The notes below the pieces were generated by a model, which worked only from the letters and a program-made list of their open reading frames with translations, ran no database searches and was not told where the DNA came from. Of a stretch of DNA of 64,000 nt, positions 1 to 64,000 are shown in pieces. Position 1 is the first letter of the stretch, and every line of letters starts with the position of its first letter. Made by a program: the position numbers and the translations under genes. Source of the stretch: an uncultured Pseudomonadota bacterium (GTDB lineage: Bacteria; Pseudomonadota; Alphaproteobacteria; RF32; CAG-239); contig CADAAN010000001.1 in NCBI GenBank assembly GCA_902785935.1, positions 88,900-152,899 of the forward strand, in the 5' to 3' direction.

Positions 1-929
1 GCAATAATTTTTGTTTGTCCGCGACGGTTAAAATTTCCGATTAAAAGCCCTGTACAGGCAATCAAAGCAAAAACAAGATTATACCATGGTGTTGTAATGC
101 GCCGATTACCTTCAACAATGTGTTTACGTTGATCTGCAACAGATAAATTTGTGTCTCCGCCGGCATTTAATAACTGTAAAAGCGATTTTTCGCGCACGCT
201 TGCCGGCTTTAAGCCGCTTTTACCAAACGCTCCTAAATCAACTGAATAGCGCTCAAATTTTAATGATGTAAAACGCGAACTTTCAACATCAATTTCTTGT
301 CTGACACCATTAACAAGGATAATACGCGGATGATCATCCTTATATAAAATACGCCCTCTTTCGGCCGATAAAGTCACTTTTTGTTTGGGATTAGTTTCAT
401 CACTGAGCAAAATACCCGAAACAGAACCATCTTTTTCATGCTTTGTAATAAATACAGTCAAATTTTCTTTTAAACTGGTAAATTCACCTTCGCGAAACAT
501 CAGATGCGAGACATTATTTCTGATTTCCCATTCAAGCCGACGAAAAGCCCCTTCTGCTTTCGGAATACCTATATTTTGAACATAAATACTGAAAAATGAA
601 AGCACAATACCAATAAAAAACGCCCCTGCGGCATTTTTCAGCGGGCTGATACCCGAAGCTTGCATAATCACAAGCTCCCTGTCTGATAAAAGCCTGTTGT
701 ATACAAACAGTACTGCCGCAAAAACCGCAATCGGAGACAAAAGACTGAAAAGCTGCGGCATTAAAAGTGTTGTCAGCTCAACAAAAAGCCTGAGCGGCAA
801 ACCTTTGTTTGTCACCATTTCAACAAATCTCAGTGATTGTGTAAGCCAAAGCATGGACAATAACGAAAAAACAACCAGCAAAAAACCACTGAAAATTTGC
901 GATGATATGTATCTTGTTAATTTTTTCAT
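1..929 (-). CDS. LPS export ABC transporter permease, LptF/LptG (YjgP/YjgQ) family; partial, C-terminus lies beyond window start
   Basis: Open minus-strand frame from ATG at 929 running off the window (absent from the ORF track because it is incomplete). N-terminus MKKLTRYISSQIFSGFLLVVFSLLSMLWLTQSL and multi-TM pattern typical of LptF/G. Confidence 0.6.
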   Translation of the reverse strand, partial: MKKLTRYISSQIFSGFLLVVFSLLSMLWLTQSLRFVEMVTNKGLPLRLFVELTTLLMPQLFSLLSPIAVFAAVLFVYNRLLSDRELVIMQASGISPLKNAAGAFFIGIVLSFFSIYVQNIGIPKAEGAFRRLEWEIRNNVSHLMFREGEFTSLKENLTVFITKHEKDGSVSGILLSDETNPKQKVTLSAERGRILYKDDHPRIILVNGVRQEIDVESSRFTSLKFERYSVDLGAFGKSGLKPASVREKSLLQLLNAGGDTNLSVADQRKHIVEGNRRITTPWYNLVFALIACTGLLIGNFNRRGQTKII

Positions 930-1001
930 GAAATGTAATATACATCAAGCTAAAATATAAAAAAACAACAATCTGCCATTACTTCACAGATTATTTATCA
1001 T

Positions 1002-1601
1002 TCAGTATTCAAAAATCGATGTGCTGTCTTTGACATACATGTTCAAATATTGCTCAATATTTTCTTGCATTTTCGTATTATAATCATTCATCAGTTTTTG
1101 AACCATTTCATGCCAATATTTTTCTTTTTGTTCAAGCGGTGTATCAATCGGTATACCAAGCTCGCGCCACGCTTCGATTGAAGTTTGTGCGGTAGAACCG
1201 TTTGCATCAACAACCTTCAAAACCGTTGATAATGTTGCACGATATTTCAGGCTGTCTTTATGAAAAAGATCTTTTGCTTTTTCTTCCGTTTCAGTCACAG
1301 ATGCATCTTTAATCACAAATTCTGCCGTACGATTAACGCTGAAATCAACGGCTTGCAGGCGATCTGTCGCCCAAACTCTGGCAGCTCGTTCAAGCGAAAC
1401 GGGAAAGAGGTGTTCAACATTCGGCTTTGTAAACGAGGGCGAAAATTCGGATGTAATATCAATTTTATTGACCAAAAGCTCTATCTTCGGCTCATTATTA
1501 AAGCGCGGTTCAAGATAGCGCTTGGGTTCAGCGGTCTCTTTTTGTGAGGCACAGGCGCTGAGCAACATCACAAACGCTAACAAAATATGCTTCAACGACA
1601 T
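1002..1601 (-). CDS. hypothetical lipoprotein (signal peptide with LSAC lipobox)
   Basis: 199-aa ORF; N-terminal MSLKHILLAFVMLLSAC lipoprotein signal; no confident family recognised. Confidence 0.45.
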   Translation of the reverse strand: MSLKHILLAFVMLLSACASQKETAEPKRYLEPRFNNEPKIELLVNKIDITSEFSPSFTKPNVEHLFPVSLERAARVWATDRLQAVDFSVNRTAEFVIKDASVTETEEKAKDLFHKDSLKYRATLSTVLKVVDANGSTAQTSIEAWRELGIPIDTPLEQKEKYWHEMVQKLMNDYNTKMQENIEQYLNMYVKDSTSIFEY

Positions 1602-1658
1602 TTTTAAGTTCCTTTTGCTTTTATTTGCATTAATAATGCTTTTATTACAAAAAACAAA

Positions 1659-2600
1659 TTATTGCAAGCATTTTTCTTTCAAATGAAGTTCCGAGCGTTT
1701 AAAAACATACTTTTGGCCGCAAAAATGACAGGTTGCTTCAATATTGCCTTGGTCATCTGCCATATCATCCAAATCTTTTGGGTCGAAAGAAGAAAGCGTG
1801 TTTTTTAGTTTTTCTTTATTGCAACGGCAACCAAAAACAAATTCTTTTTGAGCACTGATTTTAAGTTTGTTTGAATGGAATAGTCTTTCTAAAATTTCTT
1901 CGTTCGAAAGAGCGGTATCAAACACTTCTTGAGGCTTTAAGCTTTCAATAAATGCACCCGTATCTTCCCATACAAGGTTCATTTTTTCTTCATCCGTATC
2001 AATATCTTTACCGCCTTTTAACGGTACTTTTTGCAAAATAATACCTGCCGACAAAAAGCCTTCACCTTCTGTTTGAGGCCTTTGCAAAAATAGCTTTAAA
2101 TGTGTATCGATTTGCTCTGAATTTTTGAAATATCTTAAAGCAAGCTCGCTTAAATTTTTACCTTTAAGGTCAACAACGCCCTGATAAGGCGGCGTACCAT
2201 TTAACCCATCAACAGTCATAGCCATATATCCGCCACCGACAAGATGCGGCGTTTGCTCAATAATGTCCTGCGTTTTGCGCAAAGTTTTGGCTTTATTTAA
2301 TTGTTCTTCATTAAACTTAGCACAAGCACGAATCTGAGCGTTTGCCGTCACGTCGATCACTAAAAGCGAAACGGGTCCGTTTCCTTGAATTTGAAGTGTA
2401 AAAAGCCCGTCAAATTTAAGCATAGCCGAGCAAAGAGCTGCAAGCGTCGTTGTTTCCGCAAGCGCATTTGAAACATTAAGCGGATATTGATGATTGTTTA
2501 AAATGGTATTTAAGACCTTATCCAAGCGCACAAAACGCCCCATCAAAGCCCCGTCTTCAAGATAAAATGATACACATTGGTCAAAATTTTTGTTTTCCAA
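1659..2600 (-). CDS. hslO: redox-regulated chaperone Hsp33
   Basis: 313 aa; C-terminal zinc centre CRC...CHFC (C-x-C...C-x-x-C) and overall Hsp33 layout. Confidence 0.85.
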   Translation of the reverse strand: MENKNFDQCVSFYLEDGALMGRFVRLDKVLNTILNNHQYPLNVSNALAETTTLAALCSAMLKFDGLFTLQIQGNGPVSLLVIDVTANAQIRACAKFNEEQLNKAKTLRKTQDIIEQTPHLVGGGYMAMTVDGLNGTPPYQGVVDLKGKNLSELALRYFKNSEQIDTHLKLFLQRPQTEGEGFLSAGIILQKVPLKGGKDIDTDEEKMNLVWEDTGAFIESLKPQEVFDTALSNEEILERLFHSNKLKISAQKEFVFGCRCNKEKLKNTLSSFDPKDLDDMADDQGNIEATCHFCGQKYVFKRSELHLKEKCLQ

Positions 2601-2670
2601 AACGATATTCCTTGTTATAATACAAATACTTTAACACCTATTTAGTTTAATTTGAAAGATTTTTCAAGAG

Positions 2671-3222
2671 ATGATTGAAGACACGCTGAAAAAAACAAAA
2701 CCAAAGCCAAAAAAAATAACAAAATCAAGGCTTAAAAATATCGGTCTTTATTATCTTGAGCGTTTTGAAAGCTCTACAAAAAACCTCAAAGATGTCTTAA
2801 AGCGTCGTGTTGATAAATATGCTTATCAAAATCCGGAATTTAACAAAGACGAAGCATACGGGTTTGTTGATGAAATTGTTTGTGAATTTGAAAATTCAGG
2901 CTATGTCAGCGACACGCGTTTTGCCGAGCTCAAAGTCAGAGATTATTTGTCCGCCGGAAAATCCGCTCGTTATATCAAGACAAAATTAAAATCGAAAGGC
3001 ATTGACGAATCATCCGTTGATGCTTTAATTGACGCACAAGATTATGATCCGAAATCCGCAGCTTTAAGGCTTGCGCAAAAAAAACACATCGGCCCTTTCA
3101 GAATAAATGAGGATGACAGAAAACTTAATATGAAAAAAGATTTGGGGATACTTTTAAGAGCGGGCTTTGATTATGACACAATCACGGATATTTTAGCCAT
3201 AACTTTTGAAAACGGAGAATAA
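2671..3222 (+). CDS. recX: RecX-like regulatory protein
   Basis: 183 aa, basic N-terminus followed by helical repeats resembling RecX; divergent from hslO. Confidence 0.5.
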   Translation: MIEDTLKKTKPKPKKITKSRLKNIGLYYLERFESSTKNLKDVLKRRVDKYAYQNPEFNKDEAYGFVDEIVCEFENSGYVSDTRFAELKVRDYLSAGKSARYIKTKLKSKGIDESSVDALIDAQDYDPKSAALRLAQKKHIGPFRINEDDRKLNMKKDLGILLRAGFDYDTITDILAITFENGE

Positions 3223-3224
3223 CC

Positions 3225-4535
3225 ATGAAAATCGCAATTATCGGAACAGGATATGTCGGCTTACCGAGTGGCATCGGATTTGCTAGTTTAGGGCATAACG
3301 TTGTTTGTATCGATAAAGATGAAAACAAAATCAAAAATTTACAAGAGGGTCGGTTAACTTTATACGAAGACGGCCTTCAGGATTTGTTTTTAAAAGTTCT
3401 TCAAAACGGTCGATTAAAACTGACGACTTCAACTCAAGCCGTTAAAGATGCCGATATTGTCATTTTGGCTGTCGGAACGCCGCCCCACCCCGAAACGGGT
3501 GAGGCCGATTTGCGCTATATTTATGCCGCGGCTGAAGAATTAGCCCCTCATTTAACGGGTTATACCGTTATTGCCGATAAATCAACCGTTCCCGTCGGCA
3601 CGGGAGATATGGTTGAAAAAATCATTGCAAAAAACAACAAAAATGCGGATTTTGATGTGGTTTCGCTGCCTGAATTTTTGCGTGAAGGCTTTGCTCTTCA
3701 TGATTTTTTTCATCCTGACAGAGTGGTTGTCGGCGCAAATAAACCTCGCGCATGTGAGGTAATTAAAAATCTTTATGCATCATTTGAAGATAAAATCAAT
3801 ATGATTTTTGTATCGCGTCCGTCTGCTGAAACAATTAAATATGCCTCAAATGCATTTTTAGCGATGAAGATTCATTATATCAATGAAATGGCAGATTTTT
3901 GCGAAAAATCAGGTGCAAATATCAACGAAGTCGCGCTTGGAATGGGGCTTGACAGCCGTATCGGCAACAAATTTTTGAATGCCGGCCCCGGTTACGGCGG
4001 AAGCTGTTTTCCGAAGGATACTTTAGCCATGTCCTTAATGGCTGAAAAATACGGCGTTGAAATGAGCCTTATCAACAGGACAATTGCCGGCAATAAAGAA
4101 CGTAAAATCAAAATGGCTGAGCGAATTTTATCTTCTGTTCAAAATATTAAAAATCCTAAAATCGGCGTCTTGGGTCTGGCATTTAAAAACGGGACGGACG
4201 ATGTGCGCGAAAGTCCGGCCATAGAGATTATATCACAAATGCTCAAATTCAACAAAAATATTAATATAACAGCCTTTGATTATCAAGCAAATGAAAATGC
4301 AAAGAAGATTTTGGACAATCAAATCAACTATGCCTCATCGCCAGAAAATGTCTTTGACAACGCGGATGTTGTTGCTGTTTTGACCGAATGGAAAGAATTT
4401 AAAACGCTCGATTTTGAAAAATTGTCTGCAAAAATGCACACAAAACGAATTGTTGATTTGCGCAACATCTTAGATGAAGACAAACTTAAAAATCTCGGAT
4501 TTGAATACTCTAAAATAGGGAGTTTTCAAAAATAA
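3225..4535 (+). CDS. nucleotide-sugar dehydrogenase (UDP-glucose 6-dehydrogenase family)
   Basis: 436 aa; N-terminal Rossmann MKIAIIGTGYVGLPSG, catalytic GGSCFPKD motif. Confidence 0.8.
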   Translation: MKIAIIGTGYVGLPSGIGFASLGHNVVCIDKDENKIKNLQEGRLTLYEDGLQDLFLKVLQNGRLKLTTSTQAVKDADIVILAVGTPPHPETGEADLRYIYAAAEELAPHLTGYTVIADKSTVPVGTGDMVEKIIAKNNKNADFDVVSLPEFLREGFALHDFFHPDRVVVGANKPRACEVIKNLYASFEDKINMIFVSRPSAETIKYASNAFLAMKIHYINEMADFCEKSGANINEVALGMGLDSRIGNKFLNAGPGYGGSCFPKDTLAMSLMAEKYGVEMSLINRTIAGNKERKIKMAERILSSVQNIKNPKIGVLGLAFKNGTDDVRESPAIEIISQMLKFNKNINITAFDYQANENAKKILDNQINYASSPENVFDNADVVAVLTEWKEFKTLDFEKLSAKMHTKRIVDLRNILDEDKLKNLGFEYSKIGSFQK

Positions 4536-4644
4536 TCATGTGGTGTAAAATTGTAATTTTGATAAATCGTCATATTTTATTTGACGAAACAAAATATTTA
4601 AGCTATGACAGTAAATCATAAATTCATTTTTGAAAGGTAAAATT

Positions 4645-5124
4645 ATGGCATTTAAAAATAAAAAAGAACCGCAACAACAGGCAAACGAGGCATCAGAACC
4701 TCAGGTTTCGCTCTTAATTAACAGTCAGTATATCAAAGACTTGTCGCTTGAAATTCCGCATGCACCACAAGTTTTTAAGAAGATGAGCAAACAACCCTCG
4801 CTTAAAGTTGACGTTAATGTTGCAACACAAAAAATTGAAGAAAACGGATACACCGTTGATTTGAATATTGCATTAAATGCTGATACGGTTGATGAAAAGC
4901 TGTTTATTTTAGAGCTGACATATTCTGCTTTTGTTACTTTGAACGCTCCTGAAGAACATCTTGAACCGATTTTAAATATTGAAATTCCGAGATTGACCTT
5001 CCCGTTTGCACGCAACGTGATTGCTCAGTGTTTGATGGAAAGCGGACTTCCGCCGATTATGATGAATCCGATTGATTTTGCGGCACTTTACAGTGCACGC
5101 CTTGCACAAAAGGGGAGCAATTAG
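4645..5124 (+). CDS. secB: protein-export chaperone SecB
   Basis: ~160 aa, MAFKNKKEPQQQANE..., SecB length and pattern; start moved to the ATG at 4645 (the ORF track starts at an upstream TTG); AAGG RBS upstream. Confidence 0.7.
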   Translation: MAFKNKKEPQQQANEASEPQVSLLINSQYIKDLSLEIPHAPQVFKKMSKQPSLKVDVNVATQKIEENGYTVDLNIALNADTVDEKLFILELTYSAFVTLNAPEEHLEPILNIEIPRLTFPFARNVIAQCLMESGLPPIMMNPIDFAALYSARLAQKGSN

Positions 5125-5127
5125 ACC

Positions 5128-5598
5128 TTGCGTTTAGCGCTTTTTCAACCGGATATTGCACAAAATACAGGCACGCTTTTAAGGTTATCGGCGTGCCTTG
5201 ATTTGCCGATGGATATCATAGAACCATGCGGTTTTTTGTTTAATGATAAGGGCTTAAAGCGTGCGGGTATGGATTATCTTGAATTTGCAAATTACAGACG
5301 CCATGCATCATGGGACGATTTTTTAAGCTATCGCGCAGAGCATCAAAAAGATTATGGGCGTATCATTTTATTAACAACGCACGCAAGCCGTCCGTACACG
5401 GATTTTTGTTTTGAAAAAAACGATATTATTCTGATGGGACGTGAAAGTGCCGGTGTACCTGAAATTGTACACCAAACGGCCGATGCCAGACTTTTAATCC
5501 CGATGAACAAAAATGCACGTTCAATCAATGTTGCATTATCCGCCGTAATGGTTGTCGGTGAGGCTTTAAGACAAACAAACCTCTTTCCAAAACCTTAA
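5128..5598 (+). CDS. trmL: tRNA (cytidine/uridine-2'-O)-methyltransferase TrmL (SpoU family)
   Basis: 156 aa, strong similarity to TrmL N-terminus (LFQPDIAQNTGTLLRLSACLDLPMDIIEPCGF); TTG start. Confidence 0.75.
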   Translation: MRLALFQPDIAQNTGTLLRLSACLDLPMDIIEPCGFLFNDKGLKRAGMDYLEFANYRRHASWDDFLSYRAEHQKDYGRIILLTTHASRPYTDFCFEKNDIILMGRESAGVPEIVHQTADARLLIPMNKNARSINVALSAVMVVGEALRQTNLFPKP

Positions 5599-5608
5599 AA
5601 TCAGATAA

Positions 5609-6145
5609 ATATATGATGTATATATCGGTTTTAAAAATGCGGCTTTTCAGGATGATAGGAAGATAACAAATGCCGAGCTTCCGGCTAACTTGAAACAAAT
5701 CGGACATGCGGCTTTTTACAATACAAGCATCGAATATTTTGCAATTCCGGAGGGATTTAAAAAAAATAATAGCTCTGATTATCAATTGTCAAACAACACT
5801 CATCAGCTCGGAAGTGTTGCACTCAAAGGTATTATTATTGATAGGGATGCGTATTTTGACAAAGATATGCTCTTAGGGGCAAATTTATCAAACATCGAAT
5901 CGATTTATTGCGAAAAATCAAATATAAATTGTCAATCACTCAAAGATGATAACGACTTAAAGAATAAGCTTATTCTTTATGATAAGCAAAGCGACGGCAA
6001 TTCTATGTTAAAATGTAATGGTAAAACCTATCAAAGTATTAATGACCTCTTAAAAGGCAATTATGACGTACGCCGAATCTATACCATTGAAGAAGCCAAC
6101 TTTGTCGCCGGTGAAAAAAATACTTTTTCAATAAGGTACAGATAA
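5609..6145 (+). pseudogene. 5'-truncated remnant of a BspA-type LRR protein carrying the conserved KIRYR C-terminal tail
   Basis: Open frame begins directly after a stop at 5606-5608 with no signal peptide; contains BspA-like LRR motif (IGHAAFYNTSIEYFAIPEG) and ends RRIYTIEEANFVAGEKNTFSIRYR, the tail shared with five other loci. Confidence 0.5.
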
Positions 6146-6212
6146 TTTTTTAACTGTTTGATTTTTCAGTAAAAAATATAAAATGTTTCACGTGAAACAT
6201 CTTAAAAACAGG

Positions 6213-7556
6213 TTATTTTCCGATGCAAAATGAAGAAAATATCTTATCTAAAATTTCATTAACTTCAATTCTGCCCGTGATTTTACCAATAGCACGGGCG
6301 GCAATACGAATATCTTCTGCCCCAAGTTCAATCGGCTTTTCAAAACTAAACCTGTCCAAATTTTCCAAACACTCTTCAAGCGCTTCACGATAGCGAGCCC
6401 GCGTCATCAGATATCCGTTTTGAGAACCTATGCCTGTTTTGATTTTTTGCGTAATCGCTTCAAAAACTTCTTTAAGACCTGCTTTTGTTTTGGCAGAAAT
6501 GAGATAACAACCCTCATTTTTTAATTTAGAACATTGTTCATCTGTCAATATATCTGACTTATTTGCTAAATATAAAATCTTATTTTGAATATCTTTCGGC
6601 AAACTTAAAAATATTTGTTTTGTACTTTGTGTTCCGTCAAAAACAGCTAAAATAAAATCAGCTTCATTCATTTTTTGATAAGCGATCTCAATCCCTTGTT
6701 TTTCAATTATATCTTCTGTCTTCCGAAGACCGGCCGTATCGGTGAGTATGACAGGATAACCATTGACATCCAGATGAATATCTATTGCATCGCGCGTTGT
6801 CCCCGCAATATCCGATACAATTACAGCTTTTCTATCTGTAATAGCATTAATTAAGCTTGATTTACCGGCATTTGTCGGTCCAATAATCGCAACCTTAAAA
6901 CCGTCACGCAATCGCTCACCGATATTTGCATTTTGAATATGATTTCTGATATCTGTTTTAAGTTTAAATACAGTGTTCAAATTTTGTTCAATGACTTCTT
7001 TTGAAATTTCTTCATCCGGAAAATCAATATATGCTTCTAAGTAGGCGTAAATCCTCAAAAGTTCTTCTCTCCAACCTTCATAAAGATTTTTTAAGTTACC
7101 TGACATTTGCAAAACAGCCTGCCTTTGCTGTTCTGATGTTTCAGCATCAATCAAATCGGCAAGACCTTCCGCCTCGGTCAAATCCATTTTTTGGTGATAA
7201 AATGCACGTTTTGAAAACTCTCCAGCTTCAGCCGTTCTGAAATCAGCAATCATTGATAAGCTTTCTAAAACAGAGCTTAAAACAGCCTTTGAGCCATGCG
7301 TTTGAATTTCAACAATATCTTCACCCGTAAAAGAATTTGGCGCCTTAAAATATAAAACAAGGCCTTCATCCAAAATTTTATGCGTTTTTGCGTGATATAT
7401 TTTTGAAAAATAAGCATGTCTCGGTGTTATTTTTAAAACATCAATATCCGTCATTTTTTGAATCGCATCAAGCGCATTTTTACCTGAAATTCTGACAACG
7501 GCAACACCTGATTTTCCATAAACCGTCGAAAGCGCATATATCGTATGACCACACAT
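6213..7556 (-). CDS. mnmE: tRNA modification GTPase MnmE (TrmE)
   Basis: 447 aa, G-domain motifs (GPTNAGKSSL), C-terminal CIGK. Confidence 0.9.
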   Translation of the reverse strand: MCGHTIYALSTVYGKSGVAVVRISGKNALDAIQKMTDIDVLKITPRHAYFSKIYHAKTHKILDEGLVLYFKAPNSFTGEDIVEIQTHGSKAVLSSVLESLSMIADFRTAEAGEFSKRAFYHQKMDLTEAEGLADLIDAETSEQQRQAVLQMSGNLKNLYEGWREELLRIYAYLEAYIDFPDEEISKEVIEQNLNTVFKLKTDIRNHIQNANIGERLRDGFKVAIIGPTNAGKSSLINAITDRKAVIVSDIAGTTRDAIDIHLDVNGYPVILTDTAGLRKTEDIIEKQGIEIAYQKMNEADFILAVFDGTQSTKQIFLSLPKDIQNKILYLANKSDILTDEQCSKLKNEGCYLISAKTKAGLKEVFEAITQKIKTGIGSQNGYLMTRARYREALEECLENLDRFSFEKPIELGAEDIRIAARAIGKITGRIEVNEILDKIFSSFCIGK

Positions 7557-7558
7557 TT

Positions 7559-7846
7559 TTATATCCTTTCAAAAATACCGTCTGTAATCGGCGGTAAAAA
7601 ATAATTTGTCACCTTTGGTAAAAACTCAATACCGTCAACTCTTGACCATAACGGACCCTTGCGACATAAGGCGATTATTTCTTCAACATCTACTTCCTTA
7701 CCTTTGACCAAAACCTCAACAGAACCATCCTCGGCATTTCGTACCCAGCCGGAAAGGCCGCCGATTTTTTTAGCCGAATTTAACACAAAGCGCCGAAATC
7801 CGACGCCTTGTACACGACCTTTGATTTTAAAATAAATTTCATGCAT
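7559..7846 (-). CDS. acyP: acylphosphatase
   Basis: 95 aa; GRVQGVGFR and GWVRN signatures. Confidence 0.75.
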   Translation of the reverse strand: MHEIYFKIKGRVQGVGFRRFVLNSAKKIGGLSGWVRNAEDGSVEVLVKGKEVDVEEIIALCRKGPLWSRVDGIEFLPKVTNYFLPPITDGIFERI

Positions 7847-10008
7847 TATTTTTTATTTTTACCGCTGTTTCCGGTCAATAAATTAAACATACCTTTCGCC
7901 GCACCACCAACCAAATCGGCACTGCCGCCGACAACGGCACCGGCCGCACCTGTCACGGCATCAATACCGCCGGTTACGGCATTTGATGTACCTTGATAAG
8001 CATTTTGCGCACCGGCTTTAACACCTTTAGGTGCCTCAAACATATCTGAATACACTGTATCTTTTAAGGCTGTATAACACGGAGCCGGATCTGCATCAAG
8101 CAAAAGTTGAGAACCTAAATACATAGGACCCGTCATTGCAACACCAACCACATTTTTAACCACGGATGCCGTATCCACCGCAATACCCGGATTTGAAACC
8201 GTACCGCCTATTTTAATCAGTGATGACAGGGCTTGTGCAATATTTGTATCTGTCAAGTTGCCGTTAAAAGGCTTAATCGCAATATCGATTTTATCGTTTT
8301 TCAAATTGATATTACCGTCACCGACAATCAACATTTTTTTAGAATCAAAAACAATACCTTTCGGAAACGTTGCCATGCCGTTTTTGAAATCCGCACGCAA
8401 AACTGCACATTTTAACGACATTTTCGGATCTTTTGCCTCAATACTCAAAGCCGATAAAAGCTGCGTTATAAAATTGCCTTTCAAATATTTCATCGCACCG
8501 GCACGAAGTCTTGATTTTTCCATAACAAACAAAACTTGTCCGTCAAGATTTTCTACCAATTTCGGATATGTTTCACCGCTTGTTTTAAGTACAATATTGA
8601 TATCTGTTCTGCCGCCCTCTAAAACGCCGAAATTTGATGTTCCGCTCGGATCTAACGACTTAATAAAATCCTGTGCCACAATACCTTTGCCACCTAAATT
8701 AATGTCAAATATATTCCCATTACCGTTAACAGTTACATATCCCGAAACAACACCTCCGCCTGCCGTAAAACTTAAAGGATTTAAGCTTAAAACACCGTTT
8801 TTCAAATCAGCGGTTGTCACAACATCCGAAATTGAAATATCCTCATTAACAATAAGCTGTTTAATATCAGCTTTGATATTGGCATTAACAGTGTTCAATG
8901 CCGATAAATCAAGGTTTTCATTTGGTACAAATTTTGCCGCATTTGCAGAACTTATCAGCTCAAAATAAGCTGTTTTTTGTGTGTTTTGAAGCTTTGTTAA
9001 ATCAATTAAATTGCTTTTAATACTGCCGTTAATTACAGGTCTTGATCCAGAAATATCTGCATTTATTAAACCTGAAATCACATTACCGCCGAAATCAAGC
9101 TTTGAAATATCTGCTTTTATCTTTTGTAAATTGCCTGAAACTTTACCGATAAAATCCGTTTTAGGTAAATCAAAATTACCTTTCGGCGATGATAAACTTA
9201 AATCACTTTCAAAGCTCAAATCACCTGTTAAATCATTAAGAAGCGCCTTTGCTTTTAACATTGCACCATACGCTTTTGTATCAAGCGTAATATGATAGGG
9301 TTTATTTTCAAGAATTGTATTAACAGAATCACCTGTTGCTGTACCTTTGATTTCATCACCGTTAAAAATAACATCAAAAATTAAATCAATATCATCATTA
9401 TTATCTTGAGCTTCCAATTCAAAATTTTTAATTGTCACGGCTGTTTTGGTATCGGATTTTTCGTCCGTATAATTGATAATTCCGTTTTTAATATTGATTC
9501 TTTGAGCAAAAAAGCTTGCAAGAAAAGGCGCCGCGGCACCGTTGACTTCTTCTTTTTCTTGTTTTTCTTCTTTTACTTCTTGCTCTTCGTTTTCATTTTT
9601 CTCACCCGGTTTTTCAAAAATCCAGTTTGCAACGCCATCTTTATTAACAGCTAAATTAACCACCGGGTCAATCACATTAATTTCACCAATTTCGATTTCT
9701 TTATCCAAAAGCGGTAAAATCGCGAGCGAAACATCGGCTTCTTTAATGCTAATCATATCTTTTTTCTTCGCCCAAGATGCATTTTCAAACACGGCATTTT
9801 GAATAGCTACTGTCGGAATAAGCGAAATTTTAAGTTTGATATCGCCGTTTAACGCAAGTTTTCGACCCGTTTGTTCATAAACGATTTTTTCAATCTTCGG
9901 CTTATACTCATTTAAATCAAATTGGCTGATAAAAATCACAACACCGATAATTGCCGCAACAACAACAAACGATATAATTCCCAAAATCCACTTCAAAACC
10001 TTGTTCAT
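7846..10008 (-). CDS. AsmA family outer-membrane assembly protein
   Basis: Start moved to internal MNKVLKWILGIISFVVVAAIIGVVIF (TM anchor), which avoids overlap with the upstream gene; N-terminal region resembles AsmA. Confidence 0.7.
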   Translation of the reverse strand: MNKVLKWILGIISFVVVAAIIGVVIFISQFDLNEYKPKIEKIVYEQTGRKLALNGDIKLKISLIPTVAIQNAVFENASWAKKKDMISIKEADVSLAILPLLDKEIEIGEINVIDPVVNLAVNKDGVANWIFEKPGEKNENEEQEVKEEKQEKEEVNGAAAPFLASFFAQRINIKNGIINYTDEKSDTKTAVTIKNFELEAQDNNDDIDLIFDVIFNGDEIKGTATGDSVNTILENKPYHITLDTKAYGAMLKAKALLNDLTGDLSFESDLSLSSPKGNFDLPKTDFIGKVSGNLQKIKADISKLDFGGNVISGLINADISGSRPVINGSIKSNLIDLTKLQNTQKTAYFELISSANAAKFVPNENLDLSALNTVNANIKADIKQLIVNEDISISDVVTTADLKNGVLSLNPLSFTAGGGVVSGYVTVNGNGNIFDINLGGKGIVAQDFIKSLDPSGTSNFGVLEGGRTDINIVLKTSGETYPKLVENLDGQVLFVMEKSRLRAGAMKYLKGNFITQLLSALSIEAKDPKMSLKCAVLRADFKNGMATFPKGIVFDSKKMLIVGDGNINLKNDKIDIAIKPFNGNLTDTNIAQALSSLIKIGGTVSNPGIAVDTASVVKNVVGVAMTGPMYLGSQLLLDADPAPCYTALKDTVYSDMFEAPKGVKAGAQNAYQGTSNAVTGGIDAVTGAAGAVVGGSADLVGGAAKGMFNLLTGNSGKNKK

Positions 10009-10012
10009 TTTA

Positions 10013-10945
10013 TTATTTCTCCTTAAAATTAAAACCGAGTGATTTGATATCTGCCATAAAATAATCAGGAATTTTAGCTTTGACAACAGTTTTTTTATTT
10101 AATACGTCAGATAAATCAATTTTATAACTGTGCAGGTGTAATTTTAAGCTCAAATTTGCCTTTTTTGCATCTTCACGTCGGCCGTATTTTGTATCTCCGA
10201 CAATCGGCAGGCCGATGTGTGCCAAATGCACTCTGATTTGATGTGTCCTGCCCGTTAAAGGTTCTGCTTCAACCAAACAGAATTTTTGCCCGATATTATC
10301 CAAAATTCTGTAATTTGTAACAGCTTTTTGTCCGTCTTCTACAACCACCATCTTTTCACCAATTTTTTCAAGCGGTGCTTTGATTTGGCCTTCATTTGAT
10401 TTTGCACAGCCGGCACAAAGAGCTAAATATGTTTTTTTGATTTTATGTGTTCTGAAAGCTTCTGTCAAAGCAAGTGTTGATTTTCTGTTTTTTCCTAAAA
10501 CCAAAATTCCGGATGTATCTTTATCGATTCGGTGTGTAAGTTTCGGCCTTTCCTGACCATCTGATTTTAAGGCATCCAAAAGACCGTCTATATGTTTTGA
10601 CTGATTTGTTCCGCCTTGAACAGCAAGTCCAGACGGTTTATTTAAGATAATTATATCATTATCTTCATAAATGACCATATTTTGTATCAATAAAGCATCA
10701 TCTTTTTTTATAAAGTTTTCTTTTTTTTGTGCCTTTTGCTCATCAAGCGGCGGAAGACGTAATTCCTGCCCTTTTAAAAGCCGTGTTGAGGTTTCGGCAC
10801 GTTTGCCGTCAACCTTGATTTGTTTTGTTCGAAGTAATTTTTGAAGATGCGATAGCGAAAGTGACGGATATTCTCGCAAAAACCAGCGATTAAGTCTTAT
10901 ACCGTCATCATCTTCTTTGATTTTTACAACCGTAACACCGGCCAT
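10013..10945 (-). CDS. RluA-family 23S rRNA pseudouridine synthase (RluC/RluD-like, S4 domain + catalytic domain)
   Basis: 310 aa; S4-like N-terminus, catalytic HRIDKDTSG motif. Confidence 0.8.
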   Translation of the reverse strand: MAGVTVVKIKEDDDGIRLNRWFLREYPSLSLSHLQKLLRTKQIKVDGKRAETSTRLLKGQELRLPPLDEQKAQKKENFIKKDDALLIQNMVIYEDNDIIILNKPSGLAVQGGTNQSKHIDGLLDALKSDGQERPKLTHRIDKDTSGILVLGKNRKSTLALTEAFRTHKIKKTYLALCAGCAKSNEGQIKAPLEKIGEKMVVVEDGQKAVTNYRILDNIGQKFCLVEAEPLTGRTHQIRVHLAHIGLPIVGDTKYGRREDAKKANLSLKLHLHSYKIDLSDVLNKKTVVKAKIPDYFMADIKSLGFNFKEK

Positions 10946-11380
10946 TTAACGGCCTCCCCTTTTTTTGTTGTTTGGTGTCCCTATACGGCGCGGTACATAA
11001 GGTTTTACTTTGTTTTTCTGTTCTTTATAAATATAAGAAGCCGTTATCATTTCAGGGAGTTTAGGTAGTTCCTGAATCTTAAATTCTATCGGTTCAAGAT
11101 TTTTTTTGATTTCTTTAATCCTTTGCTCAAAAACATCTTCCGGAACACCAAAATCCGCACCTGATGAATTAAGTAAATCTTTTTGTTCTGTTTTTGATAA
11201 AATCACAGCCGCAACACCGGCAGTATTATGTATATAGTGAGAAAAAACCTCTTTTGGAGATAAGATAACAATATCCACGTCTTTTTTTTCACGAAGTTTT
11301 TCGATTTCTTCCTGTTTTAAGGTTTCAAAAGTTTCTTCGGATATAATGATTTTTTTGATGTTTTCTTCATGATTTGTCAT
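10946..11380 (-). CDS. hypothetical protein
   Basis: 144-aa ORF tightly packed between rluC-like and rarA (4-nt overlap), operon context. Confidence 0.4.
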   Translation of the reverse strand: MTNHEENIKKIIISEETFETLKQEEIEKLREKKDVDIVILSPKEVFSHYIHNTAGVAAVILSKTEQKDLLNSSGADFGVPEDVFEQRIKEIKKNLEPIEFKIQELPKLPEMITASYIYKEQKNKVKPYVPRRIGTPNNKKRGGR

Positions 11381-12687
11381 TTTTTTTGCCTTTCCTGTTT
11401 TTGTTTTCTTAAATTGTCAAAATAATCAATACGTTTTTTAATTTCGCGCTCAAAACCACGTTCAACCGGCTCATAAATTTTAACACGCTCCATCGTATCC
11501 GGAAAATAATTTTGCCCTGAAAAACCGTCTTTTAAATCCTGATCATAAATATACCCTTCATGATATCCGAGATTTTTCATCAGTTTTGTCGGCGCGTTCA
11601 AAATGTGTTTCGGCGGCATTAAAGAACCTGTTTTTTTTGCCAAACCGTATGCCTTATCCATCGCTTTATAAACAGCAGCCGATTTCGGTGCTGTTGCAAG
11701 ATAAGCCGTCAATTGCATCACGGCTAAATCACCTTCCGGTGAACCTAAACGCTCATATGTTTCTGCTAAAGCTATTGCCTCAACAATCGCATTCGGGTCG
11801 GCAAGTGACACGTCCTCAATCGCAAAGCGCACCAGACGGCGCAAAATATATCGAGGATCTTCACCTGAGATTAACATCCTTGCCACCCAATAGAGCGCCG
11901 CATCAACATCCGAACCTCTGAGTGATTTATGCACGGCTGAAATCAGATTGTAATGTCCATCGCGGCCTTTATCATAAACAGGCGCACGCGAGCGAACAAT
12001 ATTCATAACATTTTCTTTATTAAAAATTTCACCTTGCTTGGCATACGCCCAAATACTTTCCGCTAAATTTAAAATATAACGTCCGTCACCGTCTGCAATT
12101 TGTTTTAAGAATGTGCGCGCTTCATCATCAATCGGCAATTTTTGCCCGATTTCTTTTTCCGCACGCGAAAGCAAAATTTCAAAATCATCTTCATTTAAAC
12201 GATTGAGTACAAAAACCTGACAACGTGATAATAAAGCGGCGTTAAGTTCAAATGACGGATTTTCCGTTGTTGCCCCGACCAAAATCACCGTACCGTCTTC
12301 AACATAAGGTAAAAACCCGTCTTGCTGAGATTTATTAAAACGATGAATTTCATCAACAAATAAAAGTGTCCCTTTTCCTTGGTTTGAACGCCGTTCAATC
12401 GCATATTGAAAAACACGCTTTAAATCAGCTACACCTGAAAAAACAGCTGAAATTTGCTCAAAATAAAGATTTGTATGCTCTGCCATCAAGCGTGCGATTG
12501 TTGTTTTACCGCATCCGGGAGGGCCCCATAAAATAAATGATGTAATTTTACCTGTTTCAAGCATACGTTTTAATGGTGCATTATCACCCGTTAATTGTTC
12601 CTGACCGACAACTTCATTTAAATTTTGAGGACGTAATCTGTCTGCAAGCGGACGTTTGAGTTGTGCTGAAAAAAGCGTATCTTCCAT
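11377..12687 (-). CDS. rarA: replication-associated recombination protein A (AAA+ ATPase RarA/MgsA)
   Basis: Walker A GPPGCGKTT, LRP.L..V.GQ motif; start placed at internal MEDTLF. Confidence 0.9.
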   Translation of the reverse strand: MEDTLFSAQLKRPLADRLRPQNLNEVVGQEQLTGDNAPLKRMLETGKITSFILWGPPGCGKTTIARLMAEHTNLYFEQISAVFSGVADLKRVFQYAIERRSNQGKGTLLFVDEIHRFNKSQQDGFLPYVEDGTVILVGATTENPSFELNAALLSRCQVFVLNRLNEDDFEILLSRAEKEIGQKLPIDDEARTFLKQIADGDGRYILNLAESIWAYAKQGEIFNKENVMNIVRSRAPVYDKGRDGHYNLISAVHKSLRGSDVDAALYWVARMLISGEDPRYILRRLVRFAIEDVSLADPNAIVEAIALAETYERLGSPEGDLAVMQLTAYLATAPKSAAVYKAMDKAYGLAKKTGSLMPPKHILNAPTKLMKNLGYHEGYIYDQDLKDGFSGQNYFPDTMERVKIYEPVERGFEREIKKRIDYFDNLRKQKQERQKK

Positions 12688-12688
12688 C

Positions 12689-13906
12689 TTATCTGCCCTC
12701 ACGGCCCGTATTAGAGTGTGCTATAATTTGATTTTGTTTGGCTTTTTTAAGCTCTTCTTTTAATTTATTTTGCTGCATTTTTTTATATTCATCTTTTCTG
12801 AACTGGATTTCACGTTTTTCATTTTCTTTTTCTTCTTTTTCTTTGCGTACTTCATATTTTTTTTCTTCCAGCTGGCGGCGCATTTTTTCATGCCGCTCTT
12901 TTTCAATTTGCTCCGGCGTTTTTAAATTGCGGCTATGGAATTTATCTAAAATTTCTTCATCCGTATCCTGACGCTTTAAGAAAGCATCGTAAAGTTTTTT
13001 TCCGGCACGCATAATATCTTCAATCCGAACACCGGGATGTTTTCGTGCATCCCAAACGCCGGCCGGTCCGACAGCAAAGAAAAATTCCGTTAAATCAATA
13101 CCTCTTGATTTTTTCTTTTTCTTCTTCGGTGCTAAAATTTCTTTCAATTCCTTAGGTGTTACGGGGCGCCCTAAAGCTTGTTCTATTTGCGCTTGAGAAA
13201 TAATACATTCACTCAAATCAAGCTCATAAATATTCACACCCGTAAAATTACAACCTGTAAAATCAACACCGCGCAAATCAAGTTGCTTTAAATCAATTTT
13301 TGATAAATCAAGCAATGTCAGATTAATACGTCTTAAATTAAGTTTATGCGGATAGTAAGTCGCCAAAAATTCAACCAGCTCCTGAAGTTCTTGCAATGCG
13401 ATTTCATCCATATCAACATCAAGCAAAATCGCATCTTCAATATCCGCATCTTTTAGTTTTACACCGCGCATTTTAGCGCCGGTAAAGTTTGTCCCTTTTA
13501 AAACAGCGCCCGTAAAAACGGCATTGTTTAAGTTTGCACCGGATAAATCCGCCTCAGTCAAATTTGCACCCGAAAAATCAACACCTTGTAAATCGGCATT
13601 TTTTAGATCGGTATAACTTAAATCAGCATTTGAAAAATCAGCATTTTTCAAATTTTGTTTTGCAAATTTTTCACCAATTAAACTTTGTGCATGAAAATTT
13701 TGGCCATTGTTTTTATGAAATGTTTGAAGTGAAAGTTTATCATCACCTTCTTTAATCGTTACATCAGAAATCGCTTGCCATGAAAAATTATTTTCATAAA
13801 GCCTATCTAAATTATACTCTTTCAGGCTTTCATCAGAACGTGTCTGACGGACTTTTTCTTTCAAATCCGAAATATGAAATGATTTTTTTTCACCTATTTC
13901 CGACAC
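12689..13906 (-). CDS. pentapeptide-repeat protein with Lys/Glu-rich coiled-coil C-terminal tail
   Basis: Long run of A(D/N)L..A.L pentapeptide repeats (NADLSYTDLKNADLQGVDFSGANLTEADLSGANL...) followed by KE-rich tail. Confidence 0.7.
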   Translation of the reverse strand: MSEIGEKKSFHISDLKEKVRQTRSDESLKEYNLDRLYENNFSWQAISDVTIKEGDDKLSLQTFHKNNGQNFHAQSLIGEKFAKQNLKNADFSNADLSYTDLKNADLQGVDFSGANLTEADLSGANLNNAVFTGAVLKGTNFTGAKMRGVKLKDADIEDAILLDVDMDEIALQELQELVEFLATYYPHKLNLRRINLTLLDLSKIDLKQLDLRGVDFTGCNFTGVNIYELDLSECIISQAQIEQALGRPVTPKELKEILAPKKKKKKSRGIDLTEFFFAVGPAGVWDARKHPGVRIEDIMRAGKKLYDAFLKRQDTDEEILDKFHSRNLKTPEQIEKERHEKMRRQLEEKKYEVRKEKEEKENEKREIQFRKDEYKKMQQNKLKEELKKAKQNQIIAHSNTGREGR

Positions 13907-13971
13907 TTTTTTATCCTTTTATATAAAACAACGTCAGTTTATCTTATTTTTATAACAAAAACAAGATTTTT

Positions 13972-14637
13972 TTAAATCATTTTTTCTATCGTTTTTTGAA
14001 TATCTTTCATGTCATCAAAAACATAATTAACTTGAAGATTTTTGACTTCATTAAAATAATCTTTATTAAAAGGATTAATGTATTTTGTAAAACAAATCGG
14101 CATCATTTGTGCTTTTAAGGCTGCTTTAAGTCCTGCAACAGAATCTTCAATAACGATACAATCTTGAGGTTTAACACCTGATTTTTGAGCCGCAAGTAAA
14201 AACAAATCAGGCTCAGGTTTTCCTTTTTGAACCATATCGGCCGTAAAAACTTTATCAGGCGTAAAGTAATCACTCAAACCGACAATTTTTATCTTTATTG
14301 CTGTTTTTTCTTTCAAACCACCGGTTGCAATGCATTGTTTGATATTAAGATTTAATATATCTTGAACACCATCTGTTAAATCAAAACCTTTTTCATACAT
14401 TGCCTTATAGTCAAGTTCTTTATTTTTTATCCAAAAATCATTGGTTGTATGCAAACCTAATTTATCCAAAACTTCACGTTTTGTTTTATCACTCATACCG
14501 AGTAAATAGTTTGATGTTGTTGAAAAATCCCAGTTAAGACCGAATGTTTCGTTAATGGTTATCATTCTGTTATAAAGCCATAATTTTTCGGTATCTGCCA
14601 AAACGCCGTCAAAATCCCATATGATTAATTTTTTCAT
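13972..14637 (-). CDS. HAD-superfamily hydrolase (beta-phosphoglucomutase-like)
   Basis: N-terminal IWDFDGVLADTE (DxDG motif I). Confidence 0.7.
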   Translation of the reverse strand: MKKLIIWDFDGVLADTEKLWLYNRMITINETFGLNWDFSTTSNYLLGMSDKTKREVLDKLGLHTTNDFWIKNKELDYKAMYEKGFDLTDGVQDILNLNIKQCIATGGLKEKTAIKIKIVGLSDYFTPDKVFTADMVQKGKPEPDLFLLAAQKSGVKPQDCIVIEDSVAGLKAALKAQMMPICFTKYINPFNKDYFNEVKNLQVNYVFDDMKDIQKTIEKMI

Positions 14638-15320
14638 TTAAGCCAAATCGCCTCTTTTATTTTGTTTTCTAAAAAATTTTGATGAGCTTGTTCTTCTTCA
14701 TGAGTTATACTAAAATGCCGAACTTGATAAACCTTATTTTGAACAGTGTTCACTTCTTGAGTTTTTTGGACCTCAACACTTAAATTCATAGATGGTTCGG
14801 CACCGCCTAAAAGCTCAAGGTAAACTTCAGCCAAAAGCTCAGCATCTAATAAAGCGCCGTGTTTTGTACGTTTTGAGTTATCTATATTATAGCGATGGCA
14901 AAGCGCATCCAAATTGTTACGTGCACCCGGAAATTTACTTTTTGCTATTTCAAGCGTATCAATCACTTCGTGATTATTTAATGTATCAAATCCGTTATGT
15001 TTAAGCTCATAATTGATAAAACTCATATCAAAAGGTGCATTATGTGCCACCATAATACCATCATCACCGACAAAAGATAAAAAATCCTTTGCAATTTCGG
15101 AAAAACGCGGATAGTTTTTTAAAAATTCGGTTGATAAACCATGAATTTTAAAAGCGTCTTCAGGCACATCTCTTAGAGGATTGATATACTGATGATAAGT
15201 TCTGCCCGTCGGGATATGATTGATTAATTCAATCGCTCCGATTTCAACCAGCTTATCACCCTGATGCGGATCAAAACCTGTTGTTTCTGTATCAAAAACA
15301 ATTTCTCTAAGCACTTTCAA
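14634..15320 (-). CDS. dnaQ: DNA polymerase III epsilon subunit (3'-5' exonuclease)
   Basis: Exo I motif VFDTETTG, Exo II/III motifs; adjacency to coaE as in many alphaproteobacteria. Confidence 0.85.
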   Translation of the reverse strand: MKVLREIVFDTETTGFDPHQGDKLVEIGAIELINHIPTGRTYHQYINPLRDVPEDAFKIHGLSTEFLKNYPRFSEIAKDFLSFVGDDGIMVAHNAPFDMSFINYELKHNGFDTLNNHEVIDTLEIAKSKFPGARNNLDALCHRYNIDNSKRTKHGALLDAELLAEVYLELLGGAEPSMNLSVEVQKTQEVNTVQNKVYQVRHFSITHEEEQAHQNFLENKIKEAIWLK

Positions 15321-15891
15321 TCCTTTTTAAAATATTTAATAACTCTGTTTTAATTATACCTAATGTTTTATTTGTGTCTATTACAAAATCAGCTTTTTTA
15401 TCATATTTTTCAAAACTTTTTTGATTATCAATGATATTTAAATATTCCCCTTCATCTATCAAATCACGTTTCATCACCCTTTTTTGCATCACATCATTCG
15501 GCGCAGAAGTTTGGATTATGTATGTACAATATTTATCAAGTCCCATTTGATATAAAAGTGCACTTTCAAAAAAGAAAATATATTTGCTTTTTTGATAATG
15601 GTGTATTGTCTTTTTTAAAAGAGATATTAAATAAGGATGCGTCAACGCTTCAAGTTTTTGAAGTTGCTTTTTATCTGAAAAAACAATCTTTCTTAAAATT
15701 TTTTTATCAAACTTATTATTATAAAAGGTTTGCGGATAATTTTGCCGGATTATACTTAAAAATTCAGGGTTAAAATACATCTTTCGGCACCATTGATCCA
15801 TATCATAAACAACATACCCTGATGATTTTAATATATTTCCGATTGTTGTTTTGCCGCTTCCTATTAAACCGGTAATACCGATAAGATACAT
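15307..15891 (-). CDS. coaE: dephospho-CoA kinase
   Basis: P-loop GITGLIGSGKTT; start moved to internal MYLIGITG. Confidence 0.8.
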   Translation of the reverse strand: MYLIGITGLIGSGKTTIGNILKSSGYVVYDMDQWCRKMYFNPEFLSIIRQNYPQTFYNNKFDKKILRKIVFSDKKQLQKLEALTHPYLISLLKKTIHHYQKSKYIFFFESALLYQMGLDKYCTYIIQTSAPNDVMQKRVMKRDLIDEGEYLNIIDNQKSFEKYDKKADFVIDTNKTLGIIKTELLNILKRIESA

Positions 15892-16298
15892 TTTTTTAAC
15901 TTTCTTTTTTTTATACACACTTTATTAACCATTTATGTGTATAACTTGTTATATTGTGGGTTAGTTTAGCTTTTTATGCACGTTATTTAAATACTTTTAA
16001 AAGATTTATAAACATGTTGATATTTTTATCAACATTATGTGTATTATGTTTATAATACCTTATTTAATATTTTAAATATCTGAAAACAAATAAAAACATT
16101 TTTTTATTTTATGTTTATAAAACTGTTTATAAAAAATAATCAACAATTTTAACAAGCATATACAATGTACAACAATTTTTTTTAAATTTTTAAAGTAGAC
16201 AGGCTTGGCTGTTGATAATAAAAAATAGTAAAATAATTAAAAATAATATTGACAATTAAATTAAAATATGAAAAAAGAAATATGTTTTGATAAAAAAT

Positions 16299-16375
16299 GC
16301 GCTCTTAGCTCAGCAGGATAGAGCAACAGCCTTCTAAGCTGTGGGTCGGGCGTTCGAATCGCCCAGAGCGCGCCA
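16299..16375 (+). tRNA. tRNA-Arg (anticodon TCT)
   Basis: Cloverleaf read directly: acceptor gcgctct/agagcgc, D-arm tagctcagcaggatagagc, anticodon stem acagc/gctgt with loop cTTCTAa, T-arm gggcgttcgaatcgccc, encoded CCA. Confidence 0.9.
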
Positions 16376-16389
16376 ATACAAAAAAAGAC

Positions 16390-16414
16390 AGCCCCAGTAA
16401 GGGGCTATTTTTTT
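16390..16414 (+). terminator. intrinsic terminator after tRNA-Arg
   Basis: agcccc-agtaa-ggggct hairpin followed by T7 run. Confidence 0.6.
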
Positions 16415-16680
16415 GTATCGTGAAAAGCACCGGCAAGGCTGGTGTTCGAAAGAGCTTATAGCGAGGGGTAGAAAAATAAATTCCTTATGATAGGATGAAG
16501 TGTCTGGCAGACGCAAAACAGCCCCGTTTAGGGGCTGCAAGTGGTAAAGGCTTTTGCCGTTAATAAAGAACCGCCGGCTATGCCGGCAGGTTGCTTTTTT
16601 TAACTGCTTTAATGGACTGGGCTGCAGCTTAAAAAGCCTCGCTCGATCTTGTCGTGTGTCGACGTTGCCGACACACACTG

Positions 16681-16865
16681 CGATTTCGAACCGCTTGCCT
16701 CTTCACCTCAGGTAAAATAGCCAACAAAAAACCTCCCACAAGGGGAGGTTTCATGTTGGCTGCCCATCCTGTACAGTGACGCAACTTTTACAACAACACC
16801 GCAAAGAAGTAATTTCCATCAAAGACCAACTCCGTTATGTGAGGGAAAGATTAGCAGCATAATTC
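16681..16865. repeat. direct repeat copy 1 (core ~105 bp ~90% identical to copy 2, plus weaker upstream extension with preceding hairpin)
   Basis: 16758-16865 aligns to 17924-18031 with ~12 mismatches; both preceded by a hairpin and a tt(t)cgaaccg motif. Confidence 0.7.
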
Positions 16866-17021
16866 TTGTATGTGAAACTTATCATACATTACACTTATTC
16901 TAAGAAAATTGTTAATATATAAAAAAAACATATTTCATAAAATTTCACAACAAAAATGCTTGCTTTTTCCATTAGATGCTATATAATCCAACAAAAAATA
17001 CAATTATGTTATAATATAATT

Positions 17022-17753
17022 ATGAAAAAGAAAGTGAAAAAATTATTAGACAAGCAACAAATTGAGTTGCTGGAAAGTTTTTCTGCAAGAGAAGCCCAAA
17101 TTGTTTTGCTAGAACAAGCTAAAAAAGGATGGCTTTGTCCTAAAGTGCAAAAAAAGCTTTTTTCGATGCCTAATGGTATGGAAATCTTAATTATCCAAGC
17201 GCAAAATGGTCCTATTTCTGCTTACGTACAGATGCTGTTATTTGATTATCCTAATGGATTGAAAGTCCTAATGAAACAGGCCGAACGTGGCGAACTTCAT
17301 ACCAAATTGCAAAGAAAGATTTGTTCCCTTCCTAATGCCTCAAAGTTTTTATTGGCACAATCTAGAAAAGGACAACTTGATTTCGATACTTTGAGAAAGG
17401 CTATGGATTTGTCTGATGGATCCGAAATTACTCTTGAACAAGCAAAAAAAGGTCATCTTTTTCACGAAGATATTCAAATGAAAGCCTGTTCACTTCCTAA
17501 CGCAGATGAAATCATGTTAGAGGAAGCAAAAAACGGCTATATCTATAGTGATAAAGTTCTGCTAAAGGCTTGCGAACTATCGAATGCAGAAGAAATTATT
17601 CAGGCTCAGGCAACCAAGCATGCACTCCGTGATTGTGTACAAATCAAAGCAATGGACTTTAGATGCGGAAGAGAAATTATGGTAGCGCAAATGCGTTTGG
17701 GAAGTCTCTGTAGTGAAGCTCAGCGTAAAGCTATCTCATTGGGCTATATTTAG
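17022..17753 (+). CDS. tandem-repeat protein (8 x ~27-aa repeats, motif ..I.L.QA..G.L....Q.K.CSLPNA)
   Basis: ORF with eight consecutive degenerate 27-aa repeats; start placed at the ATG at 17022 (MKKKVKK) instead of the upstream in-frame ATG. Confidence 0.5.
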   Translation: MKKKVKKLLDKQQIELLESFSAREAQIVLLEQAKKGWLCPKVQKKLFSMPNGMEILIIQAQNGPISAYVQMLLFDYPNGLKVLMKQAERGELHTKLQRKICSLPNASKFLLAQSRKGQLDFDTLRKAMDLSDGSEITLEQAKKGHLFHEDIQMKACSLPNADEIMLEEAKNGYIYSDKVLLKACELSNAEEIIQAQATKHALRDCVQIKAMDFRCGREIMVAQMRLGSLCSEAQRKAISLGYI

Positions 17754-17862
17754 GCCTAAACTTTGAGTCAAAAAAGCGATTGTCAAATAAATGGCAATCG
17801 TTTTTTTGATATTCGATTGAAAAATTCTGTATGTTAAGAAATTTCAAAATAGGTCTATTCGA

Positions 17863-18031
17863 ACCGATAAAAATGAAGAAAAAACAAGGGCTTACGATAC
17901 AAAATCGAAGCCCTGTTCAAATTGGCTGGGCGTCCTGTACAGTGCCGCAACTTTTACAACAACACCGCAAGGAAGTAATTGCCATCAAAGAACAACTCAG
18001 TTTTGTTAGGGAAAGATTAGCAGCTTAAATC
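17863..18031. repeat. direct repeat copy 2 (overlaps 3' end of a 65-aa ORF 17831-18028)
   Basis: See copy 1; the two copies flank the repeat-protein gene. Confidence 0.7.
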
Positions 18032-18250
18032 GGTGTTATAAAGATTTTTACGTAATCTGACCTCTGGGGGGATGGGGCATTCCTCTTGCCATCCCCTCTT
18101 TATGCCGCTTTACGTATGAGGCATAAAATTTATTTTCACTTCCGAATAGATAAAAAAATTCGTTTAGATCAAATTTTTTCAAATTTTTATCTTTTAAACC
18201 ATGTTCTAACAAATAGAGAAACATAAATTTTAGAAAGGAGGTGATTAAAA

Positions 18251-18469
18251 ATGTTGTATAGAGTTTTTGAATCTGATAATGTAAAAGTAAAGGATCCAAT
18301 ATATTTTTCTACGTCTTTTGACAATTTAGAAGAAGCATTACAGTGGTTTAACGATTTGACTGATACATATAAAGACAATCGCAAATCTTATGTTTCTTTG
18401 TGTGCAATTTTTGATGAAGATTACCCTAAAATCAAAAAAAAGACCAAAAGACAAAGTAAAAGTAAATAA
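18251..18469 (+). CDS. hypothetical small protein (72 aa)
   Basis: Preceded by an unusually strong SD (aaaggaggtgattaaaaATG) and followed by an intrinsic terminator. Confidence 0.5.
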   Translation: MLYRVFESDNVKVKDPIYFSTSFDNLEEALQWFNDLTDTYKDNRKSYVSLCAIFDEDYPKIKKKTKRQSKSK

Positions 18470-18492
18470 TAATAAACTTTAGTTACACAATA

Positions 18493-18529
18493 AGCCAACC
18501 GTATTTATAACTAACGGTTGGTTTTTTTA
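18493..18529 (+). terminator. intrinsic terminator
   Basis: ccaaccgt-loop-acggttgg 8-bp stem followed by T7. Confidence 0.65.
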
Positions 18530-18649
18530 TATTCCTACCAACTTCGAATCTAAACAAAATCAACTCAAATCAAATTTTTTATCAAATTTATTCATTCTCA
18601 CGAAAATTTTTTTTGATCTCAGCAGTTCTTACAAACAGGAGAACTGAAA

Positions 18650-19690
18650 ATGAGATGCAATCAAAGACCATTCAAAAAGAATAAAACGGCAAAAAAAACG
18701 CCAGAGAAACCAACAAATGAAGAGTTGGAATCCTTTGTTAGCAACGTCTTTCAAACAATAACCTCTTTAAATTCTGTAGCTTCCAGTAATATTTATATTA
18801 CTTATAACAATATTTATACTTATAAATGTATTTTCAATAGTATAAAGAAACCTATTGATATCAATAAAATTCATTTAAAAGATTGGAAAAGAGTTAATCC
18901 AACAGAACGTTCAGCATTCTTTTCATACTTCTTAGCAGCGAATCCAAATTATGCAAACATATTTCCATTTACTCTTAATCTATCAAATGAAATGGCAGAA
19001 TCTTACGCTGACCTAACATATCCTGAGAAGGAAATATGTATTAGAAAAAGATTGAATGATGAGTTTCTGCATAAAATACATTATATACCGATGTACAGCT
19101 TTGTAATTGAAACAATACCTTATCTGCATATTCACGGTGTAATACAAGTTGATCCGACGTCGAGAGAAAAGCTGAGAGAAGCTATGAAAATTGCTGCTTT
19201 TGGGCGTGATTATGCACAATCGACAATCCATAGGAGGATGTTGAGAATTGAAAAAAAATACAGAAAAACACCTGACCACTGGTTTCGCTATATCCATAAA
19301 TACGAATCAGCAATGGAATCACTATTTATGACTACCTCTCTAAAACGTCTGATCCAATCGCAATATGAAACACTCCGCAAAGACTTGAATGATTACCAAA
19401 AATCAAAGAAATCTACACCTAACACACCAAAAATTACTGAAGAATATATACCAGAACCAAGAATTGAACACCCATATAAACCGAAAACAGATACAGTATG
19501 CCAAACAATTGATCCTTATGAACAATCCTTCCAACAAGTAGCAGATGATAACGAAACACATAATGATATTGAATCCGAAAAGTATATTAGCAACAATATT
19601 ATCAGGGAATATACACTTATCAAACCATATACCCTAAGCTCAAATTATCAACGTCTATACATAAGTTACATTCCACCACCGCTTGTTTGA
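18650..19690 (+). CDS. putative rolling-circle replication initiator / HUH endonuclease-like protein
   Basis: 346 aa; candidate HUH motif (YLHIHGVIQV) followed ~45 aa later by a Tyr-rich motif (KKYRKTPDHWFRYIHKY, Y..KY), the order expected for Rep motif 2 then motif 3. AT-rich codon usage unlike the flanking core genes. Confidence 0.35.
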   Translation: MRCNQRPFKKNKTAKKTPEKPTNEELESFVSNVFQTITSLNSVASSNIYITYNNIYTYKCIFNSIKKPIDINKIHLKDWKRVNPTERSAFFSYFLAANPNYANIFPFTLNLSNEMAESYADLTYPEKEICIRKRLNDEFLHKIHYIPMYSFVIETIPYLHIHGVIQVDPTSREKLREAMKIAAFGRDYAQSTIHRRMLRIEKKYRKTPDHWFRYIHKYESAMESLFMTTSLKRLIQSQYETLRKDLNDYQKSKKSTPNTPKITEEYIPEPRIEHPYKPKTDTVCQTIDPYEQSFQQVADDNETHNDIESEKYISNNIIREYTLIKPYTLSSNYQRLYISYIPPPLV

Positions 19691-19718
19691 TGTATTATTA
19701 TGCTTTACTTGATTGTGT

Positions 19719-20159
19719 TTATATTATTTGTACTGTTGGGTTAAAAATGCAAATCATATTGTCAAACATACCGCATTTATTAGTAACGGTTTGTCCGAAT
19801 GAGTTTACCCCTTCAAATCTAATTCTACCTTTAATGTATCGTATTTCACAGTTGGGTAATATAATCTCATGAAATATTTTAGTTGAAGTTGAAACAGGGA
19901 GTAACATTACAACGAGTTTATTTTTTAGGTATTCTGTATATGCTTTCCTAATGAATAAATCCTTTAGTGGTCTGGAATATGGTGGGTTAACAAAATTACT
20001 ATTACCCCATTCAACTTCTAAACCATTCCAAAGTTCCAGATTATGACAAAGAGGACACGGATCAAAGTCGAAATGGAACTCTTTATCCAGTTCTTCATAT
20101 AAATACTTTGGAGTTTTCCAATCATCCGTTACTGTCAAATTTCTATCTTTCATATTCAT
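19719..20159 (-). CDS. phage-type DNA N6-adenine methyltransferase (Dam, PF05869-like)
   Basis: 146 aa; FDFDPCP ... NPPYS catalytic motif order characteristic of phage N6A methyltransferases. Confidence 0.65.
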   Translation of the reverse strand: MNMKDRNLTVTDDWKTPKYLYEELDKEFHFDFDPCPLCHNLELWNGLEVEWGNSNFVNPPYSRPLKDLFIRKAYTEYLKNKLVVMLLPVSTSTKIFHEIILPNCEIRYIKGRIRFEGVNSFGQTVTNKCGMFDNMICIFNPTVQII

Positions 20160-20265
20160 ATAGAACTGGAATAAGCGGTAGTTAGCATAGATTCGGTGAT
20201 TATAACAACAAAAAAAAGAGGTATATAAAACACCTCTTTCAATGCTTTGGTTATTTAATGTATAC

Positions 20266-20592
20266 TCAAAATTCTGATGTTAGTAGTATACTTAGCACAC
20301 GATTGGTAAGCGTTATATCAGCAGGATTTGGCGATGCATATTCGTATTCTTTATCATAATAGTCTATTTTCCACATTATTTGCTTGCCGTTATAGTCAAA
20401 TTTTCCCATATCATGCTCAAAATAGGGATCGTTTGCTGTTGTGAAGTCATCATAAGTAGAAACTAAAAGCATAATAGCAGCTACATCCATCTTTGGTAAT
20501 GCTCTTATTCCTCTACTTAATACAACTTTTCCACCTGTAAAGTTTTTGCGGAAATCATCATTCAAATACCTGATAAGTTTTGTACTTCCCAT
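20266..20592 (-). CDS. hypothetical protein
   Basis: 108-aa ORF in the phage/plasmid-like module, RBS-like aggataaacaATG. Confidence 0.4.
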   Translation of the reverse strand: MGSTKLIRYLNDDFRKNFTGGKVVLSRGIRALPKMDVAAIMLLVSTYDDFTTANDPYFEHDMGKFDYNGKQIMWKIDYYDKEYEYASPNPADITLTNRVLSILLTSEF

Positions 20593-20606
20593 TGTTTATC
20601 CTAATT

Positions 20607-20738
20607 TTAATATAACGGAACTATTTCTGTAAAAACAGCTGCCGATTTCTTTTTTTCTTCATAACAAAAATCCATTGCTTGCCTTAAAGAATAAAACAGA
20701 AAAGGCATTCTGACGTTATTTATGATTACTTGGTACAT
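20607..20738 (-). CDS. possible small protein (43 aa) with strong SD
   Basis: ggaggataacaatATG on the minus strand (too short for the ORF track); MYQVIINNVRMPFLFYSLRQAMDFCYEEKKKSAAVFTEIVPLY. Confidence 0.3.
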   Translation of the reverse strand: MYQVIINNVRMPFLFYSLRQAMDFCYEEKKKSAAVFTEIVPLY

Positions 20739-20836
20739 ATTGTTATCCTCCTATCTATATTGGTTTTTAGATAACAGTATAGCATCGTTTCTTTATATAA
20801 GAACAGTAAAAAAAGTATGATTAATTTTTGTATGAA

Positions 20837-21220
20837 TTAAATTGATACAGGTTGATGCGAAAATATTAGTGCAACAACGTCTTTTCGTTTGTTTTGATCA
20901 ACTACTTTACCATTGATAAACCAAATCTTCGGGACATTACCAAGTATAAATTGGAAAAGCCGTGAACTTGTTGAAACCGAAAGAATTATAACAGAGTCAC
21001 GTCCACGCACAAATTCCCAAAATGCTTGTTCAACTGCCTGCGCCTTTTCTTTTTTGTTTTTGTTAAGTAGGTTTATGATATTGATATGGGCTGCAGAAGT
21101 ACCAAACTTAGAAGAATTTGAAAATGAGTGAAATATTTTTTGTTGTACTTCTGCAAGATTCATAGTCTTTACCAATGAAATGTTCCCATATCTTATTAAT
21201 AGAACTCGGTTTTTTAACAA
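20837..21220 (-). CDS. hypothetical protein
   Basis: 127-aa ORF, module context. Confidence 0.4.
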   Translation of the reverse strand: MLKNRVLLIRYGNISLVKTMNLAEVQQKIFHSFSNSSKFGTSAAHINIINLLNKNKKEKAQAVEQAFWEFVRGRDSVIILSVSTSSRLFQFILGNVPKIWFINGKVVDQNKRKDVVALIFSHQPVSI

Positions 21221-21408
21221 AAATTACTTGTCGACAACTTAAAAGTAATTTGCCCACAGATGATAAATCAGAAAACCGTCATAGAGTCGTTTTTAGACTC
21301 GCTGAGGTGGTGCTTCTGTTTTTTGTGGTAAACTTATGCTTGAAACCACGAATCACACCACAGAGTCCTTAAAACCAAAATAAATGGTATCAAAATTTAA
21401 AATTGGAT

Positions 21409-21762
21409 TTACTTTTTTGATTTACATAAACCTTCAATCTGTTTTTCCAGAATGTGCAGCGTGTTTTCATCTAATTTCCTTAATAACACTATGATACGGT
21501 TTATGGTGTTTTCGTTCGATTTTTTGTAATCAGAACTGTTAACATCATCAACATCAAGAATGGTAAGTAGGCTAACATCTAAGCTTTGAGCTATTTTTTT
21601 GAGTGTACTGATTTTCGGATCGCCTAAACCACGCTCTAAATTGGAAATTGTATTTACCACCCTTTCACATCTTGCGGCTAATTCCTCTTGGCTGACACCT
21701 TTTGTCTTTCTCAAAAAGGCTATTTTTCTTCCGATGTTATATATAAAATCGTCTTTATGCAT
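21409..21762 (-). CDS. XRE/Cro-C1-type helix-turn-helix transcriptional regulator
   Basis: HTH signature KGVSQEELAARCERVVNTISNLERG; divergent from the giant surface-protein gene. Confidence 0.7.
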   Translation of the reverse strand: MHKDDFIYNIGRKIAFLRKTKGVSQEELAARCERVVNTISNLERGLGDPKISTLKKIAQSLDVSLLTILDVDDVNSSDYKKSNENTINRIIVLLRKLDENTLHILEKQIEGLCKSKK

Positions 21763-21949
21763 TGGTTATACTCCACAAATGATGTTACTACCATTGCAGT
21801 TTATGTTCCACGCAACAAATTGGTATTTTTTAGTATTGACAATCCAAAAATACAAATATATTGTGATATATATAGTAATCTATTGTGAGATTTTAATCGT
21901 AGATTAGTATATAGCCATTATTACTGAACGCCACAGAGAGATACGTACT

Positions 21950-24900
21950 ATGAACTTGAATATAAAATTAATGCTTTTTATAGCAATTTTTTCTACTTTT
22001 TCCTATGAAACTCAGGCACGATATTTATCTACAGGTGATATTTATGAATATGCCAGAACTCGTAATTACTGGGCATTATCGAAAATTGCACGATATGTTG
22101 ATATGCAAGATGGTAGTGGTAACACAGCCTTGTGTTTAGCTGTTGCTAACAAAGATGAAAAAGCTTATAATGTTTTAATCCAGTATGGTGCAAATCCTCA
22201 ACCTTATTGTTTACAGTCGGCAATTGTGGCAAGTGGCAGCAGTGGAACATTTTTAGGTATGGGAACGACTGGGTGGCTAACCACAGGAGCAATAGTTGCC
22301 GCTGGCGCAGGAGTTGCAGCTGCTGCTGGTGGAGGCGGTGGCGGAGGTGGTTCGTCAGATTCATCATCTTCAAACAATCCCTCTCCATCAATTACTTGTG
22401 TAAATGGTTCAATAAGTAGTGGTCAATGCCAATGTGATGAAGGTTGGATTGGTGACACTTGTGACACAGTGCAAACCTGTTCTTATAATACAACATCATG
22501 TTCAAGTGGTTATGAAGAAACTGGTAATACATGCAAATCAGGCAGCATAACGTATAAAGAATGTAAAGCCAAAACAGTTCCGAGTGGATACACAATAACA
22601 CCATGTGGTGATGGTTATATGCAAATTGGTACATTTTTATCAGGAACACAGACTTATTACAAATGCCAAGCAAATACTTGCGCGGGATATCAATCCAGTT
22701 GCGGTGATGGTTATCATGCAACAACAGATACTTGTTTATCTGGTACAACAACTATGTATAAATGTGAAGCAAATGTGTGTGAAGGGTATGTGGATGGTTG
22801 TAGTTCGGGTTATCACGCAACAACAGACACTTGTTTGTCTGGTGCTAAAACTATGGTGAAGTGTGAAATCAATGATTGTTCTGAATACCAAACAAGTTGC
22901 GGTGAAGGATATAATGCAACACAAAGTTGTTTAAGTGGGAATACGCCATATTATACTTGTACACCAAAAGAAGTACCTACTGGGTATACCTCAACACCTT
23001 GCAGTGAAGGATATATTACAAAAGATACCATTATATCTGGTACAACACCTTATTATAAATGCGAAGTAAATGCTTGTACTGGATATGTGACAAGTTGTAA
23101 TCAAGGTTATCACACAACAGCGGATACTTGTAAATCAGGTTCAAAGACTATGTACAAATGTGAAGCTGATAGTTGTACTGGTTATAACTATACAGTTTGT
23201 CCAACGGGGTATGCGCAAAGTGATAGCTGCTTATCGGGTCTTACAATGAAGTATAAATGTGAGAATTGTGCAAACGGTTACGGAAGAGATGAAAAAGGTA
23301 ATTGTGTAACAAAAGAGGCAGATAAAGTCATAGCTACAGGAACCGCAAATAATATAGATCGTACTTATACTGATACCTTAACCATAAAAGGGTACAAAGA
23401 TTTATATGTTTTCAAAGGAAATTACACTTACGCTGCTAATGCTGAAACATCTGGGACATCTTCTTATCAAACAATAATTATGGACGTAATAAAAAAAGGA
23501 GATGGCGATTTCTATGGTGTGTTTAATAGTCAAGGTTCTAGCTATAATTCCAAAAACGCTGATGGAACTATCAAATTAGAAAAAACTGGTGACGGAGATG
23601 TGTATGCCCTTTGGGGAGAAGACGGTGTATCTAATTCGTCAGCATCAGGATCATATGGTGAGACAGCCACAGGTAATATTGAAATTTTGAATAACGGAAA
23701 TGGTAATATATATGGTGGTTATTCCAAAGAAGGTTCTACTATCAATGCATATTCAGGCAAATCATCAGGTATTGCTAATGGAGCAAGTACTGGTATCATA
23801 AAGATGTTAAATAATGGAGACGGAAATGTATACGGTTTACTATCCGATACAAAAACAGGAACTAACGCCAGTTCCGTTAATACTGTAGGCAAAAATTATA
23901 GCACTACATCCTCTGCAGAAGGACGTATAATTATCAATAATACAGGAGATGGTGACGTGTATGGAATTAAAAGCGGTTCGGATGTATATAATACCTCTAG
24001 CCTAATAAGAGGTGGTGCATCTGGTAGTGATATTAGATACGGAAATACAAATGTAGATGGATATATACGAATAAAGAACAGCGGAGGAGGAAATTCGTAT
24101 GGACTGTATGGTACAAACACGTATAGCTCATCATTTGAAAGTGATGCAGAATATACAACTGTTGTTGCCTTACAAACTTCTAATAGTGTAATAGATATTT
24201 TGAATTTAGGTAAAGGCAATGCATATGGTATGTATGCGGTAGGAACAAGCTCTGCCGTTGCCAAGGCCGAGAACCGTACTTATTCTGGCAGTTTTTCTCT
24301 TTATCCAGACCAAACGTATTCAGCAACATCCAATATTAAAATATTAAATAATGATGATGGATTTGTTGTAGGAATTTATAGCAAAGGAAAAGTTACAAAT
24401 GATGGCAATATTACTATTCATAATCTTGGAGAGGGAACAGCTATAGGAATTTATGCTGGTAATGCCATTCAAAATTCAACAGTAACAAATTCTGGAAGTA
24501 TCAATATTACACGTGTTAATTACATAGATGACAACGCTACACAAGATGATACATCAGATGATGAGAATTATACAGCTACATCTATGGCTGGTGGTACAAG
24601 TATCGGTATCTATGGGGCTTCAGGTTCAACAATTAAAAATACGGGGACGATTACAATTAGCGGAGCTTCCATAGCCTATGGTATTTATGCTGAATCGGGA
24701 GCAACAGTCAAAAATACTGGCACAATAACGATTGATGGTAATACAAATCATGTAAATAAAATCAAGCTTAACGGTTCACCGCTTTTTCAAGACGGTAAAC
24801 TGATTGTTACAAACAACACTCAAAGCAGTCTGATGTCTGTATCAAGTGTTAAACCAGCTTCACTAAATCTAAACGATTTTGGAGGAACTGTAGTAGCGTC

Positions 24901-26125
24901 TGATACTTCACAGTTTACTGTGGAAGGTGCGATATCTGGTGATTTGGCCATTAATAACAATGTGATTGAAAATGGTTTTGATACGACATATTCTGTAAAA
25001 GATATGATTCAGGCTTCTGATGCCAGTGGCTTAAATTTGCAATCACAATCGGCTTTATTTGATGCCTCGTTACAAAACAATACCGATGCCGTGATGACGA
25101 TGAAAGCGTTTAACGATGTGGTTGAAAACAGCTCGGTTGCCGACTTCTTACAAAAAAACTATGCAGCAAACAATAACGAAGATTTGTTCAAAGTTCTGAA
25201 ATCTGCCGAAACTGTGGCTCAACTCAACAGCAATATTGATGATTTGTTCGGCAAAGATATGCTTTCACGTATGGCGTTTGAAGATTTATCGATGCTCCGT
25301 GAAGTCAGTTTGGATATGAATAATCACCTATTCGAAAAAGAAGGTTCGTTTGCTTTCGGAGAAAATATATCGCCTTCAAGCTACGACAATAACATCGGAT
25401 CTGTAGGACGTTATTCATTGAATGGATATAATAATGGAAAAATGAGCTTTGGGCTTGGCGTATCAATCACCGATGTTAGCACTGATGACGGGCATAGTGA
25501 CAACCGACGCTTTGACCGTAGTTTTATGATGAGTGCTCCAATCGGCTATAAAACACACGGATTTGAGTTGATCACGGCTCCGAAAATGGGTTATACCGAT
25601 GGAACTTATGATCGTGAAGGCTTTAATAACAAGACTTATGAGGGCAAAATCCAAAAACGTATGTTCGCTTTGATGAATGAAGCACGTTACCCAATTAAAT
25701 TCGGTGGTTTAAGATTTACGCCAACGGCTGAATTTAATATGATTGGTTATAATATCAAAGGTCATGAGGACGAACAACAATATGCATTGCGGATTAAGTC
25801 ACAAAACCATTATTCGGTTGAAACAGGTCTTGGTTTGATGGCTGAAAAAGAGTTTAAGCCGTTCAAAAATCACAAGTTTAGCGTAAATGGCGGTGTTACG
25901 GTTTATCATGAATTTGCTAATCCGTATGAGCTTGATGTAGCTATGAGTGGTATGTCTGGTACGTATCGCTTACATGATGAAAAACGCAGCGACAATCGTG
26001 CCGTTGTTCGCTTAGGTTTTGATTATAAACTGAAAGATGATCTTGATGTTACGGCGCATTTGCTAACTAATATTGACCGTGAATATCGTACAGACGCTGG
26101 CATCGACTTGAAATATCACTTTTAG
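21950..26125 (+). CDS. giant surface protein: signal peptide, ankyrin repeats, Gly/Ala-rich hydrophobic segment, Cys-rich EGF-like tandem repeats, G(D/N)G(D/N)VYG passenger repeats, C-terminal autotransporter-type beta-barrel
   Basis: 1391 aa. N-terminus MNLNIKLMLFIAIFSTFSYETQA. Ankyrin-like SGNTALCLAVANKDEKAYNVLIQYGANP. Hydrophobic/G8 segment GAIVAAGAGVAAAAGGGGGGGGSS. 38-aa Cys repeats (C..GY....DTCLSG..TMYKCE). C-terminal ~280 aa with alternating beta-strand pattern ending ...DLKYHF (terminal aromatic). Confidence 0.8.
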   Translation: MNLNIKLMLFIAIFSTFSYETQARYLSTGDIYEYARTRNYWALSKIARYVDMQDGSGNTALCLAVANKDEKAYNVLIQYGANPQPYCLQSAIVASGSSGTFLGMGTTGWLTTGAIVAAGAGVAAAAGGGGGGGGSSDSSSSNNPSPSITCVNGSISSGQCQCDEGWIGDTCDTVQTCSYNTTSCSSGYEETGNTCKSGSITYKECKAKTVPSGYTITPCGDGYMQIGTFLSGTQTYYKCQANTCAGYQSSCGDGYHATTDTCLSGTTTMYKCEANVCEGYVDGCSSGYHATTDTCLSGAKTMVKCEINDCSEYQTSCGEGYNATQSCLSGNTPYYTCTPKEVPTGYTSTPCSEGYITKDTIISGTTPYYKCEVNACTGYVTSCNQGYHTTADTCKSGSKTMYKCEADSCTGYNYTVCPTGYAQSDSCLSGLTMKYKCENCANGYGRDEKGNCVTKEADKVIATGTANNIDRTYTDTLTIKGYKDLYVFKGNYTYAANAETSGTSSYQTIIMDVIKKGDGDFYGVFNSQGSSYNSKNADGTIKLEKTGDGDVYALWGEDGVSNSSASGSYGETATGNIEILNNGNGNIYGGYSKEGSTINAYSGKSSGIANGASTGIIKMLNNGDGNVYGLLSDTKTGTNASSVNTVGKNYSTTSSAEGRIIINNTGDGDVYGIKSGSDVYNTSSLIRGGASGSDIRYGNTNVDGYIRIKNSGGGNSYGLYGTNTYSSSFESDAEYTTVVALQTSNSVIDILNLGKGNAYGMYAVGTSSAVAKAENRTYSGSFSLYPDQTYSATSNIKILNNDDGFVVGIYSKGKVTNDGNITIHNLGEGTAIGIYAGNAIQNSTVTNSGSINITRVNYIDDNATQDDTSDDENYTATSMAGGTSIGIYGASGSTIKNTGTITISGASIAYGIYAESGATVKNTGTITIDGNTNHVNKIKLNGSPLFQDGKLIVTNNTQSSLMSVSSVKPASLNLNDFGGTVVASDTSQFTVEGAISGDLAINNNVIENGFDTTYSVKDMIQASDASGLNLQSQSALFDASLQNNTDAVMTMKAFNDVVENSSVADFLQKNYAANNNEDLFKVLKSAETVAQLNSNIDDLFGKDMLSRMAFEDLSMLREVSLDMNNHLFEKEGSFAFGENISPSSYDNNIGSVGRYSLNGYNNGKMSFGLGVSITDVSTDDGHSDNRRFDRSFMMSAPIGYKTHGFELITAPKMGYTDGTYDREGFNNKTYEGKIQKRMFALMNEARYPIKFGGLRFTPTAEFNMIGYNIKGHEDEQQYALRIKSQNHYSVETGLGLMAEKEFKPFKNHKFSVNGGVTVYHEFANPYELDVAMSGMSGTYRLHDEKRSDNRAVVRLGFDYKLKDDLDVTAHLLTNIDREYRTDAGIDLKYHF
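22670..23300 (+). repeat. intragenic tandem repeats (~114 bp / 38 aa Cys-rich units) inside the giant protein gene
   Basis: Near-identical nucleotide units, e.g. ggttatca(t/c)gcaacaacaga(t/c)acttgttt(a/g)tctggt... repeated. Confidence 0.7.
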
Positions 26126-26145
26126 CAATAACAACCGAAACGAAT

Positions 26146-26176
26146 CGACCGCTGCATTTATTTGTGGCGGTTTTTT
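26146..26176 (+). terminator. intrinsic terminator after giant protein gene
   Basis: ccgctgc-atttatttg-tggcgg hairpin followed by T6. Confidence 0.6.
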
Positions 26177-26344
26177 GTAATAGGTAGAAGTAAATGAGTA
26201 TATTTTATCGGTAATCTTAGGCGTACTTCAGTATTACCAAAAAAAATGCTCCAAAATGGTAATATTAAGGTTATTTTTTACTTGACAACTAAAAAGTAAA
26301 TGATATACTAAGACTATAATATTACTTTTTGAAAGGTTAGAACG

Positions 26345-26917
26345 ATGAAATTTTTATATGCTCGTGTTTCAAGTTCAGACGGTTCGCAAAAACTCGATCG
26401 TCAACTTGTGGAATCTGGTAAATATGATGAAATTTTTGAAGATTACGCTTCAGGTGGTTCAACAAATCGTCCTAAACTGCAAGAAATGTTGAAATGGATT
26501 AGAAAAGGTGATGTGGTGGAAGTTCATAGCATTGACCGCTTAGCAAGAAACATCAATGACCTACTGCAAATCGTTAAAACCATTACAGAAGAACGTCACG
26601 CTGAAATCTACTTTATCAAAGAAAATCTACGTTTTACTGATGATACCGATAATCCATTTAACAAACTAACCCTTCAAATCATAGGTAGTATAGCCGAATT
26701 TGAAAGAAATATGATTAAAATGCGTCAGAAGGAAGGTATTGCTATTGCCAAAGCAAAAGGTGTTTATTCTAAGGAACGGAGCAAAAAATTATCGCTATCC
26801 AAACAAGCCGAATTGAAAAAAGACATTCAAGATAAAGTCCGTGTATGTGAAATCCTCAAGAAATACGGAATAACGAAACCCACATATTATCGCTATAAAG
26901 CACAATGGGAAGAATAA
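26345..26917 (+). CDS. small serine recombinase (resolvase/invertase family) with C-terminal HTH
   Basis: 190 aa; N-terminal YARVSSSDGSQKLDRQ catalytic-serine motif; TTGACA-17-TATACT-like promoter upstream. Confidence 0.85.
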   Translation: MKFLYARVSSSDGSQKLDRQLVESGKYDEIFEDYASGGSTNRPKLQEMLKWIRKGDVVEVHSIDRLARNINDLLQIVKTITEERHAEIYFIKENLRFTDDTDNPFNKLTLQIIGSIAEFERNMIKMRQKEGIAIAKAKGVYSKERSKKLSLSKQAELKKDIQDKVRVCEILKKYGITKPTYYRYKAQWEE

Positions 26918-26946
26918 TAGTAAATGGTTGTAATTTTCCGAAGTTC

Positions 26947-27288
26947 TCAGCCAAAATCTTTCTTTAGGAGTTGTATATATTCTTCTATATGTGCAAGTAG
27001 CTGATCATCTAACTGGTAAATCGTTTGTATGACCTGATTTTCCTTCCTGATACGTGTGACTGATTTGTTTTTTGTTATCCGTGCGTCTAGTAATTCATCA
27101 ATACTTATATCAAAGTAATTAGCTAAAGCACAAACCAACTCTAACTTTGGTATTACTTTTCCTGTTTCCAAATTTGATATTGTTCTCCAACTGACACCTA
27201 CTGCTTCAGCTAATTGTTCTTGAGTTAGCTTTTTTGTTTTGCGTAATGCTTGAACTTTTGAACCAATTTGAACAGGATCAACAGTCAT
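26947..27288 (-). CDS. XRE-family HTH transcriptional regulator
   Basis: HTH LTQEQLAEAVGVSWRTISNLETGK; immediately downstream of the nuclease gene on the same strand. Confidence 0.7.
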   Translation of the reverse strand: MTVDPVQIGSKVQALRKTKKLTQEQLAEAVGVSWRTISNLETGKVIPKLELVCALANYFDISIDELLDARITKNKSVTRIRKENQVIQTIYQLDDQLLAHIEEYIQLLKKDFG

Positions 27289-27289
27289 T

Positions 27290-27757
27290 TTACTTTTTCT
27301 CTTTGGATTTTTTCAATACACTTGATGGTATGTACTTATTACAACCACCTTGATCAAGCATATATTGGTTAACATCAATCACACCAGCGGATTTTATGTC
27401 ATCCAGATACACTTTTCCTAAAATACGACCAAAAGAATCACGTTTTTCCCACTCAACCCGTATATACCGATGATCTTTAAGTAGATTTTTTAGCTGTTTC
27501 CGTGATTGCTTACCGTGTTTAATGACTTCATCAACCGACAAACCATAGTATTTTTGCTGAAATCTGGTGTTGCTATTCTTTCCTGTTTCATAGCAATCAA
27601 CATCCAGCAAGCGAATTTTAGTCGTTTCATTATTAACCAGAGCCGTCAATGTATCGCCATCGTTAATCTTGATGATAGTTGCAACAAATTCGTGTGCTGA
27701 TACCGATTGCACCAACAAAATCGTGAATAAAACCAGATAAAAAACCGTTTTTTTCAT
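27290..27757 (-). CDS. secreted thermonuclease (SNase/micrococcal-nuclease-like)
   Basis: Start placed at MKKTVFYLVLFTILLVQSVSA (signal peptide); SNase-type motifs (IKINDGDTLT...IRLLDVDCYE). Confidence 0.7.
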   Translation of the reverse strand: MKKTVFYLVLFTILLVQSVSAHEFVATIIKINDGDTLTALVNNETTKIRLLDVDCYETGKNSNTRFQQKYYGLSVDEVIKHGKQSRKQLKNLLKDHRYIRVEWEKRDSFGRILGKVYLDDIKSAGVIDVNQYMLDQGGCNKYIPSSVLKKSKEKK

Positions 27758-28370
27758 CAACTCTTCCATAAAAGAAGACCACCTTTTGATTAAGGCGGTC
27801 GGAGAGTTCAAAATCAAGTCTACGAGTTGATCCTTCCAACCTTTAGAGCAAAACTCCTATTGTATACGTTGGAAGCTCCCCGACCATCATCGGGGATATA
27901 TACATCATCAGCCTTTATACAAGCTGACAATGTTGTCGGCGTATATCCACACCGCGTAGACAGAGGTTTTGAAGCCCTCCGCACCTTTTCGGGCACTGAG
28001 CACAGAATAAACCTGTGCCTAACCAGACAATATAGCAAGAATCTTAAAAATCAATAAAAAAGGAGAAAGAAGTTAAAAAGCCTTCTAATTCCGTACATTT
28101 TACTCAGCTAAAATTTCCGTTTATGTCAGATAAATGGAAATTTATTTTCGAAAGTGTCGTCAAGAAAAGAATTCTAAAAATGTAACTAGCGACATTGGGT
28201 TTTCGTCCGCTAGGAGACCTTAGCTTAAGTTACAAAAATGAAAAACTTAGAAGAAGACATAAAAAAACTAATCGGTGCGACAGATGAAACGTTAGATCAA
28301 ACCGAAACATTATTTAAATTTACAAAAGCAATGGAATGTTTGAACAATTGTATAAAGGAGGGAAAAAACA

Positions 28371-29702
28371 ATGAAAGCAGTGACGTTTGCAAGAGTTTCG
28401 TCAAAATATCAGGAACAGAATTACAGTCTGGAAGGGCAAAATACACACCTTTTCAATTATGCCAAAGCAAATAAACTCGACGTTATAAAATCTTATGAGA
28501 TTTCTGAAAGTGCGACAAGAGGTGATCGCACAAAATTTAAGGAAATGATAGATTTTTGTTGTTCGCAAAAGGAATGTGTTTCAATCATAGTAGACGATGT
28601 TGACCGCCTTTTGAGAACGTTTTCGGATGCGCCAGAGATTGAAAAACTTGTACAAGAAGGACAAATAGAGATACATTTCTATAATACGTCTCTTATTTTG
28701 ACGAAAAATTCAACACCTGATGATTATTTAAAATTTCACGAATTAGTTTTAGATTCGGAAAAATATATAGCAAAGTTTAAGAAAAATACAGCTCGTGGTC
28801 GAAATGAAAAAGTTATGGAAAAATGTATGGCCGCTTGGAAAGCACCTTGTGGTTATGAGAATTTTGAGCAAGATGATAAAAAAAAATCGATTCGAAAAAA
28901 AGAACCAGATGCCACAAATCTAAAGAAACTTTTTGAACTTTATTCCTTAGGCGGAACATCAATTCGTAAATTAGTTGCTTTAGCTGATGAGTACGGAATC
29001 AAAACAAAAAATGGAAATAAAATTGGTGTATCCACTATGATTGGGATTTTAAAAAACCCGTTTTATTACGGAGAAATGTGTTATAATGGTAAATTATATC
29101 GACACAATCACGGTGCTATAATATCAAGAGAGTTATGGGAAGCTTGTCAAAAACAGCATAAGCTTCAATCATCAAAGTCATTCAAGCAAGGTCGAATTCC
29201 TTATCTGTATCGGAATGTTTTTAAGGATTGGTACAAAAACCTTACTTGCTCTTGTGAAACAAAGAAAAACAAGTATATCTATATAAGTTACTATAGAGAT
29301 TCTAAGTATAGGTCTTATGTGAATGAAAATGATATTAATGACCAAATTGTTAGCATTCTAAACCAAATTTCAATACCAAAAAATTTTATAGATGATTATA
29401 ATCTTTATATACAATCAACACAACAAGATGAAATTGCATTTAAAGCTGCTGAAAATGGGCATATCAAGGCTGAAATAACAAAATATGATAATAGATTAAG
29501 CAGATTACTTGATAGATTTCTTGATAATGAAATGCCAGAAGAAGAATATGAAAAGAAAAAGCAGGAATATGAAGAAGAAAAATCAAAACTCGAAAAGAAA
29601 ATCCAAAATCAAGGTACAATTGAACCTGATTCAAAACAAATTTCAACAGAATCAATTCATTTATTCTCTCGTTTAGGTGATTCCAAATGGGACTGGATAT
29701 AA
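28371..29702 (+). CDS. large serine recombinase (paralog A), probably frameshifted at its 3' end
   Basis: N-terminal catalytic domain (FARVSSKYQEQNYSLEGQ), recombinase domain and zinc-ribbon (APCGYENF...CSC), strong SD aaggaggg. The ORF stops at 29702 but homology to paralog B continues in another frame to ~29827 (NKQMLLRLIFKELKIRDG vs NKQLLLHFIFEKLELKEG). Confidence 0.8.
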   Translation: MKAVTFARVSSKYQEQNYSLEGQNTHLFNYAKANKLDVIKSYEISESATRGDRTKFKEMIDFCCSQKECVSIIVDDVDRLLRTFSDAPEIEKLVQEGQIEIHFYNTSLILTKNSTPDDYLKFHELVLDSEKYIAKFKKNTARGRNEKVMEKCMAAWKAPCGYENFEQDDKKKSIRKKEPDATNLKKLFELYSLGGTSIRKLVALADEYGIKTKNGNKIGVSTMIGILKNPFYYGEMCYNGKLYRHNHGAIISRELWEACQKQHKLQSSKSFKQGRIPYLYRNVFKDWYKNLTCSCETKKNKYIYISYYRDSKYRSYVNENDINDQIVSILNQISIPKNFIDDYNLYIQSTQQDEIAFKAAENGHIKAEITKYDNRLSRLLDRFLDNEMPEEEYEKKKQEYEEEKSKLEKKIQNQGTIEPDSKQISTESIHLFSRLGDSKWDWI

Positions 29703-29891
29703 AAAACAAGCAAATGTTACTGAGATTGATATTCAAAGAACTCAAGATTCGAGATGGAAATGTTGGGTATAGCCTTAACGAACCATTTTCCTATTTTATT
29801 AAACAAGAATCTCAAGCATCAGCATAACTTTATTAATTAATTTGATTAAATTTCGAAGCTCTGGTAAATTTACCAAAAAGGAAACGAAACT

Positions 29892-31583
29892 ATGAAAGCG
29901 GTAATTTTAACAAGAGTTTCTTCAAAAGAACAAGAAGAAGGGCACAGCTTACCTGCCCAAAATGCAAGGTTAATTGAATATGCCAAGAGAAAGAATCTCG
30001 AAATAATTCGCACATTTCAAATTATCGAATCATCAACACGAGGAAAGCGCAAAGAGTTTATGGCAATGATAAACTTTTGCAAACAACAAAAGGAAACCAT
30101 TGCAATCGTTTGTGAAAATATTGACCGCCTCCAAAGGAGTTTTCGTGAGTCGGTGTTGTTAGACGATTTAATCCGTAAAGAAATAGTTGAACTTCACTTT
30201 TTTCGTGAGGGTATGATAATTGGCAAAAGCTCTACTTCCACCGACATTATGCGTTGGGATTTTGGTGTAATGGGTGCCAAGGCATATGTTCTTCAGCTTT
30301 CTGAAAATGTAAGAAGATCTTTAGAATACAAACTGAATAATGGGGAAGTAATAGGACCAGCACCTTGCGGATATGAGAATTATATAAATGAATACGGGAA
30401 ACATTCTATTCGGAAAAAAGAACCAGAGGCAACTTATCTCAAGAATTTGTTTGAATTATATTCCATTGGTAGTACATCCATCCACCAGTTAACTAAGATG
30501 GCTAATGATTACGGTATCAGAAGTAGAATGGGGAACAAACTTGGTGTGACGTCAATGATTGTAATATTAGATAATCCATTCTACTATGGGGAGATGCTTG
30601 CAAAAGGGCGATTACACCGACATATCTACGATCCGTTAATTACAAAAGAACTTTGGGATGCTTGCCAAGAACAACGGAAACTTCAAACAACGAAACCATT
30701 CAAGCAAGGAGAAATACCTTTTCTTTACAGGGGAATCTTTACGGATCATTACAAACAAAAGATATGTTCCTGCGAGATCAAAAAGAAGAAGTTTGTATAT
30801 GTGGTATGTTACAAAGAAAATGGAACACGAATTTATATACCTGAATATGTTATTGACAAGCAAGTTGAAGATATTTTAGATGATGTAGCTGTACCTGAAC
30901 AAACCATTTCTGATTTTAAGGAATACATTAAATCAAGTAAACAAGCGGAATTGGATTATCAAAGATCCGAATTAGAACGAATAGATGCTAAGCTAAAGAA
31001 AATCGACCAGCGTATGACGGCACTGTTTAATATGCGTTTAGACCAAGAAATAACCAAAGAAGAGTATGAAACCAAACGTGATGAGTATAAACTTGAAAGA
31101 TCTCGATTGGAATTACTGAGAAACGCCCATCACTTAGCAGATGACGGATTTAATGAGACAGTTTTGAATATGTTTGACCTGTTAACATCTGCAAAGGGCG
31201 TATTCAAATCAAATACCAGCGTTCAAAACAAACAATTACTGCTGCATTTCATATTTGAGAAATTGGAACTTAAAGAAGGTGTTATCAGTTATAAGCTGAA
31301 ATCTCCATTCTGCTACACCAAAGTTGATAGTTCGATGTCCAGTATGTCTCCTGTACCAGCAAAAAACGCCAAAAATTGGGAACTCATTGAAAATACAGAA
31401 TTAAATGGCAAATTTGGGGTAATTTCAGGTAATTTTGATGAAGACGTCTGGGAACCGTGTGGAAGCGCTGAAAACAAAGGGCTCTCGACGTGTTGCGAGA
31501 ACCCTGTACAGTTTGGCTGCTTCACCTGGACTCGAACCAAGATTGACGGAGTCAGAATCCGCTGTCCTACCATTAGACGATGA
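29892..31583 (+). CDS. large serine recombinase (paralog B) with ~60-aa C-terminal read-through across tRNA-Gln
   Basis: ~45% identical to paralog A over the catalytic, recombinase and zinc-ribbon domains. Homology with A ends near ...SPFCYTKVD (about 31340), but the frame stays open to 31583, spanning the complementary strand of the tRNA-Gln. Confidence 0.8.
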   Translation: MKAVILTRVSSKEQEEGHSLPAQNARLIEYAKRKNLEIIRTFQIIESSTRGKRKEFMAMINFCKQQKETIAIVCENIDRLQRSFRESVLLDDLIRKEIVELHFFREGMIIGKSSTSTDIMRWDFGVMGAKAYVLQLSENVRRSLEYKLNNGEVIGPAPCGYENYINEYGKHSIRKKEPEATYLKNLFELYSIGSTSIHQLTKMANDYGIRSRMGNKLGVTSMIVILDNPFYYGEMLAKGRLHRHIYDPLITKELWDACQEQRKLQTTKPFKQGEIPFLYRGIFTDHYKQKICSCEIKKKKFVYVVCYKENGTRIYIPEYVIDKQVEDILDDVAVPEQTISDFKEYIKSSKQAELDYQRSELERIDAKLKKIDQRMTALFNMRLDQEITKEEYETKRDEYKLERSRLELLRNAHHLADDGFNETVLNMFDLLTSAKGVFKSNTSVQNKQLLLHFIFEKLELKEGVISYKLKSPFCYTKVDSSMSSMSPVPAKNAKNWELIENTELNGKFGVISGNFDEDVWEPCGSAENKGLSTCCENPVQFGCFTWTRTKIDGVRIRCPTIRR

Positions 31584-31587
31584 AGCA
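31514..31587 (-). tRNA. tRNA-Gln (anticodon CTG)
   Basis: Minus-strand cloverleaf read directly: acceptor tgcttca/tgaagca, anticodon stem gcgga/tccgt with loop ttCTGac, T-arm cttggttcgagtccagg, discriminator g plus CCA; resembles enterobacterial tRNA-Gln anticodon/T arms. Confidence 0.8.
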
Positions 31588-31648
31588 ATTAAACTCGATT
31601 TGAGGTTTCTATATTCTTTTTTTATATTAATGTCAAATATTTTTTTGT

Positions 31649-31679
31649 TTGACAAGCAATTTTTTTTGTGTTTTAATAT
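31649..31679 (+). promoter_or_regulatory. candidate sigma70-type promoter for the LRR-gene leader (TTGACA ... TAATAT)
   Basis: TTGACA at 31649-31654 and taatat at 31674-31679 (19-nt spacer), ~30 nt upstream of the conserved leader. Confidence 0.35.
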
Positions 31680-31707
31680 TACTTAGGCAGGCAAAATGTT
31701 TTGTTTG

Positions 31708-31959
31708 TGGAGTGCCCTGATAGGGTACGGGGCTTTAAAACAGCCTTTCAGATAGACAGTGAAGGATAACGCTGTATTTAGTGTTGTTTTTTTGTTTTAA
31801 ACAATAGTTATCCCCGACAGATGTTGGGGAGTCTGTAACGGATGTACAAGGATATATTCCTAAAGGTTATGGAAGTCATTTTCTATCTGATGATTGTTTT
31901 ACTCCCCGTCGCTCTTTAAAAGTGCGGCTTTTTTAAAACGTAAAAACAGGAGAAATAAT
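31708..31959 (+). promoter_or_regulatory. conserved structured 5' leader (copy 1) ending in a terminator-like hairpin immediately upstream of the RBS of the LRR gene
   Basis: ~75% identical to the minus-strand leader at 57368-57627. Shared blocks: ccctgatagggtacgggg, cagtgaaggataac.ctgt, tagtgttgttttttt, ttatccccga, ggaagtcattt, ccccgtcgctcttt..ggtgcg.cttttttt. Hairpins are maintained with compensatory changes. Confidence 0.5.
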
Positions 31960-32913
31960 ATGAAAAAAAATATTTTAACTTTAAGTTTGATTTTGTGTTT
32001 CAGTCCGATTGGTGTAGCTTCGGCAGATGTTATCAGTTGCACAAACGGCTTAAGAGAAGATGGTGTGACAGCTTGCGATAAGTGCGGGGATCATTGCGAT
32101 TGGGCATTTGATGAACAAACCGGAAATCTTAGCGTATCAGGCAGTGGTGATATGTATGATTTTAATATGACTTTGGACCCCGGACCATGGAAATGGTACA
32201 ACACAGCTCCGTGGAAGGATTTTGCAGGTGACATCACATCTTTGGATGTGAAAGGCTTGTCTTATATCGGAAACGGGGCATTCGGAGGGACTTTAAATAA
32301 CCTGACTTCAGTCAGTTTTGATGATAAGCTCGAACAAATAGGTGGGCAAGCTTTTGATACGGCAAATCTTTCAAATTTAAAACTTCCGGATTCCTTAAAA
32401 AGAATTGACTCTTGGGCTTTTTCCGGTAATCTCAATCTGGCATCCGTTGAAATACCTGATTCTTTGGAATACATAGCTGCCGCAGCATTCTGGAACAGTG
32501 ATATTTCCTCTCTTACATTGCCGGATACAACTGGTATTTCAATCAAGTATCCTTTTGGGGCAAGGCACCTTTCTGATATGCAGATTGTTTGTCGCGGTAG
32601 TGAGGAAAATTGCAACTACCTGAAAGAAAAATTGGCACATTATTGCACGAATCCGAGCGGAGTTGATTGTAATGATGAAACTTATCAAGTTGACTTATCA
32701 GGCAAATTCAGTTTAGCCAATAAGAATAATTGCAACAGTGCGACTTATTATTGGGACGGATTGAGTTGCAAAAAAGAAGGTATAAACGGTGAGAGAACTT
32801 GTGTCAACGGGTTTAGAAAAAATGAGGCATACTGCGCACGCGTCATTTACACCATCGATGAGGCAAATAAGGTGGCGGGCAAGACAAATTCGGTCAAAAT
32901 CAGGTATCGATGA
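31960..32913 (+). CDS. secreted BspA-type leucine-rich-repeat protein with conserved KIRYR C-terminal tail
   Basis: Start placed at MKKNILTLSLILCFSPIGVASA (signal peptide). BspA-like LRR repeats (IGNGAFGG..LTSVSFDDKLEQIGGQAFD...LKLPDSLKRIDSWAFSG). C-terminus RVIYTIDEANKVAGKTNSVKIRYR. Confidence 0.8.
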   Translation: MKKNILTLSLILCFSPIGVASADVISCTNGLREDGVTACDKCGDHCDWAFDEQTGNLSVSGSGDMYDFNMTLDPGPWKWYNTAPWKDFAGDITSLDVKGLSYIGNGAFGGTLNNLTSVSFDDKLEQIGGQAFDTANLSNLKLPDSLKRIDSWAFSGNLNLASVEIPDSLEYIAAAAFWNSDISSLTLPDTTGISIKYPFGARHLSDMQIVCRGSEENCNYLKEKLAHYCTNPSGVDCNDETYQVDLSGKFSLANKNNCNSATYYWDGLSCKKEGINGERTCVNGFRKNEAYCARVIYTIDEANKVAGKTNSVKIRYR

Positions 32914-32914
32914 T

Positions 32915-33712
32915 TTATGCCCAGATGATAAGCAAAATACCCAGTCCTACACGATAAACAACAAAGGGCAGGTATGTCCACTTTTGCAACCACTTCATCA
33001 TCAAAAAAATCACGGCATATGAAGCCAAGGCCGAATAAAAAACGGCATCAAGCGAAAGTAAAATTTCGCTGATATCGTTTTTCAAAAAAAGTCTGTATCC
33101 CTCTAAACAACCGGCAGCAAAAATCACCGGTATCGAGAGCAACATCGAAAATTTTGCCGCATCAAGGCGGTTGATTTTAAGAATCCTTGCCATTGTGATA
33201 CTTATACCCGAGCGCGACGTCCCCGGTATAAGTGCCAAACATTGTGCCAAACCGATAAAAAGTGCATCTTTTATGGTTATTTTATGAAGAGTTCGTGTGC
33301 TTAAAGCAAATTTATCCGCCACATAAAGCACAATACCGTAAATTAAAATATTAAAACCGATAATTTTTGGTGCACGCAATGCTTCAAGCCCAAAATTTCT
33401 GAGCCAAAATCCGACACAAAGTGCCGGTAGGCTTGCAATGATAAGCAAAAAAGCAAGTTTGTTATAAGGCAAGCTAAAATCAGGTTTTAACTTATTCAAA
33501 AAAACTTCTTTTATCATCAACAATATCGTTTTTCTGAAATAAAACAAAACAGCAAGCAATGAGCCTATATGCAATGCAACATCAAGACCGACACCCTGAT
33601 CGGGTAAATGTGCCGCCTTTGAAAACAAAATCAAATGGCCTGATGATGAAACAGGTAAAAATTCAGTCAAACCTTGAATAATCGCAAGACCGATAAGCTG
33701 AAAAAACGACAT
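32915..33712 (-). CDS. uppP: undecaprenyl-diphosphate phosphatase
   Basis: 265 aa, 8-TM BacA/UppP pattern with conserved SRSG and PGTSRSG-like motifs. Confidence 0.85.
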   Translation of the reverse strand: MSFFQLIGLAIIQGLTEFLPVSSSGHLILFSKAAHLPDQGVGLDVALHIGSLLAVLFYFRKTILLMIKEVFLNKLKPDFSLPYNKLAFLLIIASLPALCVGFWLRNFGLEALRAPKIIGFNILIYGIVLYVADKFALSTRTLHKITIKDALFIGLAQCLALIPGTSRSGISITMARILKINRLDAAKFSMLLSIPVIFAAGCLEGYRLFLKNDISEILLSLDAVFYSALASYAVIFLMMKWLQKWTYLPFVVYRVGLGILLIIWA

Positions 33713-33715
33713 TTT

Positions 33716-34465
33716 TTAATAACTCCGACATTTTTTATCATGAATATCCAAAAGGGCATGCGGCCGAAAACGAACACCGTTTAATACGGCGCCCCAGTGC
33801 AAATGAGGTCCCGTTGCGCGACCGCTTTTGCCGACAGAGGCAATAACATCACCTTTTTTAACCCGCTCGCCTTGACGAACATAAATATCATTTAAGTGCG
33901 CATAAATTGTTTTTAAGTCGCCGCCGTGATCTAAAATCACCATATTTCCGGTATAAAAATAATCAAAGCCCGCAAGCACCACAACACCGTTACCCGCCGC
34001 CTGAACGGGTGTATTGAAAGGAGCTGCGATATCCGTGCCGCTGTGCGGATTTTTTTTAATGCCGTTAAAAATACGCTGATACCCGAAATGCCCGCTGATA
34101 CGACCTTCAACAGGCATTATAAAACCGTTTTTCCAGTCATCAAGCAAATTGTCATTCTGTTTTAAGGCATTTTTGACATCACTTTGCTCATGCGTAATTT
34201 CTTTTTCGTGTTTTTTTGAGGGTATGACTTTATGTCCGGCAACGCCTTTGATTGATTGAATATCCCATTTTGTTTTTTTGATATCAAAGGTGATACCTTC
34301 AACGTTTATTGATTGAGCATCACGTTCAATCGCCTTTAAATAGGTTTTGTCTTTTGATTTAATCAGTAAAAGTTCACCCTGCTTCAAATCGCCGCAAATT
34401 TCAAACGCAAAAGCGTCAAATACCATCAAAAAACTAATCATCAAACAAATCAAACTGCCGCGCAT
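33716..34465 (-). CDS. M23 family metallopeptidase
   Basis: HxxxD ... HLH motifs (GPHLHWGAV); start uncertain (overlaps the xseA 3' end). Confidence 0.7.
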   Translation of the reverse strand: MRGSLICLMISFLMVFDAFAFEICGDLKQGELLLIKSKDKTYLKAIERDAQSINVEGITFDIKKTKWDIQSIKGVAGHKVIPSKKHEKEITHEQSDVKNALKQNDNLLDDWKNGFIMPVEGRISGHFGYQRIFNGIKKNPHSGTDIAAPFNTPVQAAGNGVVVLAGFDYFYTGNMVILDHGGDLKTIYAHLNDIYVRQGERVKKGDVIASVGKSGRATGPHLHWGAVLNGVRFRPHALLDIHDKKCRSY

Positions 34466-35732
34466 CTCTGACCTCCGCAATTTTTGTTTTGACGATACCA
34501 TCGACAAATCTGATATTCAGTTCACCGCTTTTTTTCGCATTTGTTGCATCATAAACCGTTTTAAAATGCCTGTTTGTCACCCATGCAAAACCGCGTTTTA
34601 AAACCTGTTCGACAGATACGGCGGAAAGCCGTGCACCAAAATTTTCAAGCGCGATTTTTTTCTTTTCAATCAAATTTAAAAGATAATAAGGCTTTAAGCC
34701 TATGGCGTGCAAACTTTGTGCTTTTGAGGACATATAGTACTTAAAAATGTTATTTAAGCGCAAAATTTTTTCATCAAAACGCTGACGATATTCTAATAAA
34801 ACTTGATTTAAATTGACAATTCCGCGTGAAATACCGACAAGCGATTGTCTTAAAATATCGATATAACGCGATATGGCATTTAAACTTCTTGCATCAAGCA
34901 TTTTAAGTGCACTGTTTAATTCAGACCTGACGGGAAGAGCAAATTCCGCCGCACCGGTCGGTGTAGGAGCCCTTTTATCGGCGACAAAATCAATCAGCAT
35001 TGTATCTGTTTCATGCCCGACTGCCGAAATAACCGGAATTTGGCTGTCATAAACAGCTCTGACAACCTCTTCTTCATTAAAAGGCCATAAATCTTCCAAA
35101 CTGCCGCCGCCGCGCGCCACAATCAAAACATCGGGTCTCGGAATTTTTGCATCTTTTGGCAAATTGTTAAAACCTTTGATGGCTGCGGCAATTTTTGATG
35201 CGGCACCTTCGCCTTGCACCAATGTCGGCCAAACAATTATTCTTGATGGAAATCTGTCTTTGACGCGGTGAATAATATCCCTGATGACGGCACCTGTGGG
35301 AGAAGTGACAACGCCGATAACATTCGGTAAAAACGGAATTTCTTTTTTATGTGCATTGTCAAAAAGACCTTCTTTAATGAATTGCTGTTTGCGTTCTTCT
35401 AATAATTTAAGCAACGCGCCTTGACCTGCAGGTTCTAAATGTTCAATCACCAGTTGATAAGATGATTTTCCTGAAAAAGTTGTAATTTTACCTGTGGCAA
35501 TAACTTCAAGTCCGTCTTCGATTTTAAGGGGCAGGTTGAGTGCAATACCCTTCCAACAAACAGCGCTTAAAACGGCATTTTGATCTTTTAAGGATAAGTA
35601 CCAATGACCGGAATCAGCTCTTTTCGCACCGAAAATTTCACCTTTGACACGAATTTTACCAAAAGTTGTTTCAACACATCTTTTGATGGCAAATGAAATT
35701 TCACTGACGCTGTATTCTCTGTTTTCTTCCAT
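34434..35732 (-). CDS. xseA: exodeoxyribonuclease VII large subunit
   Basis: 432 aa; N-terminal OB-fold region and conserved catalytic core. Confidence 0.9.
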   Translation of the reverse strand: MEENREYSVSEISFAIKRCVETTFGKIRVKGEIFGAKRADSGHWYLSLKDQNAVLSAVCWKGIALNLPLKIEDGLEVIATGKITTFSGKSSYQLVIEHLEPAGQGALLKLLEERKQQFIKEGLFDNAHKKEIPFLPNVIGVVTSPTGAVIRDIIHRVKDRFPSRIIVWPTLVQGEGAASKIAAAIKGFNNLPKDAKIPRPDVLIVARGGGSLEDLWPFNEEEVVRAVYDSQIPVISAVGHETDTMLIDFVADKRAPTPTGAAEFALPVRSELNSALKMLDARSLNAISRYIDILRQSLVGISRGIVNLNQVLLEYRQRFDEKILRLNNIFKYYMSSKAQSLHAIGLKPYYLLNLIEKKKIALENFGARLSAVSVEQVLKRGFAWVTNRHFKTVYDATNAKKSGELNIRFVDGIVKTKIAEVRDARQFDLFDD

Positions 35733-35870
35733 AATAAGGCGATTTTAACCTATTTATAAGCGGATTCAAGCCTTTTTTTAAGCTTTTAAGCTGAAAATAG
35801 ATATAAAAAAAGCTCTTTTTTATGAGATTAAATTTCACAAAAGAAAGAGCTTTTTTATTGACGATAATTT

Positions 35871-37133
35871 TTAGAACTTATAGTTCAATGACAGACCGAA
35901 AAGCTGTACGGAGTTTGTATAATCTGCCGTTACATTTTTACCTTTATTGCCTGTTAAAGCCGTATCAAGATGTGCTTTGTGTGCATAAATGTATGTATAA
36001 GCAACATCAAAGCTTAAATGTTCATTATATTGATAATTTAAGCCGGCTGAATACCATAATCTGTCAGAATCCGGAATACGCGGTGTTCTGTGTTGTAAGC
36101 GAACGGCAGCTTGGTCATAGGCCATACCTAATCTTAATTTCCATTGATTGTCGATTTGATAACTTGCACCAACGGCCCAAAAGTTTGTATCGCGCCATTT
36201 TTCTCTCACACCTTGTCCGCCGACCAGTGCATCATTTGATTTATATCTGATGTACAAATCTCTGAATGAGCTCCAAAAAACGCGTTGATATTCCGCCATC
36301 ACAGACCATTTGTCATTAATTTGATGAAAAACACCCATTGAAAGCATGGCAGGCGTATTTAAGTGTGCGGAAATACTTTGTGAACCGTCTGTTAAAAAAG
36401 TACCTGTTTGTTCATCACGTATTCTGTTTTTACCTTTTAATTTGTGCTGAACTTTGCTGCGATAAGATAAACCGACGCGCGTTTTTTCATTAAACTCATA
36501 CATCGAGCTTAATTGCCAACCAAAGTCAACAGCATCGCCTTGAACGGAAGAACTCAGTGAGCGAACACCCATGGAAGAAGGATATCTGCCGCCGTTTGTT
36601 AATTTTGCTTTTAAGTATTGAATCTGCAGACCGGCACCTAAAGAGAGTTTATCCGTCACTTTATAAGCGGCCATCGGCGTAAATGTTGCCGAAATAATTT
36701 TTGATGTTACACCATGCTCACGGCCCGCCCAATCTTCATCATATTTTGTAATCATTCCAAATGGTACATTCAAAGCAAGTGCAATAAATGCTTTGTCGTT
36801 TAATTGATGCGAAATTGCCATATTCGGTGCCACAGCGGCGTGAACCACATTATGCGAATCAGGATCTCTGTGTCCGCCCGCATCACGCACGTTTTTCATT
36901 TCAGCTTTCGGGGCAATATATGTGCCGCCCACATTGATATTTGTCCCTTTTTGGCGTGTAATACTCGCCGCATTGAAATACGCATAAGACAAATTCTCGG
37001 CGCCGGCTGTCGCGCCTGCGTATGCATTACCTTGAGCAGCGGCTGATTGTTCACGCAAATGATATCCTGCGGCTTGCACTTGAGCAGCGGCCAAAATTGT
37101 GCCCAGTGCCGTAAATGTTAAAAGCTTTTTCAT
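35871..37133 (-). CDS. outer-membrane transport protein, OmpP1/FadL/TodX family
   Basis: 420 aa, signal peptide, C-terminal ...NYKF terminal Phe, FadL-like strand pattern. Confidence 0.7.
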   Translation of the reverse strand: MKKLLTFTALGTILAAAQVQAAGYHLREQSAAAQGNAYAGATAGAENLSYAYFNAASITRQKGTNINVGGTYIAPKAEMKNVRDAGGHRDPDSHNVVHAAVAPNMAISHQLNDKAFIALALNVPFGMITKYDEDWAGREHGVTSKIISATFTPMAAYKVTDKLSLGAGLQIQYLKAKLTNGGRYPSSMGVRSLSSSVQGDAVDFGWQLSSMYEFNEKTRVGLSYRSKVQHKLKGKNRIRDEQTGTFLTDGSQSISAHLNTPAMLSMGVFHQINDKWSVMAEYQRVFWSSFRDLYIRYKSNDALVGGQGVREKWRDTNFWAVGASYQIDNQWKLRLGMAYDQAAVRLQHRTPRIPDSDRLWYSAGLNYQYNEHLSFDVAYTYIYAHKAHLDTALTGNKGKNVTADYTNSVQLFGLSLNYKF

Positions 37134-37277
37134 AAATTTTCCTTTCCATCAACGTTAAAACATATAACATTTCATCGCAGACAAAAGCGCATTTAAAAGG
37201 AAAAATCAAGTATTATTTTTAAAAAATCACAAAAATGTTACATTTTGTAATAAAATGTGATTTTATTTAACGAAAGA

Positions 37278-37562
37278 TTAATACCCGTAAACATTCAAGC
37301 AACGATGACTGTATAAGAAATAAGATTTTCTTGTCACATCATAATAAGTGACTTTTTGAATGCCGCCGTTGGCTGCTGCTCCCGGAATAGATACATTGCC
37401 GAACGGACCGAAAATTCCAAACACGAATAAAGCGCATTGACTGCCTGTTTTATCACCCATATCAATCGGATTTTTTGCTTTTGTACGCATCACGGGAATA
37501 GGTGTATACGAACAAGCGTTTATAATTAAACAAAGTCCCAAAACAAATAAAATTTTTTTCAT
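37278..37562 (-). CDS. hypothetical small lipoprotein
   Basis: 94 aa, lipobox LIINAC. Confidence 0.4.
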   Translation of the reverse strand: MKKILFVLGLCLIINACSYTPIPVMRTKAKNPIDMGDKTGSQCALFVFGIFGPFGNVSIPGAAANGGIQKVTYYDVTRKSYFLYSHRCLNVYGY

Positions 37563-37737
37563 CTCAAAGCCTTTTACGAATATATTACGGCTTTATTTTA
37601 AGTACAACATACCTTGAGGTCAAAGCATTTTTAAGTTTTATTTGCAAAATTTTTTAATAATCGTTGTTGACAAGTGTGCTTGAAAAGCATATGATGCCCT
37701 TTGTTGTATTTAACCGTTAAAGGTAATAAAAAATAAA

Positions 37738-39069
37738 ATGGACCCCTTTTATATCTACTTTTTTAAGTTTATTTTTGTTCTTATCCTTGTTTTGTTTAAT
37801 GCTTTTTTTGTTGTTTCGGAATTTGCGATTGTTAAAATCCGCCGCACAAAGCTTGAAGAATTGGTCGGCAATGGTAATAAACGCGCCGCAATCGCCTTAA
37901 AAATCACAGAGCATCTTGATAGTTATTTAAGTGCTATTCAGCTCGGTATTACATTGGCTTCATTAGGTTTAGGTTGGGTTGGTGAGCCGGCTGTTGCTAA
38001 GCTTTTTGAAGATTTAATGGGCGGCTTATTTCAAGACAACCCGATTTTGCTTCATTCGGTCAGTTTCGGTGTTGCGTTCGGTTTAATCACCCTTTTGCAC
38101 GTTGTTTTAGGTGAGTTGATTCCTAAGTCACTTGCCATTCAAAAGACAGAAGCATTTGTGCTTCATATTGCTTATCCGCTTTATACATTTAAGCGCATTT
38201 TTTACCCGTTTATTTGGATTTTAGATACCTTAACGCTCAAAATTTTGCACTTAATGGGGGTTGAGCCGGCTAAAGAAGAAGATATGGCGCACTCGGAAGA
38301 GGAAATTAAACTTATTGTTAATGCTTCTCAAAAAGGCGGTGTGATTGATGATACGGAACGCGATATTATCCAAAACGCCATCAGTTTTTCAGAAATTTTT
38401 GCTCATGAGGTGATGATTCCCCGTCAGGATATGCAGTGTTTGTACCTTGATGACAATTTTGACGATGTGATGAGCTTGGTCAAACGCACAAAGCATACGC
38501 GTTATCCTCTTTGCAACAAAGATAAAGACAATATTGTGGGTATGATTCATATCCGCGATTTACTGGAACATGCACAGGAAAATCTTGAAAAAGGACGTCT
38601 TAACAAAATTGCAAGACAGATTTTGTTTGTGCCTGAAAATCAATCAATTTCGGAGGTTTTGCACCTGATGATGCGTAAACATACACATGTTGCCGTCGTT
38701 GTGGATGAATACGGCGGGACGGCAGGTATGCTTTCAATGGAAGATATTTTAGAAGAACTTGTCGGCGAAATTATGGATGAACATGATATCAATGAGGTTG
38801 AAGAAATTCATAAAATCAATGACTGTATTTGTGAATTTGACGGTAAGGTTTTGGTTGAAGACGCTTATGACTGTATGTGTCTGCCACATTGTGAGCGTGA
38901 GGAAAGCACCATCGGCGGTTATGTTTTTACGCTTTTGGGTCGTGCACCGAAAATCGGTGATAAAGTTGAGGACGAATATTGCATTTATGAGGTTGTTTCT
39001 GCCGGAAAAATGCGTGTTAAACGTGTCAAAATGACCTTAAAAGAACAACAAAAAGATGACGAAGAGTAA
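37738..39069 (+). CDS. HlyC/CorC-family transporter (DUF21 + CBS pair + CorC_HlyC domain; TlyC-like)
   Basis: 443 aa; N-terminal 4-TM DUF21, two CBS domains, C-terminal transporter-associated domain. Confidence 0.85.
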   Translation: MDPFYIYFFKFIFVLILVLFNAFFVVSEFAIVKIRRTKLEELVGNGNKRAAIALKITEHLDSYLSAIQLGITLASLGLGWVGEPAVAKLFEDLMGGLFQDNPILLHSVSFGVAFGLITLLHVVLGELIPKSLAIQKTEAFVLHIAYPLYTFKRIFYPFIWILDTLTLKILHLMGVEPAKEEDMAHSEEEIKLIVNASQKGGVIDDTERDIIQNAISFSEIFAHEVMIPRQDMQCLYLDDNFDDVMSLVKRTKHTRYPLCNKDKDNIVGMIHIRDLLEHAQENLEKGRLNKIARQILFVPENQSISEVLHLMMRKHTHVAVVVDEYGGTAGMLSMEDILEELVGEIMDEHDINEVEEIHKINDCICEFDGKVLVEDAYDCMCLPHCEREESTIGGYVFTLLGRAPKIGDKVEDEYCIYEVVSAGKMRVKRVKMTLKEQQKDDEE

Positions 39070-39108
39070 TTAAAAAAAAACTTAAACTTGTGACGGTATT
39101 TTTCAAAC

Positions 39109-40113
39109 GTGTCAAAAACTTTTTCAAAAGCACTTCTTGATTGGTATGCTCGTTTCGGGCGCGATTTACCGTGGCGTTTTAAGGGCGGAGCGCACCCAAA
39201 TCCTTATATCGTACTTGTTTCAGAATTAATGCTTCAGCAAACAACGGTCAAAACAGTGCTTTCATATTTTGATAAATTTATCAAGCGCTTTCCTGATGTT
39301 CAAAGTTTGGCGTCAGCACCGTTGGAAGAAGTTTATTTATATTGGCAGGGCCTTGGTTATTATACGCGTGCAAAATCGCTGCATCAAAGTGCTCAAATCA
39401 TTGTTTCAGATTTTAATGGTGTTTTTCCAAGCAAAAAAGAAGATGTTTTAAGACTCAAAGGTTTCGGTGCATATACCGTTTCAAGTTTTTTGGCTTTTGC
39501 TTTCAATGCCCCTCAAACGGTTGTTGACGGTAATGTTATACGCATTATGGCGCGGCTTTACCATTTAACTGACCCTGTTGATGAGATTATGCAAGACGTT
39601 ATACAAAAAGCGCAAAATCTAACCGATACACAAAATGCGGCGGATTATGCCTCCGCAATTATGGATTTAGGCGCAACGATTTGTACTAAAAAAAATCCGC
39701 TTTGCAATCAATGTCCGGTTAGTGATTTTTGTCTTTCAAAAAATCTTGACGACAAGGAGCAAATTCCGTTAAAGAAAAAAATACTCAAAAAAGATTTTAA
39801 CGGATATGTTTATGTCATTAAAAACAAAAAAGGTGAAATTTTAATCAGAAAAAGGACTGAAAAAGGTCTTCTTTCCGGACTTTATGAATTTTTATGGAGC
39901 GAAAACAAGCTTTTTAACAACGCTTTTGAAACCGACCTGTATGTATCGCACGTCTTTACGCACATCAATATGAAGTTAAAAATTTGCACTTTAACAACTC
40001 AAAAGACACCTTCAGACGGTTTTTTTGTAAAGCCTGAAGATTTGAAAAAATATGCCTTTTCAACTTTAATGCAAAAAGTGATTAAAAAATCAGAATTTTT
40101 TATCTGTACCTGA
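39109..40113 (+). CDS. mutY: A/G-specific adenine DNA glycosylase
   Basis: HhH-GPD fold, 4Fe-4S cluster Cys motif (C.NQC.VSDFC), C-terminal NUDIX-like domain. Confidence 0.85.
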   Translation: MSKTFSKALLDWYARFGRDLPWRFKGGAHPNPYIVLVSELMLQQTTVKTVLSYFDKFIKRFPDVQSLASAPLEEVYLYWQGLGYYTRAKSLHQSAQIIVSDFNGVFPSKKEDVLRLKGFGAYTVSSFLAFAFNAPQTVVDGNVIRIMARLYHLTDPVDEIMQDVIQKAQNLTDTQNAADYASAIMDLGATICTKKNPLCNQCPVSDFCLSKNLDDKEQIPLKKKILKKDFNGYVYVIKNKKGEILIRKRTEKGLLSGLYEFLWSENKLFNNAFETDLYVSHVFTHINMKLKICTLTTQKTPSDGFFVKPEDLKKYAFSTLMQKVIKKSEFFICT

Positions 40114-40681
40114 TAGAAAAAGTATTGACCTCTCCGCTGGCATTTTCAGCTTCTTTTATGGTATAAATACGTTTTCCTTTATAATAAAAATTTGCTACAC
40201 TTTTCATTTTTTTTGTGTGTAAAAAATTTGTTTTGCATTGCTCTAAATCTCCATAACAGTTGATTTTGATATTCGGGCTGTCGCTAAAATCATCTTGATC
40301 AGCCCATACAGTTGTATCATGCATCGTTACACTTTGTAAGCCATGAATCTCATCAAACGCAGCAGTATCAACATATTGCACACTTTTTGAAAGTTCAATT
40401 GTTTCGATATGATAACAGTTAAAAAATGCGTTATACCCGACATTTGTTATTCCGTCATCAATAACAACTTTTTTGATATACCCTTTATAATCAGCCCATG
40501 GTAAATGAAATCTTTCATATTCATCATTATAACCTCTCATTTCACCATTTCCTTCAACACGCATTATACCGCTTTCGGTATCAAGTGTGGCCGTACACTG
40601 CTCCCCGCATTCATAAGTCTTTATTTCTGCCTTTGCACTAAAGCTTAAAAATAAGCTCAAAATCAAAACATATTTTTTCAT
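40100..40681 (-). CDS. secreted BspA-type LRR protein with KIRYR C-terminal tail
   Basis: Signal peptide MKKYVLILSLFLSFSAKA; LRR motifs (ITNVGYNAFFNCYHIETIELSKSVQYVDTAAFDE); C-terminus KRIYTIKEAENASGEVNTFSIRYR. Confidence 0.75.
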   Translation of the reverse strand: MKKYVLILSLFLSFSAKAEIKTYECGEQCTATLDTESGIMRVEGNGEMRGYNDEYERFHLPWADYKGYIKKVVIDDGITNVGYNAFFNCYHIETIELSKSVQYVDTAAFDEIHGLQSVTMHDTTVWADQDDFSDSPNIKINCYGDLEQCKTNFLHTKKMKSVANFYYKGKRIYTIKEAENASGEVNTFSIRYR

Positions 40682-41011
40682 AAGTTTTCTCCTTATTATG
40701 TAAAGTCACAAAAAATCACTTTGAAATAAAAATCCAAAGTGGAGGAGCTAGTAAACTGTCATCGTACAGTTTTTCTTATTCGTCACTAAATAGTGCTTAT
40801 CTCGAAAACTCCTCATTAAAGGAGTTGCACGATGAATGTGTTTACTAAACACCGCAACCATTTTGGTTACGCCCCAATTATCTCACAATAAAATTTGAAA
40901 GTCAAATAAAATTCTTATTTTTACTAAAAAAACAAAAAAATAATTGAAAAATAAAGATAGTTGAGTAAAATTATTTTGAGTTTTTTTGTTTTTATTTACA
41001 GGAGAAGTTTC

Positions 41012-41371
41012 ATGAAAAAAATATTTTTAACTGCAATTTTTGCATCTTTATTTACAACAGCATCTTATGCTCAGTTCACCGGCGGATTTGAAGGACCGAC
41101 AGCCGGCAGTGACAATATAATGACCGTTAAACAGGCTTTAGATTTAAGCGATAATTCAAGAGTTGTTCTAAAAGGTCGTATTATCAACAGTTTAGGTGAT
41201 GAAAAATATACTTTTACAGATGGTACCGCTGAAGTTATTATTGAAATTGATGATGAAGATTGGGGTGGAAGAAAAGTTACACCTCAGGATACGATTGAAA
41301 TTTTCGGTGAATTGGATAAAGAAATGTTTGAACCGACAAAGATCGAAGTCGATTCGTTTAATATCAAATAA
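41012..41371 (+). CDS. BOF (YgiW/YdeI) family OB-fold periplasmic protein
   Basis: Start at MKKIFLTAIFASLFTTASYA with GGAGA RBS; YgiW-like core (VVLKGRIINSLGDEKYTFTDGTAEVIIEIDDEDW). Confidence 0.7.
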   Translation: MKKIFLTAIFASLFTTASYAQFTGGFEGPTAGSDNIMTVKQALDLSDNSRVVLKGRIINSLGDEKYTFTDGTAEVIIEIDDEDWGGRKVTPQDTIEIFGELDKEMFEPTKIEVDSFNIK

Positions 41372-41443
41372 AGTGCTTTTTTGATTCAGATAAAAAAATC
41401 GCCCCATTATTTTGAGGCGGTTTTTTTTATTTTGTAACATTTA

Positions 41444-42925
41444 TCAGTTACAGCGATTTTCTTCAGTTGTTGTTTCTGCCGTAAATGTCAATGTCTTTTT
41501 CTCATCAGCATTTAATAAAATACGCCATTGATATATATTCGCGTTTTTATCCGAATAAGCGCCTTTTGAGCTTTCGTTTAAGATTTTTGTTTGCGCATGA
41601 AGCGGTTGATAAAAGACGATATCTGCTTTTTTATCACCGCCGTTATGAAAATCGACAACACTTCTGTACTGGCGCACAATTTTATAACGAGGGCATTTAC
41701 CATCTTTATCTTTTAAAACCTCATCTCGGATTTTTTTAACTTCAGCGACTTTACCGCTCACAAACACGTCAAACATCTGACCTAAACGAAGCTCCGTCTT
41801 TTCGCCTTTTGCTGTTTGAGATATGCTGTTTTCGCCGATAAATTGAAGATTGCCTTTCGAGTCCTTTTCATAAAAACGAATAATACCCTGCGGCAGAGCA
41901 ATACCCAAATTCGATTCTTTATCGTTTGTAATGATATAATAAATATCGGGATGTATTTTTTCAAAATTTGAGGCATAATCTCCGCTAAAATAAAGACCGG
42001 AATTGATGCGTCCCTCTTTTTGGTAAGAAACGTCAAATTGCTCAATTAAAGAAAGCTGTTTTGTTTGGTTGTCATCAATATCGGTTCTGTTTGGCAGATT
42101 ATAAAGCTGATAAGCACTAAAACTTTCTGGCAAGACAGATGCATTTTCGGCTACTGCCATATCTGCCACACCAAGTGCTGCAGTTTTAAGCATCATGACG
42201 TTGCGCGGCGCGATGCCGTAAGTTTTAACCTCATTGACATTGCCCGCAATCAGCTGAACAGATGCATTTTGATAGCTGATGCCTGAATTGTTCGTGATGC
42301 TGACCCAGCCTGTTAAATCAAGCATTTTTTCATCTTTAATATCCGCAACATAATTTGTTTTCCACGAAAGACCGTTTGTTAAATAAGCAATCATTAAATC
42401 TTTCAAGGTCTCTTTCGGGCTTGAAATTTTTGCCGCAAGGGTTGGTTTTTGATTAAGGTTTTGCGGCAGATTTTCAAAAACAAGGCGGCCGTCGAAATTT
42501 GTTTCAATCCCATAATCAAACTTTAAGACCGGTGCACCGTTTTGAAAACTGAGTATTGTTGCGTTGTCAAAAATATTTTCACCCGTTTGAGGGTTGGTGC
42601 GAACGGTTTTGACTTTTTGGCCGACGGATTTTTCGGCAATATTATAAGCCGTCAATAAGGCGTAATCATAATTTTGCTCCAAAACGCGTATATCATCTGC
42701 CTCAATCATAACACTTTCAGGCTTGATATTTGAGGCAACGCCTTCAAACGATATCAGATTGATGCCTTTTTTGAAATTTACCTCACGAATATCTCTTATC
42801 AAAGCCAAGTCATTGTTATAAATTGTCATTGAGATATCTTTTGACTTGGGTTTTTCAATCGTTTGTGCCTGAATATCAAATGTTAAAAGGGCAAGGATAA
42901 GTGTTAAAAGTTGTTTTTTTATCAT
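41444..42925 (-). CDS. DUF4139-domain protein (secreted)
   Basis: 493 aa with signal peptide; domain architecture consistent with the DUF4140/DUF4139 family. Confidence 0.6.
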   Translation of the reverse strand: MIKKQLLTLILALLTFDIQAQTIEKPKSKDISMTIYNNDLALIRDIREVNFKKGINLISFEGVASNIKPESVMIEADDIRVLEQNYDYALLTAYNIAEKSVGQKVKTVRTNPQTGENIFDNATILSFQNGAPVLKFDYGIETNFDGRLVFENLPQNLNQKPTLAAKISSPKETLKDLMIAYLTNGLSWKTNYVADIKDEKMLDLTGWVSITNNSGISYQNASVQLIAGNVNEVKTYGIAPRNVMMLKTAALGVADMAVAENASVLPESFSAYQLYNLPNRTDIDDNQTKQLSLIEQFDVSYQKEGRINSGLYFSGDYASNFEKIHPDIYYIITNDKESNLGIALPQGIIRFYEKDSKGNLQFIGENSISQTAKGEKTELRLGQMFDVFVSGKVAEVKKIRDEVLKDKDGKCPRYKIVRQYRSVVDFHNGGDKKADIVFYQPLHAQTKILNESSKGAYSDKNANIYQWRILLNADEKKTLTFTAETTTEENRCN

Positions 42926-43076
42926 TCTTCATCTCCTTTACTGATTATTTTGTCCTTAAAATAAGCCATTTATAATAAAATCGCAAGAGATTTTAAAAAA
43001 AACTTATTGACAAGCAAAAAAAAATATGTATATTGCACTCAAATGTTTTATCAACCTTTTATGAGAGAATATAAAA

Positions 43077-43244
43077 ATGGCAAAAGCAGTAAAAGTTAAA
43101 GTTAAGTTAGAGAGCAGTGCCGGTACGGGTACATTCTATCTTGCTGAGAAGAATCCGAGAACTCATCCTGAAAAATTGGTTTTGAAGAAATATGATAAAA
43201 AATCAAAAAAACATGAAGAGTTCGTTGAAAAGAAATTGAAGTAA
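43077..43244 (+). CDS. rpmG: 50S ribosomal protein L33
   Basis: 55-aa ORF below the ORF-track size cutoff: MAKAVKVKVKLESSAGTGTFYLAEKNPRTHPEKLVLKKYDKKSKKHEEFVEKKLK, matches the L33 consensus (KL.SSAGTG.FY...KN.R..PEKL.L.KYDP). Confidence 0.85.
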   Translation: MAKAVKVKVKLESSAGTGTFYLAEKNPRTHPEKLVLKKYDKKSKKHEEFVEKKLK

Positions 43245-43271
43245 TTCTTTTTGTTCGGCACAAGATTGAAA

Positions 43272-43298
43272 AGCCTCTCAAAGCGAGAGGTTTTTTTT
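43272..43298. terminator. bidirectional intrinsic terminator between rpmG and xerC/D
   Basis: cctctc-aaagc-gagagg hairpin flanked by an A-run upstream and T8 downstream. Confidence 0.65.
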
Positions 43299-43304
43299 GT
43301 GGCA

Positions 43305-44270
43305 TTACTTGTCTGGTTTGTTCTCATTGTTTGATGCTGGGTACGCCTTATTGTATTCTTTTTGCAAGGTATCGAGAGAAACATTTGTATATCGTTCGGT
43401 TGTTGACAGCGATTCGTGACCCAAAAGTTCTTGAATAGCACGCAAATCGCAACCCTCATTTAAAAGATGTGTTGCAAAAGAATGCCTGAGCGTATGGGGC
43501 GTGACGCTGTCAGCAAGTCCGACAACTGCACGTATTTTTTGCATTTGGCGCTGAATAATCCGCGCGAGCAATCTTTCTCCTCTGGCACCGACAAAAAGCG
43601 GATCACCTGTTTTAAGAGGATAAGGTACTTTATCAAGATAAGCTTGAACGGCCTTGATGCTAATCGGCAAAAGTGGTACAAGACGCTCTTTTTTGCCTTT
43701 GCCTTTAATCATCAATGCGTTTTGACCTTCTTTGATATCGCCGATATTGAGGTTTAAGGCCTCTGAAATGCGCAAGCCCGAACCGTAAAGCAATATCATC
43801 ACCGCTTTATCGCGCAGACCCTGCCAATCAGACTTTGCAAAATCTGTGACTTGATCCAAAAGTTCAAATGCATCGGGAGCATCAATGGCTTTTGGCAGTG
43901 TTTTGTCTTTTTTAGGGCCTGAAATAATCGAAATGGCGTCGTTTTTAATGCCGTGCTTTTTATAAAGCCAGTTAAAAAAATTTTTTATCGCCGACAATTC
44001 ACGCGCAAGCGATGATTTTGAAATATTCAAAGAAGCCCGTGAACGGATATAACGCCTGAAGTCGTGTATTTCCATTTTTTCTAAAAAAGCAATGTCAATA
44101 TTCTTAAAAAAATTGATAAAAAAAGATAAATCGCGCATATAGGCATCAAGCGTGTGCACGCTGTAACGGCGCTCTTTTTCAAGCCAGTCCTTCCACGACA
44201 AAATCAAATCTTGAATTTCGGCCGGCGCATGAAATTTGATATCTTCTTTCATGACAGGCATCATACGCAA
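43305..44270 (-). CDS. site-specific tyrosine recombinase XerC/XerD
   Basis: 321 aa; conserved R..H..R..HS..ATH box (TLRHSFATHLL) and catalytic Tyr (ERYTN). Confidence 0.85.
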   Translation of the reverse strand: MRMMPVMKEDIKFHAPAEIQDLILSWKDWLEKERRYSVHTLDAYMRDLSFFINFFKNIDIAFLEKMEIHDFRRYIRSRASLNISKSSLARELSAIKNFFNWLYKKHGIKNDAISIISGPKKDKTLPKAIDAPDAFELLDQVTDFAKSDWQGLRDKAVMILLYGSGLRISEALNLNIGDIKEGQNALMIKGKGKKERLVPLLPISIKAVQAYLDKVPYPLKTGDPLFVGARGERLLARIIQRQMQKIRAVVGLADSVTPHTLRHSFATHLLNEGCDLRAIQELLGHESLSTTERYTNVSLDTLQKEYNKAYPASNNENKPDK

Positions 44271-44315
44271 AATTTGTTAAATAATGATAAAAAAATTGTT
44301 TTTTGTATTTGACAT

Positions 44316-44528
44316 TTGTTTTGTTATTGTGATGAAATCTTAAAAAGTCATGGTATATCAAGTTACAGCCTCACAGCTGCGCCATATACCGAAAAATATG
44401 ATGATGGGAGTGTCGGGATATTCAAAGACGGTAAACTACTTTCTTTAACAGGCAAGCGCATTTATACCATTGATGAGGCCAATGCCGTCGCAGGTAAGAC
44501 AAATTCGGTCAAAATCAGATATCGATAA
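44316..44528 (+). pseudogene. remnant carrying only the conserved KIRYR tail of the LRR family
   Basis: 70-aa ORF with no signal peptide or LRR body, ending GKRIYTIDEANAVAGKTNSVKIRYR; the 3' ~70 nt are nearly identical to the 3' end of the gene ending at 32913. Confidence 0.45.
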
Positions 44529-44553
44529 AAATCTTGCAAAATCCGTCTTATAT

Positions 44554-45093
44554 TTACTCTGTCGGGTTTTGTTTTTCCCGCTCTCTTTTTAAGGCTCGAT
44601 AAAGTTCCGGACGCATAAATTTTCCGCGCCAAATACCTTTTTTTGCCTTTTTTGCGCGTTTTTCAATTTTTTGATAAGCCTCATTTCGATAAGCAATCGC
44701 ATAACCGGCTTTGAGCATCTCAATATTAAGATTTAAATTTTCGATATGACAAACACTCAAATCGCGTTTATAGCGATCAACATCTTTAACGTCGCATTTG
44801 ACCTTAAAGCCCTGAGATATGCCTTCATCAATCATTTTTTTAAGATAATCTTTGGCATCCTGACCGCAAAAATAAGATTTACCGGTTTCATCAAAACATT
44901 CTTGAAAAAGCTCAGGCGTATCAATACCGATAAGCCTGATTCGCCGTGTACCGATTTCCAAACTGTCGCCGTCAACAACCTTAACCTCAGTTGAAGCAAG
45001 GGTTTCGGCCGTCAACTCGGCAATTAAAACAGCAATGATCAAAAAAATCAATTTTTTCATAAAGGGCAATATATCATTAAATATTTTTTTCAC
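44554..45093 (-). CDS. secreted thermonuclease (SNase-like), second copy in window
   Basis: Signal peptide (start may be the internal MKKLIFLIIAV); SNase motifs VVDGDSLEIGTRRIRLIGIDTPE. Confidence 0.7.
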   Translation of the reverse strand: MKKIFNDILPFMKKLIFLIIAVLIAELTAETLASTEVKVVDGDSLEIGTRRIRLIGIDTPELFQECFDETGKSYFCGQDAKDYLKKMIDEGISQGFKVKCDVKDVDRYKRDLSVCHIENLNLNIEMLKAGYAIAYRNEAYQKIEKRAKKAKKGIWRGKFMRPELYRALKREREKQNPTE

Positions 45094-45178
45094 AAGCTTT
45101 ATTTTTGTTTACGATTCGTTCATATTATCACGATATAATCACAACATATTTTAGGTTTAACCTTGCAAGGAAAAAATC

Positions 45179-46432
45179 GTGATTAAACATATTCACAGTA
45201 CTTTGGCAGTTGCGGTCTGTGCCTTTTTAGGCGCTTGCCACACATCGCCTTCAGAACCCGTTTTGCGTGCGCAGGAATTTCAGCCGCAAATGACTTATCC
45301 TTCATCGGTCGTCGTTTGTCGCTCAAAACAGTGTGCACCGGCAAAACTTTCTATGTCAAAAGAATACATTTATAATTCTTTGACACATCTTTTAGAACAA
45401 AACGTGCATGAAAAAGCGCTTGTTTGCCAAGCCGATCCGTTTACACACGTTTGTACGGAAGATTATGTCACCTTGCCGATTACGGTGGGTGTAACGCCGG
45501 CAAATTTATATATTGATGATGTTGAAATGACGGATGTTTCTGTCGGACTTAGTCGTCGTTCTATCGATTTGATCCTAAATTACGGTATTTCGTATAATGG
45601 TCAAACGCCGACTTGCAAACCGGCCAAAACACTCGTGTACGTCAAAAATACGCAAAATATTGTTTTGGAAGATGCCGGTTATACCTGCAAAATGACAACC
45701 ATCGGCAATACGGCCATCAAAACTTTGTTTGCCATTGATTATATCGATTTGGATTATGGATTTATCGGCGGATATTATTCCATCGGTTTATCCGGACCGG
45801 CATATGGCGGCAGAACAGGGTATATGATGTTTAAGTTTAAAAATGATGCATATCCGCTTTCGCCTGATTTGATTTTAGATGAGCCTTGGCCTGATTCACA
45901 AAAAGATGCTTTAAAGAAAAAAGAAGCAGAGTTAAAACAAAAAGAAGCTGAACTTAAAAAGCAAGATGAAGACTTAAAGGCAAGAGATGAGGCCATAAAG
46001 CAAAAAGAAGCTCTTATCGGTCAGGCCATTATGGATGAACAGGGTGAGCCTGTATATGAATTTACGGATGCAACGCTTTTTGAAGGAGCAGAATGTTATT
46101 CTACCGTCTTAGAGCCGATGCCTTGTTATGAAACATGGCCTTGTTATGAAGAGCCTGCCATCGGTAAGGTGATTTGTCCGGAACCGAAAGCCGAAACATT
46201 CACCATTATTCAAGATGACGGTACAAAAATCGAGCGCTCAAAGGGTGTGATTACGCCAAAGGCAGTTAAAAACGTCAAAGAAAAAGAAGCTGTCAATACA
46301 AAAGATGTCGCACCAAGTAAGTCCGAATCGACGACAATGTCCGTTTATGAGCCTTCCGTTTCACAAGATATGAAAGGAACGCAATATAATGGCGTTGAGG
46401 TCTTTCCGATTTATCAAAAAAAGAAAAAATAA
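45179..46432 (+). CDS. hypothetical lipoprotein with central KE-rich coiled coil
   Basis: Lipobox FLGAC; coiled-coil segment KKKEAELKQKEAELKKQDEDLKARDEAIKQKEA. Confidence 0.55.
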   Translation: MIKHIHSTLAVAVCAFLGACHTSPSEPVLRAQEFQPQMTYPSSVVVCRSKQCAPAKLSMSKEYIYNSLTHLLEQNVHEKALVCQADPFTHVCTEDYVTLPITVGVTPANLYIDDVEMTDVSVGLSRRSIDLILNYGISYNGQTPTCKPAKTLVYVKNTQNIVLEDAGYTCKMTTIGNTAIKTLFAIDYIDLDYGFIGGYYSIGLSGPAYGGRTGYMMFKFKNDAYPLSPDLILDEPWPDSQKDALKKKEAELKQKEAELKKQDEDLKARDEAIKQKEALIGQAIMDEQGEPVYEFTDATLFEGAECYSTVLEPMPCYETWPCYEEPAIGKVICPEPKAETFTIIQDDGTKIERSKGVITPKAVKNVKEKEAVNTKDVAPSKSESTTMSVYEPSVSQDMKGTQYNGVEVFPIYQKKKK

Positions 46433-46569
46433 CTTTTTAAAGCGTACAAAAACCTTAAAAAAGTCTCGCAGAACCGATGCGGGACTTTTTTCTTGTAAAC
46501 AAAGGACACAAAAATCGCCTCTTGCAAAATTTTATAAAATCAGCTATAAAAAATACCGAGGAATTAAAA

Positions 46570-47073
46570 ATGGCTCAAGATGATATCAAGTTAAAAAAAG
46601 CGTATTCACCGCAATCAAGGTTTAAAAACCAAAATGTTGAACCTGAATTTTGGCGTCATAAAAAGCTTGAAGAAATGAATAAAACGGAATGGGAACTTTT
46701 GTGTGACGGGTGCGGTAAATGTTGCCTCAATAAGCTTGAATATAAAGGCAAAATTTATTTTACAAATGCGCATTGCCGTTTTTTAAACCCTAAAAATTGT
46801 CTGTGCCGTATTTATCAAAACAGATTTGAAGTTGTTAAGGATTGTCGCGATATTGACTTAAAAGCCATCAGAGAAAAGCCGAGATGGCTGCCTAAAACGT
46901 GTGCTTATCTGCTTATTGATGAGGGTAATGATTTGCCCCCTTGGCATCCTTTAATCACGGGTAAAGCATCTTCTGTTTTTGATGCCGGCGTATCACTTAA
47001 AAACCGACCCGTTATCAGCGAATCAGAGGTTAAAGATTATGAAGATCACATTGTTGACTGGCAAGACCTTTGA
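46570..47073 (+). CDS. ycgN: YcgN-family (UPF0260) Cys-rich protein
   Basis: Start moved to MAQDDIKL; conserved LCDGCGKCCLNKL ... C.C motif and C-terminal WHPLITGK, matching YcgN. Confidence 0.65.
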   Translation: MAQDDIKLKKAYSPQSRFKNQNVEPEFWRHKKLEEMNKTEWELLCDGCGKCCLNKLEYKGKIYFTNAHCRFLNPKNCLCRIYQNRFEVVKDCRDIDLKAIREKPRWLPKTCAYLLIDEGNDLPPWHPLITGKASSVFDAGVSLKNRPVISESEVKDYEDHIVDWQDL

Positions 47074-47746
47074 CATAGAAAATACCTTTGATTTTCCGCT
47101 TATAATCAAATCATCGTTAAGAATAAAGCGTATGAGTTTACGCATTGATCATAAGTGCCGTGAGGTTATTTGTTCCGTACCGAAATTTTGTTCAAAGAAA
47201 AGAATAGTTGAATTTATCAACACATATCTTGATTGGATTGAAGAAAAATTGAGCAATTTGCCTGCTGTCAAAGATTTTGAGGACGGAGAACATATTAGCC
47301 TTTTCGGTAAGTCTGTTGTTATTTGTCATCAAGACGATTTCGGTGCGCCAAAACTTATTGAAGATAAGCTTTTTGTTGGTGGGGATAAAGCTTTTTTGCA
47401 CCGAAGAGTTAAAGATTTTATCAAACGTGAGGCAAAAAAAGAGTTTTTTCGCCGCTCTCAAATCCTTGCGGATAAACTTCAAGTCAAGCTTTCGGGTGTG
47501 ACAATTAAAGATACAAAATCACGCTATGGAAGCTGTTCAACTCTAAAACACATCAACTATAACTGGCGCATTGCTTTGGCACCCGATATGGTGATTGATT
47601 ATTTGATGGCTCACGAGGTTGCGCATTTAAAGCATCAAAATCATTCGTCCGCTTTTTGGCAGACCGTCAGGCTTTTGGATGTTAACTGCGATGAGGGAAA
47701 GTCATGGCTTTCGGTTCATGGCAACGAACTTTTTCTTTATAGATAA
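47039..47746 (+). CDS. M48-like metal-dependent hydrolase (YgjP/DUF45 family, HExxH)
   Basis: Start at internal MKITLLTGK; HEVAHLKHQNHS zinc motif near the C-terminus. Confidence 0.65.
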   Translation: MKITLLTGKTFDIENTFDFPLIIKSSLRIKRMSLRIDHKCREVICSVPKFCSKKRIVEFINTYLDWIEEKLSNLPAVKDFEDGEHISLFGKSVVICHQDDFGAPKLIEDKLFVGGDKAFLHRRVKDFIKREAKKEFFRRSQILADKLQVKLSGVTIKDTKSRYGSCSTLKHINYNWRIALAPDMVIDYLMAHEVAHLKHQNHSSAFWQTVRLLDVNCDEGKSWLSVHGNELFLYR

Positions 47747-47750
47747 AAAA

Positions 47751-48863
47751 TCAGTTTTTCTTTAAATAAACTTTTTCTTTAATCTCTTTGGCTTTTTTTG
47801 TAACTGCTTTTGCTTTTTGATTCAACTCATCAGCTTTTTGAAGCATTTTTTGCTTTAAAAGCTCTAACTTGCGTTGCTTTTTAATTTCTTTTTGGCGATA
47901 ACCCAAATACCCCTCATACGATAAAAGCGCAATACCCGAAATGACAAGCGGCAACAAATAATAAATGATGCGATAAGCAATCAAAGCCCCATATAAAAGC
48001 GCTTGATTTTCAGCCCCGGGGATGATATTTGCAAACACAAGCTCAAACACACCAAGTCCGCCCGGCACTTGGCTGTATACGCCCAAAATTTGCGCAATGA
48101 TAAACGCGCCGATAAAAACATTAAACTTTATATCCACAAAATGGGTCAACGTAAAATAAAGCACAAGTGACGCCATTAAAATATCAAGACTTCCGATAAC
48201 AATTTGTTCCAGTGCCATTTTAATGGTCGGCATTTTAAATTTAATCCCCTTAATGGTTACCGATTTTTTATAATAAAGTGCCGCCGTCAAATAAAGCCAT
48301 AATCCGATAAATGAGCCGAAAGCCACAACGGCTGTTGTATATTTTGATGCACTGGCCTCTCCAAAAGCATGCCCAGGTGTGATAAAATACCCGACAATAA
48401 TTAAAAAAAAGCACGCTACCAAATATGTAAAGCCGGAAAACGTAATCATTTTAACAATCTGATCAGCTTTGATACGCCAACGTGTATAAAGTCTGTAACG
48501 TATCGCGCCTCCAGAAACAATCGCGTGTCCGGCATTGTTACTGACACTAAAACCGATAAATCCGGCAAAAATCCACTTCCACGTATCAACTTTTTTCTTG
48601 ATATACTTTAAGGCCAAATAATCATATGATGACAAAGCCACATATCCGAAAAACGAGGCAATAGAGGCATAAATCAAATTTTTTGCCGGTATGCTTAAAA
48701 GCGCATTTTTGATGTCATCTAAATCATATTTTGAAAGCTGGCGATAAATCATGTACGCGGCTAAAGCAAAAAAGAAAAGTCCTGCCCATGAAATGATTTT
48801 TTTCAATACTTTTTTTGTTTTACGCGCAATGCCATGCGCATGCTTTGTGTCTTTAGTCAGCAT
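47751..48863 (-). CDS. integral membrane protein (UPF0104 / lysylphosphatidylglycerol-synthase-type TM domain family)
   Basis: Eight or more predicted TM helices; basic C-terminal tail; start placed at the internal Met to avoid overlap with the Sel1 gene. Confidence 0.5.
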   Translation of the reverse strand: MLTKDTKHAHGIARKTKKVLKKIISWAGLFFFALAAYMIYRQLSKYDLDDIKNALLSIPAKNLIYASIASFFGYVALSSYDYLALKYIKKKVDTWKWIFAGFIGFSVSNNAGHAIVSGGAIRYRLYTRWRIKADQIVKMITFSGFTYLVACFFLIIVGYFITPGHAFGEASASKYTTAVVAFGSFIGLWLYLTAALYYKKSVTIKGIKFKMPTIKMALEQIVIGSLDILMASLVLYFTLTHFVDIKFNVFIGAFIIAQILGVYSQVPGGLGVFELVFANIIPGAENQALLYGALIAYRIIYYLLPLVISGIALLSYEGYLGYRQKEIKKQRKLELLKQKMLQKADELNQKAKAVTKKAKEIKEKVYLKKN

Positions 48864-50046
48864 GGGTCCCCCTTTGTTTTTGTAAATTGCCGTCGATATA
48901 GCGCCTGATATTTTTACCAAAAGTTTGACGAATATATATGGTCAGTTCAGAAGGTTTTTCCTTGTATTTTTCAGCCGCACTTTGCGCTTCCAATAAATCT
49001 TCAATCTTCAAGGCTCCTTCAAGTGCATCGCGTTTTTGCGCCGCTTCCTGAGAACCGTAAACCGATGCCACGTTATAAGAAATATGTGCCTGCATCAGAT
49101 TTTGAGGAAACATCCTGCCTTCAGTCAAAATATCTGCCAAATGCATCATCGCTTCAACATTGCCCTGTGCGCCTGCCGCACGATAAAGTCCGACCGCATT
49201 GCCATAGTTTTTGGCAATACCTTCACCTTTAGCATACATATCCGCCAAAACAAGCTGACCCTCATCAAATTGAGCTTTTGCGGCTTTTTTGATAAGTTCA
49301 ACGGCTTTTCGCTGATCTTGTTGTACCACAAATCCTTTATGATAAGCATAACCCAGCATAAAATTAGCTGTATTATTGTCAGCTCCGGCGGCTTGCTCAA
49401 ACAAATCTATCGCCGGCTTAAAATACTGCGATTTACCGGAAGAAAGATAGATAAAACCTAAATTGACGGCGGCATCATCACTACCGTTTTGAGCCGCTTT
49501 TAAGAAAAGATCGGCAGCTTTTTGATAATCAACATCGGTGCCGATACCGCTGAAATAAAGACTTCCGAGATTGTTTAAGGCGATAATGTTATTTTTTTGA
49601 GCCGCAAGCTCGTAAAAATGGAATGCTTTTTGATAATCTGCCTCAACCCCGTCTTGTCCGTAAAGATACATATATCCTAAAGTCAAAGCCATATTTTCAT
49701 CACCGTTTTCGGCCAAACGCGTGGCGCGTTCAAGTTGTGTTTCTTTTTTCGGTGCAGATGAATCTGAATCTTGATTTATCGCTTGATTATCACCCTTTTC
49801 TTCTATTTTATCACTTGATGAAAAAATCGAAAGTGGTTTTTTGATAAACGAAAAATTCAAAAACGAAAAAATACCGCGGTCATCGGCGACATTTTCATCA
49901 GCTCTTTGCGTTTCATAAGATGCTTCTTTTTGTTGTACCTCATCTGAAACATCATCAACAATCGCACCTGCTAAATCAATACTTTGCGCATAGCCATGAT
50001 AAGCCAAAGTACTTAAAAACAGTATCAAAACAATCTTTTTTATCAT
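48853..50046 (-). CDS. Sel1-repeat (TPR-like) protein, secreted
   Basis: Signal peptide MIKKIVLILFLSTLAYHGYAQS; at least five Sel1 repeats (A...Y..A...G...A...LG..Y..G.GV..D...A). Confidence 0.8.
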   Translation of the reverse strand: MIKKIVLILFLSTLAYHGYAQSIDLAGAIVDDVSDEVQQKEASYETQRADENVADDRGIFSFLNFSFIKKPLSIFSSSDKIEEKGDNQAINQDSDSSAPKKETQLERATRLAENGDENMALTLGYMYLYGQDGVEADYQKAFHFYELAAQKNNIIALNNLGSLYFSGIGTDVDYQKAADLFLKAAQNGSDDAAVNLGFIYLSSGKSQYFKPAIDLFEQAAGADNNTANFMLGYAYHKGFVVQQDQRKAVELIKKAAKAQFDEGQLVLADMYAKGEGIAKNYGNAVGLYRAAGAQGNVEAMMHLADILTEGRMFPQNLMQAHISYNVASVYGSQEAAQKRDALEGALKIEDLLEAQSAAEKYKEKPSELTIYIRQTFGKNIRRYIDGNLQKQRGTHAD

Positions 50047-50144
50047 ATTTTATTCCTCTTTATGCGAGATAATAAAATACTTTATGTTAAAAAAGTATGA
50101 CTTTCAAGGCAAAATAATCAAAAATTTACGCAATGATGCAAATT

Positions 50145-50366
50145 TTAACGATATCTTATCTTAACCGAATTGACTTTACCTGCTACGGCATTCGCCTCAT
50201 CGATAGTATAGATGCGCTTGCCTTCAAAACCGAGGATATCGCCACTTGCATTTTTTATCGTTGTGCTACCATCCGCATTTGTCGATTCGCTATAAGCGTA
50301 TGAATTTTGTGAGCTTATTTCTGTTGAGTATTTGCCGCCGGAGAAACGGTAGTAAACACCAGACAA
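50145..50366 (-). pseudogene. remnant carrying the KIRYR tail of the LRR family
   Basis: 73-aa ORF with no signal peptide, ending GKRIYTIDEANAVAGKVNSVKIRYR. Confidence 0.45.
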
Positions 50367-50531
50367 CCGGTCACCATCTTTGTCATAAGTATATACCGAA
50401 CTTGGATTTTGTTGACAGATGCTGTTGGAACAACTGTAATATGTTTCTGTTCATTCAAATCTTGTCAAGCAAAAAAATCCTATTAATTTTCGGATGTTTT
50501 AAATTTGTTTAAAAAAAATAAATATTTTCTC

Positions 50532-50559
50532 TTGACAGATGAAAAAAGTTATGTATATT
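50532..50559 (+). promoter_or_regulatory. sigma70-type promoter for rplU-rpmA (TTGACA-16-TATATT)
   Basis: Consensus -35 and near-consensus -10 about 45 nt upstream of the rplU ATG. Confidence 0.55.
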
Positions 50560-50602
50560 GCAAAACACGTTTAATTTAAATTTAGAAAGTTTAGGTGAAA
50601 AA

Positions 50603-50914
50603 ATGTTCGCAGTTATTAAAACCGGCTCAAAGCAATACAAAGTCGCGGCAGGTGATGTGATTAAGGTTGAAAAACTTAGCGCAGCAGAAGGTTCTGAAGT
50701 GATTTTTGATGAAGTATTGGCTTTGGATGAAAAAATCGGCAAGCCTTTCGTTAAAGGTGCCAGCGTCAAAGCTACTGTTTTAAAACAAGCTAAAGACGCA
50801 AAGGTCATTATCTTTAAAAAGAAGAGAAGACAAAATTATCGCCGCAAAAACGGCCACAGACAACAAATTACACTCGTCAAAATTATGGACGTGTGTGCAA
50901 GTAAAGAAGCTTAA
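50603..50914 (+). CDS. rplU: 50S ribosomal protein L21
   Basis: [25 protein letters not shown]; start moved to the ATG at 50603 (103 aa). Confidence 0.9.
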
Positions 50915-50931
50915 AGTATAGGAGACACACG

Positions 50932-51183
50932 ATGGCACATAAGAAATCAGGCGGTAGCTCTAACAACGGACGTGATTCTATCGGACGTCGCTTGGGTGTT
51001 AAAAAATTCGGCGGTGAAGCCGTTATCCCCGGCAACATCATTATCCGTCAACGCGGCACAAAGTATCATCCGGGTGCTAATGTTGATATGGGTAAAGATC
51101 ACACAATTTTTGCCGTTGCTGAAGGCAAAGTTGCTTTCAAAGAGCAAGGTGATAAAATGTTCGTTTCCGTTGTGACGGAATAG
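50932..51183 (+). CDS. rpmA: 50S ribosomal protein L27
   Basis: [25 protein letters not shown] typical L27 N-terminus. Confidence 0.9.
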
Positions 51184-51221
51184 AGCATTGCTTTAAGGTC
51201 AAATTTAAAGGCGGGGTATAA

Positions 51222-52328
<1,107 letters not shown>

Positions 52329-52344
52329 TAAAAGGAGAAAAATT

Positions 52345-52686
52345 TTGAAAAAAGACGATAATGAAATCTTAAATTTAATCACAAAGATTTTGGATGACAA
52401 TAAAGCAGAAAATGTTGTTGTGATTGATTTAGAGGGCAAAACATCTATTGCCAATCAAATGGTTGTGGCATCAGGAAATTCCAACCGTCACGTGGCGGCG
52501 ATCGCTGATAAAATTTTAGAGGCTTTGAAAAAAGCCGGTTTTAAGGCAACGTCTGAAGGCACCGAAAAAGCAGATTGGGTGTTAATTGATGCTTTTGATG
52601 TGATTGTGCATATCTTCCGCCCCGAAGTGCGAGAGTTTTATAATTTAGAAAAAATGTGGCAGGCGATTGCCGAAAAAAGAAAATAA
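52345..52686 (+). CDS. rsfS: ribosomal silencing factor RsfS (Iojap)
   Basis: 113 aa, conserved VIDL.G....ADY.VI.SG.S.RH core. Confidence 0.85.
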   Translation: MKKDDNEILNLITKILDDNKAENVVVIDLEGKTSIANQMVVASGNSNRHVAAIADKILEALKKAGFKATSEGTEKADWVLIDAFDVIVHIFRPEVREFYNLEKMWQAIAEKRK

Positions 52687-52846
52687 TTTTTTTAAGATAC
52701 AATGCATTGGCGGATGAATAAAAATTTTCACCCGCCATATTTTGTACTCAAAAAGACTGAAAATAAAAGCATCATTTAATGATATTTTCAGGTCAAACAA
52801 ATACTTTTTCGATTCGCTATCGATAAAAGTTTGCAAGGCTCAATAC

Positions 52847-55800
52847 TTAAAATGCATACTTGAGGCCGATATCGGCTTTGGTGTTGTACTCGCTGTCAAT
52901 ATATGAAAAGATGTTTGCATAAATGGAGAGCTCTTTGACGTTGTATTCAAAGCTGTTTTTCAGCATGAAATAGTCCTTGCGGCGTCTTTCATCTTTAAGC
53001 AGATAAGCGCCTTCCATTTCACGCATTGAAACCTTTAAGTGATAAGGATCGCCAAATTCGTGATACATCATTAAAGTTGCGTTCATTTTGAGATTATCGT
53101 TGTTCTTTAAATCAAACTTTTTACCGATATTGACTCCGATACCGCTTTCAAGCGAAAAGGTATTTTGCTTTTTAATGCTCAGGGCAAAAGTTTTATTGTC
53201 CTCGCGGCCCTTGATTTGAGCCATGCTTGTATTAAGCGCAAATGTCGGTGAAACGTACCATCCGTCATTTTTGATAAGATAGCGTACCTCATTTGAAAAA
53301 CCGAAGGTTTGTTTTTCGATATGTCCGTCAAAACTTTGCTTGGCAAAACCGTCTCGCGTGTAGGTTCCGTAAGCATAGCCGATATGCGGCATGGATAAAA
53401 TCTCAAATCCGTCCTTTTCATACCCCAAAGGCATCATCATTTGAAAGTTTTCATCTTTTCGGGCAGGCTTAGAGGCATCGCGTTTTTGACGGCGTGTCGT
53501 TAAAGAAAGGCCTATGCCGAAGGTTTTGCCGTTTTCTTTTTTGCCGCTTAACATCCATGTTGAACGCGCATCTGATGTGTCTTTTAAGTAAAAAGGCTTT
53601 GTGTCACCCGTTAAAGCAAAATCAGACTTTGTATTGGCAAAAAACGCATCGCTGATATCAAAATTTAAGGTCTTTAAGGCCATCATATCGTCAAATGCAA
53701 AATCTTTTAAGCTGTCGCCCGTCAAATCATTCAGAGCGTTTTCAATGCCGCTGACATTTGTTTGCGATTTTAAGAGGCCGTAAAAAGCCTCATTGTTTTT
53801 TAAGGTATAGTTCTCTTCCAAAAAGTCGGCAAGAGAAGCGTTGTCCGTCAAATCAGAAAAAGCTTTTTTGCTCAATACGACATCGTTGCCGTTAAGCGAA
53901 GCGTCAAATAATGCCGATTCCGAGCTTAAATGAAGTGCGCTTGCGTCATCGGCATTAATTGCATTTTCAAGCGTATATGTTTGATTAAATCCGTTTTGAA
54001 CCGCATCTGTACCGATATTTAAGTTACCGGAAATACTGCCTTGAGCTGTAAAGCGGCCGGTTGATGTAAGTTTTACCCCGCCGGAACCTAAATTAAGTGA
54101 GCTTAAAGAAACGATGTTGCCGTCGTTAACGAGTGTTGCGCCGCTTTCAAGATAAATCGCTTTATCACCAAAAGGTGTCGTGCATCCTGAAGACGTGCAA
54201 TAAGTGCTGTAATTTGTACTGTTAAGCGCACTGTTGTTGATTGAAATAACAAACGTATCTTTAATGGTAACAACCGCGTTGTTTTTTGCCCAAATGCCAT
54301 ACGTTGTGACACCATCTTGTCCATAAACATCAATACGTCCCGAATTTGTGACGCTTCCGCCGTCACTGTATATGCCGCAGGCAATACCCGATGAGCCCGT
54401 GTTTTTGACATAAACGGATTTATCCGGAAATGTGGCTGAATTTGTGACATTGCCGCCGACATTATAAATGCCATAAACATTGCCGTCATAAGTTGTGGCT
54501 AAAATCGAAGACGTGTTATCGATTGCTGAATTGCCGCTTGCATAAATGCCGTAAGCGTCACCTTTTGTTGTTGAAACAATTAAAGCACCGCTCGATGTCC
54601 CCCAAGAATTTGTAAATGTAGCGTCCTTGATGTAAGCTCCGTAAACATCATTTCCGTTGCTTTGAATCATTATTTGTCCGCCGTTTGAAATTGTACCCCC
54701 GTTTAGTGCGTGAATGCCGTATGCTTTGGCATTTGTTGATGTCACGTCAAGATAATTTGAGGAGATTAAAGAACCGTTTGAGGCGCTGAAAATACCATAA
54801 GCGTTGCCGTTAACCGATTCGACCGATGACGGATATGACAAGGTCACATCACCCTCAGCATAAAATCCGTAAGCATCTCCTGACGCCGCTTTGGCCGATA
54901 AAAGCGCTCCGCTTACAACAGAACCCTTTGAATAAAGCCCGTAAACACTGCCGCTGCCTGTACTTTTGGCTATAACGGAAGATGTTAATGTGGCAAGAGT
55001 GTGTGTTATGTTATCAGTGTCAGTATAGGATTGCGAGCTGTTTTCATTATAAATTGTGCCTGATGTTGCTCCGTTATATATGCCGTACACATCGCCGCTG
55101 CCGGCATTTGAAACATTAACAACACTATCCATAAAAAGTGAAGAATAAACATTTTTTGAACTATCTTCATCATCTTCATAATATCCGGCCGTACCATCAA
55201 AATAAGTATTGTAAATGTTGCCGTTGCCGTAAATACCATATACTTTTCCGTCGCCGTTTGAGGTGATTGAAACAGAAGCGTCTAAAGTGCCTTGAACAAT
55301 ACCGTTTTCAAGATAGATATAGTTGTTATAAATATCCGTTGCTGTTGCGGAATACATACCGTAAACATTACCGCTGCCGTTTTTTATAGCCTTGATTGTT
55401 GAAGTTTTTGAGCCGATGCTATGCAAAGGTGTGTCATCTCCAACGATGGATGTCGCACCCTCATCCGTTAAGTATTTGTAGGTATTAACAAATGTTGTTT
55501 GGTCGAGATTTGGCGCACGCTCGCCGTAAGTGTCTTCTGCATCATAAAACAAACCAAAAACATTTTGGTATGTTGTGCTGTTTAAGGATATATTGCCCGT
55601 TTGGTTATAGTTTGTATTAACATTGTTACCAAGCATCGGAGCACTTTGAATAACACATTCGCCGATTGCATTGTATCCGTAACCTGAAGCGCAGGCGCCG
55701 CAATTTGTGCCGGTGTATCCCTCATCGCACTTGCAAACAGCACCGATTTGTACGCCGTGACCGCAATCGTCAATTGTTTTGTAACAATCAGGTGTGCCGT

Positions 55801-56401
55801 AATGTCCGTAGCCCGAAGCACAATCATTACACTTATCGCCGGCATAACCTGTGTAACACGTGCAAACGCCTGAATCATTGTAATACCCGTGGACACAGTT
55901 CGGATCTGTGGAACTCCCGCCGCCACCGCCACCACCGCCGGAAACAGCTAAAGCCGTACCTCCGGCAACAGCGGCAATGCCTGCTCCGATTAAAGCTTTT
56001 GTCTTCCAGCTCATGGCGGGTTTGCCATATTTAGCCATGGCTGCCGTATCTTGATTTTTAACCGGATTTGACACGACCGATTGCATAAAATCACGATAAC
56101 CATTGATTTCCCAAGTGCATTCGTGTGAAGGGTTGGCACCCGCCATTAAAAATGTTTTATACGCGCGTCTATTCCCCCTTTTGGCAGCAACGCACAAACC
56201 AGTATCACCATTTGCATTGACAGAATCAATATACATCCCGCGACTGACGGCATTTGTAATGACATCGACATTTCCGGCAGCCGCATAGGCATAAAGCCGC
56301 TCAAAGCTTTCGGGAGATAAACGTGGAATATAGGCAAAAGCCTTTGATGTCATCAGACATAAAAAGCCGGTTAAGACAAAACAAAAGCGCTTCAATCTCA
56401 T
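52847..56401 (-). CDS. giant surface protein paralog: signal peptide, ankyrin repeats, Gly/Ala-rich hydrophobic segment, EGF-like Cys-rich region, G.G.VYG passenger repeats, autotransporter-type beta-barrel
   Basis: 1184 aa. Signal peptide MRLKRFCFVLTGFLCLMTSKAFA, ankyrin-like GDTGLCVAAKRGNRRAYKTFLMAGANP, hydrophobic/G8 segment ALIGAGIAAVAGGTALAVSGGGGGGGGSS, Cys-rich C.C..GY.G..C..C region. C-terminal ~280 aa barrel ending ...GLKYAF. Same architecture as the 21950-26125 product. Confidence 0.8.
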   Translation of the reverse strand: MRLKRFCFVLTGFLCLMTSKAFAYIPRLSPESFERLYAYAAAGNVDVITNAVSRGMYIDSVNANGDTGLCVAAKRGNRRAYKTFLMAGANPSHECTWEINGYRDFMQSVVSNPVKNQDTAAMAKYGKPAMSWKTKALIGAGIAAVAGGTALAVSGGGGGGGGSSTDPNCVHGYYNDSGVCTCYTGYAGDKCNDCASGYGHYGTPDCYKTIDDCGHGVQIGAVCKCDEGYTGTNCGACASGYGYNAIGECVIQSAPMLGNNVNTNYNQTGNISLNSTTYQNVFGLFYDAEDTYGERAPNLDQTTFVNTYKYLTDEGATSIVGDDTPLHSIGSKTSTIKAIKNGSGNVYGMYSATATDIYNNYIYLENGIVQGTLDASVSITSNGDGKVYGIYGNGNIYNTYFDGTAGYYEDDEDSSKNVYSSLFMDSVVNVSNAGSGDVYGIYNGATSGTIYNENSSQSYTDTDNITHTLATLTSSVIAKSTGSGSVYGLYSKGSVVSGALLSAKAASGDAYGFYAEGDVTLSYPSSVESVNGNAYGIFSASNGSLISSNYLDVTSTNAKAYGIHALNGGTISNGGQIMIQSNGNDVYGAYIKDATFTNSWGTSSGALIVSTTKGDAYGIYASGNSAIDNTSSILATTYDGNVYGIYNVGGNVTNSATFPDKSVYVKNTGSSGIACGIYSDGGSVTNSGRIDVYGQDGVTTYGIWAKNNAVVTIKDTFVISINNSALNSTNYSTYCTSSGCTTPFGDKAIYLESGATLVNDGNIVSLSSLNLGSGGVKLTSTGRFTAQGSISGNLNIGTDAVQNGFNQTYTLENAINADDASALHLSSESALFDASLNGNDVVLSKKAFSDLTDNASLADFLEENYTLKNNEAFYGLLKSQTNVSGIENALNDLTGDSLKDFAFDDMMALKTLNFDISDAFFANTKSDFALTGDTKPFYLKDTSDARSTWMLSGKKENGKTFGIGLSLTTRRQKRDASKPARKDENFQMMMPLGYEKDGFEILSMPHIGYAYGTYTRDGFAKQSFDGHIEKQTFGFSNEVRYLIKNDGWYVSPTFALNTSMAQIKGREDNKTFALSIKKQNTFSLESGIGVNIGKKFDLKNNDNLKMNATLMMYHEFGDPYHLKVSMREMEGAYLLKDERRRKDYFMLKNSFEYNVKELSIYANIFSYIDSEYNTKADIGLKYAF

Positions 56402-56494
56402 TTTTTGTTCCGATTTTTGGTTACAATTGGTGCTGATTATAAAGCGCTATTTGTAAATTTTGCGTTAAAAACAGATGACTTTAAGGGCTTAAAA

Positions 56495-57367
56495 TTATCT
56501 GTATCTGATGCTGACGCGATTTGTTTTGCCCGCAACTTGATTTGCCTCATCGATGGTATAGATACGCTTTTCTGTTCGGCTCCCGAAATGTGCCGCAATA
56601 TTGCCTTTAGCGTCTAAAACGTATTGCACCCCGTTGATTTCTTTTGTTGTTGCTTTCATAGATTTTAATTCGGGATATCCTGCGTCGTCTAAATTTTTAT
56701 CGCATTTATCCGTATCCCCGATGCAATAAATTTTTATCCTTGATGTATCCGTTAAGGGCTCCCCCTCAACCTCCGGTTTAAATATCGCTCCGAATTTTGT
56801 ATCTTCACCGATTGTCAATGTTTCAATCTCACACCAACTTAAAGCCAAATCCGCGATAGAGGTCACCGAATTAGGAATAATGATATCCTTAAAAGTTCCG
56901 CCTCTGAAGGCTATATCAATCGTTTCAACAGAATCCGGTATATTTAAGCGGTCAATATGACTCCAGTCAAAAGATGCATATTCCAATTTTTTAACCGTAT
57001 CCGGAATAATGATTTCAGGTGCCGTAATTCCGCGAAAAGCGTAACCGTTAACCGCTTCTAAACCGGAGGGAATCTTAATCGAATTTTGGCTTATCATACC
57101 CGAAAAAGCAGAGTCACCAAGATCTTTGATAGAAGAATCAATTTCAATACCTTTGACTGAGCTTGTTTGATCCTTCCAAGGCGCATTTTTATTATCATAC
57201 CAAGATCCTATATTTCCTTTGCCATTTGTTCCACGAATAGACAATATGCCATTTTCAATTTGCCACTCGCAATTTGCCGTATTACCATTGGCGTCTGTGC
57301 CGCAAGCTTCCCATGCATTGGCATTAAAACTTAAAACCAAACCCAAAACAAAAATCCATTTTTTCAT
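56495..57367 (-). CDS. secreted BspA-type LRR protein with KIRYR C-terminal tail
   Basis: Start at MKKWIFVLGLVLSFNANA (signal peptide); LRR motifs (IKDLGDSAFSG...IPSGLEAVNGYAFRG...IPDTVKKLEYASFD...IPDSVETID); C-terminus KRIYTIDEANQVAGKTNRVSIRYR. Confidence 0.8.
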   Translation of the reverse strand: MKKWIFVLGLVLSFNANAWEACGTDANGNTANCEWQIENGILSIRGTNGKGNIGSWYDNKNAPWKDQTSSVKGIEIDSSIKDLGDSAFSGMISQNSIKIPSGLEAVNGYAFRGITAPEIIIPDTVKKLEYASFDWSHIDRLNIPDSVETIDIAFRGGTFKDIIIPNSVTSIADLALSWCEIETLTIGEDTKFGAIFKPEVEGEPLTDTSRIKIYCIGDTDKCDKNLDDAGYPELKSMKATTKEINGVQYVLDAKGNIAAHFGSRTEKRIYTIDEANQVAGKTNRVSIRYR

Positions 57368-57627
57368 ACCATTTCTCCAAATTCTTGTTAAAATCATTAA
57401 AAAAGTCGCACCTTAAAAGAGCGACGGGGAATGCGAAAATCATAGTATCTGAAATGACTTCCGAGGCCTTTAGATGGAATATCTTGAACATTCGCCACGG
57501 ATTCCCCGACTTTTTCGGGGATAAATGTTGGTTTAAAATAAAAAAACAACACTACAAAAACAGTGTTATCCTTCACTGCAGACACTAAGGCCTTCGCAAG
57601 CCCCGTACCCTATCAGGGTACTCAACA
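57368..57627 (-). promoter_or_regulatory. conserved structured 5' leader (copy 2) with terminator-like hairpin just upstream of the RBS of the LRR gene
   Basis: Reverse complement aligns to 31708-31959 over its full length, including the terminal gtcgc-tcttttaaggt-gcgac hairpin plus T6 ending ~25 nt before the ATG; a TTGACA lies ~50 nt upstream on the minus strand. Confidence 0.5.
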
Positions 57628-57765
57628 GAAAAATATTCTTCCTGTTTGAAAGTTATTGTGGCACATTTTAAGATAAATGTCAAAGAAAAATTTTTTTGAG
57701 TTGATAATGGTTTTCAAATGCGCTATATAAGAAGAAAAACAAGAAAAATTGAGGGAATTATAACC

Positions 57766-58404
57766 ATGTCGGCTTATTTGGATTTAATTTTTTTGAGCAT
57801 CGTTGTTGTGCTGATTTTTATGCGCTTGAACAATGTTCTTGGCAAAAAAACACAAATGCAGATCAAAATATTAAACAGACAGGATTTTGAAAAATTTTAT
57901 CAAACCATTCGTGATGAATTTGAAGCAAATGAAAAAATCAACGGCGCCGATGTTGTTACAAATGCTTCGGCAAATGTGTTGGAACAAATTCCTGATTTTG
58001 ATAAGGCGGATTTTTTGTCACGCGCAGCCAAAGCTTTTGAAATGGTTTTAACGGCATTTGCGGCGCGGGATAAATCTACGCTTGAAATGCTTGTGGCTCC
58101 AAAACTTTATCAAAAATTTTGCGATATTATTGCTGAGCGTGAAGCTGAAAATATTACGGCAGAAACGGATTTAATCCGGATTGAAGAACTAACCATCAAA
58201 GATGCTAAGATTTCAGCCAAAGGTGTGGCAAAAATCGTCGTTGAGTTTATAACAGATCAAATCAATGTATTAAAAAACAGTGAAGGGGTCGTTATTGAGG
58301 GTGATGAAAATTTTGTTCAAAAAATTACGGATATGTGGACATTTGAAAGAGATCTTCATCAAAAATCTCCCGTATGGCTTTTAACTTCAACAAAGAAAAA
58401 ATAA
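57766..58404 (+). CDS. Tim44-like domain protein (alphaproteobacterial type)
   Basis: Start at MSAYLDLIFLSIVVVLIFMRL (TM anchor); C-terminal Tim44-like region (KITDMWTFERD). Confidence 0.65.
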   Translation: MSAYLDLIFLSIVVVLIFMRLNNVLGKKTQMQIKILNRQDFEKFYQTIRDEFEANEKINGADVVTNASANVLEQIPDFDKADFLSRAAKAFEMVLTAFAARDKSTLEMLVAPKLYQKFCDIIAEREAENITAETDLIRIEELTIKDAKISAKGVAKIVVEFITDQINVLKNSEGVVIEGDENFVQKITDMWTFERDLHQKSPVWLLTSTKKK

Positions 58405-59537
58405 TGAAAAAAATCGGACTTTTGTTTTTTGCGGTACTTATCGCCTCTTGCACGCTCAAAAATAGCGAAAAAGATACCGGCGGCATCAGGCTTGAAAAAG
58501 CATCTTTTTCTGCGCTCAAAGGGTTTGAAAGCGATGATTTTGATGAGATAAAAAAGGCTTTTGCCTTAAATTGCACGGTTATTGAAAAAAAGCCGGATAT
58601 TTTAAGCCGCGGTCAAATCAAAATCAATAAAGACGCTTATCTTGATGTTTGCAGACGTTATAAAGCGGCCGATTTTTCAAAAAAATCGGATTTTAAGGCT
58701 TTTATTAAAGATAATTTTGAACCTTTTCTTGTGACTTATAACGGTTCGGACATCGGTAAATTTACCTCGTATTATGAAGCAGAACTACGGGCATCCGAAA
58801 AAAAACACGGCAAATATCAATACCCGATATACGGCAAGCCCAAAGATTTGGTTGAAATCAACTTAAAAGATTTTGATGAAACTTTACCGAATAAACGGAT
58901 TTTAGGTCGCGTTGAGGGGCAAAAGCTTGTGCCTTATCTGACGCGTGAGCAGATTGAAACAAAAGGTCTTGATGCACCGGTGATATTGTGGGGCGATGAT
59001 AAAGTCGATATTTTTTTGATGCAAATTCAGGGTTCGGCTGTTGCACTTTTGGATGACGGAAGGTCGGTGCGTGTTTCTTATGCCGACAACAACGGACACC
59101 GATTTGTCGGTATCGGCGGGTTGCTCTTAAAAAAAGGATTGTTAAAACCGGGTGAAGTATCGATGGATAAAATCAGCGATTGGCTCAAAAATAATCCTGA
59201 AATTGCAGAAGTGAATATGAACGAAAATCCGCGTTTTATATTTCATCAAATTTCAAATGCAGATGGTCCGCTCGGTGCACTCGGCGTGCCTTTGACGGCG
59301 GGGCGGAGTTTAGCTGTCGATACGGAATTTATACCGCTTGCGAGCCTTATTTGGCTTGAAACGACAGAGCCTTCGGGCAAGCCGCTTGAAAAAATGGTGA
59401 CGGCGCAGGATATCGGTGCTGCCATTAAAGGTGCTGTCAGGGGCGATTATTTTTGGGGACACGGACATCAGGCCTTGCTTGAAGCGGGCAAAATGAATGC
59501 AACCGGCCGCTATTATATTTTGTTGCCGAGGCAATAA
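58404..59537 (+). CDS. mltA: membrane-bound lytic murein transglycosylase A (lipoprotein)
   Basis: Start at MKKIGLLFFAVLIASC (lipobox); MltA-specific and 3D-domain regions. Confidence 0.75.
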   Translation: MKKIGLLFFAVLIASCTLKNSEKDTGGIRLEKASFSALKGFESDDFDEIKKAFALNCTVIEKKPDILSRGQIKINKDAYLDVCRRYKAADFSKKSDFKAFIKDNFEPFLVTYNGSDIGKFTSYYEAELRASEKKHGKYQYPIYGKPKDLVEINLKDFDETLPNKRILGRVEGQKLVPYLTREQIETKGLDAPVILWGDDKVDIFLMQIQGSAVALLDDGRSVRVSYADNNGHRFVGIGGLLLKKGLLKPGEVSMDKISDWLKNNPEIAEVNMNENPRFIFHQISNADGPLGALGVPLTAGRSLAVDTEFIPLASLIWLETTEPSGKPLEKMVTAQDIGAAIKGAVRGDYFWGHGHQALLEAGKMNATGRYYILLPRQ

Positions 59538-59538
59538 A

Positions 59539-60069
59539 ATGTCTGAAAAAATATCTGATGACGATAAAAAAATTTGGCTTGAAGCAACAAAAGACGTTCA
59601 AAAAATCAATGTGCCGGACAGAGTGCCTCAAAAGCCCAAAAAGAAAGGGGTGAGAAAAAAAATCGGTATCACAAATGATGTAACTTATCAAAATTTTCAC
59701 CACCGGCTTGAGCTTGATACAGCCGCGGATATTGATAAAAATACAATGCGTCGTTTCAAAAAAGAAGAATTTGGTGTTGAGGCAACGCTTGATTTGCATG
59801 GCATAACGACGGACAAAGCCTATCAGATTGTTAAAAATTTTGTTATTTCATCGTATTTACAAAAAAAGCGAGCGGTGCTTATTGTCACGGGTAAGGGTCT
59901 TGTACACCAAACACAAGATATTTATGATGCTAAAGGTGTCTTAAAACAATTGGTGCCTGAGTGGCTTAAATCAGATGAACTCAGTCATATGATTTTGACT
60001 TATATCCACCCTTCGGAAAAGCTCGGCGGTAGTGGAGCGCTTTATATTTTACTTCGGCGCAAAAGATAG
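59539..60069 (+). CDS. Smr-domain protein
   Basis: Start at MSEKISDDDKK; C-terminal Smr domain (LDLHGITTDKAYQIVKNFV...VLIVTGKG). Confidence 0.7.
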   Translation: MSEKISDDDKKIWLEATKDVQKINVPDRVPQKPKKKGVRKKIGITNDVTYQNFHHRLELDTAADIDKNTMRRFKKEEFGVEATLDLHGITTDKAYQIVKNFVISSYLQKKRAVLIVTGKGLVHQTQDIYDAKGVLKQLVPEWLKSDELSHMILTYIHPSEKLGGSGALYILLRRKR

Positions 60070-60159
60070 ATTGTTTTTTTCGGGGGATGGTTGATGCTCT
60101 GTTCTTGCAAAGATGATTTCGGCTGTTAAAATCAAGAGCATGGATACAAGGAAAATAAT

Positions 60160-61503
60160 ATGTTGCAACTTTTATTAAATCATCGTCTTTTGGTTGTTTT
60201 GAGCGTGACTTGCGTGCTTTTGTTTGTCCTTTTTTCGGTCTTTTTTATCCTTTGGCTTTGCAAAAACAAACACATCAAAAAACTTGAAAAAGAGCATGTG
60301 GAACTTGATATTTGGCGCACCTTAAAGGAAGAAGAAACTCAAAATCAAAAACAAAGTATTGAAACTTTAACGATGGAAAAACTCAATCTTTTAAGGCAAA
60401 ACGAGCGTCTTAAGGCCGATTATGACGCGCAGGAAAAGTACCTTAAAGAGCAAATATCTTTTTTAGAGCGTAATAAAGAAGAACTGACGCTTAAATTTCA
60501 AAATATTTCAAGCGAAGTCATTAAGGCGCAAAATCAATCTTTCAACGAAAACCAAAAGACAACACTCGGTCTTTTGTTAAAGCCTTTTGCCGATGAGCTG
60601 GCCGAATTTAAGAAAAAAATGGCCGATTCGCACGATGATCGCATTAAATTTGACGCACAAATCAAAAGCTTGTTTGATTTGAATCAAAATTTGAGCAAAG
60701 AGGCCGAAAATCTTGCAAACGCCCTAAAAGGCAATAAAAAAATTCAGGGCAATTGGGGCGAATTTCAGCTTGAGCGTGTTCTGGAGATTTCCGGTCTTGA
60801 AAAGGGTATCAATTATTTTTGTCAGGAAACATTTCGTGATGACAACAACAAAATGCTTCGCCCTGATGTCATCGTCAAATTACCCGATGACAGACAGGTG
60901 ATTATCGATTCTAAAGTGTCGTTAAACGATTATATCGCTTTTATCAATGCCGAAGATGAAATTGAGCGCGCATCGGCATTAAAACGTCATATTGCGGCGA
61001 TAAAAAAACATATCGATGAACTTTCATCTAAAGAATATCAAAAACTTATCAAAGATGACGGGCTTGATTATGTGATGATTTTTATCCCGATTGAAGGCGC
61101 GTATGTTGAGGCCGTTAAAGAAGATACAGGCTTGTATGATTATGCTTTTTCAAAAAATATTGCCATTACGACACCGTCTTCTTTGCTACCGTTGCTCAAG
61201 ACGATTGAAAATCTTTGGCAACTTGATAAACGCAATAAAAATGCAGCTGAACTAGCTGTTCTCGGTGGTAAAATCTATGATAAATTGGCCGGTTTTGTAG
61301 ATGATATGAAACAAGTCGACAAGGCTATATCCTCGGCACATGCGCATTATGACGATGCCATGACAAAGCTTACCGGCAAAGGCGGGGCACTTTCGTTTGC
61401 CGAAAAGCTTAAACAAAAAGGTGCCAAAACTTCAAAACAAATTGCCGTTGAAAGCCGGCGGGATAATATAATCACGTTTGATGAAAGGGTTGAAAATGAA
61501 TAA
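60160..61503 (+). CDS. rmuC: DNA recombination protein RmuC
   Basis: N-terminal TM segment, long coiled coil, C-terminal RmuC domain with GNWGEFQLERVLE motif. Confidence 0.8.
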   Translation: MLQLLLNHRLLVVLSVTCVLLFVLFSVFFILWLCKNKHIKKLEKEHVELDIWRTLKEEETQNQKQSIETLTMEKLNLLRQNERLKADYDAQEKYLKEQISFLERNKEELTLKFQNISSEVIKAQNQSFNENQKTTLGLLLKPFADELAEFKKKMADSHDDRIKFDAQIKSLFDLNQNLSKEAENLANALKGNKKIQGNWGEFQLERVLEISGLEKGINYFCQETFRDDNNKMLRPDVIVKLPDDRQVIIDSKVSLNDYIAFINAEDEIERASALKRHIAAIKKHIDELSSKEYQKLIKDDGLDYVMIFIPIEGAYVEAVKEDTGLYDYAFSKNIAITTPSSLLPLLKTIENLWQLDKRNKNAAELAVLGGKIYDKLAGFVDDMKQVDKAISSAHAHYDDAMTKLTGKGGALSFAEKLKQKGAKTSKQIAVESRRDNIITFDERVENE

Positions 61504-62581
61504 GATTATTTTTACGGGCGGCGGCAGTGCCGGTCATGTGACCTTAAATTTAGCGCTTATACCGTATTTTTTGCAAAACGGATGGGAAGTGCGATATATC
61601 GGCTCTAAAACAGGCATTGAAAAGGATTTAATCAAAAAATTTGATGCCGTGAAATATTATCCGATTGAAACAGGCAAGCTCAGACGCTATTTTTCGTGGC
61701 AAAATTTTATGGATGCCTTAAAAATTCCGCTCGGGATTATTCAGGCTGTCGGCATTATTTTGAAAGAAAAACCGGATATCATTTTTTCAAAAGGCGGATT
61801 TGTATCATTTCCGGTGGTTTTGGCGGGCTATGTGTGCGGTGTTCGGTCCGTAATGCATGAATCGGATGTGACCCCCGGTCTTGCCAACAAAATGTCCCTG
61901 CCCTTTGTAACAAAGTTTTTTACGACATTTGATGATACGATTAAATATGTCAAAAATAAATCCAAAGTTGATTATATCGGCCCTGTGCTTTCCGACAGAT
62001 TTGAAGGCGCGGATAAAAAACGCGGACTTGATTTATGCGGTTTTGATGAAAACAAACCCGTGTTGATGTTTGTCGGGGGGTCACTCGGCGCAAAAACCAT
62101 CAACGATGCCGTGCGCAAAAATTTAGATTCCTTGCTTGAAAAATATCAGGTTATTCATATCTGCGGACGCGGCCAAATCGATGAGCAGCTTAAAACAAAT
62201 GGATATTGTCAGTTTGATTATGTCGATACGGCTTTTAAGGACTTGATGGAAGCTTCTGATGTTGTGATTTCGCGCGCGGGATCAAACGCGATTTTTGAAC
62301 TTTTGAGCTTAAAAAAGCCGATGGTTTTGGTGCCCCTTCCCTGCGCATCAAGCCGCGGCGAACAAAGCCTGAATGCAAAATCATTTGCCTCAAAGGGGTT
62401 TGCCGAAGTTATTGCTGATGAAAAGCTCGGCGATTCAGAACTTTTGCTTAAAACAATCGATGATGTGTTTTCTCATCGAAAAACTTATCAAAAGGCAATG
62501 GAAGATGCTGATTTTAAATCCACAAATAACACAGAACTTGCCCTAAAAGTCGCCGCAATGGTTGAAAATAAAGAACATTAA
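61496..62581 (+). CDS. glycosyltransferase family 28 (MurG-like, N- and C-terminal GT28 domains)
   Basis: Start at MNKIIFTGGGSAGHV (glycine-rich loop); C-terminal donor-binding region; overlaps the rmuC stop by 8 nt. Not in a dcw-cluster context, so orthology to murG is unproven. Confidence 0.55.
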   Translation: MNKIIFTGGGSAGHVTLNLALIPYFLQNGWEVRYIGSKTGIEKDLIKKFDAVKYYPIETGKLRRYFSWQNFMDALKIPLGIIQAVGIILKEKPDIIFSKGGFVSFPVVLAGYVCGVRSVMHESDVTPGLANKMSLPFVTKFFTTFDDTIKYVKNKSKVDYIGPVLSDRFEGADKKRGLDLCGFDENKPVLMFVGGSLGAKTINDAVRKNLDSLLEKYQVIHICGRGQIDEQLKTNGYCQFDYVDTAFKDLMEASDVVISRAGSNAIFELLSLKKPMVLVPLPCASSRGEQSLNAKSFASKGFAEVIADEKLGDSELLLKTIDDVFSHRKTYQKAMEDADFKSTNNTELALKVAAMVENKEH

Positions 62582-62929
62582 TCGACTTAAAATGCGCATT
62601 TGTTGATATTCAGCCTGTCAGATTATCCTGACGGGCTGAAATCTTAAAAAACGAATCGGCAAAAAACATTTAAACACAAATTAGAATGTGTTTTTGATAA
62701 AATACATTTTTTTGTTGTGTGGATAATAAAAAAATACAATGGAAAGTCAACATATTAAAACTAATCGTCTGATTTTATTTGATTTTATTTTTTTATCCCA
62801 AGGGGCAAAAAAAAATATACTTATTTTTGAATAACATAGCTTTTTTTGAAAAAAAAATTTAAAAAAAATCTTGAGAAATTTGCATTATTTTGCAACACTG
62901 AGCGCATGTCAAAAATCAATCACTAAAAA

Positions 62930-62990
62930 TTATGTGCATACTATATATTGTTTGTTTACTTTTTTTAAACACAATATATGGTATTGTCTA
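62930..62990 (+). promoter_or_regulatory. candidate tandem NrdR-box-like palindromes upstream of nrdD
   Basis: acacaatatatggtat matches 14/16 of the NrdR-box consensus (acaCwAtATaTwGtgt); a weaker tactatatattgtt lies ~36 bp upstream. Confidence 0.25.
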
Positions 62991-63029
62991 AACCAATATA
63001 ACAAATTCAAAAATAGGATAAAAAACAAA

Positions 63030-64000
63030 ATGTCTGAGGCAATGCGCTTTAAAAATACAGTCGGTATCGAAAACGTTTCAAAACGCGATGGTACACTTTC
63101 CCCCTTTGATGCATCAAAAATCTATAATGCGATCTTAAAGGCCGGCAACACAACCTCTGAGTTGGATGAAAAAAAGGCTCGCAACGTGACGGAAAAAGTA
63201 TTGCTCGAAATTTCGATGCTTGAAGATAAAAAAGTTATTTCGATTGAAGAAATTCAGGATATGGTTGAAAAAATCCTGATTAAAGATAATTACTTCAAGA
63301 CGGCAAAGGCTTATATTCTTTATCGCGAAAAGCGCGCTTGGATGCGTCATGATAAAAAGACAATGGTTGATGTTGAAAGCTCAATTAATGAATATTTGCA
63401 AAAACTGGACTGGCGCGTCAATGCCAATGCCAATCAAGGCTATTCAAACGGCGGTTTGATTTTGAATGTGTCAGGAAAAGTGACGGCAAACTATTGGCTC
63501 AGCACGGTTTATCCGGCAGAAATGGGTGAGGCGCATCGCAACGGCGATATCCATATTCACGATTTGGATATGCTTGCAGCTTACTGCGCCGGTTGGTCGT
63601 TAAAAACGCTTTTAAAAGAAGGTTTCAACGGTGTCAGGGGCAAGGCTGAAGCTAATCCGCCAAAGCATTTGTCGGCTGCTACGGGACAAATGGTCAACTT
63701 TATGGGGACCTTGCAAAACGAATGGGCAGGCGCACAGGCTTTTTCGTCTGTTGATACATATCTTGCTCCGTTTATCAGAAAAGATAATCTTCCCTATAAA
63801 GAAGTTAAACAGTGCATGCAAGAGCTTGTTTACAACTTGAACGTTCCTTCTCGCTGGGGCTCTCAAACACCGTTTACAAACTTTACGTTTGACTGGGTTT
63901 GCCCTGAAGATTTACGTGATCAACACCCTTACATCGGCGGTCATATTGCAGGTCATGATGAAAACTTTATGCCGATTATCGAGGGTCAGGAAGAAATGCC
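63030..64000 (+). CDS. nrdD: anaerobic ribonucleoside-triphosphate reductase (class III), partial, continues beyond window end
   Basis: Open frame from ATG 63030 to the window end (not in the ORF track); ATP-cone-like N-terminus and a conserved NrdD block (HRNGDIHIHDLDML...GFNGVRGKAEANPPKHLSAATGQMVNFMG). Confidence 0.75.
   Translation, partial: MSEAMRFKNTVGIENVSKRDGTLSPFDASKIYNAILKAGNTTSELDEKKARNVTEKVLLEISMLEDKKVISIEEIQDMVEKILIKDNYFKTAKAYILYREKRAWMRHDKKTMVDVESSINEYLQKLDWRVNANANQGYSNGGLILNVSGKVTANYWLSTVYPAEMGEAHRNGDIHIHDLDMLAAYCAGWSLKTLLKEGFNGVRGKAEANPPKHLSAATGQMVNFMGTLQNEWAGAQAFSSVDTYLAPFIRKDNLPYKEVKQCMQELVYNLNVPSRWGSQTPFTNFTFDWVCPEDLRDQHPYIGGHIAGHDENFMPIIEGQEEM

Follow-up and report, generated by a model that had tools for sequence, protein, structure and literature searches.

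Background

Families of surface-protein genes in host-associated bacteria are known to change along several routes. In ordinary deletional decay, a paralogous surface-protein gene passes from intact to frameshifted, then to 5'-truncated and finally to a relic of a few codons, with neutral substitution and with presence or absence differing between close lineages. In the cassette systems of Anaplasma (msp2/p44), Neisseria (pilS) and Borrelia (vls), promoterless partial copies of surface genes, which have conserved sequence in common with the expressed ones, go together with recombinational mosaicism in the family, and the cassettes, which are maintained, hold a variable region between two conserved flanks. 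In the sap system of Campylobacter fetus, oppositely oriented members of a surface family stand at the ends of a segment of about 6 kb that is found in both orientations; their long conserved 5' regions point towards a promoter segment that inverts often within a single clone. PcpA of Streptococcus pneumoniae and other BspA-type LRR proteins, lastly, are composed of an exported LRR domain and a separate C-terminal module, which in PcpA is a choline-binding cell-wall anchor.

We analysed a stretch of 64 kb (hereafter the window), of which the host is an uncultured ruminant-gut alphaproteobacterium. A preliminary description had flagged three short open frames in it that end in a common tail, and had proposed that they are the product of recombination anchored on this tail, as in cassette-type antigenic variation, rather than of random decay. 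Here, we place these frames in a protein family and compare the loci between strains. With a probability of roughly 0.7, the flagged frames are non-functional, deletion-truncated pseudogenes of an LRR family, two of which are the decayed ends of a segment that is inverted between lineages.

Results

An exported LRR family with a conserved C-terminal tail

Three intact members of the family are present in the window:

31957–32913, + strand: intact member, 318 aa; signal peptide, LRR_5 and tail
40100–40681, − strand: intact member, 193 aa; signal peptide, LRR_5 and tail
56495–57367, − strand: intact member, 290 aa; signal peptide, LRR_5, beta-hairpin module and tail

All three possess Sec-type signal peptides and LRR_5 repeats (41.8–71.6 bits against a Pfam gathering cutoff of 27.7), in agreement with the earlier prediction that the intact members are surface or secreted proteins. 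The predicted structure of the 56495–57367 product (pLDDT 86) has the fold of BspA-type LRR surface proteins including PcpA (Foldseek matches to PDB 4cp6, 4h09 and 6mlx). Every intact gene comes with a promoter and leader of its own and is preceded by the Shine-Dalgarno sequence AGGAGAAA. The leader, a conserved structured RNA ahead of 3/3 intact window members, gave no matching family in an Rfam search.

The tail, of about 25 aa and with the consensus (G)KRIYTIDEANxVAGKxNSVKIRYR*, is common to the three intact genes and the three flagged frames. All six carry the motif by which we define family membership, KRIYTI[DE]EAN.VAG..N..[IL][RK]Y[RK] at the extreme C-terminus. When a tail HMM was run against all stop-to-stop frames, the flagged loci scored E = 1e-16 to 1e-18 and are therefore far beyond chance; the tail and its stop codon are present at all three loci, as had been described. 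In total, the window holds six complete tails and one partial tail.

By an exhaustive profile search, 582 clusters (50% identity) with the tail were retrieved. In all of the 150 best matches listed the tail forms the last residues, typically of a protein of 250–450 aa, and LRR_5 (PF13306) was found in 20/20 full-length tail-bearing proteins tested. This search corrected the biased outcome of a word-index search with the tail profile, which had returned short proteins only; a word-index protein search with one of the flagged frames (stub B, see below) returned a single entry (P0001). Another entry (P0007) that looked like a 73-aa stub was rejected, being a full-length gene with a scaffold gap inside it.

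The family is one of multicopy exported BspA-type LRR proteins with a conserved C-terminal module, whose last ~25 residues are the KIRYR tail. When the window members and the 20 full-length proteins were scanned with Pfam and NCBIfam, no model covered the tail, and none of the sorting-signal models in these libraries (T9SS CTD, LPXTG, PEP-CTERM, GlyGly-CTERM and others) matches it. A hydrophobic helix, as expected of a sorting signal, is absent from the tail sequence, and a literature search yielded nothing on the tail motif or on LRR proteins of this clade. We infer that the tail probably serves to anchor or sort the exported LRR domain at the cell surface; among living paralogs it would then be kept by the needs of the protein and not as a DNA recombination site.

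Anatomy of the remnants

The short tail-bearing remnants of the window, together with a possible leftover of the parent gene of one of them, are the following:

5609–6145, + strand: 5'-truncated family pseudogene after trmL, 178 open codons; partial LRR region, C-terminal module and tail
44284–44343, + strand: putative leftover start of the parent gene of stub A (ATG-AT-A7-TTG...), reading MIKKLFFVFDICFVIVMKS*
44313–44528, + strand: stub A, 71 open codons, tail at 44451–44528; in the SNase–xerC spacer, divergent from xerC
50145–50450, − strand: stub B, 101 open codons, tail at 50145–50222; upstream of Sel1 and on the same strand
52791–52826, + strand: fourth relic, 12 codons, GQTNTFSIRYR*; between rsfS and a convergent 1184-aa gene

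The frame at 5609–6145 had been called a non-LRR stub, which is incorrect: about 120 of its 178 codons align to the LRR part of the family-specific HMM, with a weak match to Pfam LRR_5 (15.5 bits, under the cutoff of 27.7). Stubs A and B have no match in a Pfam LRR_5 scan, and in stub B neither a start codon nor a signal peptide, LRR region or leader is left; these short frames are pieces of family genes rather than LRR proteins. Although the three flagged frames are open, as had been noted, they are not intact genes, for an in-frame ATG, a Shine-Dalgarno sequence and a signal peptide were looked for in each and found in none. Public gene calls for the identical contig omit stubs A and B. Stub A does lie beside the start of xerC/D, 49 nt from the annotated ATG, though on the opposite strand.

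The reading at 44284–44343 is offset by one base from the frame of stub A, and no Shine-Dalgarno sequence precedes it; in a sister lineage, its ATG is joined without a shift of frame to the final seven codons of the tail (MIKKMFSVKIRYR*). To see in it the former start of the parent gene of stub A is speculative.

The three loci named earlier are real, and the list missed the 12-codon relic, which is present in both lineages. With the 7-codon relic of the sister lineage, the remnants are graded in size (178, 101, 71, 12 and 7 codons). All four window remnants keep the 3' end, and a search with the family HMM found no 5'-only remnants; a weak match at 37278–37592 was rejected as such, being an unrelated small lipoprotein. 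The 3' bias in this small sample is not what simple random deletion predicts.

Inversion of the segment between stubs A and B

The surroundings of stubs A and B contain the following further features:

43305–44264, − strand: XerC-like tyrosine recombinase adjoining stub A; best match TIGR02224 XerC
44529–50144, no strand: segment between the inverted tails; SNase, 417-aa hypothetical, YcgN-like, YgjP-like, MprF-like and Sel1 genes
50463–50468, − strand: TTGACA box just inside the rplU-side boundary

Stubs A (+) and B (−) form an 81-nt inverted repeat around the SNase to Sel1 genes. A sister lineage, to which L068, L064 and others belong (92–97% identity), has this A–B segment of about 5.6–6 kb the opposite way round, so that, in the strain comparison suggested in the preliminary description, two of the flagged loci are the very places where the structure varies. 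The 15-kb contig L068 follows window positions 42264–44302, continues with 50169 down to 44454 in inverted order and resumes from 50483 onward. The xerC-side junction of this arrangement has a 100% match in a JGI contig and its rplU-side junction also occurs in L069, L072, L073 and L074; the window-type order is also found in L002, L003, L004, L070 and L071.

Between SNase and rplU, the sister lineage has a family gene of 287 aa that is intact and has a leader of its own; this gene occupies the segment end that holds the tail of stub A in the window and that now faces rplU. Beside xerC, the sister lineage has only the 7-codon relic. The TTGACA box at 50463–50468 aligns with the promoter box heading the 232-nt leader of this intact gene. 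Both outer limits of the inversion, at 44302/44303 and 50482/50483, are situated beyond the tails; the tail pair is the only long inverted repeat, and none covers both limits. The orientations are divided between lineages that have diverged (dS 0.04–0.62) and that differ in sequence content at both ends, and they were never seen in the same sample among the contigs retrieved.

Tail A has only 71% DNA identity to the tail of the intact gene in the corresponding position of L068, and the adjoining SNase gene has a dS of 0.10. This calls for one further replacement or conversion at the least, and the history must be more than a single inversion plus deletions. A single inversion by crossover in the tails was rejected on this 71% identity and because the N-terminal portions of the stubs have not remained beside the outer flanks. 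A recent inverted duplication was rejected as the origin of A and B because their DNA homology is limited to the 81-nt tail, at 84%. Since both stubs lie at inversion ends, the loci are recombination-prone; homology between two inverted genes may have caused the inversion, and any order of events is a reconstruction.

Further relatives added little. The synteny around xerC is kept in 0/34 GTDB relatives (XerC identity 52–76%), none of which has a tail near xerC, and because of this lack of synteny they are uninformative on the age of the stubs. The outgroup contigs L065 and L066 contain Sel1 and MprF without informative neighbours, and TrmL and SecB look-ups for the 5609–6145 locus returned only 100% identical contigs and hence no comparison.

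Replacement of an LRR body at another locus

At a locus outside the window (L090/L086), comparison between strains shows a replaced LRR body of 644 nt between flanks that are 92–95% identical. The 5' leader and the start are conserved, and homology is regained at the start of the C-terminal module. Four contigs carry a +1 T frameshift at this locus. The earlier suggestion of recombination or replacement is thus partly borne out, by this locus and by the A–B inversion, but an anchoring role of the tail is not supported. Breakpoints had been expected at the start of the tail: one L090/L086 breakpoint does fall at the start of the C-terminal module, whereas the inversion limits do not fall at the tails.

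These observations could also be read as recombination-driven variation of surface proteins, in which the leader plus start and the C-terminal module would act as homology arms for swaps of LRR bodies, inverted pairs such as A and B would promote inversions, and the stubs would be by-products and occasionally donors rather than the outcome of simple decay. We consider this unlikely.

Substitution patterns in the stubs

Among strains at 97% identity, stub A has accumulated four non-synonymous changes and one synonymous change, compared to 3:19 in the neighbouring xerC (Fisher p = 0.009), and stub B has a ratio of 3:3. In another species, a tail ORF of 75 aa has a ratio of 8:0, with 1:14 in its neighbour gene; a ratio of 1:4 was also recorded among the genes neighbouring short tail frames. 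The stubs evolve neutrally, and the 12-codon relic has in other strains acquired R to C and Y to F changes at conserved residues. The earlier judgement that random decay is the less likely explanation is contradicted by the graded remnants, the neutral substitutions and these mutations in the relic, all of which show decay.

That the short frames are independently expressed small proteins using the tail module alone is quite improbable given these ratios. It would account for the persistence of open frames of 71–178 codons, for the ATA to ATG change that provides stub A of strains L003 and L004 with an in-frame start codon and a 57-aa gene call, and for the ATG and strong terminator that the 75-aa ORF, a hypothetical protein in GenBank, has in six variants; because of the latter two cases, expression of some short forms is possible. 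However, the window strain has no such ATG or Shine-Dalgarno sequence, the stubs have no signal peptide, yet the full-length members are all exported, and the stubs are missing from the sister lineage and from related species.

Discussion

The anatomy of the remnants, their family membership and neutral evolution, the inversion polymorphism and the LRR-body replacement are direct observations, and they fit best with deletion-truncated pseudogenes. The family would turn over fast, its genes being inactivated and their variable LRR bodies swapped or deleted, and the leftovers would be eroded in the narrow gaps that separate essential neighbours. Stubs A and B would be decayed family genes bounding a segment of ~6 kb that became inverted between lineages of one species-level group, the other lineage still holding a complete gene at one segment end.

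A system in which the stubs serve as promoterless donor or archival cassettes, with the tail as anchor for gene conversion, is in our opinion very improbable. The stubs are indeed promoterless partial copies with a conserved terminal block from a variable surface-protein family, the LRR body at L090/L086 has been exchanged between a conserved leader and start and the C-terminal module, and the flagged loci show structural variation. But the variable LRR region that would have to be donated is almost absent from the stubs, which have one conserved flank only. The tail DNA, only 54–83% identical between copies, is too short and too diverged for a homologous flank, and a tail-anchored cassette system is unsupported for this reason. 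The longest exact runs, of 5–23 nt, do not exceed the minimum length that RecA needs for efficient recombination. The stubs moreover evolve neutrally, with mutations at conserved residues, and the sister lineage has cut one of them to seven codons. Because each of the several intact genes has its own promoter and leader, there is no sign of a single expression site fed by silent cassettes.

Least probable of all is a programmed invertible element, in which the XerC-like recombinase would flip the 6-kb segment at the inverted tails and so switch a family gene: a tyrosine recombinase stands at one boundary in both arrangements, the 81-nt inverted repeat brackets the segment and both orientations occur in nature, but these orientations are divided over diverged lineages and different samples and differ in content at both ends, the limits lie beyond the only long repeat, the recombinase looks more like a housekeeping XerC/XerD enzyme (318.6 bits with TIGR02224 XerC, where the curated cutoff is 335, and 256 with XerD, against ~50 with invertase models) and the stubs yield no complete gene in either orientation.

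The stubs themselves are ordinary pseudogene relics and do not resemble a functioning system of antigenic variation. They point to a large exported BspA-type LRR family in uncultured ruminant/gut alphaproteobacteria that is in no curated library, as is the case for its C-terminal module (582 clusters), which probably anchors or sorts these proteins, and for the conserved structured leader RNA of the intact members. The fast turnover at the level of lineages, through inversion, LRR-body replacement, frameshift and deletion, is a signature of diversifying pressure on surface proteins. For annotators, short tail-bearing ORFs in these genomes are better labelled as fragments than as new small proteins.

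Comparison with known systems

The family has the layout of PcpA and other BspA-type proteins, an exported LRR domain with a separate module C-terminal to it; unlike that of PcpA, this module has no Pfam or NCBIfam match, belongs to Gram-negative alphaproteobacteria and is a presumed rather than an established anchor. With msp2/p44, pilS and vls, the family shares promoterless partial copies and recombinational mosaicism, but here the stubs consist mainly of the conserved end, decay neutrally and have diverged in DNA, and a single expression site is lacking. The A–B segment resembles sap in its size, in the oppositely oriented family members at its ends and in the occurrence of both orientations; in contrast to sap, the 3' tails face inward, the end genes of the window lineage are dead and the orientations are fixed in long-diverged lineages. 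Compared to ordinary decay of surface-protein genes, the remnants differ in that all recognisable ones retain the extreme 3' end and that two of them stand in opposite orientation on either side of a lineage-inverted segment, while they share with it the whole series from intact gene to few-codon relic, the neutral substitution and the presence or absence that differs between close lineages.

Tail-bearing loci in the window

The window (G+C content 37%) is nearly identical to the 98-kb metagenome scaffold ENA ERZ28613383 scaffold_449 (1 mismatch in 21 kb), and its nearest GTDB relatives are uncultured Alphaproteobacteria MAGs from ruminant rumen and gut. By six-frame scanning, we found six copies and one partial copy of the C-terminal tail (G)KRIYTI[DE]EANxVAGxxNxxxIRYR followed by a stop codon:

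5609-6145, +, short frame after trmL, flagged previously
31957-32913, +, intact family gene, 318 aa
40100-40681, -, intact family gene, 193 aa
44313-44528, +, stub A, beside xerC
50145-50450, -, stub B, beside the Sel1 gene
56495-57367, -, intact family gene, 290 aa
52791-52826, +, 12-codon relic with partial tail (GQTNTFSIRYR and stop)

Each of the three long genes encodes a typical N-terminal Sec signal peptide (MKK, hydrophobic stretch, AxA) and BspA-type leucine-rich repeats (LRRs; Pfam LRR_5, 42-72 bits). The scan thus recovered motif and stop at each short frame named in the preliminary description, which had missed the 12-codon relic, had regarded the short frames as intact, although none is a complete gene, and had called 5609-6145 a non-LRR stub, while it holds about 120 residues of LRR.

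The relic is common to the window lineage and a sister lineage (92-97% identity to the window), carries R to C and Y to F changes at otherwise invariant tail positions in some strains, and has the tail of family protein P0171 as its closest relative (30 nt at 97%). It lies 20 nt from the stop of a convergent gene encoding a 1184-aa protein (52847-56401, -) that is without Pfam or NCBIfam match, as is the 417-aa protein encoded at 45179-46432 (+). In the sister-lineage contig L068 gene calling yields 929 + 232 aa in place of the 1184-aa gene, so the latter too differs between the lineages.

Coding status of the short frames

No in-frame ATG was found in stub A of the window strain, the frame of which opens after the TGA at 44310, nor in stub B, and no Shine-Dalgarno sequence precedes stub A; intact genes have AGGAGAAA 6-8 nt upstream of their ATG. 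The trmL-side frame opens in the middle of an LRR, 10 nt past the trmL stop. A signal peptide is present in none of these three frames, and stubs A and B are missing from the gene calls for the identical public contig.

Substitutions in short tail-bearing frames and adjoining genes (non-synonymous : synonymous)
Stub A, window versus L003/L004 (same position, 97% nt identity): 4 : 1
xerC adjoining stub A, window versus L003/L004: 3 : 19
Stub B, comparison of three window-arrangement strains: 3 : 3, of which one change lies in the tail
75-aa tail ORF of another species (GenBank MBR1916099.1), two strains: 8 : 0
Gene beside the 75-aa tail ORF: 1 : 14

The counts for stub A and xerC differ (Fisher p = 0.009); the tail contains one of the stub A changes. 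Pooled, the short frames have a ratio of 15:4, which fits unconstrained sequence, where random changes are non-synonymous about three times in four, and which is far from the non-synonymous share of 10-15% in neighbouring genes. Judged by their sequences, the short frames are not working genes.

The 75-aa tail ORF (L083 1968-2195, L084 3001-3228) follows a DUF502 gene, has an ATG and a strong terminator and is without signal peptide; its neighbours differ mostly synonymously between the two strains. It is either decaying or under diversifying selection.

An inverted segment between stubs A and B

The region has no long inverted repeat other than that of stubs A and B, the 81-nt arms of which are 84% complementary and separated by 5612 nt. 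The two stubs bracket the genes for SNase, the 417-aa hypothetical protein, YcgN-like, YgjP-like, MprF-like and Sel1 proteins. The comparison of strains proposed in the preliminary description revealed both an inversion and an intact allele, as three blocks of L068, a contig of 15 kb from a different sample (ERZ27252073), can be aligned to the window:

L068 2-2040, window 42264-44302, 96.7%, DUF4139, rpmG, xerC
L068 2039-7738, window 50169 down to 44454, inverted, 91.8%
L068 8760-14908, window 50483-56638, 94.2%

In L068, xerC(-) is followed by Sel1(+) to SNase(+), by a 287-aa family gene (-) that is complete and has a leader of 232 nt, and by rplU(+). Sequence specific to the window is confined to 44303-44453 and 50170-50482, and that specific to L068 (7739-8759) comprises LRR body, signal peptide and leader. 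A TTGACA box (50463-50468, -) survives in the window at the boundary on the rplU side and aligns with the promoter box in front of the leader of the intact L068 gene, indicating that stub B lost leader, signal peptide and LRR by deletion. Beside xerC, L068 2022-2063 has only ATGATAAAAAAAATGTTTTCGGTCAAGATAAGGTATCGATAA, reading MIKKMFSVKIRYR and stop, in which a start codon and the last seven codons of the tail are fused in frame. The same ATG in the window (44284-44343) opens a signal-peptide-like frame (MIKKLFFVFDICFVIV...) one base off the frame of stub A, and 20 nt at this ATG resemble the Sel1 start, one indel apart; the significance of the mini-ORF and this resemblance is uncertain.

The xerC-side junction of L068 is reproduced at 100% in the JGI contig L064 and the rplU-side junction recurs in L069, L072, L073 and L074, while the window arrangement is also found in L002, L003, L004, L070 and L071; among the contigs retrieved, both arrangements never occurred in one sample. 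Window and sister lineage differ by a dS of 0.04-0.62 per gene. Along the inverted segment (44554-50046 versus L068 2162-7644) synonymous divergence varies six-fold, from 0.10 (SNase) to 0.62 (YgjP-like), and it amounts to 0.04-0.34 in the flanking ribosomal-protein/obg genes, an unevenness that suggests a mosaic history of between-strain recombination.

These comparisons show that stubs A and B are what decay has left of the two family genes at either end of a segment inverted while the two lineages diverged, and that the other lineage still has a complete family gene at one end. A simple crossover within the tails does not account for this arrangement: both stubs lie inside the outer limits of the inverted segment, DNA homology between A and B is confined to the 81-nt tail, stub A and the L068 gene at the same position are unrelated upstream of the tail, and their tails are only 71% identical, although the dS of the adjoining SNase gene is 0.10. 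At least one extra replacement or conversion and separate deletions in each lineage are needed. A programmed switch of the segment by an invertase is unlikely because the orientations are fixed in diverged lineages, content differs at the two segment ends and the adjoining recombinase scores as housekeeping XerC/XerD type.

LRR-body replacement and decay

Outside the window, in contig L090 (scaffold_1163, same sample), an intact family gene of 347 aa is flanked by a SNAP-like and a PilS-domain gene. We compared this gene (L090 3001-4044) with its counterpart in L086 (2301-3339) and likewise in L087-L089, each of these four contigs stemming from a different further sample. Identity in the flanks is 92-95%; homology ends 23 nt into the gene, after the ATG, and returns, at 95%, where the C-terminal module begins. 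In between, the 644-nt LRR body is swapped for an unrelated one with 59% amino-acid identity to the N-terminal part of family protein P0024. These breakpoints indicate that LRR bodies are exchanged between conserved ends, one of the more novel by-products of this work. In all four independent contigs L086-L089, an additional T in a T6 tract (T6 to T7) splits the gene into 244 + 112 aa, which could be slipped-strand phase variation or simply inactivation.

Together, the loci form a decay series from intact over frameshifted genes to remnants of 178, 101, 71, 12 and 7 codons. All four window remnants keep the 3' end (n = 4, not significant, and ascertainment may contribute) and the family HMM detected no 5'-only remnant in the window. 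Each lies within 20-100 nt of the end or start of a neighbouring gene; as a guess, this proximity may shield the last codons from further deletion. A JGI rumen sample has a further genuine tail stub (L076 249-401, +, 51 open codons), at an unrelated locus and downstream of AT-rich non-coding DNA; at the amino-acid level the pre-tail part of this stub resembles the trmL-side stub and its tail end stubs A and B.

Of the earlier proposal of repeated recombination or replacement, the replacement part finds support in the LRR-body exchange in L090/L086-L089, but a cassette system anchored on the tail is not supported, and decay, previously deemed less likely, explains the short frames best. The best-supported reading is that they are pseudogene relics, left by a family of exported LRR proteins that evolves fast and is prone to recombination; the finding is real and mostly ordinary.

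A structured leader of intact members

In every intact tail-family gene, a TTGACA/TAATA promoter is separated from the AGGAGAAA ribosome-binding site by a conserved 5' leader of 230-290 nt:

31688-31956, +, before the 318-aa gene
57368-57660, -, before the 290-aa gene
40682-40913, -, before the 193-aa gene
L068 8528-8760, -
L077 5610-5838, +
L069 6957-7250, -
L090 2686-3004, +

RNAalifold on three copies gave 81 pairs, 18 of which with compensatory changes, and a terminator-like hairpin with T-run directly upstream of the ribosome-binding site. The leader has no match in Rfam, occurs in the window only before the three intact family genes and is a candidate riboswitch or attenuator; its presence before every intact window member is another of the more novel by-products. 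A tRNA gene (31517-31587, -) lies about 40-100 nt upstream of the promoter/leader of the 318-aa gene.

The tail family and its C-terminal module

A tail-region profile searched against 1.84 billion representative proteins (E <= 0.001) matched 582 clusters, with the match reaching the last residue in 150 of the 150 best hits. Matched proteins are typically 250-450 aa, and LRR_5 is present in 20/20 full-length members tested. Among the sequences inspected, the common layout is signal peptide, LRR_5, Cys-containing linker, a repeated beta-hairpin/helix-like unit (GKFYASLDDLxxGNY, or DDGSxxIxxxxGxLL in the subtype of stubs A and B) and tail. Paralogous LRR bodies share 25-30% amino-acid identity. 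Their tail DNA is 54-83% identical, with longest exact runs of 5-23 nt, indicating that the tail is kept by protein-level selection and not by DNA-level homogenisation. This is a large, undescribed family, and its C-terminal module, for which neither Pfam nor NCBIfam gave a model covering the tail in the three long window genes, also ranks among the more novel by-products.

The AlphaFold model of the 290-aa window gene product (mean pLDDT 86, dropping to 52-79 across the tail region) has its matches among BspA-type LRR cell-surface proteins, namely 4h09, pneumococcal PcpA (4cp6) and TpLRR (6mlx). PcpA possesses a C-terminal cell-wall anchor and, by analogy with that anchor, the tail module is most likely a putative surface-anchoring or sorting element.
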